In this document: positions 1 to 64,000 of the stretch, one piece after another
Layout of the letters: every line of letters starts with the position of its first letter
Position numbering within the stretch: the first letter of the stretch is position 1
Assembly: GCA_027489335.1 (NCBI GenBank)
Contig: JAIXZX010000005.1
Location: forward strand, 87,125-151,124
Direction: 5' to 3'
Length of the DNA stretch: 64,000 nucleotides
DNA from: Caulobacteraceae bacterium
GTDB taxonomy: Bacteria > Pseudomonadota > Alphaproteobacteria > Caulobacterales > Caulobacteraceae
The notes under the pieces: generated by a model
What the model was told of the DNA's origin: nothing
Databases searched by the model: none
What the model saw: only the letters and a program-made list of their open reading frames with translations
Made by a program: the position numbers and the translations under genes

Positions 1-1
1 C

Positions 2-205
2 ACCATGATCGGCGCCGTGGTCACCCTGGAGGCGCCGGCGCCGGACGTCGAGGTCCTGGTCCGCGCCAAGGCCGAGGGCGAGATGATCCTGGCCTTACGT
101 CCCTATACCGATGTCGGCGGCCCGGTGGGCCGGGGCGGCTCCGCCGAGCCGCAGACCGTGCGAATTTTCCGCGATGGCGAGATGTCCGAGGTGTCCGTCC
201 GATGA
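2..205 (+). CDS. cpaB: Flp pilus assembly protein CpaB, C-terminal part (truncated by window start)
   Basis: VTLE...LALR tail typical of CpaB/RcpC; stop overlaps the cpaC start (ATGA). Confidence 0.8.
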   Translation, partial: TMIGAVVTLEAPAPDVEVLVRAKAEGEMILALRPYTDVGGPVGRGGSAEPQTVRIFRDGEMSEVSVR

Positions 206-1770
206 GGATCCCAGGCCTCTCCCTGCTGATCGCCGCCAGCCTGTTGGCGGTTTCCTTCCCCGTCGCAGCCCAGGACCTGGCCGGCGGACGTTCCGATCCC
301 CATCAGGGCTCCACCATCCGGGTCGACCTGGCCGGCGGCGGCGCCACCCAGTCCCTGACCCTGCCCCGGGGCAAGTCGGCGATCATCGAGCTGCCGGTGG
401 ACGCCCGTGACGTGCTGGTGACCAATCCCGAGGTGGCTGACGCGGTGCTGCGCTCGCCCCGGCGCATCTATGTGCTGGGCGTGGCGGCCGGCCAGACCGA
501 CGCGGTGTTCTTCGACGGCGCCGGACGGCGGATACTGTCCCTCGATATCCGGGTCGACCAGGACACCGGCGCAGTGGCCCAGACCATCAACCGCCTGCTG
601 CCCCGGGCCCGGGTGCGGGTGGACGCCATGAACGACAGCCTGATCCTGTCCGGCGAGGTGATGAGCCTGGCTGACGCCGACAAGGCCGTGCAGATCGCCC
701 GCGCCGCGGTGGCCGAGCCCGATCAGGTGCTCAACATGCTGTCCATCGCCGGCAAGGACCAGGTGATGCTGAAGGTGCGCATCGTCGAGGTGCAGCGCAA
801 TGTGATCAAGCAGCTGGGCTTCAACACCAATGCGGTCCTGAACCAGCTGGGCGAGCCGCAGTACATGTTCAGCAACGCCGCCAGCTACGCCATCAATGGC
901 GGCCTGGTGGGCGGCCTGACCGGCGGCTACAAGCTCGACACCACCAAACAGCCGATCATGCAGCGGCCCTGCGGCTGGCCGGACCAGCCCGACGTGCTCT
1001 GCGATTATGTGGTTCGTTCCGGCGGCAATTCCGACACCGCCACCGTCAAGGAAGGCCTGGCCGGCGATCCCGGCCTCAACCAGGCCGAGGGCATGATCGA
1101 GGCCTTCGAGCGGGTGGGCCTGGTGCGCACCCTGGCCGAGCCCAACTTGACCGCGGTGTCGGGCGAGGCGGCGAAGTTCCTGGCTGGCGGCGAGTTCCCC
1201 GTGCCGGTGGGCCAGGATGACGCCGGCCGCGTGACCATCGAATTCAAGCCCTTCGGCGTGGGTCTGGGTTTCACGCCGGTGGTGCTGTCGGGCGGACGCA
1301 TCTCCCTGAAGATTTCCACCGAGGTCTCTGAGCTGACCAATGAGGGCTCTTTCTCCCTGTCCAACGGGACCGGCGCGCCCCGGCTGGTGATCCCGGCCCT
1401 GACCGTGCGCCGGGCCGAGACCATGGTCGAGCTGCCGTCGGGCGGGGCGATGATGATCGCCGGCCTGCTGCGCGAACAGACCAAGCAGGCGATCGATTCC
1501 CTGCCGGGCATGATGAACCTGCCGGTCCTGGGCGGCCTGTTCCGGTCCAGGGACTATCTGATGGGGGAGACTGAGCTGGTGGTCATCGTGACGCCCTATC
1601 TCGTTCAGCCCACCTCGCCTGACCGCCTGCAGACCCCGGCCGACGGGCTGGAGATCGCCAGCGACCCTGAGACTCTGCTGCTGGGCCGGCTGAACCGCGC
1701 CTACAAGGCCAGGCCACAGCCCCCCGGCGCGCCGGCCTATCAGGGCCCCTACGGCTATGTGATCGAGTGA
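202..1770 (+). CDS. cpaC: Tad pilus secretin CpaC/RcpA
   Basis: Signal peptide; LAEPNLTAVSGE, GGEFPVP, IPVLGGLF-like and ETELVVIVTP secretin motifs. Confidence 0.95.
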   Translation: MRIPGLSLLIAASLLAVSFPVAAQDLAGGRSDPHQGSTIRVDLAGGGATQSLTLPRGKSAIIELPVDARDVLVTNPEVADAVLRSPRRIYVLGVAAGQTDAVFFDGAGRRILSLDIRVDQDTGAVAQTINRLLPRARVRVDAMNDSLILSGEVMSLADADKAVQIARAAVAEPDQVLNMLSIAGKDQVMLKVRIVEVQRNVIKQLGFNTNAVLNQLGEPQYMFSNAASYAINGGLVGGLTGGYKLDTTKQPIMQRPCGWPDQPDVLCDYVVRSGGNSDTATVKEGLAGDPGLNQAEGMIEAFERVGLVRTLAEPNLTAVSGEAAKFLAGGEFPVPVGQDDAGRVTIEFKPFGVGLGFTPVVLSGGRISLKISTEVSELTNEGSFSLSNGTGAPRLVIPALTVRRAETMVELPSGGAMMIAGLLREQTKQAIDSLPGMMNLPVLGGLFRSRDYLMGETELVVIVTPYLVQPTSPDRLQTPADGLEIASDPETLLLGRLNRAYKARPQPPGAPAYQGPYGYVIE

Positions 1771-2468
1771 GCGCCGCCATGTCCAAGTCCCTGCGCCATC
1801 TCATGCCCCTGATCCTGATCGCCGGTCTGAGCGCCTGCGCCTCTGCGCCGCCCCCGCGGGAGGGGGCGGTGATCGATCCGCGCACGCCGCTCGACCAGTA
1901 CCGCGCCCAGGTGGTTCCACAGGCCGACGAGGTGCGTCTGGCCATCCACGCCCAGGGGATTTCCGGGCCGCAGGCCGACGCCCTGGCGAGCCTCGTTCAG
2001 GCCTGGCGGACGAACGACGGCGGCCCCATCCGCCTGCAGTCGCCGGTGGGCGCGGCGGATTCCGCGTCCGCCTATCGGATGGGCGAGAGCGTGCGGGCCT
2101 TCCTGATCTCGCAAGGCGTGCCCTACAGCGACATTCAGGTGGCGGGCTATGACGCCGCTGGCCAGGCCAGCGCGCCGATGGTGGTGGGCTATGAGCGCTA
2201 TGTGGCGCAGGTTCCCCGCTGCGGTCAGGCCTGGGACAACCTCACCAGCACCTCGGCCAACGCCGCCTCGGCCAATTTCGGCTGCTCGGTGAACGCCAAT
2301 TTCGCCGCTCAGCTGGCCAATCCCGGCGACCTCGTCCGGCCCCGGGACATGGACCCGTCGGATGCGGCCCGCCGCGCCGAGGTTCTGACCAGGTATCGCA
2401 TTGGCGAACCCACCGCGACCAAGGCCGACGAGCAGGCCAAGGGCGCCCTGTCCCAGGCGGTTCAGTAG
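1767..2468 (+). CDS. cpaD: Pilus assembly lipoprotein CpaD
   Basis: Lipobox LSAC; NFGCSVNANFAAQLANPGDL motif; position after cpaC. Start is GTG 1767 or ATG 1779. Confidence 0.9.
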   Translation: MSAAMSKSLRHLMPLILIAGLSACASAPPPREGAVIDPRTPLDQYRAQVVPQADEVRLAIHAQGISGPQADALASLVQAWRTNDGGPIRLQSPVGAADSASAYRMGESVRAFLISQGVPYSDIQVAGYDAAGQASAPMVVGYERYVAQVPRCGQAWDNLTSTSANAASANFGCSVNANFAAQLANPGDLVRPRDMDPSDAARRAEVLTRYRIGEPTATKADEQAKGALSQAVQ

Positions 2469-3953
2469 GTGGCCATGCGCACTCAGAGCGGACATGACCC
2501 CTTCGACCTCGCCTTCGAGGCCGACGACGACTTCGGGCCGGCGCGGGACGACGGCTGGCGCAGCGCTGGCGAGACCGGCGGGCGGAGCGGGGCGGCGGTC
2601 GATCCCTTCGCCGACCTGGCGCCGGCTGCCCCGCGGGCGCGTCCGGCGCCTGATCCGTTCGAGGATGACTACGAGGCCCCCCGCGCCGCGCCCGCCGCTG
2701 CGCCTGCCGAACCGAACCCCGTCCACGAGATGATGGCCACGGCCGAGGCCGCCTTCGGCGACTCGACCCTGCCGCGGATCACCATCCACGCCTTCACCGA
2801 ACGCGATCGAACCGCCGACGTCATCGAGCACGCCGCCAAGGACCGGCGGATGGAGCGGGCCAGCGTCACGGTCCGCGAGGGCGGTTTGGCCGCCGCCGTG
2901 GCCGCCTATCAGAACCAGCCCACCCCGCCCTTGCTGGTGGTGGAGTGCGGTGAGAGCGCCGAGCGGCTGCTGGCCCATCTCGACCAGCTGGCCGAGGTCT
3001 GCGATCCCGGCTCCAAGGTCGTAGTGATCGGGGCTGCGAACGACATCGCCCTCTATCGCGAGCTGATGCGCCGCGGCGTCAGTGAGTATCTGGTCCCGCC
3101 GTTCAAGCCCTTGCAGTTCGTCCGCTCGCTGTGCGGCCTCTATGCCGATCCGAGCGCCCCCTTCGTCGGGCGGCAGATCGCGTTCTGCGGGGCCAAGGGT
3201 GGGGTGGGCGTCTCGACCATCGCGCACAATGTGGCCTACGCCATCACCGAGCGTCTGGCGGCCAATGCGGTGCTGGTGGATCTCGACCTGCCGTTCGGCA
3301 CAGCCGGCCTCGACTTCAACCAGGATCCCCTGCAGGGGGTGGCCGACGCCCTGGGGGAGCCGGACCGTCTCGATCCCGTCCTGATGGACCGCATGATGGC
3401 GCGCTGCAGCGAGCGGCTCAGCCTGTTCGCCGCCCCGGCGACCCTGGACCAGGACTACGACATCTCGGCGGAGGCCTTCGAGGAGGTCACCCAGAAGATC
3501 CGCGGCGCCGCGCCGTTCGTGGTGCTCGACCTGCCGCACGTCTGGACCGCCTGGAAGCGGCGTATCCTGCTGTCGTCGGATGATCTGGTGATCGTCGCCG
3601 AGCCGGACCTCGCCTCCCTGCGCAACGCCAAGAACCTGGTGGACCTGGTGCGTCGCGCCAGGCCCAACGACGCTCCGCCCCGGCTGGTGCTGAACCAGGT
3701 GGGCGTGCCCGGTCGCCCGGAGATTCCGGTCAAGGACTTCGGCGAGGCCCTGAACCTGACGCCGGCCCTGATCCTGCCCTTCGAGCCCAAGCTGTTTGGC
3801 CAGGCGGCCAATAACGGCCAGATGCTGGCCGAGGTGGCGCCCCGGTCCAAGACCGCCGAGGCGCTCAATGAGCTGGCCCAGCAGATCAGCCGCCGTGAGC
3901 CGCCGGTGGCGCAGAAGTCCTCGCTGCTGGCCAGCCTGTTCCGGCGGAAATAG
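2469..3953 (+). CDS. cpaE: Pilus assembly protein CpaE/TadZ (receiver-like domain plus MinD-like ATPase)
   Basis: Acidic Pro/Ala-rich N-terminus; deviant Walker A GAKGGVGVST; VDLDLPFG. Start 2469 (GTG) or 2475 (ATG). Confidence 0.93.
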   Translation: MAMRTQSGHDPFDLAFEADDDFGPARDDGWRSAGETGGRSGAAVDPFADLAPAAPRARPAPDPFEDDYEAPRAAPAAAPAEPNPVHEMMATAEAAFGDSTLPRITIHAFTERDRTADVIEHAAKDRRMERASVTVREGGLAAAVAAYQNQPTPPLLVVECGESAERLLAHLDQLAEVCDPGSKVVVIGAANDIALYRELMRRGVSEYLVPPFKPLQFVRSLCGLYADPSAPFVGRQIAFCGAKGGVGVSTIAHNVAYAITERLAANAVLVDLDLPFGTAGLDFNQDPLQGVADALGEPDRLDPVLMDRMMARCSERLSLFAAPATLDQDYDISAEAFEEVTQKIRGAAPFVVLDLPHVWTAWKRRILLSSDDLVIVAEPDLASLRNAKNLVDLVRRARPNDAPPRLVLNQVGVPGRPEIPVKDFGEALNLTPALILPFEPKLFGQAANNGQMLAEVAPRSKTAEALNELAQQISRREPPVAQKSSLLASLFRRK

Positions 3954-3955
3954 CC

Positions 3956-5506
3956 ATGTTCGGAAAGCGCGCCGCCGACGCTGAGGCTCCCCCGACCCGC
4001 GCCCCGCAGGCGCGCCCGGCGGCCCCCTCGGCTGCGCCCCCGCCGGCCGACAAGGCCGCCGCCCCCATCGCCACCCGGCCGCAACGGGCCGAACCGCCGC
4101 CGCCGGAACCGCAGCGGGCCAGGGCCGAAGGCCCCAAGGCCGCCAAGGGTGACGGCCCCAAGGCCACCAGCGGCTTCGAACAGCTGCGCGCCGCCCAAGG
4201 GCCCGCCCCGGCCACCCAGGTGGTGCGCGAGCAGTCGGACTACTATCACGCCACCAAGACGACGATCTTCAACGCCCTGATCAATACGATCGACCTGGCG
4301 CAGCTGGCACAGCTGGACGTCAAGGCGGCGGCCGAGGAGATCCGCGACATCGTCGCCGAGCTGGTGGCGATCAAGAACGTCTCCATGTCGATCTCCGAGC
4401 AGGAGACCCTGGTCCAGGACATCATCAATGATGTGCTGGGCTATGGCCCGCTGGAGCCCCTGCTCGCCCGGGACGACATCGCCGACATCATGGTCAATGG
4501 GGCCGCGCGGGTCTTCATCGAGGTCGGCGGCAAGGTGCAGCTGACCAATGTGCGGTTCCGTGACAACGCCCAGCTGATGAACATCTGTCAGCGGATCGTC
4601 AGCCAGGTTGGCCGCCGTGTCGACGAAAGCTCGCCGATCTGCGACGCCCGCCTGCCCGACGGCAGCCGGGTGAACGTCATCGCCCCGCCGCTGGCCCTCG
4701 ACGGTCCCACGCTCACCATCCGGAAATTCCGGAAGGACAAGCTGACCATGAAGGACCTGGTGGAGTACGACTCCATCACCCCGGAAGGCGCCCGGGTCCT
4801 GGGGGTCATTGGCGCCTGCCGCTGCAACATCCTGATCTCCGGCGGCACGGGCTCGGGCAAGACGACCCTGCTCAACACCCTGACGGCCTTCATTGACCCC
4901 ACCGAGCGGGTCGTCACCTGCGAAGACGCCGCCGAGCTGCAGCTCCAGCAGCCCCATGTGGTGCGCCTGGAGACCCGCCCGCCGAACCTGGAGGGCCAGG
5001 GCCAGATCACCATGCGCGATCTGGTGAAGAACTGCCTGCGGATGCGCCCCGAACGGATCATCGTCGGCGAGGTGCGCGGGCCTGAGGCCTTCGACCTGCT
5101 GCAGGCCATGAACACCGGCCATGACGGCTCTATGGGCACCCTGCACGCCAACAGCCCGCGCGAGGCGGTCAGCCGCCTGGAATCCATGATCACCATGGGC
5201 GGCTATGGCCTGCCTTCGCGGACCATCCGGGAAATGATCGTCGGCTCCATCGATGTCATCATCCAGGCGGCCCGCCTGCGGGATGGTTCGCGGCGGATCA
5301 CCCACATCACCGAGGTCGTGGGCCTCGAGGGTGATGTGATCATCACCCAGGACCTGATGCTCTACGAGATCACCGGCGAGGACGCCGAGGGCCGGGTGGT
5401 CGGGCGCCACCGGTCCACCGGCATCGCCCGCCCGAGGTTCTGGGACCGCGCCCGCTACTATGGGCTTGAGCGGGAACTGGCCGAGGCCCTGGACGCGGCC
5501 GAATGA
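3956..5506 (+). CDS. cpaF: Tad secretion ATPase CpaF/TadA
   Basis: Walker A GGTGSGKTT; LRMRPERIIVGEVRG; MNTGHDGSMGTLHANS. Confidence 0.97.
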   Translation: MFGKRAADAEAPPTRAPQARPAAPSAAPPPADKAAAPIATRPQRAEPPPPEPQRARAEGPKAAKGDGPKATSGFEQLRAAQGPAPATQVVREQSDYYHATKTTIFNALINTIDLAQLAQLDVKAAAEEIRDIVAELVAIKNVSMSISEQETLVQDIINDVLGYGPLEPLLARDDIADIMVNGAARVFIEVGGKVQLTNVRFRDNAQLMNICQRIVSQVGRRVDESSPICDARLPDGSRVNVIAPPLALDGPTLTIRKFRKDKLTMKDLVEYDSITPEGARVLGVIGACRCNILISGGTGSGKTTLLNTLTAFIDPTERVVTCEDAAELQLQQPHVVRLETRPPNLEGQGQITMRDLVKNCLRMRPERIIVGEVRGPEAFDLLQAMNTGHDGSMGTLHANSPREAVSRLESMITMGGYGLPSRTIREMIVGSIDVIIQAARLRDGSRRITHITEVVGLEGDVIITQDLMLYEITGEDAEGRVVGRHRSTGIARPRFWDRARYYGLERELAEALDAAE

Positions 5507-6489
5507 GCCCGACCCTCGTCTCCATCCTGGCCGCTGTGCTGGCCTTCGTCGCCGTGGCGGGGTTCGGCTTCGTCCTGGTGGGGCAGTCGCCGGGCCAGGC
5601 CCGGGCGGCGCGGCGCACCCAGGCCATGCTGGGCCGCGAGACCCGCGAGGCCAAGGCCCGTCGGGGCGGCTCCAATGTTCAGGACCAGCGTCGCAAGCAG
5701 ATCCTCGAAAGCCTGAAGGAACAGGACCGGGCCCAGCGCAAGGCCTCCCTGTCGGTCAAGGCGCGCCTGCAGCAGACCGGGCTTGGCACTACGGTGCGCA
5801 CCTTCTGGATCATCAGCGCCGGGCTGGGGGTTTCGGTCTTCCTGCTGACGGTCACCCTGGGCCAGCCGGCCTATCTGGCCCTGGGACTGGGATTCGCTGC
5901 AGGGCTTGGCCTGCCGCGCTGGATCGTCTCGATCCTGGCCGCCCGGCGGATCAAGAAGTTCGTCGAGTCCTTTCCCGACGCCATGGACATCATCGTGCGC
6001 GGCATCAAGTCGGGCTTGCCGGTCAATGACAGCCTGCGGGTGATCGGCGCCGAGGCGCCCGAGCCGCTAGCCGCGGAGTTCCGTTATCTGACCGAGAACA
6101 CCGGCATGGGCGTCTCCATCGATCAGGCGATCGACCGCATGTACGAGCGCATGCCGGCCCAGGAGGTGCGATTTTTCGGTATCGTCCTGGCCATTCAGCA
6201 GAAGACCGGCGGCAACCTGGCCGAGGCGCTGGGCAATCTCTCGACGGTCATCCGCGCCCGGAAGCTGATGCGCGAGAAGATCAAGGCCCTGTCCGGCGAG
6301 GCGGTGGCCTCGGCCTTCATCATCGGCTCCCTGCCGCCTGCGGTGGTGGTGATGATCAGCCTGATGGCCCCGGAATACATGGCGCCCCTGTTCGTCGATC
6401 CCCGGGGCCGCATCATCCTGCTGGGCGGGGTGCTGCTGATGGCGCTGGGCATCTGGGTCATGCGCCGCATGATCAGCTTCAAGATCTGA
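5503..6489 (+). CDS. tadB: Tad inner-membrane platform protein TadB (T2SS F family)
   Basis: FPDAMDIIVRGIKSG and QQKTGGNLAEAL motifs; TM segments; follows cpaF. Confidence 0.93.
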   Translation: MSPTLVSILAAVLAFVAVAGFGFVLVGQSPGQARAARRTQAMLGRETREAKARRGGSNVQDQRRKQILESLKEQDRAQRKASLSVKARLQQTGLGTTVRTFWIISAGLGVSVFLLTVTLGQPAYLALGLGFAAGLGLPRWIVSILAARRIKKFVESFPDAMDIIVRGIKSGLPVNDSLRVIGAEAPEPLAAEFRYLTENTGMGVSIDQAIDRMYERMPAQEVRFFGIVLAIQQKTGGNLAEALGNLSTVIRARKLMREKIKALSGEAVASAFIIGSLPPAVVVMISLMAPEYMAPLFVDPRGRIILLGGVLLMALGIWVMRRMISFKI

Positions 6490-6496
6490 GGGCGCC

Positions 6497-7477
6497 GTGG
6501 ATCTGAGCGCCTTCACCAATCCGGCCAACATCCTGACGGTGTTCGTGGCGATAGCCACCTTCGCCACCCTGGTGACCCTGGCCGCGCCGCTGATGCGCAC
6601 CAACAATCTGGAGGCCCGGCTGAAGTCGGTGTCCACCCGGCGGGAGGAGCTGCGGCGCAAGTCGCGCGAAGCCCTGGCGGCCTCCAAGGGCGGCACCCTG
6701 CGCCAGACCGACGAGGGGCTTTACAAGCGCGTGGTCGACCGCCTGCAGCTGTCGCGGCTGCTGGAAGACCCCAAGGTGGTGGACAAGCTGGCCCAGGCCG
6801 GCTTCCGCGGGCCTCGGCCGGTCAGCACCTTCTACTTCTTCCGCTTCGTCCTGCCCTTCGCCTTCGCCGCCTCGGTGGCCTTCTACCTGTTCGTGATCAA
6901 TGACTTCGGCCTCAGCGGCATGAACCGGCTGGCCGCCATCGTGGTCGGTCTGACGCTCGGCTACTACGCGCCCAACATCTACATCAGCAACATCGCCCAG
7001 AAGCGTCGGGAGTCCATCGTCGGGGCCTTCCCCGATGCGCTCGACCTGCTGCTGATCTGCGTGGAATCGGGCATGTCGATCGAGGCGGCCATCCAGAAGG
7101 TCAGCCAGGAGATCGGCGGCTCGTCGATCGAGCTGGCCGAGGAGATGACCCTGCTCACCGCCGAGCTCTCCTACCTGCCTGAGCGTCGTCAGGCCTATGA
7201 GGGTCTGTCGCGGCGGACTAACCATCCGGGCATCAAATCGGTGACTACGGCCATGATCCAGGCTGAACGCTATGGCACGCCGCTGGGCGCGGCCCTGCGG
7301 GTGATGGCCAAAGAGAACCGCGACCTGCGCCTGGCCTCGGCGGAAAAGAAGGCGGCCCAGCTGCCGGCCAAGCTGACCGTGCCGATGATCGTGTTCTTCC
7401 TGCCGGTGCTGTTCCTGGTGATCCTGGGTCCCGCTGTCCTGCGGGTCATGGACATGATGGGACCCGGCGCCTCCTAG
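6497..7477 (+). CDS. tadC: Tad inner-membrane platform protein TadC
   Basis: FPDALDLLLICVESG, QAERYGTP and KLTVPM motifs. Confidence 0.93.
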   Translation: MDLSAFTNPANILTVFVAIATFATLVTLAAPLMRTNNLEARLKSVSTRREELRRKSREALAASKGGTLRQTDEGLYKRVVDRLQLSRLLEDPKVVDKLAQAGFRGPRPVSTFYFFRFVLPFAFAASVAFYLFVINDFGLSGMNRLAAIVVGLTLGYYAPNIYISNIAQKRRESIVGAFPDALDLLLICVESGMSIEAAIQKVSQEIGGSSIELAEEMTLLTAELSYLPERRQAYEGLSRRTNHPGIKSVTTAMIQAERYGTPLGAALRVMAKENRDLRLASAEKKAAQLPAKLTVPMIVFFLPVLFLVILGPAVLRVMDMMGPGAS

Positions 7478-7511
7478 GGGCGCGGCCCGAGATCGGCGCA
7501 GACCTGTCCGG

Positions 7512-8354
7512 CTACTGGACCGAACCCACCGAATCCCAGGAGCGGCCCGCCCCCCCGGCGGCGGTCTGGCTGGCGCTTCTCAGATAGGCCAGGTTGTTGG
7601 CCACCAGTTGCGGCGGCAGGTCCTGGCGGGCCAGGGCCTCGGCTTCGGCCATGCGCCCCTGAAGGCCCAGGATCAGGGCCAGGTTCTGGCGGGTGACCGC
7701 CGTGGCGCCGGGCAGGGCGGCAGCCTGGCGTAGCAGGGCTTCGGCCTCGGCGGCCTGGCCGCGAGCGGCCTGGAACATGGCGAGGTTGGAGAGGACCGCC
7801 GGGTTGTCCGGCGCGAGCTGAACAGCGCGGCGGTGGGCGGTCAGGGCTTCGACGTCGCGCTGGGCCTGCTCATAGGCCATGGCCAGCAGGAAGGGCGCCC
7901 GCCAGTCGCCGGGCGCCAGCGTCTGGGCCTGCAGGGCCGGCGCTACGCCATAGAAACCCTGGCCCCGGGCCAGTTGGGCGCGGGCCAGCTCCAGCAGCAC
8001 CTCGACATTGTCCGGCGCCAGGACCGCCATACGCTGGACCGCCGCAGCCGCCTCTTCGGTCTGGCCGAGACCTCGCAGGGCGCGGGCGAGGCCGAGGCCG
8101 GCCTCCAGGTCGGTGGGATCGATATTGGCTTCCCGCGCCCAGAAGGCCGCCCGCGCCAGGGGATCGAGCCCCCCGGCCAGGGCGCGTTCCTGGGACGAGG
8201 CCTTGCGCGCTGTCGCGGGTGCCGGCTCCGCCGCCGGCGCTTCAGGGGGCGCGGCCTCCTGGGGTTTGGTCCGGAACGAGAAGGCCGCAGCCGGGGAGGC
8301 GCCGACCAGACCGAGCGCGAGGGCGGTTGCGGCGAGGACCGACATGCGACACAT
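7512..8354 (-). CDS. TPR-repeat protein, TadD-like pilus assembly factor
   Basis: Signal peptide from MCRMSVLAA; TPR helices (NPAVLSNLAM, RQNLALILG); convergent with tadC. The true start is far downstream of the 564-aa track ORF start. Confidence 0.75.
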   Translation of the reverse strand: MCRMSVLAATALALGLVGASPAAAFSFRTKPQEAAPPEAPAAEPAPATARKASSQERALAGGLDPLARAAFWAREANIDPTDLEAGLGLARALRGLGQTEEAAAAVQRMAVLAPDNVEVLLELARAQLARGQGFYGVAPALQAQTLAPGDWRAPFLLAMAYEQAQRDVEALTAHRRAVQLAPDNPAVLSNLAMFQAARGQAAEAEALLRQAAALPGATAVTRQNLALILGLQGRMAEAEALARQDLPPQLVANNLAYLRSASQTAAGGAGRSWDSVGSVQ

Positions 8355-8401
8355 GACCAGGGTAGCCTCCAGAGGTTCCGGCTCAGACTGGACCGGTCGC
8401 C

Positions 8402-8417
8402 TTAAAGGAAGCGTTAA
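8402..8417. promoter_or_regulatory. CtrA-like binding site in the tadD-like/pepB divergent promoter
   Basis: TTAA-N8-TTAA, or TTAA-N7-TTTA on the minus strand, versus consensus TTAA-N7-TTAA. Confidence 0.45.
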
Positions 8418-8441
8418 GCATAAGCCGAAGGGCCAGCCGCC

Positions 8442-9818
8442 ATGTCCGACCTGATCCTGGACGCCGCAGACGGCGTCATCGTCCCCGTCCATCTCCTGCG
8501 CGACGCCGATGTGGAGTCCGCCCTCGGCGCCCTGGGCGAGCAGGGTCGGGGCCTGGCGGCGGCGCAGGAGTTCAAGGGCAAGGCCGGCCAGGTCCTGCTG
8601 GTGCCGGACGCCGCCGGCGCCCTGGAGCGGGTGCTCTATGGTGTGGGCCAGGGAAAGGCGTCCGCCGTCCGCGCCCTGGCGGCCAAGCTGCCCCGCGGGA
8701 TCTATGAGATCGTGCGCAAACCCGACGACATCACCGCCGACGAGGCGGCCCTGGCCTTCGCTCTCGGGAGCTACCGGTTCGACCGCTACAAGAAGAAGCC
8801 CGATGAGCGCCCGCGGTTGCTGGCCCGGGGCGCCGATGTGGCCGCCGTCCACGCCATGGCGCACGCCTGTTCGCTTGCCCGGGACATGATCAACACCCCG
8901 CCCAACGACATGGGCCCGCTGCAGATCGAGACGATCGCGCGGGAGATCGCCGAGCAGCACGGCGCCGCGATCACTGTGGTCACCGGGGAGGGCCTGCTGG
9001 AGGCCAACTATCCCGCCGTCCATGCGGTGGGTCGCGCTGCGGCCCCTGGTCGCGAGCCCCGCATGATCGAGATGACCTGGGGCCGCGAAGGCGACCCCGT
9101 GGTGGCGATCATCGGCAAGGGCGTGGTGTTCGATACGGGCGGCCTGGACATCAAGCCGTCGGCCGGCATGCGGTTGATGAAAAAGGACATGGGCGGCGCC
9201 GCCCATGCCCTTGCCCTGGCCCGGATGGTTATGTCCGCGGGCCTACCCGTACGCCTGCTGGTGCTGACGCCCACGGTGGAGAACGCCATTTCCGGCGACG
9301 CCATGCGCCCGGGCGATGTGCTCGATTCCCGCAAGGGCCTGACCATCGAGGTGGGCAACACCGACGCCGAGGGCCGGTTGATCCTGGCCGACGCCCTGAC
9401 CCGGGCCTCCGAATTCTCGCCGGACCTGACCATCGACCTGGCCACCCTGACCGGGGCGGCGCGGGTGGCGCTGGGGCCTCAGCTGCCGCCCTTCATGACC
9501 GATGACGAGGCCCTGGCCGTGGCGATCATGGCGGCGTCGGAGGCGACTGAGGACCCCCTGTGGCGGCTGCCCCTGTGGAAGGGTTATGCCGAGGCCCTGG
9601 AGAGCGACGTCGCCGACCTGAAGAATGATCCCGACGCCTGGGCCCAGGCCGGCGCGGTGACGGCGGGTCTGTTCCTGCAGCGGTTCGCCCCGGAGGGGGC
9701 CTGGGTCCATCTGGACATCTTCGCCTGGAATCCGAAGGGGCGGCCCGGCTATCCGGCCGGCGGCGAGGTGATGGCCATCCGCGCCCTCTTCCGCCTGCTG
9801 CAGGACCGTTACGGGTGA
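8442..9818 (+). CDS. Leucyl aminopeptidase family (M17), PepB-like
   Basis: GKGVVFDTGGLDIK, MKKDMGGAA and NTDAEGRL metal-binding motifs. Confidence 0.95.
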   Translation: MSDLILDAADGVIVPVHLLRDADVESALGALGEQGRGLAAAQEFKGKAGQVLLVPDAAGALERVLYGVGQGKASAVRALAAKLPRGIYEIVRKPDDITADEAALAFALGSYRFDRYKKKPDERPRLLARGADVAAVHAMAHACSLARDMINTPPNDMGPLQIETIAREIAEQHGAAITVVTGEGLLEANYPAVHAVGRAAAPGREPRMIEMTWGREGDPVVAIIGKGVVFDTGGLDIKPSAGMRLMKKDMGGAAHALALARMVMSAGLPVRLLVLTPTVENAISGDAMRPGDVLDSRKGLTIEVGNTDAEGRLILADALTRASEFSPDLTIDLATLTGAARVALGPQLPPFMTDDEALAVAIMAASEATEDPLWRLPLWKGYAEALESDVADLKNDPDAWAQAGAVTAGLFLQRFAPEGAWVHLDIFAWNPKGRPGYPAGGEVMAIRALFRLLQDRYG

Positions 9819-10651
9819 GCCGCGATCCTCGCCTGACGCTCGCCCGTCCTGACCTCGCCGCCGCCGGCCTCGAAGGCGTGGCGCCCGCTGCTCGCTACGG
9901 GCCGACGGCGCCTCGGGCCTGCCGCGTCGCCGCCGCTGCGATCCGCACCGCGCCATCCCCCGGCGCCGGACAGGCCGACCAGCTGCTGCTGGGGGAAATC
10001 TTCGACGTGCTGGAGGCGGCCGACGGCTTCGCCTGGGGCCAAGCGCGCCGGGACGGCTATGTGGGCTATGTCGCCCTGGAGGCCCTGGGTGAGCCGACAG
10101 CGCCCACCCACCGGGTCTCATCCCTGCGGACCTACGGGTTCGAGCGTCCCAGCATCAAGTCGCCGGCCCTTGGCCCCTACAGCCTCAACGCCCTGGTCAG
10201 CGCCGTGGAGGTGGAGGGCCGCTTCGTCCGCGACGTCGGGGGCGCCTGGTTCGTGGACCGTCACCTGGCGCCAGTGGGCCTGGATTTCGCCCTTGATCCG
10301 GCGGGCGTGGCTGAGCAGCATCTGGGGACGCCCTATCTGTGGGGCGGGCGCGAGAGCCTGGGCCTCGACTGTTCGGGGCTGGTGATGCAGGCCCTGCTGG
10401 CCTGCGGCCGAGCCTGTCCCCGGGACACCGACCAGCAGGAGCAGACCTTCTTCCAGGACGCCGATCCAGCGGCCCTGCGGCGAGGGGACCTGGTGTTCTG
10501 GAAGGGCCACGTGGCGATGATGCTGGACGCCGAGCACATCATCCACGCCAACGCCCACCACATGGCCGTGGCGGTGGAGCCGCTGAACACAGCCATCGCC
10601 CGGATCGAGGCCGCCGGCTCCGGCGAACCCACCAGCTACCGTCGGCCCTGA
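9815..10651 (+). CDS. NlpC/P60 (C40) peptidoglycan peptidase with N-terminal SH3-like domains
   Basis: GTPYLWGG, GLDCSGLV and GHVA catalytic motifs. Confidence 0.93.
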   Translation: MSRDPRLTLARPDLAAAGLEGVAPAARYGPTAPRACRVAAAAIRTAPSPGAGQADQLLLGEIFDVLEAADGFAWGQARRDGYVGYVALEALGEPTAPTHRVSSLRTYGFERPSIKSPALGPYSLNALVSAVEVEGRFVRDVGGAWFVDRHLAPVGLDFALDPAGVAEQHLGTPYLWGGRESLGLDCSGLVMQALLACGRACPRDTDQQEQTFFQDADPAALRRGDLVFWKGHVAMMLDAEHIIHANAHHMAVAVEPLNTAIARIEAAGSGEPTSYRRP

Positions 10652-10670
10652 ACCCGATTTGAGCGTCAGC

Positions 10671-10700
10671 CAAAGAAAAAGCCCGGCGCGAGCCGGGCTT
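10671..10700. terminator. Intrinsic terminator between convergent genes
   Basis: AAGCCCGGC-GCGA-GCCGGGCTT hairpin with an A-tract on the left (U-tract on minus strand). Confidence 0.8.
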
Positions 10701-10724
10701 GATCTTGTGTGGCTATGCGCCCGC

Positions 10725-11387
10725 TCAGGTGGCGGCGGGCGCCTCGGCCTCGGCGGCCGGGGCTTCAGCCGGAGCCTCGCCCTCAGCGGCGGGGGCTTCC
10801 TCGCCCTCGACCGGAGCTTCGCCTTCCGCGGCCGGTTCGGCTGCGGGGGCCGGCGCCGGGAACGGAATGGAGCCGCCCATGGAGTGCAGGTAGGCGACCA
10901 CGTTGATCAGCTCCTCGCGGCGCTTCAGGCCGACGAAGGTCATCTTGGTGCCGGCGATGTGCCGCTGAGGCGCTTCAAGGAACTGGCCGAGTTCTTCGTG
11001 CGTCCAGACCGGGTTGGCCGCGGCGAACTCGGTGAAGGCGCCAGAATAGGAATAGCCGGCGTGAGACGCCGGTCGCAGGCCCACAACGCCCCACAGGTTG
11101 GGGCCGGTGCCGTTGGCGCCGCCCTGGGCGATGGAGTGGCAGCTGACGCACTTGGCGAAGCTGGCTTCGCCGGCCGCCACGTCGGCGATCGGCAGAACCG
11201 TGCCCCAGTCGATGGGGGCTTCAGCCGGCGCGCCGCCGCCCGTGTCCTCAGGGATCGCGATCGCATAGCCCGGAGTTTCGGGGGCGTGAGGGGCGAAGAC
11301 GATGGCGGAGGCTTCACGAAGGCCAACTACCGCCAAGCCCGTCGCCAGCACAGCGCCGGCGACCTTGTTGAACGTAAGGTCGCTCAT
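10725..11387 (-). CDS. Membrane-anchored class I cytochrome c (CycM/c2-like)
   Basis: N-terminal TM helix; CVSCH heme motif; GPNLWGVVG; GTKM axial Met; acidic Ala/Pro/Glu tail. Confidence 0.93.
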   Translation of the reverse strand: MSDLTFNKVAGAVLATGLAVVGLREASAIVFAPHAPETPGYAIAIPEDTGGGAPAEAPIDWGTVLPIADVAAGEASFAKCVSCHSIAQGGANGTGPNLWGVVGLRPASHAGYSYSGAFTEFAAANPVWTHEELGQFLEAPQRHIAGTKMTFVGLKRREELINVVAYLHSMGGSIPFPAPAPAAEPAAEGEAPVEGEEAPAAEGEAPAEAPAAEAEAPAAT

Positions 11388-11556
11388 AGTCTTAGATTCG
11401 GCCCTTTCTCAGGCCGGTCGTCGAAACCGGCATACGCGCGGGAATCTCCCGCCCCTTATTGCGCCCGCGTCTCTTACACGCTACCGGCGCTCGTGCAACC
11501 AGCCAGTTGGTCGCTCCCCCCTGCAAGCGCCACGGCCCACAGGCTTCCATCGAATC

Positions 11557-12306
11557 ATGACGCCCATCGTCCTCATTCCCGCCCGCATGGCCGCCACCCG
11601 ACTGCCCGGCAAGCCCCTGGCCGACATAGAGGGCATACCGATGATCGTCCGCGTGCTGCGCCAGGCGCAGGCCGCCGGGATCGGCCCTGTGGCCGTGGCG
11701 GCAGGCGACCCGGAGATCGTCGCGGCGGTGGAGGCGGCGGGCGGTCGGGCGGTGCTGACCGATCCCGATCTGCCCTCGGGCTCTGACCGCATCCTGCGGG
11801 CGCTGGAGGTCCTCGACCCCCAGGGACATCACGACGTGGTCATCAATCTGCAGGGCGATATTCCCTTCGTCGCGCCCCAGGTGGTGGCCGACTGCGCCGA
11901 CCTGTTGGCCAAAGAACCCGGCTGCGACATCTCCACCATCGTGGTGGCCGACAGCGACATCGCCGAGCGGTCCAATCCCGACATCCCCAAGGCGGTGCTG
12001 GCCATGGCGCCGGGCGGCCGCGCGGGCCGGGCGCTCTATTTCACCCGCTCGACCCTCTATGGAGACGGGCCGGTCTGGCTGCATCACGGGGTCTATGGCT
12101 ACCGGCGCGAGGCGCTTGTCCGCTTCACCGCCGCGCAGCCTTCGCCCCTGGAACAGCGGGAGCGGCTGGAGCAGTTGCGCGCCCTGGAGCTGGGCATGAC
12201 CATCTGGGCCGCGGTGATCGATGCGGCGCCGATCTCGGTGGACAACCCCGCCGATCTGGAACGCGCCCGGGCCCACGCCCGCGCCATGACCGAGGGACTT
12301 CGATGA
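11557..12306 (+). CDS. kdsB: 3-deoxy-manno-octulosonate cytidylyltransferase
   Basis: IPARMAATRLPGKPL, SGSDRI, NLQGD and ERLEQLRALE motifs; start corrected to ATG 11557. Confidence 0.95.
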   Translation: MTPIVLIPARMAATRLPGKPLADIEGIPMIVRVLRQAQAAGIGPVAVAAGDPEIVAAVEAAGGRAVLTDPDLPSGSDRILRALEVLDPQGHHDVVINLQGDIPFVAPQVVADCADLLAKEPGCDISTIVVADSDIAERSNPDIPKAVLAMAPGGRAGRALYFTRSTLYGDGPVWLHHGVYGYRREALVRFTAAQPSPLEQRERLEQLRALELGMTIWAAVIDAAPISVDNPADLERARAHARAMTEGLR

Positions 12307-13148
12307 GCCAGGGACGTATCGCCTTCCAGGGCGAACTGGGCGCCAACAGCCATGAGGCCTGCGCCGCCTACTTCCCGGACTATGAGCCTGTCCCTCATCC
12401 GACCTTTGACGAGGCCTTCGAGGCCATCAAGAGCGGCGACTGCCAGCTGGGCATGATCCCGGTGGAGAACTCCATCGCCGGCCGGGTGGCCGACGTCCAT
12501 CACCTGCTGCCCAATTCCGGCCTGAAGATCATCGGCGAGAAGTTCAAGCCGATCCGCTTCCAGCTGATGGTCAATCCCGGCGTGAAGCTGGAGGAGGTCA
12601 CCACCGTCCAGTCCATGGCCATCGCCATCAGCCAGTGCCGCAAGACGGTCAAACGGCTGGGCCTTAAGGCCGAGACGGTGGGCGACACCGCCGGCGCCGC
12701 GCGCATGCTGGCCCAGACGCCAGATCGCACGCGGGCGGCCATCTCACCGGCGCTCGCCGCGGAGATCTACGGGCTGGAGATTCTGCTGCGGGACATCGAG
12801 GACGAGCGGCACAACACCACCCGCTTCCTGGTGATGACCGCCCAGAGCGAGCCTGAACCGCCGCCCTTCACCAGCCCCTGCATCACAAGCTTCGTCTTCC
12901 GGGTGCGCAACCTGCCGGCCGCGCTCTACAAGGCGCTGGGCGGCTTTGCGACCAACGGCGTCAACATGACCAAGCTGGAAAGCTACATGGAGGACGGCGC
13001 CTGGACGGCGACCTTCTTCTACGCCGAGGTGGACGGGCGGCCTGAGGACCGGGGTCTGGCGCTGGCCCTGGAGGAACTGCAGTTCTTCTCCGAGCGCTTC
13101 GAGATCCTCGGTGTCTATCCGGCCGACCCTTTCCGCGCCCGGGCCTGA
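12303..13148 (+). CDS. pheA: Prephenate dehydratase
   Basis: PVENSIAG, NTTRF motif and ACT domain with NMTKLES. Confidence 0.95.
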   Translation: MSQGRIAFQGELGANSHEACAAYFPDYEPVPHPTFDEAFEAIKSGDCQLGMIPVENSIAGRVADVHHLLPNSGLKIIGEKFKPIRFQLMVNPGVKLEEVTTVQSMAIAISQCRKTVKRLGLKAETVGDTAGAARMLAQTPDRTRAAISPALAAEIYGLEILLRDIEDERHNTTRFLVMTAQSEPEPPPFTSPCITSFVFRVRNLPAALYKALGGFATNGVNMTKLESYMEDGAWTATFFYAEVDGRPEDRGLALALEELQFFSERFEILGVYPADPFRARA

Positions 13149-13183
13149 CGGGGCGTTCTTACTGACCCGTGGCTTTTCCAAAG

Positions 13184-13272
13184 CCGTCACCTTCGGGCTT
13201 GACCCGAAGGTCCATGCACACTTGCCCCGCCCCGGTGTTCATGGATGGTCGGGTCAAGCCCGACCATGACGG
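13184..13272. repeat. 89-bp REP doublet (REPIN-like, CGTC-tagged), copy 1
   Basis: Two 38-nt palindromic arms in inverted orientation with a 13-nt spacer; right arm is identical (reverse complement) to 17250-17287. Confidence 0.9.
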
Positions 13273-13304
13273 CGGAGACGGTGGCGCGAGGCTCCTGAAA
13301 GGAC

Positions 13305-14231
13305 TCAGCCCTCCTCGACCCAGGCCTTCAGCAGCTGGTGGGCGATGGCGAGCGGGCCAGGGGCGAAGACGCCCTCGATCTTTCCCGCCAGCAGGTCGCG
13401 GGCCTCATCGCGAGTGAACCAGCGGACCTCCGACAGCTCGGTCTGGTCAGGCGCCGCCTGGTCGTTCTCCACCTCGGCGATCAGGCCGATCATCAGGGAG
13501 GACGGATAGGGCCAGGGCTGGGTGGAGTGATAGCGGACACTGACGGCCTTGAGCGCGGCCTCCTCGGCCAGCTCCCGGGCGCAGGCCTCCTCGATGCTTT
13601 CGCCGGGCTCCACAAAGCCGGCCAGGGCCGAGAACATGCCGGGCGGCCAGGCCTCCTGGCGACCCATCATGCAGCGGTCGCCGAGATAGGGCAGCATGAT
13701 CACGACGGGATCGGTGCGGGGGAAGTGCTCGGCCTTGCAGGTCGGGCACTGCCGCTTCCAGCCCCCGTCGACCACCACGCTGGGTTCGCCGCAGGCCGCG
13801 CAATGGCGGTGGCGACGACGCCATTCGAACATGGACTTGGCGGTGGCCGCGATGGCGGCTTCGGAGCTGGGCAGGCGCAGGGCGATGGCCCGCAGGTCCT
13901 CAAAGGAGCCGACGCCGCGCAGGGGCCCCTCGGCCGGGTCCACCCCACCCTCGATGTCCACGGCGAAGACGGCGGTGTCCTTCCACAGGCCCATGAACAG
14001 AAGCCGCTCAACCCCGCCGGCCAGCTCGTCGGAAATGGTCGCCGGCACATAGGCCAGCTGCACGCCGCCGCCTGCGGTGGTCTCCACCAGGGGGCGACCA
14101 TTCCACAGGACGATGGCCAGCGACTCGGCCGAGGCCTGCATTTCGGCGAGCCAGGCGGTGTCGCCCCGTCGCTCGCTGGCGCGGTCGAGGGGATTGCCGG
14201 CGAAGGTGTTCTGGAAGGCGGTCAGAGGCAT
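13305..14231 (-). CDS. nudC: NAD(+) diphosphatase NudC
   Basis: Zn ribbon HCAACG...CPTC; FPRTDP; Nudix box GFVEPGESIEEACARELAEE; SQPWP-like TQPWPYP. Start corrected to ATG 14231. Confidence 0.95.
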   Translation of the reverse strand: MPLTAFQNTFAGNPLDRASERRGDTAWLAEMQASAESLAIVLWNGRPLVETTAGGGVQLAYVPATISDELAGGVERLLFMGLWKDTAVFAVDIEGGVDPAEGPLRGVGSFEDLRAIALRLPSSEAAIAATAKSMFEWRRRHRHCAACGEPSVVVDGGWKRQCPTCKAEHFPRTDPVVIMLPYLGDRCMMGRQEAWPPGMFSALAGFVEPGESIEEACARELAEEAALKAVSVRYHSTQPWPYPSSLMIGLIAEVENDQAAPDQTELSEVRWFTRDEARDLLAGKIEGVFAPGPLAIAHQLLKAWVEEG

Positions 14232-14257
14232 GATTTGCGTTCTATCTGCGCCCGAGC

Positions 14258-14286
14258 TTGCGCGCACCTGTTTCGATCGCGATATT
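14258..14286 (+). promoter_or_regulatory. Putative housekeeping-sigma promoter of ffs
   Basis: TTGCGC-N17-GATATT immediately upstream of the SRP RNA. Confidence 0.45.
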
Positions 14287-14288
14287 GG

Positions 14289-14390
14289 GGGCGGAGATCG
14301 GCGACGGGCGGAGTCCTCGCCAACCCGGTCAGGTCCGGAAGGAAGCAGCCGTAACGAGTTTCGCTTCGGGTCGTCGTCCGGTCTCCACCC
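14289..14390 (+). ncRNA. ffs: Signal recognition particle RNA (4.5S)
   Basis: Conserved domain IV CAGGTCCGGAAGGAAGCAGCC; closing stem GGAGATCGG/CCGGTCTCC; upstream of dnaX as usual. Ends approximate. Confidence 0.95.
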
Positions 14391-14411
14391 GCTTCCTCTG
14401 ACATTCTCCCC

Positions 14412-16205
<1,794 letters not shown>

Positions 16206-16210
16206 AGCCC

Positions 16211-16537
16211 ATGAAGGACCTTGGCGCCCTGATGAAGCAGGCCCAGGCCATGCAGCAGAAGCTGGCCGACGCCCAGGCCCGCCTGGCCGAGACCACCGTG
16301 GAAGGCACGTCCGGCGGCGGCATGGTCAGGCTGACCCTGCGCGGTTCGGGCGAACTGGCCGGCGTGGTGATGGACGAGAGCCTGCTGGCCCCGGGCGAGG
16401 GCGAGGTGCTGTCGGACCTGATGGTCGCGGCCCATGCGGACGCCAAGCGGAAGCTCGACGCCATGCAGGCCGAGGTGATGCGCGAGGCCGCCGGTCCCCT
16501 GGCCGGCATGGGCCTGCCCGGCATGCCCAAGTTCTGA
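16211..16537 (+). CDS. ybaB: Nucleoid-associated protein YbaB/EbfC
   Basis: MKDLGALMKQAQAMQ...GTSGGGMV; between dnaX and recR; start corrected to ATG 16211. Confidence 0.93.
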   Translation: MKDLGALMKQAQAMQQKLADAQARLAETTVEGTSGGGMVRLTLRGSGELAGVVMDESLLAPGEGEVLSDLMVAAHADAKRKLDAMQAEVMREAAGPLAGMGLPGMPKF

Positions 16538-16547
16538 TCGACACCCC

Positions 16548-17150
16548 TTGGCCGCATCCTCAGGACCCGAGATCGAGCGCCTGATCGCGCTTTTGGCCAA
16601 GCTGCCCGGCATGGGCCCGCGTTCGGCCAGGCGGGCGACGCTGGCCCTGCTCAAACGCCGCGAACAGCTGCTGACGCCGCTGGCCCAGGCCCTTGCGGAC
16701 GCCGCTGAGCGGGTGAAGACCTGTTCCACCTGCGGCGCGCTGGACACCCGCGACCCCTGCGCCGTCTGCGCCGATCCCGAACGGGACGCCGGGATGATCT
16801 GCGTGGTGGAGGAAGTGGGCGCGCTCTGGGCCATGGAGCGGGGCGGCTCATTCCGGGGCCGCTACCATGTCATGGGCGGTCTGCTCTCGGCCCTTGACGG
16901 GGTCGGGCCTGACGCCCTGCGGGTGGGGTCGCTCATCGCCCGGGCGGAGGCCCCCGAGGTGACCGAGGTGATCCTCGCCCTGCCGGCCACGGTGGATGGC
17001 CAGACCACCGCCCACTATCTCGCCGAGCGCCTGTCGCCCTGTGGCGTGACCATCACCATGATCGCCCGCGGCGTGCCCGTGGGCGGCGAGCTGGACTGGC
17101 TGGACGACGGCACCATCGCCCAGGCCCTGCGGGCGCGCCGCCCGGCCTGA
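16548..17150 (+). CDS. recR: Recombination mediator RecR
   Basis: LPGMGPRSA HhH; C4 Zn finger CSTCG...CAVC; Toprim domain ending GGELDWLD; TTG start. Confidence 0.96.
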   Translation: MAASSGPEIERLIALLAKLPGMGPRSARRATLALLKRREQLLTPLAQALADAAERVKTCSTCGALDTRDPCAVCADPERDAGMICVVEEVGALWAMERGGSFRGRYHVMGGLLSALDGVGPDALRVGSLIARAEAPEVTEVILALPATVDGQTTAHYLAERLSPCGVTITMIARGVPVGGELDWLDDGTIAQALRARRPA

Positions 17151-17157
17151 GGCGGAG

Positions 17158-17206
17158 GCGTCCTTGCGTCCTTCGAGGCTCGCTCCGCTCGCACCTCAGG
17201 ATGGGG
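17158..17206. repeat. Single palindromic REP-like unit of a second class
   Basis: CGTCCTTCGAGG-CTCGCTCCGCTCGCA-CCTCAGGATG resembles the CATCCTGAGG...CTCGAAGG intergenic repeats of Alphaproteobacteria; one copy in the window. Confidence 0.6.
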
Positions 17207-17249
17207 GAGGTGGATTGGGCCATGACCCGACCTTCTCACCACCTTCTCA

Positions 17250-17338
17250 CCGTCATGGTCGGGCTTGACCCGACCATCCATGAACACTGGGCTGACCGAG
17301 GTGTTCATGGACCCTCGGATCAAGTCCGAGGGTGACGG
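17250..17338. repeat. 89-bp REP doublet (REPIN-like, CGTC-tagged), copy 2
   Basis: 38-nt arm, 13-nt spacer, inverted 38-nt arm; same architecture as 13184-13272 but flipped. Confidence 0.9.
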
Positions 17339-17421
17339 AGTCCATGGGGCTGGTCGCACGTCCAAGGCAGCGCCTCCGCCCACCCCTGGCCCCCACGCCC
17401 GACTCCGGCTAGGAACGGAGC

Positions 17422-18708
17422 ATGAACCTGGATGCCTCCCTCGTCGCCGTCATCGCCTGCGCCCTGGCCGCTATCGCCGGTTTCGCCTGGGCCCTGATGG
17501 AGCGCCGTCGCGCCGACCGGCTGCAGGCCGACTACTGGACCCTGCGCGATCAGAGCGCCGACGCCGAGGCCGAGCTGCGCAGCTTCAAGGCTCAGTCCGA
17601 AGCCCAGGCCGAAATCCTCCGCAACCAGGCCGCCCAGTCGGCCAATGTGGTGGCCGAGGCCCTGCTCAAGCGCACCGAAGAGACCTTCCGCAATCGCGAG
17701 CAACTGGCCCAGGCCAGGCTTGAGGCCCAGCTGAAGCCGGTAGCCGAGACCCTGGCCAAGTTCCAGGAACAGGTCACCGCGGTGGAGAAGACCCGCGCCG
17801 AGGAGACCGGCGGGTTGAAGGCCCAGATCGCTCAGCTGCTGACCGCGTCCACCGCCACGCAGGAAGAGGCGCGCAAGCTGTCGGCGGCGCTCCGCCGGGG
17901 CGCTGGCGTCCAGGGCCGCTGGGGCGAGCAGACCCTGCGCAACGTGCTGGAGGCCGCAGGCCTGTCGCACCGCTATGACTTCGAGGAGCAGGTGGCCACC
18001 GACACCGAGGAGGGCCGCCGACGCCCCGACGTCACGGTGCGTCTGCCCGGCGGGGCCCTGTTCGTCATTGACGCCAAGTGCTCGCTCAACGCCTTCCTGG
18101 ACGCCCAGGAGGCCACGGACGACGCCGCCCGCGAGGCCTGTTTCGTCCGCCACGCCCAGAGCGTTCGGGCCCACATGCAGAGCCTGTCGGCCAAGGCCTA
18201 TTGGGACCAGTTTCCCGCCTCGCCCGACTTCGTGGCCATGTTCATCCCCGGCGACAGTTTCCTGGCTGCGGCGCTGGACCGGGCGCCGGACCTGATGAGC
18301 GAGGCCATGGATCGCCGGGTGCTGGTGGTGACGCCCACCACCCTGTTCGCGCTCTGCAAGGCCGTGGTCTATGGCTGGCGGGTGGAGGAGCAGGCGGCCA
18401 ACGCCCAGGAGATCTCCAAGCTCGGCCGCGAGCTCTACAAGCGTCTGTCGGTCATGGGTGGCCATGCTGCGGCCGTCGGCAAGAAGCTGGAAGAGGCGGT
18501 GGGCAAGTACAATCAGATGGTCGGCTCCCTGGAGACCCAGGTGCTCACCCAGGCCCGGCGCTTCGAGGACCTGAAGGTCGACCATGAGGGCCGGGATATT
18601 CCTGAGCTTGCGCCCATTGAGACCGCCGTGCGCCCCCTGGCCAAGCTCGCCTCAGAGTCAGCCCTTGAGCCGGCGCCGCGCATTCGCGCGGTGGGCGAGG
18701 ACAGCTGA
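17422..18708 (+). CDS. rmuC: DNA recombination protein RmuC
   Basis: N-terminal TM helix, coiled coil, GRWGEQTL, RPDVTVRLP, IDAK and FVAMFIPGDS motifs. Confidence 0.94.
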   Translation: MNLDASLVAVIACALAAIAGFAWALMERRRADRLQADYWTLRDQSADAEAELRSFKAQSEAQAEILRNQAAQSANVVAEALLKRTEETFRNREQLAQARLEAQLKPVAETLAKFQEQVTAVEKTRAEETGGLKAQIAQLLTASTATQEEARKLSAALRRGAGVQGRWGEQTLRNVLEAAGLSHRYDFEEQVATDTEEGRRRPDVTVRLPGGALFVIDAKCSLNAFLDAQEATDDAAREACFVRHAQSVRAHMQSLSAKAYWDQFPASPDFVAMFIPGDSFLAAALDRAPDLMSEAMDRRVLVVTPTTLFALCKAVVYGWRVEEQAANAQEISKLGRELYKRLSVMGGHAAAVGKKLEEAVGKYNQMVGSLETQVLTQARRFEDLKVDHEGRDIPELAPIETAVRPLAKLASESALEPAPRIRAVGEDS

Positions 18709-18762
18709 TCGGCGATAAAGGCCGACCTTGACGCTCAGGTTTGCCGCGCTTACCTCGCAGTC

Positions 18763-19272
18763 ATGGCCATTCGCGAAATCCTCACGGTCCCGAACCCGAT
18801 CCTCAAACAGGTCTCCCAGCCGGTGGAGGCTGTCGATGACGAGCTGCGCGCTCTCATGGACGACATGCTCGAGACCATGTACGCCGCGCCGGGCATCGGC
18901 CTGGCCGCCATCCAGATCGGCGTGCCCAAGCGGGTCATCGTCATGGACATCGCCGGCCCCGACGAAGAGCGGCAGCCCCGCTACTATGTGAACCCGGAAA
19001 TCCTCTGGGCGTCAGACGACACCGCTCCCTACGAAGAGGGGTGTCTCTCAATCCCCGACATCTATGACGAGGTCGAGCGCCCGGCCCGGGTCAAGCTGCG
19101 CTACCTCAACTATCAGGGTGAGCAGGTGGAGGAGGACGCCGAGGGCCTCTTCGCCGTCTGCATCCAGCACGAGATGGACCACCTGCAAGGGGTGCTGTTC
19201 ATTGACCACCTGTCACGCCTTAAGCGCGACCGCGCAGTGGCCAAGGTCAAGAAGCAGGCCCGCGCCGCCTGA
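18763..19272 (+). CDS. def: Peptide deformylase
   Basis: [13 protein letters not shown] and QHEMDHL motifs. Confidence 0.97.
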
Positions 19273-19293
19273 GCCCCGGATGACGACCGATCA

Positions 19294-19318
19294 GGGCGGC
19301 CCGCCATGCAGGCCGCCC
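19294..19318. terminator. GC-rich hairpin between convergent def and lipoprotein genes
   Basis: GGGCGGCC-N9-GGCCGCCC; weak U-tracts. Confidence 0.5.
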
Positions 19319-19332
19319 CCTTGGTCATCCGA

Positions 19333-19599
19333 TCAGTTGCTGGCGTCGTCAGCGGCCTCGCTGATTTCATCGCCGGTCTTTTCCATCGCCTGGCCCACCT
19401 CCTGGGCGGCGTCCTGCGCCATGGCCGCGGCGTCGGTGGCCACGTCCTCGGCGGCGTCAGCCACATCGGAGGCGGCCTCGCCGGCTTCGGCGGCGGCTTC
19501 GTCCACATTGGCTTCGGCTTCGTTCTGTTCGGCCTGGGTGCAGGCGGCCAGGACCAGCGCCAGGGCGGCGGCGGCGGTGAGGGTCAGGGTCTTGCGCAT
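19333..19599 (-). CDS. Small acidic Ala-rich lipoprotein (88 aa), unknown function
   Basis: AGGAG RBS; MRK plus hydrophobic stretch plus LAAC lipobox; Asp/Glu/Ala low-complexity mature part. Confidence 0.8.
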   Translation of the reverse strand: MRKTLTLTAAAALALVLAACTQAEQNEAEANVDEAAAEAGEAASDVADAAEDVATDAAAMAQDAAQEVGQAMEKTGDEISEAADDASN

Positions 19600-19699
19600 G
19601 GGTGTCTCCTCTTCTCTCGAGGCCGTCGGAGAATGGTCCTGCATGCCAGTTCATTCCCCCCGGCTTTGCGCACCCTACGGGGCGGGGTAAACGGCGTCC

Positions 19700-20626
19700 A
19701 TGCGCCTGGCCTTTCTCGGTACCCCTGACTTCGCCGTCGTCGCCCTGGCCCGCCTGGTGGCGGCCGGCCACGACATCGCCTGTGTCTATTCGCAGCCTCC
19801 AGCGCCCCGGGGACGGGGGCAGGCGCTGAAGCCCTCGCCGGTCCACGCCTTCGCCCAGGAACATGGCCTGCCGGTGCGCACGCCCGCCTCCATGCGCGAT
19901 CCTGCTGAGATCGAGGCCTTCCGCGCCCTGGACCTCGACGCCGCCTGCGTGGTCGCCTACGGCCAGATCCTGACCCGGGAGGTGCTGGAGGCGCCGCGGC
20001 TGGGCGCCTTCAACCTGCACGGCTCGCTCCTGCCCCGCTGGCGGGGCGCAGCCCCCATCCAGCGGGCGGTGATGGCTGGCGACGAGATCACCGGCGTGCA
20101 GGTGATGCGGATGACCGAGGGCCTGGACGAGGGCCCGGTGCTGGCCACGGCCACGGTGCGCATCGGCCCCCGGGACACCGCTGGCGACATCCACGACCGG
20201 TTGGCCGAGCTGGGCGCCGACCTGCTCGCGGAGACCCTGCCGAAGATCGCGGCCGGCCTCGCTGAGGAAATCCCGCAAGGGACCGAGGGCGTCACCTACG
20301 CCAAGAAGATCCGTCCCAAGACCGCCCGTATCGACTGGACCAAGCCTGCGACGCGGGTCGATGGTCAGATCCGGGGCCTGTCGCCCTTTCCCGGCGCCTG
20401 GTTCGAGGCGCCCGGCGAAAAGGGGCCGGTGCGCGTCAAGGTCCTGGCCAGTGTCCGCGAGGACGGCTCCGGGGCGCCCGGCGAGGTGCTGGATGAGAAT
20501 CTGCTGGTGGCCTGCGGCGAGGGCGCGGTGCGGCTACTGCGCCTTCAGCGCGAAGGGCGTGGGCCGCAGGAGGCCGACGTCTTCCTGCGGGGCTTTCCCC
20601 TGCCGGCGGGCGTGAAGCTAGTTTAA
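19700..20626 (+). CDS. fmt: Methionyl-tRNA formyltransferase
   Basis: [27 protein letters not shown] and GLDEGPV motifs. Confidence 0.97.
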
Positions 20627-20857
20627 GCTGTACGTTCTTCGGATGATCTCGAAGAGCTCTGACGCTGACTGCCGGGTCAGTTGGAGGGTCTGGCTCGTCT
20701 TTCCAGGGAACTTACGGTCCCCGGACCCGCCGGTGTTGATCTGGAGAATTGGGTCGGCTGAGGTCGGACGGAGAACCGAAACTTGAGCTTCCACCTGAGT
20801 TGGCTGTAGTGCCGTCCGGCTGGTTGCGGTCTCGCGGAATCCTGTGACGACGGGCAT
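20618..20857 (-). CDS. Hypothetical 79-aa protein
   Basis: Strong RBS AGGAGTGAGGA; about 59% GC (hand count 141/240); fills the whole fmt-truA gap on the opposite strand. Confidence 0.75.
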
Positions 20858-20885
20858 TCCTCACTCCTCTACGGTTCAGTTCAAC

Positions 20886-21647
20886 ATGCCCCGCTACAAG
20901 CTCACCGTCGAGTATGACGGCCGGCCCTATCGAGGCTTCCAGGCGCAGGCCGGACTGGCCTCGGTGCAGGGGGCCATCGAGGCGGCGGTCAAGGGATTCT
21001 GCGGCCAGGACCTGCGATTGCAGGCCGCCGGTCGCACCGACACCGGCGTCCACGCCACGGGCCAGGTGGTGCATGTGGACCTGGACAAGGTCTGGAAGGC
21101 CGAGGTGGTCCGCGACGCGCTGAACGCCCATCTGGTGCCCCAGCCCATCGCCATTCTGTCGGCCGAGCTAGTGGAGGACCCCCGCTGGCACGCCCGCTTT
21201 TCGGCGACCGAGCGGCGCTACATCTATCGCATCCTCAACCGTACGGCGCCGCCGGCCCTGGACTGGGGCCGGGTCTGGCATGTGAAGAAGCCCCTGGACG
21301 CCGAGGCCATGCATACGGCCGCCCAGGCCCTGGTGGGTCACCACGACTTCACCACCTTCCGCGACCTGCAATGTCAGGCCAAGTCGCCGATGAAGACCCT
21401 GGACGTGGCCCGGGTGCGTCGTGAGGGTGACGAGGTGGTGCTGGAGTTCGCCTCCCGCTCCTTCCTCCACCGTCAGGTCCGCTCCATGACCGGCACCCTG
21501 GCCGAGGTGGGGCTGGGACGCTGGAGCGCGGCCGATGTGACCCAGGCGCTGGCAGCCCGCGACCGTCGCGCCTGCGGCCCCGTGGCGCCGGCCACAGGCC
21601 TCTATCTGGTGGGGGTTAAGTACGGCGCGTCAGCGCCAGAAGATTGA
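20886..21647 (+). CDS. truA: tRNA pseudouridine(38-40) synthase
   Basis: [19 protein letters not shown] and FLHRQVR motifs; start corrected to ATG 20886. Confidence 0.97.
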
Positions 21648-21735
21648 ACCACAAAGCTCACCCAGATCACGAAGGACACAACGGCTCTTCCTGCCCTTCG
21701 TGGTTGATACTTGCTCTGCGCCTTCGGCGCGGGCT
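21647..21735. repeat. Degenerate intergenic inverted-repeat element between truA and dapE
   Basis: AACCAC...CACGAAG...CTTCGTGGTT inverted termini (21647-21705) followed by a GCGCC-TTC-GGCGC hairpin. Confidence 0.45.
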
Positions 21736-22887
21736 TCAGCTGCCGAACCGCGCGAAATAGCGAGCGATCAGCCGCTCATAGACCGCCTGCAGGTCGCGGA
21801 TCTCGGCGACGGGCGCGCGTTCGTCCACCGCATGCATGGTCTTGCCCACGAGGCCCAGCTCCACCACCGGGCACAGAGCGCGGATGAAGCGGGCGTCCGA
21901 CGTGCCGCCGGTGGTGGACAGCTCCGGATCGCGTCCGGCCACGTCGCGCACGGCGGCGGCGACCAGGTCGGTGAAGTCCCCGGGTTCTGTGAGGAAGGCC
22001 TCGCCGCTGATGGACGGGGTGACGCGGACGACGCCGTCGAAGCCCTCGGCCTCAGCCTGGGCCACGCCCTCGATCCAGGCGGCGAGGTCGGCGCCCTTGT
22101 GGCCGGGATTGAAGCGAATGTTCACCCGGGCCCTGGCCTGTGCGGGAATGACATTGGTGGCGGCGTTGCCCACGTCCACCGTGGTGATCTCGAGGTTAGA
22201 GGGCTGGAAGCCCGTATAGCCCTCGTCCAGCACATGGGCGTCCAGCGCCGCCAGGATGCGCACCAGCACCGGGACGGGATTGGCCGCCCGGTGGGGATAG
22301 GCCACATGGCCCTGCCGCCCCTCGACCAGGATTTCGGCGTTGATCGAGCCGCGGCGGCCGATCTTGATCATGTCGCCGAAGGTCTCGGCGCTGGTCGGCT
22401 CGCCGACCACGCAGTGATCGACGATCTCGCCCTCGGCCATCAGCGCCTCGACCACCTTCTTGGTGCCGTCGATGGCGATCCCTTCCTCGTCCCCGGTGAT
22501 CAGGAAGGACAGGGAGCCGGTGACGTCGCCGCGGGCCAGGGCGGCTGAGGCCGCGGCGGCGAAGGCGGCCAGCGCGCTCTTCATGTCCACCGCGCCGCGG
22601 CCGATCAGGATGTCGTCGACGATCTTGGCGGCGAAGGCGTCATGGCTCCAGGCGCCGGCGTCGCCCACCGGCACCACGTCGGTGTGGCCGGCGAAACAGA
22701 GGTTCGGCCGCGCGGTTCCCCAGCGGGCATAGAGGTTCTCGATCTCCCCGAACCGCATCCGGCGGCAGGCAAAGCCCAGCTTGGCGAGTTCGGCCTGCAG
22801 CACGTCCATGGCGCCGGCGTCGGCCGGAGTGACGGAGGGGCGGCGGATCAGATCCTGGGTCAGGCGGACGGGGTCGAGGCTGCTCAT
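21736..22887 (-). CDS. dapE: Succinyl-diaminopimelate desuccinylase
   Basis: FAGHTDVVP, GRGAVDMK, GDEEG, GRRGS and GGTSDARF motifs; start corrected to ATG 22887. Confidence 0.97.
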   Translation of the reverse strand: MSSLDPVRLTQDLIRRPSVTPADAGAMDVLQAELAKLGFACRRMRFGEIENLYARWGTARPNLCFAGHTDVVPVGDAGAWSHDAFAAKIVDDILIGRGAVDMKSALAAFAAAASAALARGDVTGSLSFLITGDEEGIAIDGTKKVVEALMAEGEIVDHCVVGEPTSAETFGDMIKIGRRGSINAEILVEGRQGHVAYPHRAANPVPVLVRILAALDAHVLDEGYTGFQPSNLEITTVDVGNAATNVIPAQARARVNIRFNPGHKGADLAAWIEGVAQAEAEGFDGVVRVTPSISGEAFLTEPGDFTDLVAAAVRDVAGRDPELSTTGGTSDARFIRALCPVVELGLVGKTMHAVDERAPVAEIRDLQAVYERLIARYFARFGS

Positions 22888-22955
22888 GATCAAGCAGTTA
22901 GCCTCCGCGGCGCCTGGGGGCAATGGCGGCGGCGGCGCAGGTCGCGCCCAGGCTG

Positions 22956-23028
22956 GGTTACTTAATCCTGAGTAATCATCTCAGTCTAGGGAGGTCGAAC
23001 ATTCAAGATCGGCAAGCGATGTGATCGC
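22956..23028. promoter_or_regulatory. Two imperfect palindromes (candidate operators) in the dapE / exonuclease-like divergent promoter
   Basis: GGTTACTTA-ATCC-TGAGTAATC (22956-22977) and GCGAT-GTG-ATCGC (23016-23028) in an AT-richer gap. Confidence 0.3.
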
Positions 23029-23054
23029 ATAGGTTCAGTAAAAGGAGCTGGCCT

Positions 23055-23687
23055 ATGAACATCGCTTCCCTATTTGGTCGTGGCGGCGCGACTCTGGACG
23101 CCTCGCGAATTGATCTCGCCCTGCGGATGGCCAAATCGGCTCGTCATCCGGCGCCGCCCCGGCCATTCGGGCGACGATCGTTCCGGCCCAATATCGCGGG
23201 CGGCGACCGGCTTTACTTCAATGTCCGCTCTCTGGGCGTGCAGGGGCGCGATCATGTGCTCCAGTACGCCTTCGCCGATGATCGGGGGAATGTGGTGATG
23301 AGCGCCTTTGTGCGGGCGGCGGCGCCTGGCGCCCTGATGCTGGGAACGCCGCCGGGAGATCTGGTCACCGAACCCCTGGACGAAGCCCGGTTCGATGACA
23401 TCGCCGCGCGGATCTGCGCCGGGGCCACGCTGGTGGCCTATCAGAGGGTGCTGCAGGGCGGGCTTCTGCCTCAGGGCGCTGCGGGTTCGGCGGCGAGTAT
23501 CGACTGCGCCTGGCGGCGGTTTCAGCAGACGGCGCGCCGGCTTGGCCTGGCTGCGCCGGCCCGGTCGCCGGTCACCCTGCAGGACGCCCTGGCCCTGGCC
23601 CGGTTGCCGCCCCTGGAGTCGGAGGACGCGGCCCTGCGGGCGCTGTCTATCAGGGCGCTCTGGCGCTGGATGGACGAGGCGGACTAG
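23055..23687 (+). CDS. Hypothetical protein, probable catalytically inactive DEDD/DnaQ-like exonuclease fold
   Basis: AAGGAG RBS; pattern aligns with ExoI/II/III motifs but the acidic residues are replaced. CDS confident, fold is inference. Confidence 0.65.
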   Translation: MNIASLFGRGGATLDASRIDLALRMAKSARHPAPPRPFGRRSFRPNIAGGDRLYFNVRSLGVQGRDHVLQYAFADDRGNVVMSAFVRAAAPGALMLGTPPGDLVTEPLDEARFDDIAARICAGATLVAYQRVLQGGLLPQGAAGSAASIDCAWRRFQQTARRLGLAAPARSPVTLQDALALARLPPLESEDAALRALSIRALWRWMDEAD

Positions 23688-23697
23688 GGGGCCAGGC

Positions 23698-24066
23698 TCA
23701 GGCCCGCGGCGCCACGGCGTCGGCGAACAGGGGCTTGAGCTCGGCGAAGAAGGTTTCCAGGCCATAGCGGTCGGCCAGGGTGAACAGGCCGTCGGCGTCC
23801 CGGTTGAGATAGCCATTGGCGGCCAGCAGCAGCAGTTTGCGGCGGGCGCTCTCCCGGGGAATGCCGGTGATTTCCGACAGGCTGAGCGCATTCAGCCCCC
23901 GCGACTGGCGGGGAACGCCGGCTTCGCCGTTGATCCTGTCGGCCAACTCCGAAAGCAGGAAGGTCAGATAGAGGACGTACTGGTCGAGGTCCCCATCGAA
24001 CCGCGCCCGGGTGCGGATCAGGACCGACGAGAACTGTCCGCTCCACCGATAGAACAGACGCTGCAT
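23698..24066 (-). CDS. Hypothetical protein with C-terminal winged helix-turn-helix
   Basis: GLNALSLSEITGIPRESARRKLLLLAANGYL HTH pattern; start uncertain (ATG 24066 preferred over GTG 24204). Confidence 0.7.
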   Translation of the reverse strand: MQRLFYRWSGQFSSVLIRTRARFDGDLDQYVLYLTFLLSELADRINGEAGVPRQSRGLNALSLSEITGIPRESARRKLLLLAANGYLNRDADGLFTLADRYGLETFFAELKPLFADAVAPRA

Positions 24067-24174
24067 ATCCAGCTCAAGGGACGCCGGCCGGTTGTCGGAC
24101 CAGCCGCGCGGTTCAGGCGCGACGACGGATAGAGATTCTCCACCTTCGTCTCTTGCTGACCCCGGTCGGCCAGA

Positions 24175-24191
24175 GGTTAACGAAAACATAA
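24175..24191 (-). promoter_or_regulatory. CtrA-like site upstream of the wHTH gene
   Basis: TTAT-N7-TTAACC on the minus strand, one mismatch to consensus. Confidence 0.5.
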
Positions 24192-24294
24192 CAGTCGCTC
24201 CCACAGTTGGTATCGTTACAAAATCAACGAGAAGTTGTCACTTTTTGGGCGAGGCGAAAGGCGGCTGTATTCAGATTTCCGTGTTGTCTTAAGG

Positions 24295-24311
24295 GTTAGA
24301 CTTTCTTAACC
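24295..24311 (+). promoter_or_regulatory. Degenerate CtrA-like site
   Basis: GTTAGAC-TTTC-TTAACC; aligns with 34482-34498 and 37743-37759. Confidence 0.4.
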
Positions 24312-24447
24312 AAGAATAAAGGTGTCGCCGCTTCCTGCAGGCAACCTAGTCTACTCGCCCATAACGGGAAACAAGCGCCGCGCTCAAAATGAGCGGACAG
24401 CCGTTCGGGCGGCGTCGCGCCGGGATTGCGTGCAGGGGATGACGCAG

Positions 24448-24469
24448 AAGGCGGCGAAGGCCGCCTTTG
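24448..24469. terminator. Hairpin terminator downstream of dapD (possibly bidirectional)
   Basis: AAGGCGGC-GAAG-GCCGCCTT followed by T. Confidence 0.6.
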
Positions 24470-24479
24470 GAGACCGATG

Positions 24480-25318
<839 letters not shown>

Positions 25319-25319
<1 letters not shown>

Positions 25320-25981
25320 CAGCGGGTCTCCCTGAGGCGCGCGGTCGCCAGGAACGGCGCCAGCTTTTCGGTGCGATGGTGGACGAAGGGGGCGGGCGAG
25401 GCGGCCGCATGGGCGCCGACCAGCACGGTGGTCATGCCGAGCTGCGCCGCCGGGGCGAGATTTCGCTCGGAATCCTCGAAGAAGGCCGTGGCCTCCGGCG
25501 CCATGCCATGGGCGTCGAGCATGGCGGTGAAGGCGGCCGGATCGGGCTTTGGCCGGAATCCGAAGGAGTCGATGTGAAATACGTCATCGAACAGATGGTG
25601 CAGGCCGAGGTGGGAAAGCACCCGCTCGGCGTGGAAGGCGTCGGCGTTGGTGAAGATCAGCCGCCGCCCGGGCAGGCGCTCCAGGGCCGCCAGCAGGTCG
25701 GCGTCGTGGGCCAGCACCTGCAGGGACAGGTCGTGGAACAGGGCGTGGAAGTCGGCTGGGTCCACGCCATGGTGAAGCATGAGGCCCCGAAGGGTCAGAC
25801 CGTGCTCCTCCAGATAATGCTTCTGCAGGGCGTAGGCCTGGTCGGTGGGCAGGCCGGTGACCTTGGCCACGAAGGTGGTCATCCGGTTCTCGACCTCGCC
25901 CATGAACCCGGACTCGGCCGGATAGAGGGTGTTGTCGAGGTCGAAGAGCCAGGTGTCGATATGGGCGAGGTCGGCGCTCAT
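25319..25981 (-). CDS. HAD-family pyrimidine 5'-nucleotidase
   Basis: [18 protein letters not shown] and FFEDSERNL motifs. Confidence 0.92.
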
Positions 25982-25989
25982 GCTCGGGA

Positions 25990-26904
25990 TCAGGCCGAGA
26001 TCAGCGTGCCGGCGCCGTGTTCGGAGAACAGCTCCACCAGCATGGCGTGCGGCCGCCGCCCGTCCAGGATGACCACGGCCTGAACCCCGGACTCCACCGC
26101 ATTGATGGCGGTCTCCAGCTTGGGGATCATGCCGCCGGTGGCGACGCCAGAGGCGATGGCCTCCCGAGCCTGGGCCAGGTTCATTTCCCGGATCAGCTCG
26201 CCATTGGCGTCGAGCACCCCGCGCACGTCGGTCAGCAACAACATGCGCTTGGCCCGCAGGGCGCCGGCCAGGGCGCCGGCCACGGTGTCGGCGTTGATGT
26301 TGTAGGTCTCGCCGTCCTTGGACACGCCGATCGGCGCGATCACCGGGACATAGTCCTCATCGGCATAGATCAGCGCCTCGATCAGCTTCGGATCGATCTT
26401 GGTGGGCTCACCCACAAAACCCAGGTCCACGGCCTGCTCGATCTGGCTGTCCGGGTCCTTGCGGGTGCGCACGGCTTTTTCCACCGTGATCAACCGGGCG
26501 TCCTTGCCCGACAGGCCCACCCCGCGCACGTCGGCCTCGGCGCCGGCGAGCGTGATCCAGTTGGCGATCTCCTTGTTGATGGCGCCCGATAGCACCATCT
26601 CGGCGACCTCCATGGTGGCTGCGTCAGTCACCCGCAGGCCGTCCACGAAGCTCGACTTCACCCCGGCCTTGTCCAGCATCCGGGAGATCTGCGGGCCGCC
26701 CCCATGGACCACCACCGGATGGACGCCCAGCATCTTCAGCAGCACCGCGTCGGCGGCGAACAGCTTGGCCACCGACTCCTCGCCCATGGCGTGGCCGCCG
26801 TACTTGATGACCACGGTTTCGCGGTCGTAGTGCTGGATGAACGGCAGGGCCTCGGCCAGCGTGCGGGCGGTGGCCCAGCCTTCCTCTTCGGGGGTGTCGG
26901 TCAC
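25990..26904 (-). CDS. argB: Acetylglutamate kinase
   Basis: [28 protein letters not shown] and GGMIPK motifs. Confidence 0.97.
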
Positions 26905-27095
26905 TTGGCGGCGGCTCCCTGATCCTGGAGCGCCCCGATAGCCGACAGCGGCCCCCGTGTCACCCGGCGCCCGTCCCTTCGGCGCCGCCGCGCTTCGAAC
27001 AGGCGAGGCTTAAATCCCGCATCGACGGCGGCTCGCCGCGCCACTATGCCCAGGAAAAGGGCCAAGAGGGGCTCGCGAGTCCGGGGGACACGTCC

Positions 27096-28385
27096 ATGGG
27101 TCAGAACAGTCTTCGCAACCGTCTAATGGGCGCCCTGGCGCTTAGCCTCGCCGCCTGCGCCGCCCAGGCCGAGACCGTGGTGGTTCGCGCCGCTCAGCTG
27201 CTCGACCCGGCCAGCGGGCGCATGCTGGCCGACCCGGTGGTGGTGATCACCGACGGTAAGGTCAGCGCAGTCAGCACAGCGGCCCAGGCGCCCGCGGATC
27301 CGGTCGGGGCGACCCGGGTGGACCTGCCCGGCGTCACCCTGCTGCCGGGGCTGATCGACATGCATGTCCACCTGACCTCGACCCCGGTCTATGGCGGCTA
27401 CAACTATCTGCAGTTCTCCGACGCCTTCTGGACGGCGGTGGGGACGCGCAGCGCCAAGGATACGCTCGAGGCCGGTTTCACAACGGTGCGCAATGTGGGC
27501 TCGGAGTTCTACGGCGATGTGGGTCTGCGCGAAGCGATCGCCGAGGGCCATATCCCGGGGCCCCGCATCGTCACGGCGGCCTACTCGTTCGGCGCCACGG
27601 GCGGCCATTGCGACTCCACCTTCTTCCCGCCGTCCATGGACGAGAAGAGCCCCTATGTGGCCGACGGCCCGGAGGCCGCCCGGCGCAATGTGCGGACCCT
27701 GCGCAAGTACGGCGCCCAGGTGATCAAGATCTGCGCCACCGGCGGGGTCTTCTCCCGGGGGTCCGAGCCCGGCGCCCAGCAACTGGCCATCGACGAGATC
27801 AAGGCTGTCACCGAGGCCGCGCACATGGCCGGCATGAAGGTGGCCGCCCACGCCCATGGGGCGCCAGGCATCCGTGCGGCCATCCTGGGGGGCGTCGACA
27901 CCATCGAGCACGCCAGCCTGGTGGACGACGAGGGCATCCGCCTGGCCCGCGAGCACGGCGCCTGGTTCAGCATGGACATCTACAATACCGAATACACCCA
28001 GGCCGAAGGCCGCAAGAACGGCGTGCTGGAGGACAACCTCCGCAAGGACCGCGACATCGCCGAGATCCAGCGGGAGAACTTCCGCAAGGCCCTGAAGGCG
28101 GGCGTGAAGATGGTCTATGGCACGGACGCCGGGGTCTTCCCGCACGGCCAGAACGGTCGGCAGTTCGCCGTCATGGTCCGCTATGGCGCCACGCCCCTGC
28201 AGGCCATCCAGACGGCCACGATCAACGCCGCCGAGGCTCTCGGCCAGGCCGGCGAGGTGGGGGTGGTGGCGCCCGGCGCCTGGGGCGATCTGGTCGGAGT
28301 CGTGGGCGATCCGCTCAGCAACATCACCCTGCTGGAGGCCCCGGTCTTCGTGATGAAGGGCGGCGAGACGGTGAAGCGCCCCTAG
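27096..28385 (+). CDS. Exported metal-dependent amidohydrolase (Xaa-Pro dipeptidase-like)
   Basis: Signal peptide; PGLIDMHVH, IKICATGG, AHAHG, IEHAS and GTDAG motifs. Confidence 0.9.
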   Translation: MGQNSLRNRLMGALALSLAACAAQAETVVVRAAQLLDPASGRMLADPVVVITDGKVSAVSTAAQAPADPVGATRVDLPGVTLLPGLIDMHVHLTSTPVYGGYNYLQFSDAFWTAVGTRSAKDTLEAGFTTVRNVGSEFYGDVGLREAIAEGHIPGPRIVTAAYSFGATGGHCDSTFFPPSMDEKSPYVADGPEAARRNVRTLRKYGAQVIKICATGGVFSRGSEPGAQQLAIDEIKAVTEAAHMAGMKVAAHAHGAPGIRAAILGGVDTIEHASLVDDEGIRLAREHGAWFSMDIYNTEYTQAEGRKNGVLEDNLRKDRDIAEIQRENFRKALKAGVKMVYGTDAGVFPHGQNGRQFAVMVRYGATPLQAIQTATINAAEALGQAGEVGVVAPGAWGDLVGVVGDPLSNITLLEAPVFVMKGGETVKRP

Positions 28386-28403
28386 GGACGCATCTGCCGG
28401 AGC

Positions 28404-29057
28404 CTAGGGCGCGACGGCGCAGGCCGCGGCGATCTCGGCCCGTAGCTCGGGCATGCCGGCGCCGGTCTCCGAAGAGGTGGCCAGCACCCGGGGGAAGGCG
28501 GCCGGGCGTTTGGCGATGGCGGCCTCGGTCTGCTGGCGTACGGCCTCGACGGCCGCCGGCCGCAGCTTGTCGGCCTTGGTCAGCACGATCTGATAGGAGA
28601 CCGCGGCCCTGTCGAAGGCGTCCATGGGCTCGCCGTCCACCTCTTTCAGCCCATGGCGGGCGTCGATCAGCAGATAGGCGCGCTTCAGGTTGGGCCGACC
28701 CCGCAGGTAGTCGCGGCCCAGGTTCTGGAACTTCTTCACCTCGCTGCGGGCCGCCCGCGCCCAGCCGTAGCCGGGCAGGTCGACCAGCCGCAGGCGCTCA
28801 TCCAGGACGAAGAAGTTGACCTCCCGGGTGCGGCCCGGGGCGTTGGAGGCCCTGGCCAGGTGCTTGTGGCCCACCAGGGCGTTGATCAGGGACGACTTGC
28901 CCACATTGGAGCGGCCGGCGAAGGCCACTTCCGGCAGGTCCGGCGCCGGCAGGCCGTCCATGGCCACGGCCCCCATCATGAACTCCGCCTTGCGGGCGAA
29001 GAGGATGCGGGCCGCCTCCAGGGCGTCGTCGTCGAACAGCGCGTCGGGTTCGGTCAC
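28404..29057 (-). CDS. engB: Ribosome biogenesis GTPase EngB/YihA/YsxC
   Basis: [19 protein letters not shown] and TKAD G-motifs. Confidence 0.96.
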
Positions 29058-30853
29058 TCGGAGACCTTCTTGGTCTTGAACCGGGCGATCAGGCTGTCGA
29101 TGGGGTTATCGACCTGGAACTTCCGCATGATGATGTACTGCTGGCCGATGGTCAGAACGTTGTTCCAGGTCCAGTAGATCAGCAGGCCCGCGGCGAACGG
29201 CGCCATGATGAAGGTGAACATGATCGGCATCAGCTGGAAGATGCGCTGCTGGATCGGGTCGGTGGCCGGCGGGTTCATGGCCGTGGTCAGCCACATGGTG
29301 AAGCCGTAGAGCAGGGGCAGCACGCCCAGGTGCAGCGGGCCGTTCAGGAAGCCGCCGATCAGGGGCGCGGTGGCCGGGTCCCAGGGGATGGCGCCGAACA
29401 GGTTGAAGATGGTCGTCGGGTCCCGCGACGACAGATCCTGGATCCAGCCATAGAAGGGCGCATGCCGCATCTCAATGGTGACGGTCAGCACCTTGTAGAG
29501 GGCGTAGAAGACCGGGATCTGCAGCAGCATGGGCAGACAGCCGGTCAGCGGATTGATCTTCTCGGACTTGTAGAGACCCAGAAGCTCCTGCTGCTGCTTG
29601 GCCGGGTCGTCCTTGTATTTCTTCCGCAGCTCCTCGATCTGGGGCTGCACCTTCTTCATCTTGGTCAGCGACTCGTAGCTCTTGTTGGCCAGCGGGAAGA
29701 AGACCAGCTTCACCACCACGGTGAGCGCCAGGATGGCCAGGCCGACATTGCCGATGTGCTGGTAGATGAAGTGCAGGAAGCTGAACAGCGGCCGGGTCAG
29801 GAACCAGAAATTGCCCCAGTCCACCGCGGCGTCCAGGCGGGGGATGTTCAGATTGGTCTCATAGGCCTTCAGCACCGGCACGGTCTTGGCGCCGGCGAAG
29901 AAGCGGGTGGTCTCGGTGATCTGACGGCCGGCGGGAATGGTCCGCGGCTGGCCCACATAGTTGGCCTCGAAGATCTCCACGGGGCCTGCGCGGGTGACGC
30001 GGAACTCGCCCTTGAGCTGCTCGTCCTGCTCGGGGATCAGGGCCGCCAGCCAGTACTTGTCGGTGATGCCGAGCCAGCCGCCTGTGGAGTTGACCTCGGG
30101 ACCGCCCTCCTTGGCCCACTTGTTGTACTTCACCAGGCGCAGCTCCTCGCCCAGCCAACCGACCGCGCCCTCATGGACGATCTGGTTCTTGCCGAGGTCT
30201 GAGGGGACGCCCTGCCGCTGCACCGAGCCGTAGGGCGCCAGAGTCACATCGCCCGCGCCCGTATTGGCCACCGTGTCGGTGATGGTGAACATGTAACGGT
30301 CGTCGACCGCGATCTGGCGGGTGAAGGTCAGGCCCTGGCCGTTGGCGTAGCGCAGGGTCACCGGGGTCTCGGGCGTGAGCGTCGCGCCCTCCACCAGGGT
30401 CCAGCGCGTGTCGGGGGTGGGCAGGCCGGTGAGATTGGCGCCGGTCCAGCCGAACTCGGCGAACCAGGCGAACTCCGCGCCCTCGGGGCGGAGCAGCTCC
30501 ACCGGGTCGGCGCCGCGATCGACGCTGACCTTGTAGTTGTTCAGGAACAGATCATCGATCCGCGCGCCGCGCAGGGCGATGGAACCGGTCAGCGACGGGG
30601 TGGCCACCGGGGCGCGGGCCGTGCGGGCCACCACCGTGGCGCGATCGGCCAGCTGTGCTGGACTGGAGGGCAGGGCCGGGTCGCGGCCCACCGGATTGGT
30701 CCCAGGCGCTACGGGCGCATCAGCTGCCGCCTGGGCGGCGGCGGCCTGCTGTCGCCGGGCCGCCGGCTCGATCACCAGGAACTGATAGACCACCAGGACG
30801 ATGATCGCGCTGACCACGAAGAGGATCGTGTTGCGGGTGTTGTCATTTTGCAT
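29054..30853 (-). CDS. yidC: Membrane protein insertase YidC
   Basis: [23 protein letters not shown]-like EMRHAPF and YWTWNN motifs. Confidence 0.97.
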
Positions 30854-30866
30854 GGAGTCAGCGCGC

Positions 30867-31265
30867 TCAGGGCGAAGGAGGGGTTGCGGTCGCAGACGGA
30901 CGCGCCTGCCGGTCGCTTTCGGTCGCGAGGCTTATCAGCGCGCTTTTCACATCGTCAAGCAAACGCGGCCAGGCTCGCACCGGCGCGCCGCTGCGGGCGA
31001 TGATCACATAGTCGAATCCAGGGCGGGCGAAGCTCGGCAACAGCTCATGGGCGGCGGCCCGCATGCGCCGCTTGGCGCGGTTGCGGACGACGGCGCCGCC
31101 GACCTTGCGGGTGGCGGTGAAACCGACCCGGACCAGCGGGGCGTGGTCTTCGCGGTCCCGGGCCTGGACCACCACGGCGCCCCGGGCGCACGAAAACGCC
31201 CGCGCAGCAGCCAGAAAGTCTGGTCGCTTACGCAGGCGCTCGATCTTCAAAGGGGCGTCGGTCAC
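30867..31265 (-). CDS. rnpA: Ribonuclease P protein component
   Basis: [27 protein letters not shown] motif. Confidence 0.95.
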
Positions 31266-31300
31266 GCCGACACCTCAATTCTGCCGCTCAGCTAAGGCCC

Positions 31301-31435
31301 TTAGGCGCTCAGACGCTTACGGCCCTTGGCGCGGCGGCGCTGAATGACCTTTTGGCCATTCTTGGTGGCCATGCGCGCGCGGTAGCCGTGACGGCGCTTA
31401 CGCACGAGTCGCGACGGCTGATATGTCCGCTTCAC
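31301..31435 (-). CDS. rpmH: 50S ribosomal protein L34 (missing from ORF track)
   Basis: Hand translation [44 protein letters not shown]; GTG start with GGAG RBS. Confidence 0.97.
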
Positions 31436-31468
31436 GTTGTTGGCTCCAGGTCAGAAAAACGAGGCGCG

Positions 31469-31497
31469 GAGATACGCCAACCACCAGGCCCCGTCAA
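31469..31497 (-). promoter_or_regulatory. Putative housekeeping-sigma promoter of rpmH
   Basis: TTGACG-N17-TATCTC on the minus strand. Confidence 0.55.
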
Positions 31498-31527
31498 CCG
31501 CTCCCCTGCCGAAAAGGGCGATCGACC

Positions 31528-32277
31528 TCAATTGGCCAGGGTCAGCACGATCGGTCCGTTACGGGTGGCGACCAGGGTGTGCTCGTACTGGACGGCCGGC
31601 CCGCCGCCGGTGGGGCGCAGGGTCCAGCCGTCGTCCAGCTCGTCCACCCAGTCTTCGCCCAGCGCCAGGAAGGGCTCGATGGTGAAGACCAGGCCCTCGG
31701 TGATCTGCCGGCGGTCGCGGGGCTCGTACCAGGTGGGAATGCTCTCCGGCTCCTCGTGCAGCGACCGGCCGACCCCATGGCTGGCGAGGTTGCGGATCAG
31801 GCTGTAGCCGTTCTTCTGGGCGAAGCCTTCGATGGACCGGCCGATGGCGTTCAGGGGCGCGCCAGGGCGCACCGCCCTGATGCCGCTCCACATGGCGCGA
31901 CGGCCGTCCCGGCACAGGCGCTCGACCCGGCGGGTGACCGGCGGCACGGCGAAGCTGGCGCCGGTATCGCCATAATAGCCGTCCAGCTCGGCCGACACGT
32001 CGATGTTCACCAGGTCCCCGGCGCAGATCTTCTGGTCGCCGGGTATGCCATGGGCCACGTCCGGCCCCACCGAGATGCAGGTGGCGCCGGGAAAGCCGTA
32101 GGCGAGCTCTGGCGCCGAGCGGGCGCCCTGGGCCTCCAGCAGGCCCCGGCCGATGGCGTCGAGCTCCCTGGTGGTCATGCCAGGCTCCAGCGCCTTGCCC
32201 ATGGCCTCCAGGGTCTGGGCGACCAGCCGGCCGATGGTCCGGAGCTTCTCCAGGTCTTCCTGGCTGCTGATGGTCAT
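31528..32277 (-). CDS. map: Type I methionine aminopeptidase
   Basis: VAHGIP, NIDVSA, GDTG, SHGVG, FTIEP and QYEHT motifs. Confidence 0.95.
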   Translation of the reverse strand: MTISSQEDLEKLRTIGRLVAQTLEAMGKALEPGMTTRELDAIGRGLLEAQGARSAPELAYGFPGATCISVGPDVAHGIPGDQKICAGDLVNIDVSAELDGYYGDTGASFAVPPVTRRVERLCRDGRRAMWSGIRAVRPGAPLNAIGRSIEGFAQKNGYSLIRNLASHGVGRSLHEEPESIPTWYEPRDRRQITEGLVFTIEPFLALGEDWVDELDDGWTLRPTGGGPAVQYEHTLVATRNGPIVLTLAN

Positions 32278-32301
32278 GGGAGGAGGCCTTCGGACAAATG
32301 G

Positions 32302-33285
32302 TCAGAGATCGGGACGGATGACGGCCTTGCCGACCACCTGGCGCAGGGCCAGGCTGTCGAAGGCGGCCCGCCAGTCGGCCAGGGGATATTCGGCATGGAC
32401 CCTGGGGGTGACGTGGCCGGCCTGCGCCAGCTCCCAGATGGCGGCCTGGTTCTCGCGGCCCTTATCGGGGAACTGGCGGCCATATTCCCCGGCCCGGACG
32501 CCCATCAGGGAGAAGCCCTTGATGAGCGCCATGTTGACGGGCAGCACCGGCAGTCGGCCAGACGTGAAGCCGATGGAGAGCAACCGCCCGTCGAAGGCGA
32601 TGCAGCGCACGCTCTCGTCGAACACGTCGCCGCCGACGGGGTCATAGATGATGTCGGCGCCCCGGCCGCCGGTAATGGCCTTGATCGCCTCGCGAAAGCC
32701 GCCGCTGACGTTCACGGTGGCCTCAGGGGCATAGTCAGCCGCGACGATGGCCAGCTTCTCGTCTGAGGCCGAGGCGGCGATCACCCGCAGTCCCAGGTGA
32801 TGGCCGAGGTCCACCGCCGCCAGGCCGACGCCGCCCGCCGCCCCATGGACCAGCAGCCACTCCCCAGGCTCGGCCCGGGCCCGGCGCACCAGGGAGACAT
32901 AGGCGGTGAGATAGGCCGTGGCGTAGCCCGCCGCCTGGCTGAAGGAGAGCCGCTCAGGCATGCGGCGCAGGCCCCCCGCCGGGGTGATGGCGAAGTCCGA
33001 AAAGCCGCCGATGCGGGCGCCGCCGACCACGGCCTCGCCGATCTCGAAATCTTCGACGCCCTCGCCCAGAGCGTCCACCTCGCCGGCGATCTCCATGCCG
33101 GGGATGAAGGGCAAGGGCGGCTTGTGCTGATATTCGCCGCGAGTCTGCAGCAGGTCGGGGAAATTGACCGCCGCGGCCCGCACGCGCACCCGCACCTCGC
33201 CCGGGCCCGGGGAGGGGGTGTCGACCTCTTTCAGGACGCAGCCGCCATAGTCGGCCGCCAGGGCCTCGACCACCAGGGCGCGCAT
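32302..33285 (-). CDS. NADPH:quinone oxidoreductase (zeta-crystallin/MDR family)
   Basis: AAVNFPD, PGMEIAG, HGAAGGVG and DPVGG motifs. Confidence 0.92.
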   Translation of the reverse strand: MRALVVEALAADYGGCVLKEVDTPSPGPGEVRVRVRAAAVNFPDLLQTRGEYQHKPPLPFIPGMEIAGEVDALGEGVEDFEIGEAVVGGARIGGFSDFAITPAGGLRRMPERLSFSQAAGYATAYLTAYVSLVRRARAEPGEWLLVHGAAGGVGLAAVDLGHHLGLRVIAASASDEKLAIVAADYAPEATVNVSGGFREAIKAITGGRGADIIYDPVGGDVFDESVRCIAFDGRLLSIGFTSGRLPVLPVNMALIKGFSLMGVRAGEYGRQFPDKGRENQAAIWELAQAGHVTPRVHAEYPLADWRAAFDSLALRQVVGKAVIRPDL

Positions 33286-33298
33286 CAGCGGGCGCCGA

Positions 33299-33925
33299 TC
33301 ATGGGACGGGCTGGGCCTTCGGCAGGCCCTTGAGGCCTGACAGGATCAGGGCGGTGGAGAAGGCTGTGGCGCCCTCTACGTCCACCGGCCTGCGGCTCAC
33401 CATCTGTTCGCCCACCTCGCGGGCGATGGCGATGCAGGCGCCGGCCAGATAGTCGGCGTCGGCGGCCGGCGCGGCGCCGCGGGCGATCTCGTCGAGAATG
33501 GCGGCGCGCACCTCGTTGAACACCGCTTCCATCTCCGGGGTCTGGCCGTGGACGTAGAGATGCTCCTCGGCTTCGCGCCGGTCGGCCCACTGCTGGTGCT
33601 CGTCGGCCAGGAACTGGAAATAGGCCTGGAGGGCTGAGCGCACGAAGCCTTCGAAGTCGGCGTTCTGGCTGCGCAGGGCCTTGAGGATCGGGGCGAACCG
33701 CCGGGCGCCGTCATCGGCCAGGGCGGCGAACACCTCCTCCTTCGACTTGAAGTAGTTGTAGAAGGTGCCCGCCGCGAGGCCCGTACGGCGGATGATGTCG
33801 CGCACGGTGCACGGCTCATAGCCGATCTCACCGAACACCTCGCGGGCGGCGTCCAGGATGGCGGTCCGGTTCTGGACCTTGGTCTTGGCCCGCTTTCCGA
33901 TCGGAAGAATGGCGACCTGGGACAT
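33299..33925 (-). CDS. TetR/AcrR family transcriptional regulator
   Basis: TVRDIIRRTGLAAGTFYNYFKSKEE HTH. Confidence 0.94.
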   Translation of the reverse strand: MSQVAILPIGKRAKTKVQNRTAILDAAREVFGEIGYEPCTVRDIIRRTGLAAGTFYNYFKSKEEVFAALADDGARRFAPILKALRSQNADFEGFVRSALQAYFQFLADEHQQWADRREAEEHLYVHGQTPEMEAVFNEVRAAILDEIARGAAPAADADYLAGACIAIAREVGEQMVSRRPVDVEGATAFSTALILSGLKGLPKAQPVP

Positions 33926-33942
33926 GCGACTCCGTACGCGAA

Positions 33943-33958
33943 ACTGACGGGCGTCATT
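33943..33958. promoter_or_regulatory. Putative TetR operator
   Basis: Palindrome TGACG-GG-CGTCA 20-31 nt upstream of the tetR start. Confidence 0.5.
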
Positions 33959-34065
33959 CTAGGACGTGGTCTGGTTTAGCGCCACTGCTCTGCGGTCGGA
34001 AGGTGAATGGCCGCGAGAATCGGTCCCGACCGCCCGGCGCCCGGGCGCCCGCTGACCGATGAGGA

Positions 34066-34458
34066 TCAGCCTGGCGGACCGCCGGCGCCCGGTCCGCAAC
34101 CCAGCCGGCATTGGCCCCAGGCCTGAGCGCACTCGTCCGAGCCGTCGCCGGCCAGGCAGAAGTAATAGGTCTGGGCGCAGGACATCCGGCAGGCCTGGGC
34201 GTCCGGGGGAATGGGGCTCGACATCACCAGCGAACCTGTAAGGGGCCTCAGGCCAAGGCTGAGGGGCGCGGAGCCCTCGGCCGCCTCCGGGGCGTCGCCG
34301 CCGTCTTCGGGGCCGTCCAGGAAGGCTCCAGCCCCGCGCAGGCCAAGGGCTGTGGCGCCCGGCCGCTGATCCAGGGACAGTCGTCCGTCCGTCTGCGCCG
34401 CCGCAGGGGCGGACAGGCCGAGAAGGACCGTCAGGAGAAGGGCCAGGGCTGAACGCAT
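34066..34458 (-). CDS. Secreted protein with C-terminal six-cysteine domain (130 aa)
   Basis: Signal peptide MRSALALLLTVLLGLSAPAAA; CX3CX6CX8CX6CX3C motif; start corrected to ATG 34458. Confidence 0.75.
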   Translation of the reverse strand: MRSALALLLTVLLGLSAPAAAQTDGRLSLDQRPGATALGLRGAGAFLDGPEDGGDAPEAAEGSAPLSLGLRPLTGSLVMSSPIPPDAQACRMSCAQTYYFCLAGDGSDECAQAWGQCRLGCGPGAGGPPG

Positions 34459-34481
34459 GCCGCAACCCTGAGCCTGAGCCG

Positions 34482-34498
34482 TTAAGACCCGATTAACC
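34482..34498. promoter_or_regulatory. Perfect CtrA binding site
   Basis: TTAA-GACCCGA-TTAACC, 24 nt upstream of the ATG at 34458. Confidence 0.75.
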
Positions 34499-34521
34499 AC
34501 GTTCGTCCCAGGGCCTGCGGA

Positions 34522-35439
34522 TCAGACTGTGCGTTGGGCCCGGTCCTTGGCGTTGGTCGACTGGATCGCCTCGCGGGCCGCCTGCCACTCCTCATCGCCC
34601 CAGGCCCGCAGGCGGGAGAAGTTGCCGCCGGTGGCCTGCCAGGCGGCCCCATCGATGGCGATGGTCTGGCCGTTCACATAGGCCGACAGGGGATGCAGCA
34701 GATAGACGGCCAGATTGGCCAATTCGCGCATGTCGCCCACGCGGCCCATGGGGTTGCTGCTCATATCGCCATAGGCGCCGCCGCTCTCCTCGGCCTGGCC
34801 GGGATTGAGACGGGCGCTCATGCCTTCGGTGGGGAAGGGGCCTGGCGCGATGTTGTTGAAGCGGATGCCGTAGGAGCCCCATTCCACCGCCAGGGACTGG
34901 CTCATGGCCGCGATGCCGGCCTTCGACATGGCTGAGGGCACGGTGAAGGGGCCGCCGTTCCAGATCCAGGTGACCAGGATGGAGACGACGGACGCCTTTC
35001 GGCCCTCGGCGATCCACCGCTTGCCGCAGCCTTGGGTGACGAAGAAGGCCCCGCGGAAAACGATGTTGGAGATGGCGTCGAAGCCCCGGGGCGAGAGGTC
35101 CTCGGTACGGCTGATGAAGTTGCCCGCCGCATTGTTGACCAGGCCGGTCAGGGCGCCCCCGTCGGACCAGATCGTGTCCAGCATGGCCTCGATGGCCTCG
35201 GGCACGCGGATGTCGCAGGCCAGGCCCACGCACTTGCCCCCATGGGCGGCCATCAGCTCGGTGGCGGTCGCCTCCACCACACCGCCGCGACGGCCGCAGA
35301 TATAGACCTCGGCGCCGAGCATCAGGCAGGCCTCGGCCATGACCTTGCCCAGGCCCGTGCCGCCGCCGGTGATCAGGATCCGTTCGCCGGCCATCAGGCC
35401 GGGACGGAACATCAGGTCGTTCATCTCAAGCTGAGCCAT
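34522..35439 (-). CDS. SDR oxidoreductase, 2,4-dienoyl-CoA reductase-like
   Basis: TGGGTGLG, NNAAGNF, SAMSKAG and NIAPGP motifs. Confidence 0.9.
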   Translation of the reverse strand: MAQLEMNDLMFRPGLMAGERILITGGGTGLGKVMAEACLMLGAEVYICGRRGGVVEATATELMAAHGGKCVGLACDIRVPEAIEAMLDTIWSDGGALTGLVNNAAGNFISRTEDLSPRGFDAISNIVFRGAFFVTQGCGKRWIAEGRKASVVSILVTWIWNGGPFTVPSAMSKAGIAAMSQSLAVEWGSYGIRFNNIAPGPFPTEGMSARLNPGQAEESGGAYGDMSSNPMGRVGDMRELANLAVYLLHPLSAYVNGQTIAIDGAAWQATGGNFSRLRAWGDEEWQAAREAIQSTNAKDRAQRTV

Positions 35440-35521
35440 GGCCGTTCCCTCTGTGCTTTTGTCGGCTCAGATGCGGCCTGCTGACGCCGCGGCGGTCAAG
35501 TCCGGGCGTCATCCGCGCCCC

Positions 35522-35556
35522 AAAACGAAAGAAGCGCGCGGGGGGCCGCGCGCTTC
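35522..35556 (-). terminator. Intrinsic terminator of the MCP gene
   Basis: GAAGCGCGCGG/CCGCGCGCTTC stem followed by TTTCGTTTT on the minus strand. Confidence 0.8.
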
Positions 35557-35583
35557 GGATCGTGCTTGGAGAAAGGTTGGGGT

Positions 35584-37533
35584 TCAGAACTCTTCCCAGC
35601 CCTCTTCCTCGGCCTGGGGCTTCATGGCCAGGGCGGTGGCGCCGTGGCTGACAGGCCGCTGGGCCGGCCGCGGATCGGCCCGGGGCGCGGTGCGGGCGGG
35701 CGCCGCGCTTGGCCGGGGCGGGGCCGCGGCGTGAACCGCAGACAGCTTGAAGCGGGCCACCAGGCGCGAGAGTTCGCGGGCCTCGTCGGCCAGGACGCGG
35801 CTGGCGGCGGTGGACTGTTCGACCATGGCCGCGTTCTGCTGGGTGACGTGGTCCATCTCGTTGACCGCCGTATTGACCTGGGCGAGGCCGAGCGCCTCTT
35901 CCTTGGCCGAGGCGGCGATTTCGGAGACGAGGCCATTGATCTCGGTGACCTGGGTGACGATCCGCTCCAGGGCCTTGCCGGTCTCGCCCACCAGGCCGAC
36001 CCCTTGGGCCACCTGTTCGGTGGAGGCGCTGATTAGGGCCTTGATCTCCTTGGCGGCCTCGGCCGAGCGCTGGGCCAGGGCCCGGACTTCGGAGGCGACC
36101 ACGGCGAAGCCGCGGCCGGCGTCGCCGGCCCGGGCGGCTTCCACGCCGGCGTTCAGGGCCAGGAGGTTGGTCTGGAAGGCGATCTCGTCGATGACGCCGA
36201 TGATCTGGCTGATCTGGGCCGAGGACTGTTCGATCTGGCCCATGGCCGAAACCGCGCGGCGGACCACTTCGCCGGAGCGTTCGGCGTCGGCCCGGGCGGA
36301 GGTCACAGCCTCCCGGCCCTGATCTGCGCCGCTGGAGGTCTTCTGAACCGTGGCGGTGATCTCATCGAGGGCCGCCGCGGTCTCTTCCAGGGTGGCCGCC
36401 TGATGCTCGGTGCGCCGCGACAGGTCGTCGGCGCCGCTGGAGATCTCGGTGGCGCCTGAGGTGATCGACAGGGTGGTGGAGGAGATGGCGCCCATCACCT
36501 CTTCCAGCTTGGCGACGGCGGCGTTGAAGTCGTCGCGGAGCTTCTGGTACTCGCCCGGGAAGCTCTCTTCGAGCCGGTAGGTCAGATCGCCATCGGCGAG
36601 GCGGTCCATGGCGAGCGCCAGGGCGCCCACGACACGGGACTGTTCCTCTGCGACGGCGGCGGCGGCGTCGGCGCTCTGGCGGCGGGTCTCCTCGGCGCTC
36701 TGGCGGGTGGCCTCCTGCTCCTCGCGGAGCCGTTCCATCTGAATCTGATTGTCGCGGAAGACGGTCAGTGAGCGCACGATAGCGCCCAGCTCGTCCTTGC
36801 GGGCCAGCTCATCGAGCTTGACCTCGTTGTCGCCCCGGGAAAGGCGCTCGGTGGCGCCGGCGATGCGCTGGACAGCGCCGCGCATGGTCAGGACGGACAT
36901 CAGGGCCAGGGCGCCGGCGGCCAGCAGGGTGACAAGCACCGCAGCGATCGTGATGTTCTGGGACATGGCGGCGCGGGCTTCGCTGGCCGCGGCCCGCTGA
37001 TCGGTGGCGGCCTGGGTGGCCTCGACGATGCCCGCCAGATTGACGGTCATCTCCTTGTACTGCTCCTCGAAGGGCGCAGCGAAGCTTGCGGCGGTGGTGA
37101 AGTCGACGCCGATCATGGCCATGATCACGTCCAGGGCGTCCCGGGTCTCTTTCAAGTCGGCGATCAGGGTGTCAAAGGCCGCATGCTGGGTCGCCGGCGC
37201 GGCGGCCTTGGCCGCCTCGGCCTCGGCGGCGATGGCGTCGACCTCGACCAGCATCGCCTGACCGCGGCCTTCAATGGCCCCCACCTCAATGCCGGCGGCC
37301 TGTTGGGTCAGCAGGTAGTAGAGTTCGCCGTGAACATTGTTGATCCGCTCGGAAATCCGCTGGATCCGCAGGCTGTTGGGCATATCGGTGTGGACGACCT
37401 GACGAAGTGTGTCGGTCTGGGCCCGCTGCATGACGATCGTCCCAGCGGCCAGCGCCGCAAGCATGATCAGGGCGAAGGCCGGCGCGAAGCCGATCTTCAC
37501 GATCAATGGTAAGTCTACGAGCCGAAACCGCAT
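35584..37533 (-). CDS. Methyl-accepting chemotaxis protein (McpA-type)
   Basis: Two TM helices, HAMP domains, IAFQTNLLALNAGVEAARAG signalling hairpin, C-terminal GWEEF pentapeptide; start probably ATG 37533. Confidence 0.95.
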   Translation of the reverse strand: MRFRLVDLPLIVKIGFAPAFALIMLAALAAGTIVMQRAQTDTLRQVVHTDMPNSLRIQRISERINNVHGELYYLLTQQAAGIEVGAIEGRGQAMLVEVDAIAAEAEAAKAAAPATQHAAFDTLIADLKETRDALDVIMAMIGVDFTTAASFAAPFEEQYKEMTVNLAGIVEATQAATDQRAAASEARAAMSQNITIAAVLVTLLAAGALALMSVLTMRGAVQRIAGATERLSRGDNEVKLDELARKDELGAIVRSLTVFRDNQIQMERLREEQEATRQSAEETRRQSADAAAAVAEEQSRVVGALALAMDRLADGDLTYRLEESFPGEYQKLRDDFNAAVAKLEEVMGAISSTTLSITSGATEISSGADDLSRRTEHQAATLEETAAALDEITATVQKTSSGADQGREAVTSARADAERSGEVVRRAVSAMGQIEQSSAQISQIIGVIDEIAFQTNLLALNAGVEAARAGDAGRGFAVVASEVRALAQRSAEAAKEIKALISASTEQVAQGVGLVGETGKALERIVTQVTEINGLVSEIAASAKEEALGLAQVNTAVNEMDHVTQQNAAMVEQSTAASRVLADEARELSRLVARFKLSAVHAAAPPRPSAAPARTAPRADPRPAQRPVSHGATALAMKPQAEEEGWEEF

Positions 37534-37586
37534 CTGACGCCCAATCCCCCGTGGCCAAAACATTACCCATGTGGCGGGAGCATGAT

Positions 37587-37765
37587 GAATCGCAGGTGCT
37601 AACAGTTCCTAACCGTGGGTTGCGGATTCGCGCGGCTTCGCACCGCCCGTTCGGAGTCTATAGAGACTCCTCAAATGAAAGCACGCCGCGCGCAGGTAGA
37701 AAAACATGGTTTATTTGCGTTTACCCTCATTTTCCTGCGCGAATTAGACAATTTTAACCTGAATC
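37587..37765. promoter_or_regulatory. Divergent promoter with five GANTC (CcrM) sites and a degenerate CtrA-like site
   Basis: GANTC at 37587, 37625, 37654, 37665 and 37761; ATTAGAC-AATT-TTAACC at 37743-37759. Confidence 0.55.
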
Positions 37766-37806
37766 CCTGATGGTGTGCACACTTCCGGTCTAGAAGGAGT
37801 GGGTAG

Positions 37807-38112
37807 GTGAAAAACATCATCGCAGTGGGTGGGGGCGTCCTCATCAGCCTCGTTCTGGCTTCCGCATCCGCGGCGGCCTCTTTTGAAGAAAGCATGGCGC
37901 GCTGTATTTCCAAGCACGCCAATACGCGCGACGCGGCGACCGTCATGCTGGAATGCAATGCTGACGGCGGTAAGCTGTCGGCCTGCAAGGTCCTGCAGGA
38001 CAGCGCCGCCGGCAAGGGCTTCGACAAGGCCGCGCTCTGCGTCGCCGACGCCCTGCCGATGGGTTCCAAGACGGGCCAGGTTAAGGTCCCGATGCGGTTC
38101 CCGGGCAGCTAA
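37807..38112 (+). CDS. Small exported protein with TonB C-terminal-like domain
   Basis: GGAG RBS 7 nt before GTG; signal peptide; VMLECNADGGKLSACKVLQDSAAGKGFDKAAL resembles TonB-C domains; four Cys. Confidence 0.65.
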   Translation: MKNIIAVGGGVLISLVLASASAAASFEESMARCISKHANTRDAATVMLECNADGGKLSACKVLQDSAAGKGFDKAALCVADALPMGSKTGQVKVPMRFPGS

Positions 38113-38140
38113 ACTCGAGAATTCATATTCTTGACGATCC

Positions 38141-38175
38141 GACGCCCCCGCAGCCTGCTGCGGGGGCGTCTTTCG
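38141..38175 (+). terminator. Intrinsic terminator
   Basis: 13-bp perfect stem GACGCCCCCGCAG/CTGCGGGGGCGTC followed by TTTCG. Confidence 0.8.
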
Positions 38176-38988
38176 TTATCGGGCGTGAAAGCGAGGGTCG
38201 ATCCGGCTCATCAGGGCCTGGGCCGCCGCCGGGGCCCGCACCTTTCCCTCGCTGATGAAGAAGGCGAAGACCTCGCGTCCGGCCGAATGGTCAGGCGTCG
38301 GCGTGATACGCGGCAGATCCGTCGGCGCGCCGCCCTCGGCATAGGCCTCCAACCGCTGCGCCCAGCGATCGAGGGCGTCAGGGGCGTAGCCGGTCTCGAT
38401 GTCGTCGGCGCCAGCCATCAGCCGGGCATAGACGAAGTCCGCCGTCGGATCGGCGATCATCGGAAACTCAGCGTGTTCGGTCAGACAGACCGCCACGTTT
38501 CGCGCCCGGCACAGGTCGAGAAAAGCCTCCTGCGCGAAGCTTTCATGCCGCACCTCGACCACGTGACGAAGGGGCCGACCCGCCAGGCTCTCCGGCAGCA
38601 GATTAAGGAAGCCCTCGAAGTCGTCGCGGTCGAACCGCTTGGTGGCCATGAACTGCCACAGGATCGGACCCAGCCGGTCGCCGAGCTCGATGAGCCCCTG
38701 GTCGAGAAACTTGCCGATCGACTCCCCGCCTTCAGCCAACACCTTGCGGTTGGTGCAGAAGCGCGAGGCCTTAACCGTGAAGATAAACCCTTCCGGGGTC
38801 GCCGCGGCCCATTTGGCGAAGCTCTCGGGCTTCTGGCTGGAATAGTAGGTCGAATTGATCTCGATGACCGGCAGGTGAGCGCTGGCATAGGCCAGCTCAT
38901 CGGCCTGGCGCAGCCCCTTGGGATAGAAGACGCCCCGCCAGGGTTCGAAGGTCCAGCCGCCGATTCCGGCGCGCACCTGCCTGCTCAT
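38176..38988 (-). CDS. DUF72 domain-containing protein
   Basis: GIGGWTFEPW, EINSTYY, FTVKAS, VEVRHESF and YARLMAG patterns. Confidence 0.9.
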   Translation of the reverse strand: MSRQVRAGIGGWTFEPWRGVFYPKGLRQADELAYASAHLPVIEINSTYYSSQKPESFAKWAAATPEGFIFTVKASRFCTNRKVLAEGGESIGKFLDQGLIELGDRLGPILWQFMATKRFDRDDFEGFLNLLPESLAGRPLRHVVEVRHESFAQEAFLDLCRARNVAVCLTEHAEFPMIADPTADFVYARLMAGADDIETGYAPDALDRWAQRLEAYAEGGAPTDLPRITPTPDHSAGREVFAFFISEGKVRAPAAAQALMSRIDPRFHAR

Positions 38989-39001
38989 CGATGCCTGTCC
39001 T

Positions 39002-40660
<1,659 letters not shown>

Positions 40661-40880
40661 GATGATTCTGCACATGATTGGGGGTTGCTGCGACCCTATC
40701 TGCGGCCCATGTGTCGCGCCACCGTCGGAATGCCCGGCGGCGCCCGGTCTGGTTTGTATCGTCCCTGCAATCACCGCGTCGCAGACCTGTGGTCTGGGAA
40801 CCCTCGCCGCCCGGGGGTCAGGGACCTGAAGCTGGGCTATGATGACTTCTGATTCGCGGCCGAGGCCCACCAGGACTGCC

Positions 40881-42299
40881 ATGCGTCTGCAGACTTCGCT
40901 CGCCCTTCTCACGCTCCTGTCGCTTGGCGCCTGCGCGACCCCGCGGGAGGCCCGCATCGACCTGCCGCAGGCCTATCCGGTGACCGGCGCGGCCGAGACC
41001 CAGGTCCTGGACCAGTGGTGGCTGGCCTTCAACGACCCCGAACTCACCGCCCTGGTCGATGAGGCTCTGACCCGCAGTCCGGACGCCCAGAGCGCCGAGG
41101 CCCGCCTGCGAGAGGCGCGCCTGACCGCCGCCAGCGCGCTCACCACCTTTCTGCCCCAGGGCCAGCTGACCGGCTCGGGCCGGCGGACCGAGACCGAGCA
41201 GGTGGATGGCCAGGAGATCACCATCCCGGGCTTTTCCACCTCCGGAACCAGCGAGACCTATCAGGCCAATTTCAATGTGAGCTGGGAGCTGGACCTGTTT
41301 GGCCGCTTCTTTGCGGTCCGGCGCGCGGCGCAGGGCGATACGGCCGCGGCCCGCTTCGCCTATGAGGGCGCCCGGGCGAGCCTGGCCGCCAATGTGGCCG
41401 ACGCCTATTTCCAGGCCCGCGGCCTGGCCATCCAGCTGGCCGACGCCCGGGAAAGCGCCCGCATCCAGCGCTCGCTCTATGACCTCGTGGAGCGCCGGGT
41501 TCAGGCGGGGCTCACCGCCCGGCTGGAATCCGACCGGGTCGCCGGCGAACTGGCCCAGGCCGACGGCCAGGTCGAAAGCCTGGAGGCTGAGCTGCAGGCT
41601 CAGCAGCGGACCCTGCTGGTGCTGGTGGGCCGGGGTACGGCGCCCCTGGACGATGTCTCCACCCCTCCGCTGAGCGCCCTGCCGCCGCCGGTTCCCGCCG
41701 CCATTCCGGGCGAACTTCTGGCCCGCCGACCCGATGTGCGCGAGGCTGAGGCCCGGGTGCGCTCGGCGGCTGGCCGGCTGGCCTACGCGCAGCTGGCCTT
41801 TTTCCCTACCTTCAATCTGACCCCCGGGCTTGGCATTTCCCGCAGCGAGCAGCCGGGCTATTCGGCCACCACCCAGAACTGGAGCATCGGGGCTTCAGTC
41901 GTTCAGCCGGTGCTGAATATTCCGCAGCTGATGCTGGACCTCAAGGCGCAGGACGCGCGCACCGAGCAGGCCGTGATCGCCTATGAGAAGGTGGTCCAGA
42001 CCGCCTATGCGGAGGCCGAGAGCGCGCTGACCCGCCTGTCGGCCGATCGTCGCCGGGTCGAGCTGCTGGCCGATGGCGAGGCCAGGGCTGAGCGCGCCTA
42101 CACCTCCGCCCGTCTGGGCTACGACGCCGGCCTGACGGATCTGAACACCGCGCTCAGCGCCGAACAGGTCTGGCGGGCCACGCGGGCGCAACTGACCAGC
42201 GCCCAGGTCCAGGCTCAGCGCCGGGCGGTGCAGGCCTACAAGGCTCTGGGCGGCGGCTGGCCGTCCCAGACCCTCCCCCTCAACACCCAAGCCCGCTGA
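40881..42299 (+). CDS. RND efflux outer membrane factor (NodT/OprM-like lipoprotein)
   Basis: Lipobox LGAC; SWELDLFGR, LLARRPDV and YKALGGGW motifs. Confidence 0.94.
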   Translation: MRLQTSLALLTLLSLGACATPREARIDLPQAYPVTGAAETQVLDQWWLAFNDPELTALVDEALTRSPDAQSAEARLREARLTAASALTTFLPQGQLTGSGRRTETEQVDGQEITIPGFSTSGTSETYQANFNVSWELDLFGRFFAVRRAAQGDTAAARFAYEGARASLAANVADAYFQARGLAIQLADARESARIQRSLYDLVERRVQAGLTARLESDRVAGELAQADGQVESLEAELQAQQRTLLVLVGRGTAPLDDVSTPPLSALPPPVPAAIPGELLARRPDVREAEARVRSAAGRLAYAQLAFFPTFNLTPGLGISRSEQPGYSATTQNWSIGASVVQPVLNIPQLMLDLKAQDARTEQAVIAYEKVVQTAYAEAESALTRLSADRRRVELLADGEARAERAYTSARLGYDAGLTDLNTALSAEQVWRATRAQLTSAQVQAQRRAVQAYKALGGGWPSQTLPLNTQAR

Positions 42300-42309
42300 G
42301 GCGGACGGC

Positions 42310-43473
42310 ATGATGCAGATGAAGACCCCCCAGGCGCCCCGCCGCCTCGCCCCCGCCGCCCTGGCCGTGCTGATGGCCGGCCTGGTCGGCCTGTCCGGCT
42401 GCAGCGAAGACGCGCCGCGGGAGACCGCCGAGCAGCAGGCCCGGGCGGTCACCGTCGTGCCGATCGGTTCGCAGCCCCTCACGGGGTCCGTCTCCGCCTC
42501 AGGTCCCCTGGTCCCCCGGGAAGAAGCGGCGGTGAGCGCCGAGATCGCCGGATACCGCGTGGCCCGTGTGCTGGTCGAGCCTGGCGCCTATGTGCGCGCC
42601 GGCCAGACGTTGGCGGTCCTCGACGGCGCCCTTCTCCAGTCGCAGCTCCAGCAGCAGCAGGCCGCCCTCGCCCAGGCTGAGGTCCAGGCCGAGCAGGCCG
42701 CAAGCCAGGCCGCCCGGGTCGAGGGCCTGGAGGGGCAGGGCGTCCTGTCCAACGAACAGATTGAACAGCGTCAGTTCCAGGCCCGCACCGCCGAGGCCCA
42801 GGTGCGCGCCCAGGCCGCCGGTCTGGCCGACCTCCGGGCCCGCCAGGCGAGACTGTCGGTCAGCGCCCCGGTCTCAGGCCTGGTTCTGGCCCGCAATGTC
42901 CGCCCCGGCGATCAGTCGGGGGCCGGCTCCACACCCTGGTTCGTCATCGCCCGCGACGGGCTGATCGAGCTGCAGGCCGAGGTTTCGGAAGCCGACCTCG
43001 CGCGCATCCGCCCGGGCCAGTCGGTGCAGGTCACCTTGCAGAACGGCGAGACGGTGCTGGGCAAGGTCCGCCTGGTCAGCCCGCAGGTGAACGCCCAGAC
43101 CCAGCTCGGAACGGTCTGGATCAGTCTGCCCAACCGGCCTTCGATCCGCGCCGGCGGTTTCGCCAGCGCCGACTTCCAGGGCGGCGGCGCCGACGCCCTG
43201 ACCGTGCCAGAGACCGCTGTGCGTTATGACGGCGACGGCGCCAGCGTCATGGTGGTCGGCGAAGATAACCGCGTGAAGCGGGTGGCCGTCTCCACCGGCG
43301 CCCGGGGCGGCGGCCTGGTGGAGCTGGTCCGCGGCCCGCCGGCCGGGTCGCTGGTGGTCGAAAGCGCCGGCTCCTTCCTGCTGGAGAATGATCTCGTCCG
43401 GCCTGTCCGCAAGACCGCTGAGGGGGCGGCGGCCGCGCCGGCGCCCAAGGCCAAGACCGAGCCCGCAAAATGA
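42310..43473 (+). CDS. RND efflux periplasmic adaptor (MFP)
   Basis: Lipobox LSGC; biotinyl-lipoyl halves flanking a coiled coil; SAPVSG. Confidence 0.93.
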   Translation: MMQMKTPQAPRRLAPAALAVLMAGLVGLSGCSEDAPRETAEQQARAVTVVPIGSQPLTGSVSASGPLVPREEAAVSAEIAGYRVARVLVEPGAYVRAGQTLAVLDGALLQSQLQQQQAALAQAEVQAEQAASQAARVEGLEGQGVLSNEQIEQRQFQARTAEAQVRAQAAGLADLRARQARLSVSAPVSGLVLARNVRPGDQSGAGSTPWFVIARDGLIELQAEVSEADLARIRPGQSVQVTLQNGETVLGKVRLVSPQVNAQTQLGTVWISLPNRPSIRAGGFASADFQGGGADALTVPETAVRYDGDGASVMVVGEDNRVKRVAVSTGARGGGLVELVRGPPAGSLVVESAGSFLLENDLVRPVRKTAEGAAAAPAPKAKTEPAK

Positions 43474-46400
43474 GCGCTGACCGCCCCTTAGGCCTTTCGA
43501 CCTGGGCCATCCGCAATCCGGTCCCGGTGGCGGTGCTGTTCATCGCCCTGACCCTGGCGGGGCTGATTTCCTATGGGAATCTGCCGGTCAAGCTGTTCCC
43601 TAACGTCCAGTTCCCGGCCGTGTCGGTCACCGTCACCCAGAGCGGCGCCGCGCCGGGGGAGATGGAGACCCAGATCACCCGGCCGGTGGAGGACGCCCTG
43701 GCGGGCATCCCCAACGTCAAGAACATCTATTCCACCGTCACCCAAGGGGTCTCGGTCACCAGCGTCGAGTTCGAGCTGGGCGAGGACCTGCAGAAGGCCA
43801 CCGACGACGTCCGCTCGCGTATCGACCAGACCCGCGCGGTCCTGCCACGGGAGATCGACGAGCCGACCGTCCAGCGGATCGAGCTCGATTCCCAGCCGAT
43901 CATGACCTATGCGGTGGCCGCCCCGAACATGTCGGACGTGGAGCTGTCCTGGTTCGTGGACGACACCCTGGGCCGGGCCCTGCAGGCCCGCGAAGGCGTG
44001 GCCCAGGTGGCCCGGGTGGGCGGGGTGACCCGCGAGATCAATGTGGTCCTTGACCCTGACCGTCTGGCCGCCCGCGGCCTGACCGCCGTCCAGGTCAACA
44101 ACGCCCTGCGCAGCTTTGACCTGGACGCGCCCGGCGGCCGCGTGGCCATCGGCGGCCAGGAGCAGAACCTGCGGGTGCTGGGCGCGGTGGACAGCGTCGA
44201 GGCCCTGCGCGACCTGACCATCCCCACGGGACAGGGGGGCTATGTCCGCCTGTCGGATATCGCCGATGTGGGCGACGGCGCATCGGAGCCCCGGGGTTTC
44301 GCCCGGCTGAATGGTCAGCCCGTGGTCGGCTTCATGGTCATGAAGACCCGCGATTCCAGCGACGTGGCCGTCGAGGACGGGGTCCTTGCGGCTTTGGCCG
44401 AGCTGGAGACCCAGTACGAAGGCGTCTCCTTCACCAAGATCTTCTCTTCGGTGGACGAGACCCGCGCCAGCTTCCACGCCACCCAGAACGTTCTGCTGGA
44501 AGGCATGGGGCTGGCGGCGCTGGTGGTGTTCGTCTTCCTGCGCAACTGGCGCTCCACGGCGATCGCCGCGGTGGCCATGCCGCTGTCGCTGATCCCGACC
44601 TTCTTCGTGATGGATCTGCTGGGCTTCTCGCTCAACATCGTCACCCTGCTCGGCCTCACGCTCGTGATCGGCATCCTGGTGGATGACGCGATCGTCGAGG
44701 TGGAGAACATCGAGAAACGGATCATCGCCGGGATGCGGCCCTTCCAGGCCGCATTGGAAGGCGCCGACGCCATCGGCCTGGCGGTGGTGGCGACGACCGC
44801 CTCCATCGTGGTGGTGTTCACGCCGGTGTCCTTCATGGGCGGCATGGCCGGGCAGTTCTTCCGGGAGTTCGGAATCACGGTCTCGGTGGCCGTCATCTTC
44901 TCCCTGCTGGTGGCGCGCCTGCTGACGCCGCTGATGGCGGCCTATCTGCTTAAGCCCGCCGCTGCGCCCCATCCGCGCAAGCCGTTCAAGGGACTGTATC
45001 GCGACACCCTCGAATGGGCGCTGGACCACCGCATCATCGCCAGCATCGCCGGCGGCGTCATGTTCATCGCCTCCCTGGCGCTGATCCCGCTCCTGCCCCA
45101 GGGCTTCCAGCCGGCCGGCGACCCCGACTACCTCTATGTGAACGTCCAGGGTCCCCCCGGCGCGACGGCCGAGCATATGGAGGAGGTGGTCCGCGACATC
45201 ACCGCCACCTTCGCCGACCGGCCGGAGGTGACCAATGTCTTCGCCCAGATCGGCTCCACTGTGGTGGCCCAGGGCCCGGGCGGCGGCGGCGGCGGCGGCA
45301 ACGACCTGCGCAGCGGCACGGTCACCGTCCTGCTGGACGAGGGCCGCGACCTGACCGGTGCGGAGATCCGCCGCGAAATGCGCGAGGCCCTGCGGGAGAT
45401 TCCCGACGCCCGGGTGACCTTCCTTGATGGCCAGGGTCAGGCGGGACTGCAGATCGTCCTGACCAGCGAGAACCCCGAGGCCCTGCGCGAGACCGCCCTG
45501 GAACTGGAGCGGCAGATGCGCGAGGTGCCCGAGATCGCCGAACCCCGGCCCTCGGTGCCGCCGACCGGGCCTGAGCTGATCATCCGGCCCCGCCCCGCCG
45601 AGGCCGCACGGCTCGGCGTCAGCGCTGAGCAGATCGCGACGGTAGCCCGGGTCGCCACCGTCGGCGACATCGACGCCAATGTGGCCAAGATGACGATCAA
45701 CGAGCGGCGCCTGCCGATCCGCCTGCGCCTGCCGGTGGAGGCCCGGACCGATCTCGAGGCCATCCGGTCTCTGCGTATCCCCACCGCCACTGGCGAGGTC
45801 ACGACCCTGGGCGCGGTGGCCGATGTGGAGTTCCAGGCCGGTCCCGCCCGGATCGAGCGCCTGAACCGCAGCCGTCAGCTGACCGTTCAGGCCGAGCTGA
45901 ACGGGGTGGAGCTGGGCGACGCCAACCAGAAGGTCCAGGCCCTGCCGATCATGCAGAACCTGCCCGACGGCGTGGCGCCGGCCGAGACCGGCGAGCTTGA
46001 GGCCATGCAGGAACTGTTCGGCGCCATGGGCCTGGCGATCTTCGCCGGCGTTTCGATGATCTTCGCCGTGCTGGTCCTGCTGTTCCGCAGCTTCTTCAAG
46101 CCGCTGGTCATCCTGTCGGCCCTGCCGCTGGCGGTGGGCGGCGCCTTCCTCGGCCTGCTGGCCTTCCAGCTCTCCCTGTCGATCCCTTCGATGATCGGCT
46201 TCCTGATGCTGCTCGGCCTGGCCGCCAAGAATTCCATCCTGCTGGTGGAGTACGCGATCGAACGCGAGCGCGAGGGCATGCCCCAGCGCGAGGCCCTGAT
46301 CGACGCTTGTCGCGAGCGGGCCCGGCCCATCGTCATGACCACTGTGGCCATGGCCGCGGGCATGCTGCCGACGGCGCTGGCCCTGGAAAAAGGCGCGGAG

Positions 46401-46586
46401 TTCCGTCAGCCCATGGCGGTCGCGGTGATCGGCGGCCTGATCACCTCGACCATCCTGTCGCTGGTGCTGGTGCCGGTGGTCTATGAGTTCGTCGACGACT
46501 TCGAGCGCTGGTTGAAGCCGCGCCTGGCCCGCTTCATCACCCCGCGGGAGGCGCCTGGCCCGGCCGTGCCGGAGGACAGGCTCTAA
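43470..46586 (+). CDS. RND efflux permease (AcrB/AcrD/AcrF family)
   Basis: GILVDDAIVEVENI, AAKNSILLVEY and RARPIVMTT motifs. Confidence 0.96.
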   Translation: MSADRPLGLSTWAIRNPVPVAVLFIALTLAGLISYGNLPVKLFPNVQFPAVSVTVTQSGAAPGEMETQITRPVEDALAGIPNVKNIYSTVTQGVSVTSVEFELGEDLQKATDDVRSRIDQTRAVLPREIDEPTVQRIELDSQPIMTYAVAAPNMSDVELSWFVDDTLGRALQAREGVAQVARVGGVTREINVVLDPDRLAARGLTAVQVNNALRSFDLDAPGGRVAIGGQEQNLRVLGAVDSVEALRDLTIPTGQGGYVRLSDIADVGDGASEPRGFARLNGQPVVGFMVMKTRDSSDVAVEDGVLAALAELETQYEGVSFTKIFSSVDETRASFHATQNVLLEGMGLAALVVFVFLRNWRSTAIAAVAMPLSLIPTFFVMDLLGFSLNIVTLLGLTLVIGILVDDAIVEVENIEKRIIAGMRPFQAALEGADAIGLAVVATTASIVVVFTPVSFMGGMAGQFFREFGITVSVAVIFSLLVARLLTPLMAAYLLKPAAAPHPRKPFKGLYRDTLEWALDHRIIASIAGGVMFIASLALIPLLPQGFQPAGDPDYLYVNVQGPPGATAEHMEEVVRDITATFADRPEVTNVFAQIGSTVVAQGPGGGGGGGNDLRSGTVTVLLDEGRDLTGAEIRREMREALREIPDARVTFLDGQGQAGLQIVLTSENPEALRETALELERQMREVPEIAEPRPSVPPTGPELIIRPRPAEAARLGVSAEQIATVARVATVGDIDANVAKMTINERRLPIRLRLPVEARTDLEAIRSLRIPTATGEVTTLGAVADVEFQAGPARIERLNRSRQLTVQAELNGVELGDANQKVQALPIMQNLPDGVAPAETGELEAMQELFGAMGLAIFAGVSMIFAVLVLLFRSFFKPLVILSALPLAVGGAFLGLLAFQLSLSIPSMIGFLMLLGLAAKNSILLVEYAIEREREGMPQREALIDACRERARPIVMTTVAMAAGMLPTALALEKGAEFRQPMAVAVIGGLITSTILSLVLVPVVYEFVDDFERWLKPRLARFITPREAPGPAVPEDRL

Positions 46587-46595
46587 ACACTGCGC

Positions 46596-47576
46596 CTAGA
46601 GCTCGCCGCGCAGGACCTGGGCGAACTGTTCGGGATCGACATTGCCGCCGGACAGGACGAGGCCGACGACCCCCTTGCCGGCCACATCGATCTTGCCGGC
46701 CAGCAGGGCGGCCAGGGCGGCGACCCCGCCGGGCTCCACGACCAGCTTCAGGGTGGCGAAGGCGTAGCGCATGGCCTCGGTGATCTCGCGATCGCTGACC
46801 ACGGCCACGTCGGCCACCGTGTTCTGCATGATCGGAAAGGTCAGCACGCCCGGGAAGGGCGACTCCAGAGAGTCACAGAGGGAGCGGCCGGTGGGCTTGA
46901 ACACCTGGCGCTCGCCCGCCCGCAGGGACTTCAGCGTGTCGTCGAAGCCCTCCGGCTCGACCCCGACCATGGCGGTCTGTGGACTCAAGCCCTTGATCGC
47001 CGTCGCCAGGCCCGCCAGCAGGCCGCCGCCGCTGATCGGGGCGGCCACCAGGTCGAGCGCCGCGCCCATGGCGGTCGCCTGAGCGACCATTTCCAGGCCC
47101 ACCGTGCCCTGGCCGGCGATGATGTGGGGATCATCGAAGGCCGGCACGACGACAGAGCCGCGCTCACGGGCGATCTCTGCGGCGATGGCCTCCCGGCTGT
47201 CGGTCAGCCGATCATAGAACCGCACCTCGGCGCCATAGCCCTGGGTGGCGACGACCTTCACCTTTGGCGCGTCGCTCGGCATGACGATCAGGGCCGGAAT
47301 CCCCAGCAGCCGGGCGGCGAGCGCGACCCCTTGCGCATGATTGCCCGAGGAGAAGGCGACCACGCCCCGGTCCCGCTCGTCGGCGGTCAGCTGCACGAGC
47401 CGGTTATAGGCCCCGCGGAACTTGAAGGCGCCCACCCGCTGCAGGGTCTCTGCCTTGAGCAGAACGCGAACCCCCGCCCGCTCATTCAAGGCCGGGCTCT
47501 CGATCAGGGGGGTCTCGATCGCGTGGCCAGAGATCCGGTCGGCGGCGGCCTGGATGTCAGCAAGCGTCACGGTCAT
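46596..47576 (-). CDS. PLP-dependent threonine/serine dehydratase without ACT domain
   Basis: GAFKFRGA (PLP lysine), [16 protein letters not shown] and VEP motifs. Confidence 0.92.
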
Positions 47577-47992
47577 TTGGCGAACACCATGGCGTCGTCG
47601 GCGAAGGCCTTGAACTCCAGCGCATTGCCGGAAGGGTCGAGGAAGAACAGGGTCGCCTGCTCCCCGGGCTGGCCCTTGAAGCGGACCTGCGGGGGGATGA
47701 TGAACTGCGTGCCCGCCGCCTCCAGCCGGTCGGCCAGGGCCTGCCAGGCCTCCAGGGTCAGGATGACGCCAAAGTGGCGGACCGGCACCTGCTCGCCGTC
47801 CACGGCGCTGGTCTGGCGATGGCCGACCTCGTCGGGCGCCAGATGGGCGACGATCTGGTGGCCATGGAAGTCGAAATCGATCCAGTCGGGGCTCGAACGA
47901 CCCTCGGGGCAGCCCAGAAGCTCCCCGTAGAAGGCGCGGGCCTCGGCCAGGTCGCGGACGGGGAAAGCGAGATGGAAGCGGGGTCGGGTCAT
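47573..47992 (-). CDS. VOC/glyoxalase family protein
   Basis: [26 protein letters not shown] and [10 protein letters not shown] motifs; start corrected to ATG 47992. Confidence 0.9.
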
Positions 47993-48098
47993 GGTCGTCT
48001 GATTAGCTTGCGACCGCCGGTCAGGCGATGGTTTTAAGCGGCGCTGGCCCGTGCTTATCTGTCGTTGACCCATAGCGGTGGGTTGGGGGCGAATCACA

Positions 48099-48701
48099 AT
48101 GCGTAAGCTTGCTGCGGCGGCCGGGGCCTTGGTCCTGGCCGGTGGTCTGGGGTCTGTCGAGGCATCGGCGGCCGAACTGCTGGTGGGCGCCTATGCCCAC
48201 GATGTCACCTTCATCGGCGAGGCGATCGGCTCGGGCGCCCCGGGCCGCGAAGAGGGGATCGACCTGCATCTCGGCCTTCGCACGGAGCAGATAGAGTATC
48301 TGTTCGGGGGGCCTCAGCTGCACGCCTTCGTCTCCCTCAACAGCGAGGGCACCAGCAACTTCGTCGCCGCCGGCGTCTCCTGGCCCATCGGCGTGACCGA
48401 GCGCCTCTATGTCCGGCCGGGACTTGGCCTGGCCTATACGGATGGGGAAGCTGGCCTGCCGCCGGTCAATGCGTCAAACCTGACGCCGCCGGAAATCGCC
48501 CGGCGCCTGGAGCTCTACAATACCCGGATCGATTTCGGCTCGCAGCTGCTGTTCCAGCCGGAATTGTCGGTCGGTTACAAGTTCACCGAGACCTTCGCCG
48601 CCGAGCTGTCCTGGGTTCACATCTCCAACGCGCAGATTTTCCACCAAGGGAAGAACCAGGGCCTTGACGCCGCGGGCGTGCGGCTGATTTACAGCTTCTG
48701 A
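48099..48701 (+). CDS. Outer-membrane acyloxyacyl hydrolase (PagL-like lipid A deacylase)
   Basis: Signal peptide; beta-barrel pattern; HISNA...NQGLD motif; terminal Phe. Confidence 0.8.
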
Positions 48702-48817
48702 CCGGCCCCCGCCTCTGCGGCGTCTGAACGCCGGTTCCACAATCGATCAAATCCTCTCGCCGAGCCCTGTCGAAGGGCGGGACGGATCCGCCCGGCAGGC
48801 GGAAGGATCGTATCTCA

Positions 48818-50107
48818 ATGGCCAATGTGACGGTGATCGGCGCCCAGTGGGGCGACGAAGGCAAGGGCAAGGTCATCGACTGGCTGGCCAACCGCGCCGA
48901 CGTGGTGGTCCGCTTCCAGGGCGGCAACAACGCCGGCCACACCATCGTGGTGGGCGACAAGACCTACAAGCTGTCGCTGCTCCCCTCGGGCGTCATCCAG
49001 GGCAAGCTGTCGATCATCGGCAACGGGGTCGTGGTCGATCCCTGGTCGCTGCTGGACGAGATCACCCGCGCCCAGGGCCAGGGCCTTGGCATCAATCCCG
49101 ACAACCTGATCCTGGCCGAGAACGCCACCCTGGTCCTGCCGCTGCACCGCGACCTGGACGGGGCCCGAGAGGCCCGCGCCGGGGCTGGCAAGATCGGCAC
49201 CACCGGCCGCGGCGTCGGCCCGGCCTATGAGGACAAGGTCGGCCGTCGCGCCATCCGATTCGCCGACCTGGCCGATTCCGAGGCGCTGGAAATCAAGATC
49301 GAGCGCCTGCTGGCGCACCACGGCGCCCTGCGCGCCGGGCTCGGCCTGCCCGAGGCCCGCCCTGACGAGATTCTCGCCCAGCTGCAGGAACTGGCCCCGA
49401 AGATCCTGCCCTATGTGAAGCCGGCCTGGCGGGTCCTGGGGGACGCCATCAAGGCGGGCCAGCGGGTGCTGTTCGAAGGCGCCCAGGCGACTCTGCTCGA
49501 CGTGGACCACGGCACCTATCCCTATGTGACCTCGTCCAACACCGTGGCGGGCCAGGCCGCGGCCGGCGCCGGCGTCGGCCCGACGGCCGGCGGCTATGTT
49601 CTGGGCATCCTCAAGGCCTACACCACCCGGGTGGGCGAGGGGCCTTTCCCCACCGAGCTGAACGATGAGACCGGACGCCTGCTGGGCGAGCGGGGCCATG
49701 AGTTCGGCACCGTCACCGGGCGGCCCCGCCGCTGTGGCTGGTTCGATGCGGTGCTGGTGCGCCAGTCCATCGCCGTGGGCGGGGTTCAGGGCGCCGTGCT
49801 CACCAAGCTCGACATCCTCGACGGGTTTGAGACGCTCAAGGTCTGCGTCGGCTACCGCCTGCGCGGGGAGACCATCGACTACCTGCCCGCCGGCCTGCGC
49901 GACCAGGCCGCCATCGAGCCCATCTACGAAGAGATGGAGGGCTGGAGCGAGAGCACCCGCGGCGCCCGCTCCTGGAAGGACCTGCCAGCCAACGCCATCA
50001 AATACGTGCGCCGGATCGAGGAGCTGATCGGCGCGCCCGCGGTGCTGCTCTCCACCAGCCCGGACCGGGACGACATCATCATGATGCTGGACCCATTTCG
50101 GGGATGA
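48818..50107 (+). CDS. purA: Adenylosuccinate synthetase
   Basis: [23 protein letters not shown] and [11 protein letters not shown] motifs. Confidence 0.98.
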
Positions 50108-50173
50108 TGGCGCCGCCACGTAAGTGGTTCTTTACGGGCTGATGCGAGGGTGGGCGCATTGGGGAGCCCACCT

Positions 50174-50992
50174 GTGTTCAATGATGACCGCAAGCTGATC
50201 GACCGTATGGCGCCCGCCCTTCAGCGGGTGCTGGTCATTGATCCGTCCCCGGCCGGCGGGCGTATGCTGGCCGATCTCATGCGCAGTCTGGCCCACTGTC
50301 AGGTCTGGGTGGCGCCGTCTGCCGGCAAAGCCATGGAGCTGATCAAGGGCGCCGACCCACAGATCATCTTTATCGAACACGCCGAGCGCGGCGGGGTGGA
50401 CGGGATCGAGTTCACCCGCCGCCTGCGTCGCAGCGAGGCGACCTGCCGTCAGGCGCCGGTCATCATGATCTTGACCCAGCCCACGGCCGCCGCTGTCCTG
50501 GGCGCCAGGGACGCCGGCGTGCACGAGTTTCTCCGCAAGCCCTTCACCACCGGCGACCTGCTCAAGCGTCTGGAGGCGGTGACCCTGCGGCCCCGCGACT
50601 GGGTCGAGGCCGTGACCTATGTCGGCCCCGACCGCCGGCGCTTCAACTCCGGCGACTACAAGGGCGCGCTGAAACGCCGCTCCGATTCCCGGGCGACGCC
50701 GGAACGCAGCCGCATCATCCAGGCGGTGAAAATTCTGAAATCCGCCGCCGGGGCCCTGCAGAGCGATCCGGCCCAGGCGATGCGCGCCATGAAGGCCCAG
50801 GGCGCCGACCTGCAGTCGGTGGCCGTCAAGACGGGCGATATGAAGCTGGCGGCGGCGGCGGCCGACTTCCACCGCTACCTCGCCACGGTTGTCGACCCTC
50901 GCCGGCTGGATCCTACCGAGATCGCCTTCCATGTGGCGGCTCTGGCGGCCTTCGCTCCGGCCGAGGACGCCACACGCAAACGGGTCGCCTGA
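50174..50992 (+). CDS. cleD: CheY-like c-di-GMP effector, CleD-like
   Basis: Receiver domain with Glu at the phosphoacceptor site (IIFIE); Arg-rich motif YVGPDRRRFNSGDYKG; GTG start with GGGGAG RBS. Confidence 0.8.
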   Translation: MFNDDRKLIDRMAPALQRVLVIDPSPAGGRMLADLMRSLAHCQVWVAPSAGKAMELIKGADPQIIFIEHAERGGVDGIEFTRRLRRSEATCRQAPVIMILTQPTAAAVLGARDAGVHEFLRKPFTTGDLLKRLEAVTLRPRDWVEAVTYVGPDRRRFNSGDYKGALKRRSDSRATPERSRIIQAVKILKSAAGALQSDPAQAMRAMKAQGADLQSVAVKTGDMKLAAAAADFHRYLATVVDPRRLDPTEIAFHVAALAAFAPAEDATRKRVA

Positions 50993-51039
50993 GCCCCCAG
51001 GGCCGCCCTGACGCGCTCACACAGTCATCGCGACAGACC

Positions 51040-51073
51040 GGCCGGCGAGACGGACATGTCCCGCCGGCCTTTA
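51040..51073 (+). terminator. Hairpin terminator between cleD-like gene and rpoH
   Basis: GGCCGGCG...CGCCGGCC followed by TTTA. Confidence 0.5.
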
Positions 51074-51086
51074 ATCTGAGCGCCGA

Positions 51087-51974
51087 TCAGGCGTTGACCA
51101 GGTTCCGGTCTTCGGCGGCGGCCTGCATGGTCTTCTGCAGCTTCTCGAAGGCGCGGACCTCGATCTGGCGCACCCGTTCGCGGCTGACACCGTACTGGCC
51201 AGCCAGTTCCTCGAGCGTCGTCGGATCGTCCTTCAGCCGCCGCTCGGTCAGGATGTGACGCTCACGGTCGGACAGCTCGGCCATGGCCTCCTGCAGGAGG
51301 CCCATGCGCAGGCCGCGCTCCTCGTTGTCGGCGACCACCGTCTCCTGGCTGGGGGCGGCGTCGTCGGCCAGCCAGTCCTGCCACTCGCTCTCGGAGTCCG
51401 AGCGCAGGGGGGCGTTGAGCGAGGCGTCCGGACCCGACAGGCGCCGGTTCATGGAGATGACCTCCTCGTCCAGCACGCCGAGCTTGGTGGCGATCTGGCG
51501 AACCTGGTCGGGGTGCATGTCCCCTTCCTCGAAGGCGCTGATCTGGCTCTTGGCCTTGCGCAGGTTGAAGAACAGCTTCTTCTGCGCCGCCGTCGTGCCC
51601 ATCTTCACCAGGGACCAGGACCGCAGGATGTATTCCTGGATCGAGGCGCGGATCCACCACATGGCGTAGGTGGCCAGGCGGAAGCCCCGGTCGGGATCGA
51701 ACTTCTTGACCGCCTGCATCAGGCCGACATTGCCCTCGGAGATCACCTCGCCGATGGGCAGGCCATAGCCGCGATAGCCCATGGCGATCTTGGCCACGAG
51801 ACGCAGGTGGCTGGTGACGAGCCGATGGGCGGCCTCGGGGTCTTCATGCTCCTGCCAGCGCTTGGCGAGCATGAACTCCTCGTCCTTGGCCAGCATCGGA
51901 AATTTGCGGATATCGCTGAGATACCGGCTCAGGCCGCCTTCCGGCGACATGACGGCAAGCGTTTGCGCGGCCAT
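51087..51974 (-). CDS. rpoH: RNA polymerase sigma-32 factor
   Basis: RpoH box KMGTTAAQKKLFFNLR; SHLRLV, FATY-like LATYAMWWI and VSRERVRQIE motifs. Confidence 0.97.
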   Translation of the reverse strand: MAAQTLAVMSPEGGLSRYLSDIRKFPMLAKDEEFMLAKRWQEHEDPEAAHRLVTSHLRLVAKIAMGYRGYGLPIGEVISEGNVGLMQAVKKFDPDRGFRLATYAMWWIRASIQEYILRSWSLVKMGTTAAQKKLFFNLRKAKSQISAFEEGDMHPDQVRQIATKLGVLDEEVISMNRRLSGPDASLNAPLRSDSESEWQDWLADDAAPSQETVVADNEERGLRMGLLQEAMAELSDRERHILTERRLKDDPTTLEELAGQYGVSRERVRQIEVRAFEKLQKTMQAAAEDRNLVNA

Positions 51975-52051
51975 GACTATCCCCTCTTGATGTGTGGACT
52001 GCCGGGCCGCTGCGCAGGTGTGCGCCAGGTCCCCCCACCCCTCGACCCTTC

Positions 52052-52080
52052 AGATAGGTATCGGGTTCTCGGAGCGGAAG
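52052..52080 (-). promoter_or_regulatory. Putative sigma-32 (autoregulatory) promoter of rpoH
   Basis: CTTC-N18-CCTATCT versus alphaproteobacterial CTTG-N17/18-CYTATNT. Confidence 0.4.
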
Positions 52081-52126
52081 GCCGCCGGGGAGGGCGGCTG
52101 GAAAGTCCCACTTGTGAACTCAGGTA

Positions 52127-52151
52127 TTTGTACCCCGCGATCTGGGCGCAA
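52127..52151 (-). promoter_or_regulatory. Putative housekeeping promoter of rpoH
   Basis: TTGCGC...GGTACAAA, loosely matching the Caulobacter sigma-73 pattern. Confidence 0.3.
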
Positions 52152-52188
52152 GCAAGGCGCGGCCCCTCGACAGGACCCGCCGAAAATC

Positions 52189-53202
52189 TCAGAGGGCGCC
52201 CAGCAGAGCTTCAAGCCGGGCCATGTCTGCGGGCAGGGGGGCCTCGAACCGTAGCGGCTCGGTGGTGATGGGATGGATGAAACCCAGCACCTGGGCGTGC
52301 AGGGCCTGGCGGGTCAGGCCCGCCTCGGCCATGGCGGCGCGCACGGCCGGCGCCGGGCTGCCAGAGCCATAGACGGCGTCCCCCAGGCAGGGGGCGCCCT
52401 TGGACGCCATGTGGACGCGGATCTGGTGGGTGCGGCCGGTCTCCAGCCGGCAGCGCACCCGCGCCGCCGTCGGTCGGTCTGAGGGGCCGAACAGGGCGGT
52501 GGTCTCATAGTGGGTGATCGCCTCCCGCCCCCCGGACTTGAGGACCGCCATCTTCTTGCGATCATGGGCCGAGCGGCCCAGCAGGGACTGCACCGTCCCC
52601 TTGCGCGGCTTGGGGGCGCCCCGGGTCAGGGCCACATAGGCCCGGTCGATGTCGTGGTGGAAGAACAGGGCCGAAAGGCCCTGGTGCGCGGCGTCGGTCT
52701 TGGCGCAGACCAGGACGCCGGAGGTGTCCTTGTCGATCCGGTGGACGATCCCTGGCCGGGCGACCCCGCCGATCCCTGACAGGCTGGCGCCGCAGTGGTG
52801 CAGCAGGGCGTTGACCAGGGTGCGATCCGGCGAGCCTGGCGCCGGATGGACCGCCATGCCCGGGGGCTTGTCGACCACGATCAGGTGGCTGTCTTCGAAC
52901 AGCACCTGCAAGGGAATGTCCTGGGGCTCCGGCTCGGCGGCGATGACCGGCGGGACCAGGATCTCATAGGCGCCGGGCTGGGCCTTGGCCGAGCCGTCCC
53001 GCACGATCTGGCCGTCCCGGCTCACCGCGCCTGTGGCCAGCAAGGCCTGGATACGGGCCCGGGACAGGTCATCGGCAAGCGCCGCCAGGGTCTTGTCCAG
53101 GCGCCCGCCAGCGGACTCGGCGGCGACCTGCAGCACAAGCAGGTCGCCGTCGTCCTCGGCCTCAAGGATCGGAACCGGCGGGGCGCCGGGGTCAGAGCCC
53201 AT
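52189..53202 (-). CDS. rluD: RluA-family 23S rRNA pseudouridine synthase (RluD)
   Basis: S4-like N-terminus; VDKPPGM, GIVHRIDKDTSG, TGRTHQIRVH and QALHA motifs; start probably ATG 53202. Confidence 0.92.
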   Translation of the reverse strand: MGSDPGAPPVPILEAEDDGDLLVLQVAAESAGGRLDKTLAALADDLSRARIQALLATGAVSRDGQIVRDGSAKAQPGAYEILVPPVIAAEPEPQDIPLQVLFEDSHLIVVDKPPGMAVHPAPGSPDRTLVNALLHHCGASLSGIGGVARPGIVHRIDKDTSGVLVCAKTDAAHQGLSALFFHHDIDRAYVALTRGAPKPRKGTVQSLLGRSAHDRKKMAVLKSGGREAITHYETTALFGPSDRPTAARVRCRLETGRTHQIRVHMASKGAPCLGDAVYGSGSPAPAVRAAMAEAGLTRQALHAQVLGFIHPITTEPLRFEAPLPADMARLEALLGAL

Positions 53203-53509
53203 GCTTGTCGGCGGCGCCTTCCTCATGGCCCATGATGGAGCCGTCCTTGAACAGGTACTCCTTCAGCTGGCCGTCGAACTGCTCATCATTGCGGCGGATC
53301 CATTCCAGGACCATGGCCGCATGCTCCATTTCCTCCTTGGCGTTGTGCAGAAGGATGGCTTTCAGCTCCGGATCGTCGCAGTCGTCGGCCCGCTGGCGGT
53401 ACCAGTCCACCGCCTCCAGCTCCTCCATCAGCGAGGCGATCGCATAGTGGAGCTGGAGCGTCTTGGGGCTAAGCTTTTCCCGGGGGACGTGAAGGGTCTC
53501 GCTGGCCAT
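53192..53509 (-). CDS. Encapsulated-ferritin (EncFtn/Flp)-like protein
   Basis: LMEELEAVDWY, HNAKEEMEHAAM, LEWIRR and YLF match the EncFtn pattern; AGGAG RBS; start ATG 53509 (53515/53518 possible). Confidence 0.9.
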   Translation of the reverse strand: MASETLHVPREKLSPKTLQLHYAIASLMEELEAVDWYRQRADDCDDPELKAILLHNAKEEMEHAAMVLEWIRRNDEQFDGQLKEYLFKDGSIMGHEEGAADKHGL

Positions 53510-53595
53510 AGGCATCATGCTCCTGTCGCAAAGGCCTTCTATTGCACGGGCTCGGACCTGACGCGAGTTGGGGGCGCGAGTTGGGGACAGTCAGA

Positions 53596-55272
53596 ATGAA
53601 GATCGATCGCCGTCGGGCCCTTGCCCTTCTCGGATTCGGCGCCGCCGCGCCGCTCACCGCCCAGGCCCAGGCGCCCTACGGCGGTCCGGTGGCCTTCGAG
53701 CACGGGGTGGCTTCCGGCGACCCTCTGGCTGATGCGGTCATTCTGTGGACCCGGATCACTCCCAAGGCCGAGGGCGCGGGGCAGATCGCCTATGCCTGGC
53801 GGATGAACCCAGTGGATCGCCGGGCCGGCGGCGCCAAGTCCGGAACCGGCGTCACGGGACCCGAGCAGGACTACACGGTGAAGGTCGATGTCACCGGGCT
53901 TGATGCGGCGCGGGCCTACACCTTCGAATTCGAAGCCAACGGCGTCACCTCGCCCATGGGCCGCACCCGCACCCTGCCGGTGGGCGAGACCCGCGAGCTG
54001 GTCCTGGCTGTGGCCTCCTGCTCGCTCTATCCCAACGGCTATTTCAACGCCTATCAGGCCATCGCCGACCTGCCCCAGCTCGACGCGGTGGTCCACCTGG
54101 GCGACTACATCTACGAGTACGGAGGCGAGGGGTCCTACGGCATGACCTCGGCCGTGGCCGGTCAGCGGCCCCATGACCCGCCCCATGAGATCGTGACCCT
54201 GCAGGACTACCGGGTCCGCCACGCCCAGTACAAATCCGACCCGTCGCTGCAGGCCGCCCATGCCCGCGCGCCTTGGATTGTCACCTGGGACGATCACGAG
54301 ACGACCAATAACTCCTGGATGGACGGGGCCGAAAACCATCAGCCCGAGACCGAGGGCGACTGGGCGACCCGCAAGGCCAACGCGCTGAAGGCCTATTTCG
54401 AGTGGATGCCGATCCGCAATCCGGCGCCTGGCGCGGCCATGACCGCCATCAACCGCAGCTTCCATTTCGGCGACCTGGCCAGCCTGATCATGCTGGAAAC
54501 CCGGATCGGCGGCCGCGACCTGCAACTGGACTACGCCAAGGACCTGCCGATCGTGGACGGCCAGGCCGACCTGCCCGCCTTCCGCCAGCGTCTGGACGAT
54601 CCTGATCGTCGCATGATGGGCGCCCAACAGGAGGCCTGGCTCGCCGGCGAATTGGCCAATTCGGTCCAGTCGGGCCGCAAGTGGCAGGTGCTGGGCAACG
54701 CCGTGGTCATGGCGCGGGTCATGATGCCTGCGGCGCGCAAGACCATGGGCGAAGAGGCCTTCGCCCAGGCGATCGCCAGCCTGCCGCCGGGGATCGGCGT
54801 CCTGGTCGAGCGTTGGGAGCGGCTTTCGGCGCTGGGCCTGCCCTACGGCCTGGACATGTGGGACGGATATCCTGTGGCGCGGGAGCGGCTCTACGACGCC
54901 ATTGCGGCCGCCGACGCCCGGGTGGTGGTGGTGTCTGGCGACAGCCACGCCTTCTGGGCCAACGAGCTTTATGATGATGAGGACAAGCTGCGCGCGGTGG
55001 AGTTCGGGACGACCGGGATCACCAGCCCCGGCGCCGGCGACTATCTGACCGGCGTCGAGGTGGGCGAGCTGTTCGCCGCGGCGTCCAAGGAAGTGGTCTT
55101 CTCCGACCAGGCGGCCAAGGGGTTCATCCTGCTGACCCTGACCCCTGACGCGGTGAAGAGCGAGCTGATGACCGTCTCCTCCATCGTCTCGAAGGACTAT
55201 GTGACCGCGGTGCGCAAGTCATTCACCGTCACGGCGCAGGAGTCCGGCGTCTCCCCGCTGAAGGCGCTCTGA
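53596..55272 (+). CDS. phoD: Alkaline phosphatase D family
   Basis: Tat-like DRRRAL signal; FEHGVASGDP, HLGDYIYE, WDDHE, WDGY and GDSH motifs; start corrected to ATG 53596. Confidence 0.94.
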   Translation: MKIDRRRALALLGFGAAAPLTAQAQAPYGGPVAFEHGVASGDPLADAVILWTRITPKAEGAGQIAYAWRMNPVDRRAGGAKSGTGVTGPEQDYTVKVDVTGLDAARAYTFEFEANGVTSPMGRTRTLPVGETRELVLAVASCSLYPNGYFNAYQAIADLPQLDAVVHLGDYIYEYGGEGSYGMTSAVAGQRPHDPPHEIVTLQDYRVRHAQYKSDPSLQAAHARAPWIVTWDDHETTNNSWMDGAENHQPETEGDWATRKANALKAYFEWMPIRNPAPGAAMTAINRSFHFGDLASLIMLETRIGGRDLQLDYAKDLPIVDGQADLPAFRQRLDDPDRRMMGAQQEAWLAGELANSVQSGRKWQVLGNAVVMARVMMPAARKTMGEEAFAQAIASLPPGIGVLVERWERLSALGLPYGLDMWDGYPVARERLYDAIAAADARVVVVSGDSHAFWANELYDDEDKLRAVEFGTTGITSPGAGDYLTGVEVGELFAAASKEVVFSDQAAKGFILLTLTPDAVKSELMTVSSIVSKDYVTAVRKSFTVTAQESGVSPLKAL

Positions 55273-55276
55273 CCCC

Positions 55277-55675
55277 CTAGTCGGGACGCTCCACCAGCCG
55301 GCCGTTCTCCACCACCCGGTAGAAGCACGAGCGGAAGCCTACATGGCAGGCGCCGCCGTCGCCCTGCGGCAGGACCTTGATCCAGACGCAGTCCTGGTCG
55401 CAGTCGATCCGGGTCTCCACCACCTGCTGCACCTGGCCGCTGGTCTCGCCCTTGAGCCACAGGGCCTGGCGGGAGCGGCTGTAGTAGTGGGCCTGTCCGG
55501 TGGAGAGCGTCAGGGCCAGGGCCTCGGCGTTCATCCAGGCGAACATCAGCACCTCGCCGGTCTCGGCGTGGGTGGCGACGGCTGCGATCAGACCATTGGT
55601 GTCAAAGCGCGGAGCGATGGCCGCGCCGCGTTCCAGGGCGTGCTTGTCGGAAGCGGTGGGAAATTGGACGGACAT
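55277..55675 (-). CDS. hisI: Phosphoribosyl-AMP cyclohydrolase
   Basis: MFAWMN, YYSRSR, KGETSG, DCDQD and [10 protein letters not shown] motifs; start corrected to ATG 55675. Confidence 0.96.
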
Positions 55676-55688
55676 GGGCAAACTATAG

Positions 55689-55743
55689 CCCTCCTTCCCG
55701 GGCAGGGGGAGATGTCGCAGCGCAGCTTGCGCCGCATAGGGAG
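55689..55743. repeat. Degenerate palindromic intergenic repeat
   Basis: CCCTCCTTCCC-GGGCA-GGGGGAG-ATGTCGC... resembles the CCTCCCC...GGGGAGG repeats of Caulobacterales; single copy here. Confidence 0.35.
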
Positions 55744-55753
55744 ATGATCCGCC

Positions 55754-56806
55754 ATGAGCCTCAGCCGCCGCGTCCTCCTGTCCGCCATCGCCCTGGCCGC
55801 GCCCGCGCCGGCCTTCGCCCAGTGGCCCTTTGGCCTGGGCCGCCCCCGGAACCGGGCGCCGCGTGAGGGCCGGGCTGACTATGCCGGGCCGCCCCTGCGC
55901 CAGCAGTTGGGCGACTGGCAGTTCGACCAGATCCGCACGGCGGTCTCCACCCGCCTGCAGCCGGTGATCCGCGACGCCATCGAAGAGCGGTTCCTCAGCG
56001 GGGTCGTGGCGATGCCTGGCGTAGAGGCCGCCACGGCGGCCTTGGCCGAGCCGGGCGGCGCGGTCTGGACGCAAGGCTGGACCCGCGATGGGACGCCGCC
56101 GCCAGCGCAGTTCGCCTGGGACGGGCTGGAGCGGGCCTATGTCGCCACCGCCGCGGCGCAGATGGTGGAGACCGGCGCCCTGACCCTCGAGGCGCAGATC
56201 GCCCCCTGGGCGCCGGACCGGCCCAACGCCGCCTGGATCACCCTGGAGGACCTGCTGGCCCATACCAGCGGCCTTCCTGCGGCCGACGGGCCTGAACCCC
56301 AGGCTGCCCGCTTCCAGCCAGGTGCGGCGATGGCGCTGTCCCCGGCCAATGACGAGGTCCTGGCGCAGATCCTCACCACGGTGGATGACGCGCCTCTGGC
56401 CGACATCCTGACCCGGCGGATCGCCGAACGGCGCGACCTGCGGGAGACCGCGTTCGGGGCGGGCGATCCGGTGACCGTCTCCGCCTCGGCCCTGGATGTG
56501 GTGCGGTTCTGGCGTGACCTGCTGGGCGAGCGGATGCATGGGGCGCAGGCCACCCGTCGGCGGTTCTACCGGCTACACCCCCTGGCCGAGGGGCTGACCG
56601 ACTATGCCGGCCTGGGCGTGAGGGTTCGCGACCTTGAGGCCGCCGAGGATGCCGCGGCCGACACCTGGCTCTACGCCGGGGAGGCGGACGCCGCAGCCGT
56701 CGTCGCCTATTCGATGACCAGCCGGGCCACGGTGGCGATCGCCCTGAAGGGCGAAGGCGATCCCTACGCCCTGGCGCGAAGCCTGCTCGACCTCGTGCGC
56801 GCCTAA
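55754..56806 (+). CDS. Tat-exported beta-lactamase/serine hydrolase-fold protein, probably inactive
   Basis: SRRVLL twin-arginine signal; [13 protein letters not shown] conserved; SxxK position reads GLER. Confidence 0.75.
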
Positions 56807-56815
56807 GCTCAGGCA

Positions 56816-57673
56816 GTGAGCCTCAAGGACCAGATAAAGGGCCGGGTCGAGGCCTTCGACGCCTGGGCCAGGCCCTGGACGCTGGGCTCGCCCTGGCGGG
56901 CCGGGGCCTATGAATTTCTGCTGTTTGGACTGAAGCAGGCCTGGGCCTGCCTGTTCGCCGGGACCATGCTGGCCCTGCTGGTGGCCACCAGCTTCTGGTG
57001 GCCGCAGGACGCAGTGCTCGCCCGCTACGACTTTCTGGTGCTGGCGGCGGTGGGCCTGCAGGTCTTCCTGCTCGCCACCGGCCTGGAGCGGCCCCGGGAG
57101 GCCCTGGTCATCGCCATCTTTCATGTGGTCGGCACGGCGATGGAGATCTTCAAGACCGCCCACGGCTCCTGGACCTATCCGGAGGAGAGCCTGTTGCGGA
57201 TCGGCGGCGTGCCGCTGTTTTCGGGCTTCATGTACGCTTGCGTCGGCTCGTTCATGGCCCGGATCATCCGGCTGATGGAGATCCGGTTCGACTTCTATCC
57301 GCCGGTCTGGGCGCCGTGGATCCTGGCGGTGCTGGCCTATGCCAACTTCTTCACCCACCACTATCTGCCGGACATCCGCTGGGGACTGTTCGCCTTCTCG
57401 GCCCTGATCTTCGCCCGCACCTGGGTGGTCTATCGCCCGGACGTGCGAGACCGACGCATGCCCCTGCTGGCGGCCGCCCTGCTGACGGCCTTCTTCATCT
57501 GGATCGCCGAGAATCTGGGGACCTACGCCTCGGCCTGGGTCTATCCCGACCAGGCTGACGGCTGGACGCCGGTCAGCCTGGCCAAGATGGGGTCCTGGTA
57601 CCTGCTGATGATGCTCAGCTTCGTCCTGGTGACCCTGGTCCACCCGCCGCGACGGGCGGAGCGGGCGATCTAG
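56816..57673 (+). CDS. DUF817 family membrane protein
   Basis: FGLKQAWACLF, VPLFSGFMY, FIWIAENLGT and KMGSWYLL patterns; multiple TM helices. Confidence 0.85.
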   Translation: MSLKDQIKGRVEAFDAWARPWTLGSPWRAGAYEFLLFGLKQAWACLFAGTMLALLVATSFWWPQDAVLARYDFLVLAAVGLQVFLLATGLERPREALVIAIFHVVGTAMEIFKTAHGSWTYPEESLLRIGGVPLFSGFMYACVGSFMARIIRLMEIRFDFYPPVWAPWILAVLAYANFFTHHYLPDIRWGLFAFSALIFARTWVVYRPDVRDRRMPLLAAALLTAFFIWIAENLGTYASAWVYPDQADGWTPVSLAKMGSWYLLMMLSFVLVTLVHPPRRAERAI

Positions 57674-58296
57674 CGCTTGTTGACGAAGTCCAGGAACCGC
57701 TGGCGCAAGCTGTTGTCGGTCTTGAACACGCCGGTGAACTGGGTGGTGATGGTGCTGACGTGGCGGTGGTGGACCCCGCGGGTGGTCATGCACTGGTGCT
57801 GGGCGTCGATCAGCACCGCCACGCCGGCCGGGCGCAGACTGTCGGTGATGGCGTCGGCGATCTGCTGGGTCATGGTCTCCTGGGTCTGGAGACGCTTGGC
57901 GTAGATCTCCACCACCCGGGCCAGCTTGGAGATGCCGACGACGCGGTTGGTGGGCATGTAGGCCACATAGGCCTTGCCCAGGAAGGGCGCCATGTGGTGC
58001 TCGCAGTGGCTCTCCACCTCGATCTCGCGCAGCATGACGATGTCGTCATAGCCCTGCACGTCCTCGAAGGTCCGCGACAGCTCCTTGGCCGGATCGGCGC
58101 CATAGCCCTCGAACCAGTCGGCATAGGCGTCCACCACCCGCTTGGGCGTATCGATCACGCCCTCCCGGCGCGGGTCGTCTCCGGCCCAGGCGATCAGGGT
58201 GCGAACGGCCGCCATGGCCTCTTCGCGGGTCGGGCGGGGAAGCGGCTCCAGGCCGGCCGGACCGTTCAGGTTCAAGTCGCGAGTGGGAGCGTCCAT
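57670..58296 (-). CDS. folE: GTP cyclohydrolase I
   Basis: ESHCEHH, GISKLAR, RLQTQE and HQCMTTRG motifs. Confidence 0.97.
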   Translation of the reverse strand: MDAPTRDLNLNGPAGLEPLPRPTREEAMAAVRTLIAWAGDDPRREGVIDTPKRVVDAYADWFEGYGADPAKELSRTFEDVQGYDDIVMLREIEVESHCEHHMAPFLGKAYVAYMPTNRVVGISKLARVVEIYAKRLQTQETMTQQIADAITDSLRPAGVAVLIDAQHQCMTTRGVHHRHVSTITTQFTGVFKTDNSLRQRFLDFVNKR

Positions 58297-58477
58297 GGTC
58301 TGATGAGGCTTTCTCTGGTGCTGAGTTGCGCCGGGCCGACGGGCCCGGAAGTGACGCGCGCCACCGAATTACGGGGGAGGACAGTGCGCGGACGCGCCCC
58401 CTGTCTTCCGGCCCGGGCGATCTGTATATGGTGGCCTATCCCGAGCGGGCAACCGTTCCGCAGCGTCAGTATGGTCT

Positions 58478-59878
58478 ATGTCCCTCAGCCTCTATGACAC
58501 CATGGCCCGCCAGAAGCGGCCCTTCGTCCCCGTCGATCCTAAGCGGGTGACCATGTATGTCTGCGGGCCCACGGTCTACAATTACGCCCATATCGGCAAC
58601 GCCCGGCCGGTCGTGGTCTTCGACGTGCTGTTCCGCCTGCTGCGTCACACCTTTGGCGACGATGCGGTGCTCTATGCGGCCAACGTCACCGACGTGGACG
58701 ACAAGATCAACGCCAAGGCCCAGGCCGAGGGCGTCGACATCGACGTGATCACCCAGCGCTATCTCGACATCTATAATCGCGACATGGCGACCCTGGGCGC
58801 CCTGGCGCCCACCTTCCAGCCCCGCGCCACCCAGACCATGGACGCGATCATCGAGATGATCGGCCGTCTGGTGGACAAGGGCGCGGCCTATGCCGCCGAG
58901 GGCCATGTGCTGTTCAGCACGGAGTCCTATCCCGACTACGGCCAGCTCTCGGGCCGCAGTCTTGAGGACATGATCGCCGGCGCCCGGGTCGATGTGGCGC
59001 CCTATAAGCGCAACCCCGCCGACTTCGTCCTTTGGAAGCCCTCCAAGGCCGGCGAGCCGGTGTGGGACAGCCCCTGGGGCGCCGGACGTCCGGGTTGGCA
59101 CATCGAATGCTCAGCCATGATCGAGCAGACCCTTGGCCTGCCCATCGACATTCATGGGGGCGGCAACGATCTGATCTTCCCCCACCATGAGAACGAACTG
59201 GCGCAAGGGGTCTGCGCCGCCCACGGCTGCGAGTCCGGCCACGGCGCCGACTATGCCCGCTACTGGATGCACAACGGTTTTCTGAACTTCGGTTCGGAGA
59301 AGATGTCCAAGAGCCTCGGCAATGTCGTCCTGGTCCATGACCTGGTGAAACAGACCCCGGGCGAGGCGGTGCGCTGGGCCCTGCTGGTCGGTCACTATCG
59401 CGCGCCCCTGGAGTGGTCTGGCGAGATGCTGGAGCAGGCGCGCAAGTCCCTGGACCGGCTCTACGGCGCCTTGCGCCGGGCGGCTGACGTCACCCCGACC
59501 ACCACGGCCCCGGGGGCGAAATTCCTGGCGGCCCTGGAGGACGACCTCAACACCGCCCAGGCCATGGCCGAGCTGTTCGTCCTGGCCTCGGTGATCGAGA
59601 CCGGCGACGAGGCCGCCCGCGCCCATGCCAAGGGCGAGCTTTTGGCATCCGGCGCTCTGCTCGGTTTCCTGCAGGCCGATCCCGAGACCTGGTTCCAGGG
59701 CGGGGCCGATCCTGAGCTGAAAGCCAGGGTCGAGGCCCTGATCGCCGATCGGATCGCCGCGCGGACCGCCAAGGATTGGCCACGGGCCGATGCGATACGC
59801 GATGAGCTGAACGCGCTGAACGTGGTGGTTATGGATTCCGCCGAGGGCGCCACGTGGCGGCTGAAGGAGCCGAGCTGA
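58478..59878 (+). CDS. cysS: Cysteine--tRNA ligase
   Basis: YVCGPTVY, HIGN, GWHIECS and KMSKS motifs. Confidence 0.98.
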   Translation: MSLSLYDTMARQKRPFVPVDPKRVTMYVCGPTVYNYAHIGNARPVVVFDVLFRLLRHTFGDDAVLYAANVTDVDDKINAKAQAEGVDIDVITQRYLDIYNRDMATLGALAPTFQPRATQTMDAIIEMIGRLVDKGAAYAAEGHVLFSTESYPDYGQLSGRSLEDMIAGARVDVAPYKRNPADFVLWKPSKAGEPVWDSPWGAGRPGWHIECSAMIEQTLGLPIDIHGGGNDLIFPHHENELAQGVCAAHGCESGHGADYARYWMHNGFLNFGSEKMSKSLGNVVLVHDLVKQTPGEAVRWALLVGHYRAPLEWSGEMLEQARKSLDRLYGALRRAADVTPTTTAPGAKFLAALEDDLNTAQAMAELFVLASVIETGDEAARAHAKGELLASGALLGFLQADPETWFQGGADPELKARVEALIADRIAARTAKDWPRADAIRDELNALNVVVMDSAEGATWRLKEPS

Positions 59879-60432
59879 TGATGGGGATGAACCGCAACAC
59901 CAATCCGCTGGCCGCCAGCCAGCTGTCGCCCTCCTTCATGCCGGGCTTCGGGTTTGGCAAGCGCAAGGGCGCGTCCGGCCCCAAGGGCCTGAAGGTGGAG
60001 CATCGGATCGGTGTTCAGGCGCCACCGGAAACGCTTTGGGCGTTGATCTCCGACCTGAACGCCTGGCCGGAATGGAACCCGATCTACACCCGGGCCTCGG
60101 GTGTCCTGTCCATCGGCGCGCCCCTGGAGCTCACCCTGGCCCTGCCCGAACAGGCCCCGCGGCACATCGAGCCGGTGGTGGTGGACTGGGTGCCCCATGA
60201 GCAGCTGCACTGGCGCACCAGCGTGGCCAGCGGCTTCGGCACAGCGATCCGCTATATCGAGATCGATCAGGTGGCCGAGCACGCCTGCATCGTTTCCAAT
60301 GGCGAACTGTTCCAGGGTCTGCTGGGGCCGGCCGCGGCCAAACGCATCCAGCGTCCGCTGAAGAAGGGCTTCGCCGCCATGGGCGAGGCGCTGAAAGCCA
60401 AGGCCGAGGCCGCCTGGCGCGGCCGGGCCTGA
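59878..60432 (+). CDS. SRPBCC/START-domain protein
   Basis: APPETLWALISDLNAWPEWNP pattern and C-terminal helix; start overlaps the cysS stop. Confidence 0.85.
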   Translation: MMGMNRNTNPLAASQLSPSFMPGFGFGKRKGASGPKGLKVEHRIGVQAPPETLWALISDLNAWPEWNPIYTRASGVLSIGAPLELTLALPEQAPRHIEPVVVDWVPHEQLHWRTSVASGFGTAIRYIEIDQVAEHACIVSNGELFQGLLGPAAAKRIQRPLKKGFAAMGEALKAKAEAAWRGRA

Positions 60433-60449
60433 CTCCCCAGATCAGTCCC

Positions 60450-60899
60450 ATGATCGATGACCTCTATTCCGCGCGCCTCCTGAAGCTGGCGGCCAACATG
60501 CCCCGGGCCGGCCGGCTGGCTGTGCCGCATGGCACGTCGGAGAAGGTGGCCAAGCTCTGCGGCAGCCGGGTGGTGGTGGACGTGGTCCTCGATGGCGACC
60601 GGGTCGCCGACTTCGCCCAGGACGTAAAGGCCTGCGCGCTCGGCCAGGCCGCCGCCGCTGTGCTGGGGACTTACGTGGTGGGCGCCTCCCTGTCGGAGAT
60701 CGAGATGGCCCGGGACGCCTTCCGTGCTATGTTGAAGGACGGCGCAGATGCGCCAGTCGGACGTTTTTCGGATCTCTCCATGCTTGCGCCGGTGAAGGAC
60801 TATCCCGCCCGCCACGCCTCCACGCTTCTGGCGTTCGAGGCGACGGTCGACGCCGTCCATCAGGCCCTGGCGCGAACTAGTCCCGCCGGCGCGGCTTGA
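60450..60899 (+). CDS. NifU/IscU-like Fe-S scaffold family protein
   Basis: KLCGS and VKACALGQA motifs. Confidence 0.85.
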   Translation: MIDDLYSARLLKLAANMPRAGRLAVPHGTSEKVAKLCGSRVVVDVVLDGDRVADFAQDVKACALGQAAAAVLGTYVVGASLSEIEMARDAFRAMLKDGADAPVGRFSDLSMLAPVKDYPARHASTLLAFEATVDAVHQALARTSPAGAA

Positions 60900-60953
60900 T
60901 TTGACCGCCCCCGCAACGTAATCGCTGCGAGCAATCGCAAGCCTGCGGCCGGC

Positions 60954-61226
60954 ATGACCCCCTACGAATCCTGCGTCAGAGGCGCCCATCGCGCCTACAA
61001 GCTGACGCTTTCCCCCCTGATCGGACGCCACTGTCGCTTTCTTCCGACCTGCTCGGATTATGCGGCTCAGGCTCTGATCGATCACGGCCCCTGGCGCGGC
61101 TCCTGGCTTGCGGCGCGGCGGCTGTGCCGATGCAACCCCTGGGGTGGTTCGGGCTATGACCCACCGCCTCCGCCGCCGGGCCGCTCCGATGAGCCGCCGG
61201 CGCGCAAATGGACGTGTGACACATGA
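60954..61226 (+). CDS. yidD: Membrane protein insertion efficiency factor YidD
   Basis: [18 protein letters not shown] and GYDP motifs. Confidence 0.92.
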
Positions 61227-63199
61227 TCGAGCTCGTTTTCCCTGACGGTTCCAAACGGCCCTTCGAGGCCGGCGTGACCGGCCGCCAGATCGCCGCGGGC
61301 ATCTCAAAGTCCCTGGAGAAGAAGGCCGTGCTGGTGAAGCTGGACGGCCAGTTGCTGGACCTGGAGCGGCCGCTGCACGCCAGCGGCGCCTTCCAGATCC
61401 TGACCCGTGAGGATCCCGAGGTCCTGGAGACCATCCGCCACGACGCCGCCCACGTGCTGGCCGAGGCGGTGCAGGAGCTGTTCCCCGGCACCCAGGTGAC
61501 CATCGGCCCGTCCATCGAGGATGGCTTCTATTACGACTTCGCCCGAGACGAGCCCTTCAGCCTCGATGACTTCGAGAAGATCGAAGCCAGGATGCGGGAG
61601 ATCGTCGAGCGGGACGAGCCGATCCGCCGGGAGGTCTGGGACCGCAACCAGGCCATCGAACACTTCCGGGGCATCGGCGAGGCCTACAAGGCCGAGATCA
61701 TCGAGGACCTGCCCGAGACCGAAGAGATCAGCGTCTACTGGCAGGGCGCCTGGAAGGACCTGTGCCTGGGTCCGCACCTGCCCTCGACCAAGCATGTGGG
61801 CAAGGCCTTCAAGCTGACCAAGCTGGCCGGCGCCTACTGGCGCGGCGACCATCGCAACGCCCAGCTGCAGCGTATCTACGGCACCGCCTGGGCCACCGAG
61901 GCAGACCTCGCCGCCTATCTGCAGCGGGTGGAGGAGGCCGAGCGCCGGGACCACCGCAAGATCGGCAAGGCCATGGATCTCTTCCACATCCAGGAAGAGG
62001 GCAAGGGTATGGTCTTCTGGCACGCCAAGGGCTGGACTCTCTATCGCGAGGTGGAGGCCTATATCCGCCGCCGGCTCACCAAGGACGGCTACGAAGAGGT
62101 CAAGACGCCCCAGATCCTCGACCGCTCCCTCTGGGAGGCCTCGGGTCACTGGGAGAAGTTCGGCGCCAACATGTTCGTCTGCGAGACCGCCGAGGGCGAG
62201 AGCCTGGCCGTCAAGCCGATGAACTGCCCGGGCCACGTGCAGATCTTCAATGTCGGCCAGAAGTCCTATCGCGACCTGCCCCTGCGCATGGCCGAGTTCG
62301 GCGCCTGCCACCGCTATGAGCCGTCGGGCGCCCTGCACGGCATCATGCGGGTCCGCGGCTTCACCCAGGACGACGCTCATATCTTCTGTCGGGAAGACCA
62401 GGTGGAGGACGAGACCAAGCGTTTCGTCCGCCTGCTCAACTCGGCCTATGCCGACTTCGGCCTGGAGCTGCACTCGGTGAAGCTCGCCCTGCGGCCCGAC
62501 CTGCGGGCCGGGACCGACGAGGTCTGGGACATCGCCGAGCAGAAGCTGGAGCGCGCCGCCCGGGCGGCGGTGAACATGGGCGTGGAATATCTGCCCGGCG
62601 AAGGCGCCTTCTATGGTCCCAAGCTCGAGTTCCACCTGCGCGACGCCATCGGCCGGACCTGGCAGTGCGGCACCCTGCAGCTGGACTTCGTGCTGCCCGA
62701 GCGGCTGGAGGCCGAATATGTGGCCGAGGACGGCTCCAAGCAGCGGCCGGTGATGCTGCACCGGGCCATCGCCGGCTCGATGGAGCGGTTCATCGGCATG
62801 TTGATCGAGAACTATGCCGGCGCCTTCCCCCTCTGGCTGGCGCCCACCCAGGTGGTGGTGGCGACCATCACGTCTGACGCCGATGACTTCGCCCGAGCTG
62901 CGGCGGCGAAGCTGAAGGCTGCGGGCCTGCGGGTGGAAACCGACCTGCGCAACGAGAAGATCAACTACAAGATCCGCGAGCACAGCCTGACCAAGACCCC
63001 GGTGATCGCGGTGATCGGCCGGCGCGAGGCCGAGGAGGGCAAGGTCGCCCTGCGCCGCCTCGGCTCCCAGGGCCAGGAGATCCTCACCCTCGAGGAGGCG
63101 GTCTTGCAGCTTGCCTCCGAGGCGCTTCCGCCCGATGTTGAACGGGAAGCTCGGGGCGAAGCGGATTCGTGGGGATCCGTCGAGGCCGTGGAGGCTTGA
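61223..63199 (+). CDS. thrS: Threonine--tRNA ligase
   Basis: TGS domain; RHDAAH, RDHRK, KPMNCP, FYGPK and QCGTLQLD motifs. Confidence 0.98.
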
Positions 63200-64000
63200 T
63201 GAACGATATCGGCGCATCGTTTGTGGCGGCGGAGGCTGTCCCGACGCCGCTTGACGTCGCGTCCCGCGCGCGCCTTTCGGTGATCATGGTCGTCTACATG
63301 ACGGGCGAGGCTCTGGATCAGAGCCTCGCCTGCGTGCTGGCCGATCCGCAGGTGGACGAGTTCATTGTCGTCGACAATGGCTCCGACGCTTGCGAGGCGG
63401 CGCTTCTCGACGATATCGCCCGTCGCCATCCGCAGATGCGTCTGGTGCGAGGCCAGGGCAATGTCGGGTTCGCCCGCGGGGCCAATCTGGGCGCGGACGC
63501 AGCCACCGGCGACGTGCTGATCTTCCTCAATCCCGACGCCTTCCTGCAGCCGGGCTGCGCTCAGGTGCTGGCCAGGGCGGTGCTGGACGGCGGCCCCCTG
63601 CGGCTGGTGGGGGGCCGTGTCTTGAACGCCGACCGCACCGAGCAGCGCGGCGCCCGCCGGGGCGAGATCACGCCGATGGCCGCCCTCCTGTCCCTCAGCG
63701 GCCTCACCCGCCGCTCCAAGGCCCTGCGTCGCTATGAGGTGCACTGGGAAAATGAGGCCGCGCCGGCCGCCCTGTGCCCGGTGCCGACCATTTCCGGGGC
63801 CTTCTTCGCCATCCGCCGGGCCGGCTATCTGAGCCTGGGCGGTTTCGATGAGGGTTATTTCCTGCATGTGGAGGATATCGACCTCTGCTGGCGGGTCCGC
63901 GAGGCCGGCGGCGAGGTGATGTTCCATCCCACCGCCGAGGTGGTTCATCTCGGCCACACCAGCCGCGCCAGCCCGCTGAAGGTCGAACTGTCCAAGGGTC
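63199..64000 (+). CDS. Glycosyltransferase family 2, truncated by window end (missing from ORF track)
   Basis: Hand translation: SVIMVVY...IVVDNGS...FLNPD...GGFDEGYFLHVEDIDLCWR; ATG overlaps the thrS stop. Confidence 0.9.
   Translation, partial: MNDIGASFVAAEAVPTPLDVASRARLSVIMVVYMTGEALDQSLACVLADPQVDEFIVVDNGSDACEAALLDDIARRHPQMRLVRGQGNVGFARGANLGADAATGDVLIFLNPDAFLQPGCAQVLARAVLDGGPLRLVGGRVLNADRTEQRGARRGEITPMAALLSLSGLTRRSKALRRYEVHWENEAAPAALCPVPTISGAFFAIRRAGYLSLGGFDEGYFLHVEDIDLCWRVREAGGEVMFHPTAEVVHLGHTSRASPLKVELSKG

Follow-up and report, generated by a model that had tools for sequence, protein, structure and literature searches.

DEDD-fold nucleases that have lost their catalytic residues are known chiefly from eukaryotes (Exu, PML-PXL, and Maelstrom) or as domains of polymerases. 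Maelstrom, a DEDD-fold protein without the DEDD residues, cleaves RNA. To our knowledge, no free-standing bacterial family of dead DEDD-fold nucleases has been described. Exu and PML-PXL are DEDD-fold pseudo-exonucleases that carry a SAM-like subdomain and bind nucleic acids, namely RNA or G-rich oligonucleotides (PMC13659232). Inactivated DnaQ-like domains are also found inside the bacterial polymerases PolA2 and PolB2/G2 (PMC12926913). Here, we analysed a gene, henceforth X, which lies in a stretch of 64,000 nucleotides (the window) from a genome of the Caulobacteraceae and which the initial annotation had described as encoding a DEDD-exonuclease-like protein with every catalytic residue replaced. 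We propose, with a probability of about one in two, that X is a repurposed and predicted non-catalytic protein of the DnaQ fold, which would bind through a remodelled pocket, a basic tail, or both, and whose action would be coupled to that of its neighbour, henceforth H (Table 1).

The start codon of X is an ATG with an AGGAG Shine-Dalgarno sequence 8 nt on its 5' side, and the translation contains, where the initial annotation had placed them, all the peptide strings on which that description was built. A search of 5.8 billion proteins identified 145 homologues, which are intact, nearly all 200–215 aa long, and without exception labelled "hypothetical"; they all come from Phenylobacterium or other Caulobacteraceae. 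When 1.8 billion cluster representatives were searched exhaustively with phmmer, the family occupied only 33 clusters, and a scan of 300 other alphaproteobacterial genomes revealed no family member outside the order. Neither X nor 16 diverse members of the family matched any model of Pfam or NCBIfam, and the search of the PDB with sequence profiles gave only chance matches to lectins (E > 0.3). The ratio dN/dS relative to an 89%-identical orthologue is 0.16, which reveals purifying selection, and the GC content of the gene is that of the surrounding genome. Hence, the homologues, the selection, and the composition all indicate that X is not a decaying gene.

Table 1. Features of the X–H locus, with positions in the window and, where relevant, residues of X.
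Feature	Positions	Strand	Residues of X	Basis or remark
dapE (M20 succinyl-diaminopimelate desuccinylase)	21736..22923	-		left flank, divergent from X
Insert of 1552 bp between dapD stop and dapE start	22929..24479			blastn and tblastn against the congener G057
Palindrome GCCCAGGCTGGG, candidate operator	22946..22957			98–109 nt upstream of X
X, predicted pseudo-exonuclease gene (210 aa)	23055..23687	+		ORF, Shine-Dalgarno, homologues, model
N-terminal tail of X	23055..23204	+	1–50	pLDDT < 55, charge, alignments
Exo I equivalent, LYFNVRSLG	23211..23237	+	53–61	alignments: Asp to N56, Glu to R58
VLQYAFADDRGNVVMSAFVR			68–87	
LVAYQRVLQ			126–134	
Exo II equivalent, LVAYQRVLQGGLLP	23430..23471	+		Asp to Q134; most conserved motif of the X family
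Strand b5 and next helix, IDCAWRRF	23499..23522	+	149–156	alignments
SEDAALRALSI			189–199	
Exo III equivalent, SEDAALRAL-SIRALW	23619..23663	+		hhalign and MAFFT against three active-looking cousins
H, MarR/IclR-like winged-helix gene	23698..24189	-		weak HTH_IclR match, AlphaFold2 model, Foldseek
Similar palindrome, GCCCATAACGGG	24357..24368			about 170 nt upstream of H
dapD (tetrahydrodipicolinate N-succinyltransferase)	24480..25319	-		right flank

We built an AlphaFold2 model of X using 30 homologues. The mean pLDDT of the model is 76, and most of the core (aa 51–210) is at 80–94; two of the five models were poor. The model includes, in this order, strands b1 (52–63), b2 (66–74), and b3 (80–88), a helix (110–121), strand b4 (125–128), a helix (140–145), strand b5 (148–151), and three further helices (152–163, 175–181, and 192–209). 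This predicted order of strands and helices is that of the DnaQ-like (RNase H-like) alpha-beta fold, and it matches the order of elements described for the DEDD family (PMC13659232). The last helix of the exonuclease fold is also the C-terminus of the protein, and the only additional region is the disordered tail at the N-terminus. Searching the PDB with this model using Foldseek ranked DEDD exonucleases at the top (probabilities of 0.92–1.0, E of 2e-3 to 3e-2), among them the exonuclease domain of a DNA polymerase (9qpc), the E. coli epsilon subunit (2gui; probability of 1.0, TM of 0.56 normalised to the target), NrnC, the exonuclease domain of the S. aureus DinG, and TREX1. When the model was compared with those of viral proteins (BFVD), phage DnaQ-like proteins ranked at the top, including an exonuclease-domain protein of a Caulobacter phage. 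The fold proposed by the initial annotation, which had pointed to structure prediction and Foldseek as a check, was thus recovered in the model.

The same annotation had pointed to a comparison with DnaQ-like profiles, and there the outcome was negative: ordinary DnaQ profiles do not detect X, be it with hhalign, Pfam, or NCBIfam. The hhalign comparison of the X family with 30 proteobacterial domains of the DnaQ/Orn type was not significant (P of 0.06–0.66), even if one local alignment to this generic set had the correct Exo II register, and hmmalign produced no alignment of X to the generic DnaQ HMM. The link was provided by a bridge protein of 171 aa, found in one genome of a sister family (G496) among 200 genomes of the same order. 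This protein matches the profile of the X family (hmmsearch E of 3e-12 to 4e-14; hhalign probability of 95.8%, E of 7e-9, over 140 columns), shows 28–31% identity over about 150 aa in BLASTP, and matches the Pfam model RNase_T above its cut-off (E of 3e-16). Its motifs are MRTVFLDTETTG ... VVIYNSGFDTRFFP ... AIDCAMLRF ... AHRALADALATRAVWNWME. A 62%-identical relative of the bridge protein, from an alphaproteobacterial MAG (L099), also matches the X profile (E of 4e-10) and keeps all the catalytic residues. We call these proteins, which belong to a rare clade, the active-looking cousins. The bridge gene has as neighbours genes for ArdC, DUF2786/DUF7168, and a delta'-like AAA+ protein, which looks like the setting of a conjugative element. 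Because X itself has no direct HMM match, its homology to RNase_T is transitive, via the bridge protein. Other small exonucleases and the housekeeping DnaQ do not match the X profile, which, together with the matches of the two cousins, indicates that X diverged from within a specific clade of small DEDDh exonucleases. This relation, drawn from sequence comparison, is independent of the structure prediction.

These data bear on the reading of X as a decaying pseudogene or of its fold as an artefact, for which one could invoke the failure of the generic DnaQ profiles and the two poor models. The probability that we give it is close to nil: it is already refuted by the low dN/dS, by the 145 intact homologues with their invariant motifs, and by the homology through the bridge protein, which does not depend on any model. 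The initial annotation had opposed a pseudo-nuclease to a decaying copy, and it is the former that fits, given that the homologues lack the DEDD residues and that selection on the gene is purifying.

Alignment with the active-looking cousins reveals the fate of each catalytic residue. In the Exo I segment, the cousins' F-L-D-T-E-T-T-G aligns to Y-F-(A/N)-V-R-S-x-G in the X family: the position of the Glu is occupied by R58, without exception in the core family, and that of the Asp (N56 in this copy) is variable, since most members have Ala there and some have N, H, S, Y, or T. In the Exo II segment, V-I-Y-N-x-x-F-D-T-R-F-F-P aligns to L-V-A-(Y/F)-x-R-V-L-Q-x-G-L-L-P, where R131 and G136 are specific to the X family and P139 is common to X and the cousins. 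Strand b5 and the following helix include three residues inherited from the cousins (C151, R155, and F156) and two that are family-specific (W153 and R154). In the Exo III segment, hhalign and MAFFT both align A-H-R-A-L-A-D-x-x-A-T-R to A-(L/M/V)-R-A-L----(A/S)-I-R. Here, the His is replaced by L194, R195-A196-L197 are inherited from the cousins' H-R-A-L, and the Asp is gone in a deletion of four residues, about one helical turn, between L197 and S198. We considered two residues of this segment as possible remnants or substitutes of the Asp and rejected both: D191 aligns with a Gly in the cousins, and R195 corresponds to the Arg that was already present in the ancestral H-R-A-L.

The replacement of every catalytic residue, as claimed initially for this one copy, is therefore borne out by the alignment across the family, and the registers then proposed for Exo I (D to N56, E to R58) and Exo II (D to Q134) are those of the bridge alignment. 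For Exo III, the loss of the His and the Asp stands, but their assignment to E190 and R195 is less likely than the positions described above; that ungapped register gives fewer identities, and the two residues are absent in either register. Of the four substitutions (N/R/Q/R) whose conservation had been raised as a question, R58 and Q134 are conserved, Asn56 is not, and R195 is conserved but ancestral. The accompanying idea that Arg replaces the metal ligands holds for R58 in the place of the Glu and fails for R195, which is inherited; N56 and E190 are not conserved.

The pattern extends to the whole family. None of the 30 close and 16 distant homologues has an acidic residue in aa 52–60 or aa 125–139, none retains the D-x-E or the Asp of Exo II, and the His and the Asp of Exo III are likewise missing from all of them; neither a His nor a Tyr is conserved in aa 180–200 of the family. 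In DEDDh enzymes, the loss of the metal-ligand residues abolishes two-metal catalysis, as in the D12A/E14A mutant of epsilon. As all four carboxylates that bind the metals are absent, together with the His that serves as general base, two-metal hydrolysis by X is excluded as far as the sequence can tell. Judging from these alignments, the loss of the catalytic residues is family-wide and ancient.

The positions that are conserved in at least 90% of the X family fall into two groups. The first is common to X and the cousins and corresponds to the scaffold: P107, G123, V127, P139, C151, A152, R155, F156, and L175, to which one can add G183, A193, R195–L197, R200, W203, W205, and M206. The second is equally conserved in X and different in both cousins: R58, H67, Q70 (Glu in the cousins), Y71, D75, R77, C121, R131, Q134, G136, W153 (Met in the cousins), R154 (Leu in the cousins), and D191. 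Many positions of this second group are in the Exo I segment, in the Exo II segment, and at the exit of b5, which are active-site elements in DnaQ-like enzymes. When placed by fold topology, these residues appear to cluster around the old pocket. Since they changed and were then frozen at elements of the former active site, they show the pattern typical of a function newly gained at this place and not of mere loss; R58, Q70, R131, Q134, G136, W153, and R154 in particular suggest that the pocket was rebuilt for binding. The initial annotation did not mention the changes at R131, W153, R154, and Q70.

Another use of a rebuilt site would be catalysis, with X an enzyme whose active site was newly formed on the old scaffold and with C121, C151, H67, D75, D76, and D191 as candidate residues. 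Four of these (C121, H67, D75, and D191) are conserved and family-specific, and Maelstrom, with its ECHC set, is a precedent. We regard this as improbable: C151 is inherited from the active-looking cousins, the most distant members lack H67 and C121, C121 and C151 would be at opposite ends of neighbouring strands according to the fold topology, and no known catalytic constellation is recognisable in X.

The partner of X was absent from the initial annotation, as was the fact that the pair is accessory and resembles an insert. H probably starts at the ATG at position 24189, giving a protein of 163 aa (the open frame spans 23698–24204), and is conserved from about aa 35. Its best match among the HMMs of protein families is HTH_IclR, below the cut-off (E of 0.031). 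The AlphaFold2 model has helices at 36–62, 68–88, 101–108, and 112–124, a wing at 128–138, and a last helix at 144–159, and Foldseek relates it to the MarR-type regulators MexR, RovA, and SlyA and to the N-terminal domains of the IclR-type BlcR and PcaR (probabilities of 0.99–1.0). H is thus modelled as a winged helix-turn-helix flanked by dimerisation helices. X and H are tail-to-tail, with stop codons 10 nt apart, and this is the usual arrangement across loci, where the stops are 5–130 nt apart or the genes overlap by 27–45 nt. A homologue of H adjoins X in all the loci that we examined except that of the most distant member (P0148). Among 121 sampled genomes of Caulobacteraceae, X is present in 13 (from 7 of 27 genera), and strong matches to H (E < 1e-20) were found in exactly the same 13. 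C. crescentus NA1000 seems to lack the module. Elsewhere in the genome, a paralogue of H has beside it an orphan of 236 aa, which we considered as a candidate second X; its comparison with X gave only P = 0.018.

The regions upstream of both genes contain similar palindromes. The pattern CCC[AG]-N3/4-[TC]GGG (e.g., GCCCAGAATGGGC), which was defined post hoc, after looking at the data, occurs 60–130 nt upstream of X in 7 of 11 loci, for 0.35 expected. A similar palindrome is found about 170–200 nt upstream of H in several loci, including L003, L060, and L056. The search for exact motifs of CtrA, alphaproteobacterial LexA, DnaA, and GANTC upstream of the two genes gave only scattered matches. 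The palindromes are plausible candidates for operators of H, and in that role they would link the two convergent genes. Since X and H are convergent and do not form an operon, the case for their coupling consists of the co-occurrence and the shared upstream motifs. The two transcripts probably overlap, because a terminator was not detected at the junction.

One can combine these elements into a more specific scenario, in which the old two-metal site became a metal-free receptor made of Arg, Trp, and Gln residues (R58, R131, Q134, W153, and R154) that signals to H. The ancestral exonuclease would have come from a mobile element, the ligand could be a 3' end or a small nucleotide (a dinucleotide, an oligonucleotide, or a second messenger), and its state would be passed to the MarR-like H by convergent overlapping transcription and the shared palindromic operators. 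X as pseudo-nuclease sensor and H as winged-helix output would then form a bacterial signalling pair of a novel type. Taken as a whole, this scenario seems to us unlikely.

The claim that X interrupts the dapD-dapE pair was confirmed by comparison with a congener (97% amino acid identity in DapD) that has an empty site, where the two genes are about 25 bp apart; the insert carries two genes, not one, with their upstream regions. The order dapE-X-H-dapD is found again in several genera, in some cases with additional genes in the insert. The module has a different location in three other genera: in the interval between a topoisomerase IB and dnaE2-imuB, beside yccV and ppx, and beside a two-component system. 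At the shared dap site, the identity of X drops in step with that of dapE, which fits ancient vertical inheritance followed by many losses; exchange of the module between relatives through the conserved flanks is also conceivable. Scans of the insert with Rfam and for promoters and terminators found nothing.

Such a distribution raises the question of whether X and H are a selfish or defensive module (addiction, abortive infection, or anti-phage) derived from a mobile element. Their presence is patchy, in 13 of the 121 genomes and in two of the eight from the window's own genus, they form a clean insert relative to the empty site of a close relative and occupy different loci in other genera, and one active-looking cousin is beside ArdC and DUF2786/DUF7168 genes, which are typical of conjugative elements. 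This explanation is nevertheless quite unlikely in our view. X matched nothing in PADLOC and PHROGs, which thus indicate no type of system, and tblastn found none in the phage and plasmid collections. No integrase was seen, the ends of the insert show no convincing direct or inverted terminal repeats or target-site duplication, the coding parts have no GC anomaly relative to the genome, no partner is toxin-like, and the parallel decrease of X and dapE identities points to vertical descent.

The tail of X (aa 1–50), absent from the active-looking cousins, is predicted to be disordered. It is basic (about +5) and has a hydrophobic motif at its N-terminus, as well as a helix that is weakly amphipathic (RIDxALR). 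The core carries little net charge (mean of −1.9 across 30 members), which does not favour generic binding to nucleic acids. The b2-b3 hairpin (QYAFxDDRGNVV) is strongly conserved. X might be a protein-protein adaptor or decoy devoid of small-molecule or nucleic-acid ligand, which would act by its epsilon-like surface or its tail on H, as an anti- or co-repressor, or on a partner in the replisome or in repair (Pol III alpha, the clamp, or DnaE2/ImuB). The disordered tail, with its conserved hydrophobic N-terminus and short helix, is typical of docking peptides; the conserved hairpin, the near-neutral core, and the location of the module beside dnaE2-imuB in one genome go in the same direction. 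We still find this option rather unlikely. The motif at the N-terminus departs from the clamp-binding consensus QL[SD]LF, and the family-specific frozen changes are at the former catalytic motifs, not on the outer surface. Furthermore, the genomic contexts differ between genera, so the adjacency to dnaE2 is probably due to chance.

Our preferred reading, that of a repurposed binding protein coupled to H, unfolds as follows. X descends from a small DnaQ-type (DEDDh) 3'-5' exonuclease, whose fold was kept and whose catalytic residues were lost, and has gained the basic disordered tail of 50 aa. X and H are inherited together as an accessory two-gene module of the Caulobacteraceae. X would act by binding and not by cutting: a ligand bearing a phosphate or an aromatic group is plausible for the rebuilt pocket, e.g., the 3' end of a nucleic acid or a (di)nucleotide, and a peptide of a partner protein could be the occupant instead. 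The output of X would probably be coupled to H, which would bind the palindromes upstream of both genes, and the two would make a small sensor-regulator or effector-regulator pair.

The traceable ancestral clade, the frozen changes at the active site, and the partner H make this family a tractable case of neofunctionalisation. The system is composed of two small genes, and the active-looking cousins allow comparisons by residue swaps. Should the ligand of the pocket be a nucleotide or a 3' end, X would be a new type of sensor; if not, the pair would be a lineage-restricted accessory one. In either case, the analysis gives content to about 150 "hypothetical proteins".

Among known proteins, the closest to X are the active-looking cousins (Pfam RNase_T), with the motifs FLDTETTG ... 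VIYN(A/S)xFDTRFFP ... (D/S)CAMLRF ... HRALAD..ATRA(L/V)WxWM(D/E). Their core has the same size as that of X and is homologous to it by profile (95.8%), but they keep the D-x-E, the Exo II Asp, and the H-x4-D, whereas X adds the basic tail and the winged-helix partner; instead of an H neighbour, the bridge gene has those for ArdC and DUF2786/DUF7168. X shares the fold of DnaQ, the epsilon subunit of Pol III (DEDDh, PF00929), as judged by Foldseek on the model. Unlike epsilon, it has no similarity at the level of profiles, no catalytic residues, and no C-terminal tail for binding alpha, and the genome that encodes it has an ordinary dnaQ of its own elsewhere. Like Exuperantia and the PML-1 PXL, X keeps an exonuclease fold without the catalytic carboxylates in a conserved gene; unlike them, it is bacterial, has a single domain with a disordered tail, lacks the SAM-like subdomain, and is unrelated in sequence. 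X also resembles Maelstrom (MAEL domain) in having a DnaQ-like fold without DEDD residues and with conserved Cys and His, and one of its Foldseek matches was to 9nhs chain F, some subunit of a piRNA complex that contains Maelstrom. However, the ECHC zinc/catalytic set of Maelstrom is not recognisable in X, where C151 comes from the ancestor and neither C121 nor H67 is universal. Finally, the dead DnaQ-like modules of PolA2 and PolB2/G2 are within polymerases, whereas X is free-standing and paired with a gene resembling that of a transcription factor. What is new here is a free-standing bacterial family, orphan in sequence, with an identifiable active-looking sister clade, a basic tail, and a winged-helix partner.

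The insert carrying X, the pseudo-exonuclease gene, and H, its winged-helix partner, parts dapE from dapD, so the 131 nt between dapE and the divergent X must now supply the promoter for dapE. A candidate operator palindrome lies 23 nt from the annotated TTG start of dapE. In other Caulobacteraceae (L062, L064), the stretch between dapE and dapD proves to be a hot spot: besides X-H, it carries genes for a cupin, a DUF805 protein, and a haemolysin-type calcium-binding protein in some genomes. Upstream of H, the motif ACTGTGG and, after it, a TTAA-N6/7-TTAA(C) box are conserved in the window and at three other loci (L003, L060, L062). By its sequence, this box is CtrA-box-like.

Coordinates of the features discussed here
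Feature	Location	Length or sequence	Remark
Region common to divergent dapE and X	window 22924-23054	131 nt	
Convergent stops of X and H	window 23685-23700		
ACTGTGG/TTAA box, copy 1	window 24176-24207	TTATGTTTTCGTTAAC	overlaps annotated ATG of H
ACTGTGG/TTAA box, copy 2	window 24294-24311	GGTTAAGAAAGTCTAACC	farther upstream of H
H paralogue, 236-aa orphan ORF, DUF1153 gene	G000 contig C5, L071 4200-5703		outside window
X-H pair flanked by topoisomerase IB and dnaE2-imuB	L059 (G068) 7147-14694		
Neighbourhood of active cousin exonuclease	L078 (G496) 277-6340		

The stops of X and H are 10 nt apart in the window, with no detectable terminator between the genes; in two other genera (L056, L057) the gene ends run past each other by 27-45 nt. 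Convergent, overlapping transcription, as predicted from this layout, is conserved and could lead to mutual interference.

Elsewhere in the window's own genome lies a 153-aa H paralogue (98% probability to the H family with hhalign) that shares 4 nt with an orphan ORF of 236 aa; a DUF1153 gene comes next after this ORF. Alignment of the orphan to X keeps a consistent register but reaches only P=0.018. The orphan has around 20 homologues in Phenylobacterium and Brevundimonas, all without annotation. Paralogue and orphan may form a second, more divergent module.

In one genus (G068), X-H is flanked on one side by the gene for a bacterial topoisomerase IB and on the other by the error-prone polymerase operon dnaE2-imuB, whose 3' end is nearest the pair. 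This adjacency is probably a coincidence, because the neighbours differ in other genera; it is worth keeping in mind given that X derives from a proofreading-type exonuclease. The active cousin, a small active-looking DEDDh exonuclease of a sister-family genome, is found together with genes for the anti-restriction protein ArdC, a delta'-like AAA+ protein of 767 aa, and a DUF2786/DUF7168 protein, a setting that is probably an integrative conjugative element.

Follow-up and report, generated by a model that had tools for sequence, protein, structure and literature searches.

Twin-CX9C CHCH proteins (Cox17 and the CHCHD4 substrates) and the twin-CX3C small Tim proteins are alpha-hairpins of the mitochondrial intermembrane space with nested 1-4/2-3 disulfides. 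Plant alpha-hairpinins are helix-loop-helix mini-domains of two antiparallel helices, in which nested disulfides join two CX3C motifs. Their motif is C1X3C2-X(4-20)-C3X3C4, and a six-cysteine form has the pattern C-X3-C-X3-C-Xn-C-X3-C-X3-C (PMC11591084). The regulatory systems closest to the gene described here are the CtrA full-site promoters of Caulobacter crescentus, such as ctrA P2 and CCNA_00875 P2, which are expressed in predivisional cells. In activating full sites (TTAA-N7-TTAA) the 5' nucleotide lies at about -39, and CCNA_01391 is a leaderless, CtrA-dependent example (Zhou 2015, PMC4287350). The gene reported here resembles the hairpin proteins in its predicted fold and the C. crescentus promoters in its upstream region.

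The window, the whole 64-kb stretch of Caulobacteraceae DNA that was analysed (64,000 nucleotides), contains at 34066..34458 on the minus strand a coding sequence, stop codon included, for a 130-residue protein. It is a real and previously unnamed small protein that is predicted to be exported. The protein is conserved in homologues (alignments of 27 and 51 sequences and about 370 cluster representatives of the family), and ribosome profiling has mapped an ORF for its C. crescentus orthologue; on these two grounds the possibility that the frame is not a gene was rejected. The minus-strand position corrects the original prediction. The longest ORF at the locus begins with a GTG at 34500 (144 aa) and spans the CtrA-type box described below, while alignments of homologues place the conserved start at the ATG at 34458 (130 aa, MRSALALLL...), which is also the start recorded for the C. 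crescentus orthologue. A start codon (GTG or ATG) inside the box was rejected, because its frame relative to the ORF shifts with the spacing of 37-40 nt and the signal peptide would be destroyed.

Residues 1-21 (34396..34458, minus strand) form a Sec-type signal peptide, MRSALALLLTVLLGLSAPAAA, with predicted cleavage before Q22 (MRSALALLLTVLLGLSAPAAA|QT). By inspection, the signal peptide that was originally described has an n-h-c layout, with a basic n-region, a Leu-rich hydrophobic core and a c-region with an A-x-A site, and it has no lipobox Cys. M1 and A21 are conserved in at least 90% of the 51-sequence alignment, and residues 2-15 are helical in the AlphaFold model. These are the features of a Sec-exported protein from which signal peptidase I would remove the signal peptide. 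The low-complexity linker that follows (residues 22-86, 34201..34395, minus strand) was also confirmed. It is rich in Ala, Pro, Gly and acidic residues and is predicted to be disordered, with pLDDT below 50 over residues 44-80. The mean P+A+G+S+T content of the linkers is 63% in 149 representatives. Within the linker there is a short conserved motif, A-L-G-L-R-G-A (34327-34353, minus strand); LR[GP] is found in the linkers of 108 of the 149 representatives, and R41 is conserved in at least 90% of the 51 aligned sequences. Next comes a predicted helical hairpin domain (residues 87-121, 34096..34200, minus strand), identified by AlphaFold and by the conservation of Cys and aromatic residues, and the protein ends in a short Gly/Pro tail (residues 122-130, 34069..34095, minus strand) that varies in alignments and has pLDDT below 50 at residues 125-130.

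The family was present in 156 of 401 Caulobacteraceae genomes and in none of 400 genomes of other Alphaproteobacteria, and in this sample it is confined to Caulobacteraceae. Scans of the protein against Pfam and NCBIfam gave no match at E ≤ 10. A PDB profile search with the domain yielded nothing beyond chance hits to the framework regions of nanobodies (RLSCA..YYC..WGQ; E 0.38 and 2.3). In Foldseek searches of the PDB, the full-length model had no significant hit (best E 6.9, with a few hits to chains of respiratory-complex subunits), and the domain-only model had none either. No domain fusion was found among the 150 best representatives. The single 243-aa match is the start of a chimeric contig.

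The C. crescentus orthologue, CCNA_00814 (CC_0775, annotated as a hypothetical protein in NA1000), has the same architecture and the same Cys pattern in 107 aa, without the LRG motif; in a domain alignment the two proteins share about 29% identity across the 48 residues of the domain. The ribosome-profiled ORF is listed in neither neighbouring operon (PMC4117421). Its mRNA is cell-cycle regulated (baySeq likelihood 0.888), with RNA coverage of 0 in SW, 0 in ST, 3 in EPD, 2.7 in PD and 1 in LPD, a peak of 3x that is below the 5x taken by the authors as clearly above background, and WGCNA places it in one module with MCP genes, flbA, flbY, hfsA and hfsD (PMC3829707). At this very low coverage, swarmer and stalked cells show no expression of the orthologue, and predivisional cells express it. 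The ORF is thus expressed, at least in C. crescentus, where the orthologue is both translated and transcribed under cell-cycle control. None of the papers searched names CCNA_00814 or CC_0775 in its main text.

Upstream of the ATG there is a CtrA-type box, TTAA-N7-TTAA, at 34482-34496 (feature 34482..34500). It reads TTAAGACCCGATTAACCAC (TTAA-N7-TTAACC) on the plus strand, opposite the gene, and TTAATCGGGTCTTAACG on the gene strand; on the plus strand the match extends to TTAACCAC (34493-34500). The original prediction had placed a perfect box 24 nt upstream of the gene; the box is perfect, but 23 nt lie between it and the ATG. No other TTAA-N7-TTAA occurs in the window, where 0.01 would be expected from shuffles, and the genome (3.10 Mb, 68% GC) has 10 compared with about 1.3 expected from base composition. 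Other boxes in the genome adjoin genes for a FliO-like protein, a FlgB-like protein (the FlgB call was made by eye), EipA and a LysM-M23 peptidase. CtrA itself is encoded in the genome (C5:210059-210751; NF045991 equivalog, 410.9 bits with a cut-off of 350).

The box is conserved in orthologous promoters. It is exact in 42 of 49 distinct promoters and has at most one mismatch in all 49, and it is missing at about 5 of 54 loci. Phenylobacterium ferrooxidans HK31-G and P. aquaticum KACC 18306 are cultured strains with a perfect box. The TTAA half-sites are conserved while the N7 spacer varies, and a flanking (C)(A/G)TGG is conserved beside the box. The distance from the 5' nucleotide of the box to the ATG is 37-40 nt in 47 of the 49 promoters. 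Between the two, at -12 to -7 from the A of the ATG, lies a putative -10-like hexamer, CAGGGT (34465..34470, minus strand). When promoters are aligned on the box, the hexamer lies 26-27 nt downstream of the first T of the box, and A2 is found in 78% and T6 in 71%; when they are aligned on the ATG, these values drop to 57% and 55%. C is found at -1 relative to the ATG in 84% of promoters. Since the box-to-ATG distance is 37-40 nt, the hexamer moves with the box rather than with the ATG and C is preferred at -1, we infer that transcription starts at the A of the ATG (34458, minus strand, ± 1-2 nt) and gives a leaderless mRNA. This geometry fits a leaderless, CtrA-activated promoter with the 5' nucleotide of the box at about -38, as in the C. 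crescentus full-site promoters, where it lies about 38-39 nt upstream of the start (PMC4287350). The conserved sequence and position of the box, the CtrA gene in the genome and the predivisional peak of the orthologue make the box a candidate site for CtrA. CCNA_00814 differs from the full-site promoters in having a degenerate second half-site (TTAA-N7-TTTA). It has no entry in the predicted regulon tables of Brilli 2010, and the accessible part of the 5'-RACE supplementary tables of Zhou 2015 lists neither a TSS nor a CtrA motif for it.

Alternatively, the box might repress the gene or bind another factor. The mRNA would then have a short leader with the AGG-rich hexamer as its ribosome-binding site, transcription would start some 15-25 nt before the ATG, and CtrA bound over the -10/+1 region would silence the gene or stop read-through coming from the upstream SDR gene. 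A short leader is possible because hexamers such as CAGGGT and GAGGAT, 6-7 nt before the ATG, resemble a Shine-Dalgarno sequence at normal spacing. Read-through is also possible, because there is no terminator between the SDR gene and the hairpin-protein gene, and CtrA sites that overlie a -10 element do repress (PMC4287350). However, the hexamer keeps its phase with the box rather than with the ATG, and variants that do not resemble a Shine-Dalgarno sequence (CAGCCT, CAGTCT, CATCAT and TAGGCT) retain both A2 and T6. No -35/-10-like pair is found upstream in register. The spacing between box and ATG is fixed within ± 1.5 nt, a constraint that a leadered mRNA would not need. Moreover, the orthologue is off in stalked cells, where CtrA is absent, and on once CtrA returns. 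This timing argument is blunted by the swarmer cells, in which CtrA is present and the orthologue is also off, but full-site promoters are likewise off in swarmer cells, which has been attributed to SciP (PMC4287350). We regard repression, or another factor at the box, as unlikely, and activation by CtrA of a leaderless transcript remains our preferred reading of the promoter.

The six-Cys core (residues 90-121, 34096-34191, minus strand) was found exactly as originally described, with the sequence CRMSC-AQTYYF-C-LAGDGSDE-C-AQAWGQ-CRLGC and the mirror spacing 3-6-8-6-3 (C-x3-C-x6-C-x8-C-x6-C-x3-C). The pattern is conserved in homologues. All six Cys are invariant in both alignments (27 and 51 sequences) and are kept in 148 of 149 cluster representatives (at most 50% identity), and 146 of the 148 have no further Cys outside the hairpin domain. 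The spacing is 3-6-8-6-3 in 133 representatives, while the turn is x7 in 12 and x9 in 3; since the spacing differs solely at this position, the turn length is the only part that varies. Among the 133 representatives, Y99 is invariant together with the six Cys, and R91, Y98, F100 and W114 are each found in at least 94%. AlphaFold predicted two helices, 87-104 and 107/109-121, with pLDDT of 82-87 in the full-length model and 86-91 in the domain-only model. C90, C94 and C101 are in helix 1 and C110, C117 and C121 in helix 2, and their positions (i, i+4, i+11 and i, i+7, i+11) put every Cys on one face of its helix. The helix-turn-helix model implies that the Cys stand opposite each other as rungs 1-6, 2-5 and 3-4. 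The hairpin is probably pinned by three disulfides, C90-C121, C94-C117 and C101-C110, and the residue numbers of the proposed partners each total 211. The one representative that departs from the six-Cys pattern, P0152, lacks both C1 and C6, and this paired loss fits the nested 1-6/2-5/3-4 pairing.

The original prediction compared the domain with both hairpinins and knottins. The likeness to hairpinins holds for shape, as a predicted helix-turn-helix, but not for ancestry, as no homology was found. Both have a signal peptide and a longer precursor, and the general idea of twin CX3C pairs is present here too. The motif C1X3C2-X(4-20)-C3X3C4 is not matched: 22 residues, two more Cys among them, lie between the outer CX3C pairs instead of 4-20, and the inner rung is spaced by X6 (i, i+4, i+11) instead of X3. 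Plant origin and common descent do not apply either, since there is no sequence similarity and the present protein is bacterial and restricted to Caulobacteraceae. In plant alpha-hairpinins the Cys are the sole conserved residues (PMC11591084), while here R91, Y98, Y99, F100 and W114 are conserved as well. CHCH and small Tim proteins share with the predicted domain an alpha-hairpin with Cys on the facing sides in an oxidising compartment outside the cytoplasm. They differ in having two rungs instead of three and spacings of X9 or X3 alone, while both X3 and X6 occur in each helix here; they are eukaryotic and Mia40-dependent, and neither a Pfam CHCH match at E ≤ 10 nor a significant Foldseek match links them to the present protein.

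The layout of the protein, in which a disordered, pro-like region with LR[GP] separates the signal peptide from a compact Cys-rich C-terminal module, could also be that of a precursor. The linker would then serve as a pro-region that is cleaved in or close to the conserved LRG, and the free hairpin would act outside the cell as an antimicrobial (bacteriocin- or alpha-hairpinin-like) or a signal. Plant alpha-hairpinins of the same fold type are indeed antimicrobials or protease inhibitors (PMC11591084). The hairpin here, however, is net acidic (2 Arg and 3 Asp/Glu), unlike cationic antimicrobial peptides and unlike the plant hairpinins. Genes for a processing protease, an ABC exporter or immunity are not linked to it, and its conserved neighbours are metabolic or regulatory. 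Bacteriocin loci are usually mobile or variable, whereas this gene occurs once per genome and has been inherited vertically within a block of fixed order, SDR-X-TetR-QOR, across the family. We consider a released peptide quite unlikely.

CxxxC motifs occur in metal-binding helical bundles, and Csp-type copper-storage bundles have a helical core lined with Cys. The six Cys, all on one face of each helix, might thus be ligands of Cu(I), Zn or another soft metal, possibly in a Csp-like, dimeric four-helix bundle in the periplasm for which a conserved outer stripe of residues could serve as the dimer interface. We consider this very unlikely. There was no Pfam match at E ≤ 10, DUF326/Csp included, and only two helices are predicted. 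From its signal peptide the protein is a predicted substrate of Sec and not of Tat, and the genome encodes DsbB. The mirror spacing pairs the Cys inside one hairpin, P0152 has lost C1 together with C6, and no His or Met ligands are conserved. The neighbours (SDR, TetR regulator and quinone oxidoreductase) include no metal-homeostasis genes. The knottin comparison is not supported, as the predicted structure is all-helical, with a nested, mirror-symmetric ladder instead of the beta-rich core with a threading disulfide of an inhibitor cystine knot.

Disulfide pairing in an exported domain is preferred, and we think it likely that the protein is an exported stapled hairpin on a stalk, made from a leaderless CtrA-activated promoter in predivisional cells, that docks onto a partner. 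The Caulobacteraceae-restricted protein would be exported via Sec and lose its signal peptide, and the disordered Pro/Ala-rich stalk would then bear a C-terminal alpha-helical hairpin of 32-35 residues. In the oxidising periplasm, the hairpin would probably be locked by the three Cys pairs as parallel rungs, with a T/S97-W114 contact as a fourth, non-covalent rung. The outer stripe of R91, A95, Q96, Y98, Y99 and L102 would most likely dock onto a partner or ligand that is conserved in the envelope. Transcription would begin at or next to the ATG, with the full CtrA site in the -35 region of the promoter, so the protein would be made at high CtrA~P, in predivisional cells, and would share its timing with the expression of flagellar, chemotaxis, pilus and holdfast genes. 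The roles first proposed, adhesin, inhibitor or signal, are guesses. A more specific and doubtful reading is that the triple-stapled, aromatic-faced alpha-hairpin would be a novel type of bacterial recognition module outside the cytoplasm, delivered on its flexible stalk to the envelope of predivisional cells alone. It would bind a polar structure under construction at that stage and so link CtrA timing to envelope or polar morphogenesis in Caulobacteraceae. Candidate targets would be the holdfast or another GlcNAc-containing polysaccharide, the apparatus of the pilus or flagellum, or a protease or hydrolase of the periplasm whose activity the hairpin would time or inhibit.

The anonymous hypothetical protein CC_0775/CCNA_00814 and its relatives now form a defined family with a clear architecture, a fold that can be tested and a regulatory prediction strongly backed by phylogenetic footprinting. 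If this prediction is true, the family would be a conserved, lineage-specific exported addition to the CtrA regulon, many of whose targets lack a function, and its promoter would be a natural case of a leaderless CtrA-activated promoter with a geometry fixed family-wide. Likewise, if the fold is as predicted, a bacterial periplasm would have independently evolved the disulfide-stapled alpha-hairpin design of plant defence peptides and of proteins of the mitochondrial intermembrane space. Small size, high conservation and a probably very high stability make the 32-residue domain structurally tractable, and genetics in C. crescentus should be straightforward, since CCNA_00814 is non-essential there.

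Rfam matches were limited to a sub-threshold FsrA match on an MCP terminator and a twister-sister match at E ~1. A functional operon with the neighbouring genes was considered and rejected, since vertical inheritance accounts equally well for the conserved gene order and Caulobacter has different immediate neighbours. Those of CCNA_00814 are genes for an RPE65 dioxygenase and an FMO, while a TetR regulator is encoded 2 kb further downstream, which matches the conserved block.

The hairpin gene is encoded on the minus strand. Its longest open reading frame (34066-34500, GTG start, 144 aa) passes through the putative CtrA box. The start common to all relatives is ATG 34458, which gives a protein of 130 aa (MRSALALLLTVLLGLSAPAAAQTDGRL...). 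Read directly, this protein starts with a Sec-type signal peptide, whose A-x-A site follows a basic n-region and a Leu-rich core. Next come a linker in which Ala, Gly, Pro, and acidic residues are abundant, the six-Cys core CRMSCAQTYYFCLAGDGSDECAQAWGQCRLGC (residues 90-121, window positions 34096-34191, minus strand), and a short Gly/Pro C-terminal tail. The signal peptide, the linker, and the mirror-symmetric Cys spacing of 3-6-8-6-3 in the original prediction were all present in the translated sequence, while its strand reading, start codon, and box distance were corrected.

Pfam and NCBIfam gave nothing at E<=10 for this protein. A word-indexed search found 27 relatives, and those with a source name were hypothetical proteins of Phenylobacterium or Caulobacterales. 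Scanning species-representative genomes yielded 54 loci, all from Caulobacteraceae, and profile searching across 1.84 billion cluster representatives gave 373 matches (237 at E<=1e-10). Among the best 150 of these 373 matches, nearly all were 92-174 aa long and no fused domain was found. In a whole-genome search, the gene was present in 156 of 401 Caulobacteraceae genomes (19 of 27 genera) and in none of 400 other alphaproteobacterial genomes from 308 genera; the genus containing C. vibrioides had it in 111 of 127 genomes. Judging from these sequences, this is almost certainly a real, conserved, and previously unnamed family of proteins predicted to be exported. The gene is single-copy in its own genome, a Phenylobacterium. 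Some genomes (G014, G038, G090) carry two diverged copies, and loci L017 and L026 come from the same MAG (Phenylobacterium E19_concoct.bin.37_sub), both with a perfect box at 37 nt. These double copies may be true paralogues or binning mixtures.

We counted Cys residues in 149 representatives, among the matches listed, with mutual identity of <=50%. All six Cys were kept in 148 of them, and thus the Cys pattern is conserved in homologues. The spacing was 3-6-8-6-3 in 133, while 12 had 3-6-7-6-3 and 3 had 3-6-9-6-3; the variation is thus confined to the length of the turn. No extra Cys occurred outside the domain in 146 of the 148. The sole exception, P0152, has lost both C1 and C6 and kept C2-C5 (..GRQRMACAKDYYFCLSQDDATECGPAWSACVVAS..). 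Such a joint loss in this one sequence, if not a sequencing artefact, is what a 1-6 pair predicts, and it is consistent with a C1-C6 bond. In a 51-sequence alignment, C90, R91, C94, A95, Q96, Y98, Y99, F100, C101, C110, C117, and C121 were invariant and W114 was kept in at least 90%. Across the 133 canonical representatives, Y99 was invariant, followed by R91 and W114 (129 each), Y98 and F100 (125 each), and A95 (115). A short linear motif, (A/S/G)-L-R-(G/P), lies at 34327-34353 (residues 36-44), 15-30 residues past the signal peptide. It was found in 108 of the 149 representatives, again among the matches listed, and is absent from the C. vibrioides orthologues. The linker around it is otherwise unalignable and disordered, and the motif could be a processing or docking site.

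With a full-length alignment, AlphaFold2 predicted a signal-peptide helix, a disordered middle (residues 44-80, pLDDT <50), and two helices at residues 87-104 and 109-120 (pLDDT 82-87). A domain-only alignment of 53 sequences placed the helices at 87-104 and 107-121, with a mean pLDDT of 80 and core blocks at 86-91. The Cys residues are at i, i+4, and i+11 in helix 1 and at i, i+7, and i+11 in helix 2, and therefore each set is on one helical face. From direct reading and helix geometry, the partners in an antiparallel hairpin would be 90-121, 94-117, and 101-110 (each pair sums to 211), and T/S97-W114 would occupy the remaining rung of the ladder. DsbB is encoded in the genome (107 bits), so periplasmic oxidation is available. 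The nested 1-6/2-5/3-4 hairpin proposed originally agrees with the two-helix model and with the loss in P0152, and we consider a hairpin closed by three disulfides quite probable. In the model, the invariant Y99 shares with A95, Q96, and L102 a face that points away from helix 2, which suggests a second, functional interface.

A knottin is ruled out because the predicted fold is all-helical. Hairpinin-likeness holds in design only: the domain resembles plant alpha-hairpinins, including their six-Cys form, in having antiparallel helices stapled by nested disulfides, here inferred, in an oxidising compartment, but it does not fit the defined hairpinin motif. Mitochondrial twin-CX3C and twin-CX9C hairpins have the same stapled design, to which our domain would belong by its putative disulfides. 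However, there is no homology to the plant or mitochondrial proteins, the taxon is different, and the hairpin of our domain is acidic and has invariant non-Cys residues. Thus, the domain is not a member of the alpha-hairpinin, twin-CX3C, or twin-CX9C families. Foldseek searches of the PDB with the AlphaFold models gave no significant match, and a PDB sequence search with the domain gave nanobodies only (8k4q_B and 9qjx_F, E of 0.38 and 2.3, domain residues 91-116). These are chance matches and not homologs, since RLSCA, YYFC, and WGQ look like signatures of the immunoglobulin VH framework, a likeness that can mislead keyword or motif searches.

The box TTAA-N7-TTAA is at 34482-34496 (plus strand TTAA-GACCCGA-TTAACCAC, gene strand TTAA-TCGGGTC-TTAACG). 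The perfect TTAA-N7-TTAACC reported upstream of the gene is there, with 23 nt rather than 24 nt between the box and ATG 34458. No other TTAA-N7-TTAA occurs in the 64-kb window, where 0.01 would be expected. Upstream regions of all loci gave 49 distinct promoters, of which 42 have an exact TTAA-N7-TTAA and 7 have one mismatch, including the Caulobacter forms TTAG-N7-TTAA and TTAA-N7-TTTA. In a box-based alignment of the promoters, conservation was 92-100% at the eight half-site positions, and the N7 spacer was variable. An A-rich tract precedes a flank, (C)(A/G)TGG, that is 90-98% conserved directly upstream of the box, so that TTAA-N7-TTAACCA(T/C) is read on the reverse strand, in agreement with the extended CtrA half-site TTAACCAT that Laub et al. 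reportedly described in 2002.

Counted from its first T, the box is 38 nt (n=20), 39 nt (n=14), 37 nt (n=10), 40 nt (n=3), or 42 nt (n=2) away from the ATG, and C directly precedes the ATG in 84% of promoters. A NANNNT hexamer follows the first T of the box at 26-31 nt. By its pattern of conservation it is a -10 element in behaviour and not a ribosome-binding site, because A2 and T6 were found in 78% and 71% of promoters when box-aligned versus 57% and 55% when ATG-aligned. Transcription would then start on the A of the ATG or next to it, and the box 5' nucleotide would fall near -38. In activated promoters, the 5' nucleotide of a full CtrA motif is close to the -35 region, at -39 for ctrA P2 and CCNA_00875 P2, while repressing sites are at about -14 or -10, and CCNA_01391 has a leaderless CtrA-motif promoter (Zhou et al. 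2015, PMC4287350). The hairpin-gene promoter agrees with CtrA-activated full-site promoters on every point visible in sequence, with CtrA occupancy and the start site as predictions, and there is a good chance that it is a leaderless promoter activated by CtrA. The box is absent in about five loci (L024, L027, L046, and two with unclear starts). L024 and L027, from Phenylobacterium MAGs, have a different upstream sequence that is conserved between them, and their signal peptides contain Cys (..LATACLAD..). They may be lipoprotein-like variants with different regulation.

Through exact-sequence look-ups, the family was linked to the C. vibrioides NA1000 protein ACL94279.1 (CCNA_00814, CC_0775; 877757-878080, minus strand), whose annotation is "hypothetical protein". 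This orthologue keeps the 3-6-8-6-3 pattern, and its promoter has ATGGTTAATCGCCCCTTTACC and then GCTAGGGT near the ATG. The Schrader 2014 supplement (PMC4117421) marks it "ORF mapped by ribosome profiling" and lists it in neither neighbouring operon. In synchronised RNA-seq (Fang 2013, PMC3829707), it is non-essential, has a persistence index of 1, is cell-cycle regulated (baySeq likelihood 0.888, 10-fold change), and shares a WGCNA module with two MCP genes, flbA, flbY, hfsA, and hfsD. Swarmer and stalked cells each gave a coverage of 0/0/0, against 2/4 for the early predivisional, 3/2/3 for the predivisional, and 1/1/1 for the late predivisional stage, a peak of just 3x when those authors took 5x as clearly above background. 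By analogy, this is the timing of CtrA full-site promoters, at a peak below that level. The gene is thus expressed in this orthologue, as ribosome profiling and the cell-cycle-regulated mRNA, at low coverage, indicate. The 5'-RACE tables of Zhou et al. (PMC4287350), as far as accessible, list no transcription start for it, and we found no main-text mention of CCNA_00814 or CC_0775 in the literature.

An SDR/enoyl reductase-like gene ends 63 nt upstream of the hairpin gene and a TetR regulator lies 140 nt downstream; a zinc-type quinone oxidoreductase (QOR) is also a neighbour. This same-strand order is widely conserved (SDR upstream in 38, TetR downstream in 52, and QOR downstream in 46 of 58 loci), which we read as vertical inheritance. 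In Caulobacter, the gene is flanked by an RPE65 dioxygenase and an FMO, with TetR 2 kb off. The neighbours gave no functional clue. No terminator was found between the SDR gene, the hairpin gene, and TetR, and therefore read-through is possible; by analogy with those described by Zhou et al. (PMC4287350), the box resembles an internal promoter with timing of its own. Further upstream, an MCP gene is followed by a strong intrinsic terminator (35531-35556, minus strand, 11-bp GC stem and T tract). The only Rfam match there, FsrA (26 bits versus 80 needed), is just this terminator hairpin. The original interpretation survives every test run, and the combination of an exported family, a hairpin with three predicted disulfides, and a leaderless promoter predicted to be bound and activated by CtrA is fairly likely. 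The protein family represents a new variation, at family level, on known themes and offers Caulobacter cell-cycle and envelope biology a candidate that is easy to test.

A CtrA equivalog is encoded in the genome, located with a query sequence and afterwards confirmed by the NF045991 profile (410.9 bits, cut-off 350). The 3.10 Mb (68% GC) of this genome contain ten perfect TTAA-N7-TTAA sites versus about 1.3 expected from composition: window 34482 and, by contig, C2:214133, C4:65670, C5:10087, C5:123144, C6:161920, C6:191985, C7:159334, C7:314728, and C8:18805. Class II flagellar genes belong to the classical targets of CtrA. One box adjoins a divergent pair with a weak FliO-like match (21.7 bits, just under the cut-off) on one side and, on the other, an ORF that is FlgB-like by eye and has no Pfam match. 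Genes adjoining the other boxes include EipA (PF06577), a LysM-M23 peptidase, an HWE histidine kinase, a GDT1 transporter, and two small proteins of 110 aa and 466 aa without a Pfam match; eipA is reportedly a CtrA target in Brucella. From these ten sites, a minimal regulon of full CtrA sites can be shortlisted for this Phenylobacterium. Upstream of ctrA itself, clustered TTAA elements (ATTAACCGGTCTTAAATTAAC and GGATTAACGAAT, C5:209800-210058) recall the ctrA P1/P2 region of C. crescentus, which is autoregulated.

Follow-up and report, generated by a model that had tools for sequence, protein, structure and literature searches.

A short EncFtn-like protein without a targeting peptide or an encapsulin shell in a Caulobacteraceae genome

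The EncFtn protein Rru_A0973 of R. rubrum (PDB 5DA5) is 140 aa long, carries a disordered linker of ~40 aa that ends in SLGIGSLK, and is encoded beside an encapsulin. Its ferroxidase centre has been assigned to E32, E62, H65 and Y39, its iron entry site to E31, E34 and W38, and its exit site to H57, E61 and E64 (PMC5012862). Isolated EncFtn has ferroxidase activity but is unable to hold mineral (PMC5012862; PMC7762939). It shares di-iron ferroxidase chemistry on a four-helix scaffold with Bfr and Dps; however, these two assemble into closed 24-mer or 12-mer cages in which mineral is stored, whereas the EncFtn half-bundle builds an open, cavity-free ring (PMC7762939). Short forms that lack the tag were named "Non-EncFtn" by He et al. 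2016 (PMC5012862), and Eren et al. 2024 use "s-FLP" for short forms in which no targeting peptide is apparent, taking 3K6C as their prototype (PMC11202242). That entry, NE0167 of N. europaea, is an unpublished structural-genomics structure, and a literature search for a functional study of any short tag-less EncFtn-like protein found none.

We examined a gene of this kind in a 64,000-nt stretch of DNA, hereafter the window, from a Caulobacteraceae bacterium of the genus Phenylobacterium. The features around it are as follows.

51087..51974, minus strand: rpoH (sigma-32), next downstream and in the same orientation; Sigma70 r2/r4/r1_2 domains
52189..53202, minus strand: rluD, an RluA-family 23S rRNA pseudouridine synthase; PF00849 E 4e-32, TIGR00005 276 bits
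53192..53202, minus strand: 11-bp overlap of the EncFtn stop and the rluD start, ..AAG CAT GGG CTC TGA / ATG GGC TCT GA..
53192..53509, minus strand: short tag-less EncFtn-like coding sequence of the "s-FLP" / "Non-EncFtn" type, 105 aa; called on PF22277, structure matches, the conserved start and omega
53510..53595, no strand: divergent intergenic region of 86 bp, read directly
53520..53524, minus strand: Shine-Dalgarno AGGAG, 10 nt 5' of the ATG at 53509; (A/C)CAGGAG stands in the same place in ~30 Caulobacteraceae loci
53596..55272, plus strand: phoD, a PhoD-type alkaline phosphatase with the RR signal MKIDRRRALALLGFGAAAP; PF09423 E 7e-106

An open frame at 53192..53518 on the minus strand is present in the window. 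Upstream alignment of ~30 orthologous loci places the start common to the genus orthologues at the ATG at 53509, giving a protein of 105 aa that begins MASETL...; two more in-frame ATGs, at 53515 and 53518, probably do not serve as starts. Near-identical proteins in public gene calls are also 105 aa long and are labelled just "ferritin family protein [Phenylobacterium sp.]". A search with Pfam PF22277 (EncFtn-like) gave a match across model positions 2-85 of 85 at E 1e-39 and 134.6 bits, the cut-off being 27. The protein reaches 121.4 bits with TIGR04535, the NCBIfam model for encapsulin-associated ferritin (model positions 2-97 of 114), and falls just below the cut-off of 125 because the last 17 model positions, in the C-terminal part, are absent. 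The protein contains the motifs EELEAVDWY and HNAKEEMEH, and its C-terminal end is GHEEGAADKHGL. An earlier note on this DNA had described the open frame with both motifs and this end, the 11-bp overlap with rluD and the divergent phoD, and we recovered all of these on reading the window and its translation; phoD lies 86 bp away on the plus strand.

The closest solved relatives are the R. rubrum EncFtn (5da5, E 6e-30), the H. ochraceum EncFtn and N. europaea NE0167 (3k6c, E 8e-28). The alignment to Rru_A0973, the best match at 57% identity, is gap-free, and all ten iron-site residues are kept (E31, E32, E34, W38, Y39, H57, E61, E62, E64 and H65 in Rru numbering). Across an alignment of 68 mostly tag-less homologues, nine of the ten do not vary and E61 is conserved at 90% or more. 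An AlphaFold (AF2) model built on the same alignment (pLDDT 93.2) places helices at 15-42, 47-74 and 76-85, that is, two long antiparallel helices and a short C-terminal helix corresponding to half a ferritin bundle, followed by a weak helix at residues 92-103. Foldseek comparison of the model with 5da5 gave a target-normalised TM of 0.93-0.95, and the model superposes on 5da5 and 3k6c with an rmsd of 0.9-1.1 Å over 87-89 residues at a sequence identity of 55-59% (0.9-1.0 Å for 5DA5; 1.0-1.1 Å and 56-59% identity for NE0167). NE0167 resembles the protein described here in its short EncFtn fold (95 vs 105 aa), its intact ExxH di-iron site and its short tail, which likewise lacks a targeting peptide; it crystallises as a decamer. 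Alignment and model together show a predicted two-long-helix EncFtn fold with a complete R. rubrum-type di-iron centre and entry and exit sites. By domain score, fold and di-iron residues, the 105-aa protein belongs to the EncFtn-like superfamily PF22277.

The protein stops 18 residues past the conserved ..YLF. No LxIGSL-type cargo-loading peptide was found in this 18-residue tail, in agreement with the earlier note, and in relatives that bear a targeting peptide the tail is 30-55 residues long and ends with ..[LF]x[IV]GSL[KR]. Tails were classified with a 50%-identity representative library of 1086 relatives, many of them fragments or frameshifted, and the use of the library was limited to this purpose. 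The tail here, LFKDGSIMGHEEGAADKHGL, begins LFKDGSIMGHEE.. and is a Caulobacteraceae variant that differs from the LFTD(E/N)KPIAHE consensus that Eren et al. 2024 list for s-FLPs, which fits the beta- and gammaproteobacterial forms. Tail length is variable (proteins of 100-105 aa) and the tail evolves faster than the domain. The ..K-H-G-L end of the 105-aa forms is conserved because the rluD ATG overlaps there, so it reflects dual coding and not a binding motif. With an EncFtn domain, a tail within the s-FLP limit of about 20 aa and no targeting peptide, the protein falls into the s-FLP class. The marks of the encapsulin-cargo class (FLP-TP; TIGR04535), namely a targeting peptide, a PF04454 shell gene and a TIGR04535 score above the cut-off, are all absent.

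The R. rubrum protein is encoded next to its shell, whereas the genome studied here has none that we could detect. No encapsulin was found in the window, as the earlier note had stated, and a PF04454 (Linocin_M18) profile search of the 3.1-Mb, 14-contig, 94.9%-complete assembly gave 0 matches while three control genomes were positive. Searching the same genome by tblastn with two proteobacterial encapsulins from related loci returned nothing below E 0.3. PF04454 was also found in 0 of 37 Phenylobacterium genomes, several of them closed, 20 of which carry the EncFtn-like gene. A search of the genome with PF19307 (family-2 encapsulin) gave no match, but the control genomes also gave none, and this result does not speak for absence. 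By the PF04454 and tblastn results, the present assembly contains no family-1 encapsulin, and by PF04454 none is present in the 37 genus genomes.

In order to see how common such shell-less short forms are, we drew a sample of 401 alphaproteobacterial species genomes evenly from the class. A strong EncFtn-like gene is present in 71 of the 401 and an encapsulin in 25, with 23 genomes having both; in all 23 the two genes are adjacent (within ~1 kb). The remaining 48 of the 71 genomes (68%) have an EncFtn-like gene but no encapsulin, and shell-less short forms are the majority state in Alphaproteobacteria. A similar picture emerged when we took the 80 GTDB species-genome loci closest to the query. 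Seventy-seven of these encode 93-108-aa forms with short tails and have no encapsulin within 6 kb, and they come from Alpha-, Beta- and Gammaproteobacteria and, in a few cases, from Actinomycetota, Myxococcota and Bacteroidota. Just three of the 80 (L059, L062 and L075) have an end resembling a targeting peptide, and encapsulin lies directly downstream in 3/3. Genome-wide, PF04454 is absent from 21 of 22 named short-form genomes and present in 3/3 tagged controls; the exception, L058 (Acidimicrobiaceae), has an encapsulin elsewhere. Tag and adjacent shell are therefore mutually predictive in all cases checked (23/23 genomes, 3/3 tagged loci and 77/77 untagged loci).

The earlier note had taken EncFtn to be normally encoded beside an encapsulin with a targeting peptide. 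This expectation fails for the short subfamily, whose class had already been named, and with about two thirds of the alphaproteobacterial EncFtn-bearing genomes lacking an encapsulin, the name "encapsulated ferritin" is misleading in the case of most members of the family. The locus adds a Caulobacteraceae clade to the described Non-EncFtn / s-FLP class, a find that is real but ordinary, and a cargo that lacks its shell is no longer the paradox it seemed to be. The Caulobacteraceae forms differ from the NE0167 type in forming a clade of their own and in their phoD / rluD-rpoH context, which replaces the rubrerythrin-CCG-DUF3501 operon. We built a tree from tagged and tag-less forms (149 rows, 87 columns). 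On it the short forms of Phenylobacterium and Caulobacter group together in a single clade (32 rows, SH-aLRT 91), and vertical inheritance within the Caulobacteraceae clade is shown. Phenylobacterium kunshanense BUT-10 and Caulobacter sp. RHG1 are culturable carriers of the gene. Tag state is clustered on the tree, with 14 changes vs 21.8 in shuffles; tagged and tag-less forms are interspersed at deep nodes without support, and the tree neither shows nor excludes a single origin.

What might such a protein do without a shell? We favour, with a probability of about 0.6, a free cytosolic ferroxidase ring of the s-FLP / Non-EncFtn type that lowers labile Fe(II) and passes Fe(III) to Bfr, Dps or other acceptors. 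By analogy with 5DA5 and 3K6C, monomers would pair head-to-head to form the di-iron site, five dimers would assemble in an iron-dependent manner into a ring without a cavity of its own, and the ring would oxidise Fe(II) with O2 or H2O2. In the cell, such a ring would lower labile Fe(II) and peroxide, so that less Fenton chemistry takes place, and the Fe(III) might then pass to other acceptors, most plausibly the cell's own Bfr and Dps cages, both of which are encoded in the same genome (contig C9). Several points weigh against this reading. It is not obvious what a cell would gain from a ferroxidase whose insoluble Fe(III) product is set free in the cytosol, and the genomic context (rluD, rpoH) is a housekeeping one. 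Pho, Fur, sigma-32 and OxyR-like elements were sought by eye in the aligned upstream regions, and no assignable operator, and hence no recognisable iron- or peroxide-responsive one, was found.

The earlier note had offered a shell-independent ferroxidase side by side with a relic left after shell loss, and the second of these, a remnant of a lost encapsulin operon drifting to loss, can draw on the patchy presence of the gene in the genus (20/37 genomes; 12/19 of those at least 95% complete) and on the unsupported intermixing of tagged and tag-less forms at deep tree nodes. Such patchiness is consistent with an accessory gene that benefits those genomes which keep it, and we infer from it a role in stress protection rather than as a core iron store. 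Pairwise Nei-Gojobori comparison with the window gene over the 87-codon domain gave omega values of 0.05-0.25 at dS 0.2-1.9, with the tail less constrained, and at the codon level purifying selection on the gene is shown. The open frame, the Shine-Dalgarno sequence and the start are kept in every copy examined, the active-site residues are invariant, and a family-level clade shares the same form. Such low omega at near-saturated dS (about 1 across the Caulobacteraceae clade) contradicts decay; the relic is rejected on dN/dS and carries next to no weight, while the shell-independent ferroxidase stands as the best reading, with no shell in genome or genus, an intact active site and strong purifying selection. 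The same note had suggested an iron-phosphate link through the neighbouring phoD. Substrates of the Tat pathway fold and acquire metals in the cytosol before export, and PhoD, an Fe3+/Ca2+ user with an RR signal, would fold and load its metals there, where the EncFtn-like protein could supply Fe(III); the divergent pair is also well kept within the family, phoD being the -1 gene in 12/14 of the named loci in Caulobacteraceae, and most loci of the genus show the pair as well. However, phoD lies beside the EncFtn-like gene in 0 of ~65 loci outside Caulobacteraceae. A PhoD orthologue (58-80% identity) occurs in 15/17 genus genomes without EncFtn and is undetected in 4/20 with it (odds ratio ~0.5), in the closed genome G009 the adjoining phoD is broken into two frames next to an intact EncFtn gene, and no Pho box is recognisable by eye in the intergenic region. 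Since the adjacency is confined to Caulobacteraceae and, within the genus, PhoD occurs independently of EncFtn, the pairing is inherited synteny and functional coupling is unsupported. We reject the link on synteny and phyletic pattern, and consider an iron-donor role extremely improbable.

Short homologues outside Caulobacteraceae are mostly alone, in unrelated contexts, but 10-11 beta- and gammaproteobacterial loci encode on one strand a rubrerythrin (PF02915), a 445-aa CCG Fe-S oxidoreductase (PF02754), the s-FLP and DUF3501 (PF12007). This conserved gene order may reflect a redox module for peroxide or oxygen, and it speaks for a redox enzyme rather than iron handling: a stable di-iron cofactor would take electrons from a partner to reduce H2O2 or O2, much as rubrerythrin does, with the ring as no more than its quaternary form. 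That the preferred substrate of EncFtn, O2 or H2O2, is undecided (PMC7762939) also leaves room for such an enzyme. On the other side, homologues of rubrerythrin, the CCG oxidoreductase and DUF3501 are absent from the genome studied here (tblastn, none at E 1e-3), the iron sites of R. rubrum EncFtn are labile and Fe(II) is turned over as a substrate (PMC5012862), and the 105-aa protein keeps the residues of the iron entry and exit sites; we regard the redox enzyme as unlikely here. Still more doubtful is the idea that the protein remains a cargo, with a hidden signal in its short tail or on the ring surface that would direct it to a shell that is highly divergent or has gone unrecognised. Eren et al. 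2024 allow for an undefined binding sequence in the ~10-aa s-FLP tail (PMC11202242), and the encapsulin elsewhere in the L058 short-form genome, the PF19307 search without a positive control and the weak helix at the end of the AF2 model are in line with it; against these stand the absence of PF04454 in the 37 genus genomes and in 21/22 named short-form genomes, a tail whose length varies and which evolves faster than the domain, and a ..HGL end that is explained by the rluD start. We therefore give a hidden shell signal little credence and retain the free ferroxidase ring. Whether the free ring hands iron to Bfr and Dps or acts as a redox enzyme is a question that belongs to the whole class. 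As a speculative and, in our estimate, rather unlikely generalisation, the tag-less ring may be the main shell-independent EncFtn branch, a cytosolic di-iron enzyme with soluble partners (rubrerythrin, the CCG oxidoreductase and DUF3501 in Beta- and Gammaproteobacteria; in Caulobacteraceae perhaps an external ferroxidase feeding Bfr/Dps), with the tagged forms as a derived minority.

Finally, we considered the immediate neighbours and the expression of the gene. rluD lies 3' of the EncFtn-like gene in 31 loci, and rpoH is syntenic in the Caulobacteraceae loci. The rluD ATG at 53202 (position -10 from the EncFtn end) is kept in at least 12 species (loci L001, 2, 3, 6, 10, 13, 15, 16, 18, 20, 21 and 25). 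In other genus genomes the EncFtn-rluD gap is 20-380 nt or genes are inserted, and given this variable spacing the coupling is restricted to a subclade. At the present locus, rluD is probably co-transcribed with the EncFtn-like gene, which would be the first gene of the unit. Neither sigma-70 promoters nor intrinsic terminators were detected by consensus scanning, be it around the gene or in the relative L004, as expected at about 70% GC. The aligned upstream regions contain the conserved Shine-Dalgarno sequence and a partly conserved dyad, TATG-N7-CATA (four species). Short contigs of RNA-type metagenomic libraries, partly from relatives, span the open reading frame, and one is an exact match to 53324-53550, which is weak evidence that the EncFtn-like gene is expressed. 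At 53563-53588, across the region of the phoD ribosome-binding site, this genome alone carries a tandem duplication of 13 nt, relatives having a single copy, and the contig from a relative's RNA run is 13 nt shorter at this place.

Only one of the 22 genomes with a short tag-less EncFtn-like gene (s-FLP) also carries a family-1 encapsulin. This is the Acidimicrobiaceae genome G480 (locus L058), where the encapsulin is located at C7:116340-117095, on a different contig from the short EncFtn-like gene. Three alphaproteobacterial genomes from the class sample (G085, G248 and G441) contain two EncFtn-like genes apiece, one beside an encapsulin and the second at an unlinked site, indicating that tagged and untagged forms can coexist within one cell. 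In the Phenylobacterium genome that holds the window, the only PF00210 proteins are a bacterioferritin and a Dps, which are encoded ~21 kb apart on contig C9:

C9:72504-72902 (+), bacterioferritin
C9:50770-51186 (-), Dps

The short EncFtn-like gene of Beta- and Gammaproteobacteria lies within a conserved same-strand unit, in the order rubrerythrin (~150 aa), CCG-domain Fe-S oxidoreductase (~445 aa), s-FLP and DUF3501 (~193 aa). The unit is found around position 6001 of loci L063, L065, L069, L070, L072, L079, L094, L096 and L097, and is partly present in L061, L064 and L068. It may constitute a peroxide or oxygen redox module. A tblastn search of the window's genome (E 1e-3) found none of the three partners of s-FLP.

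Directly upstream of the EncFtn Shine-Dalgarno sequence, about 15-35 nt 5' of it, four Phenylobacterium species (L012, L017, L020 and L021) share a TATG-N7-CATA dyad, which has the LysR-type T-N11-A shape. None of the dyads here could be matched to a regulator. Locus L014 has ATCT-N7-AGAT, and the window has a different dyad in its place, followed by a tandem duplication over the phoD ribosome-binding region:

53530-53552, dyad GCAA-N10-TTGC
53563-53588, 13-nt tandem duplication, copies gcgagttgggggc and gcgagttggggac

The phoD ATG starts 8 nt past the duplication. The closest relatives (L002, L003 and L006) have a single copy of the 13-nt element, and the RNA-run contig of a relative is missing these 13 nt.

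In the closed Phenylobacterium genome G009 (L004), the EncFtn-adjacent phoD (C1:938740-940399) is broken into two overlapping frames covering residues 1-338 and 330-556. This phoD is a frameshifted pseudogene unless the break comes from a sequencing error. Its EncFtn-like neighbour is intact, and another, full-length PhoD is encoded elsewhere in G009. The window's genome also has a second, distant PhoD-like gene outside the window, at C7:105407-106339 (39% identity over residues 3-303).
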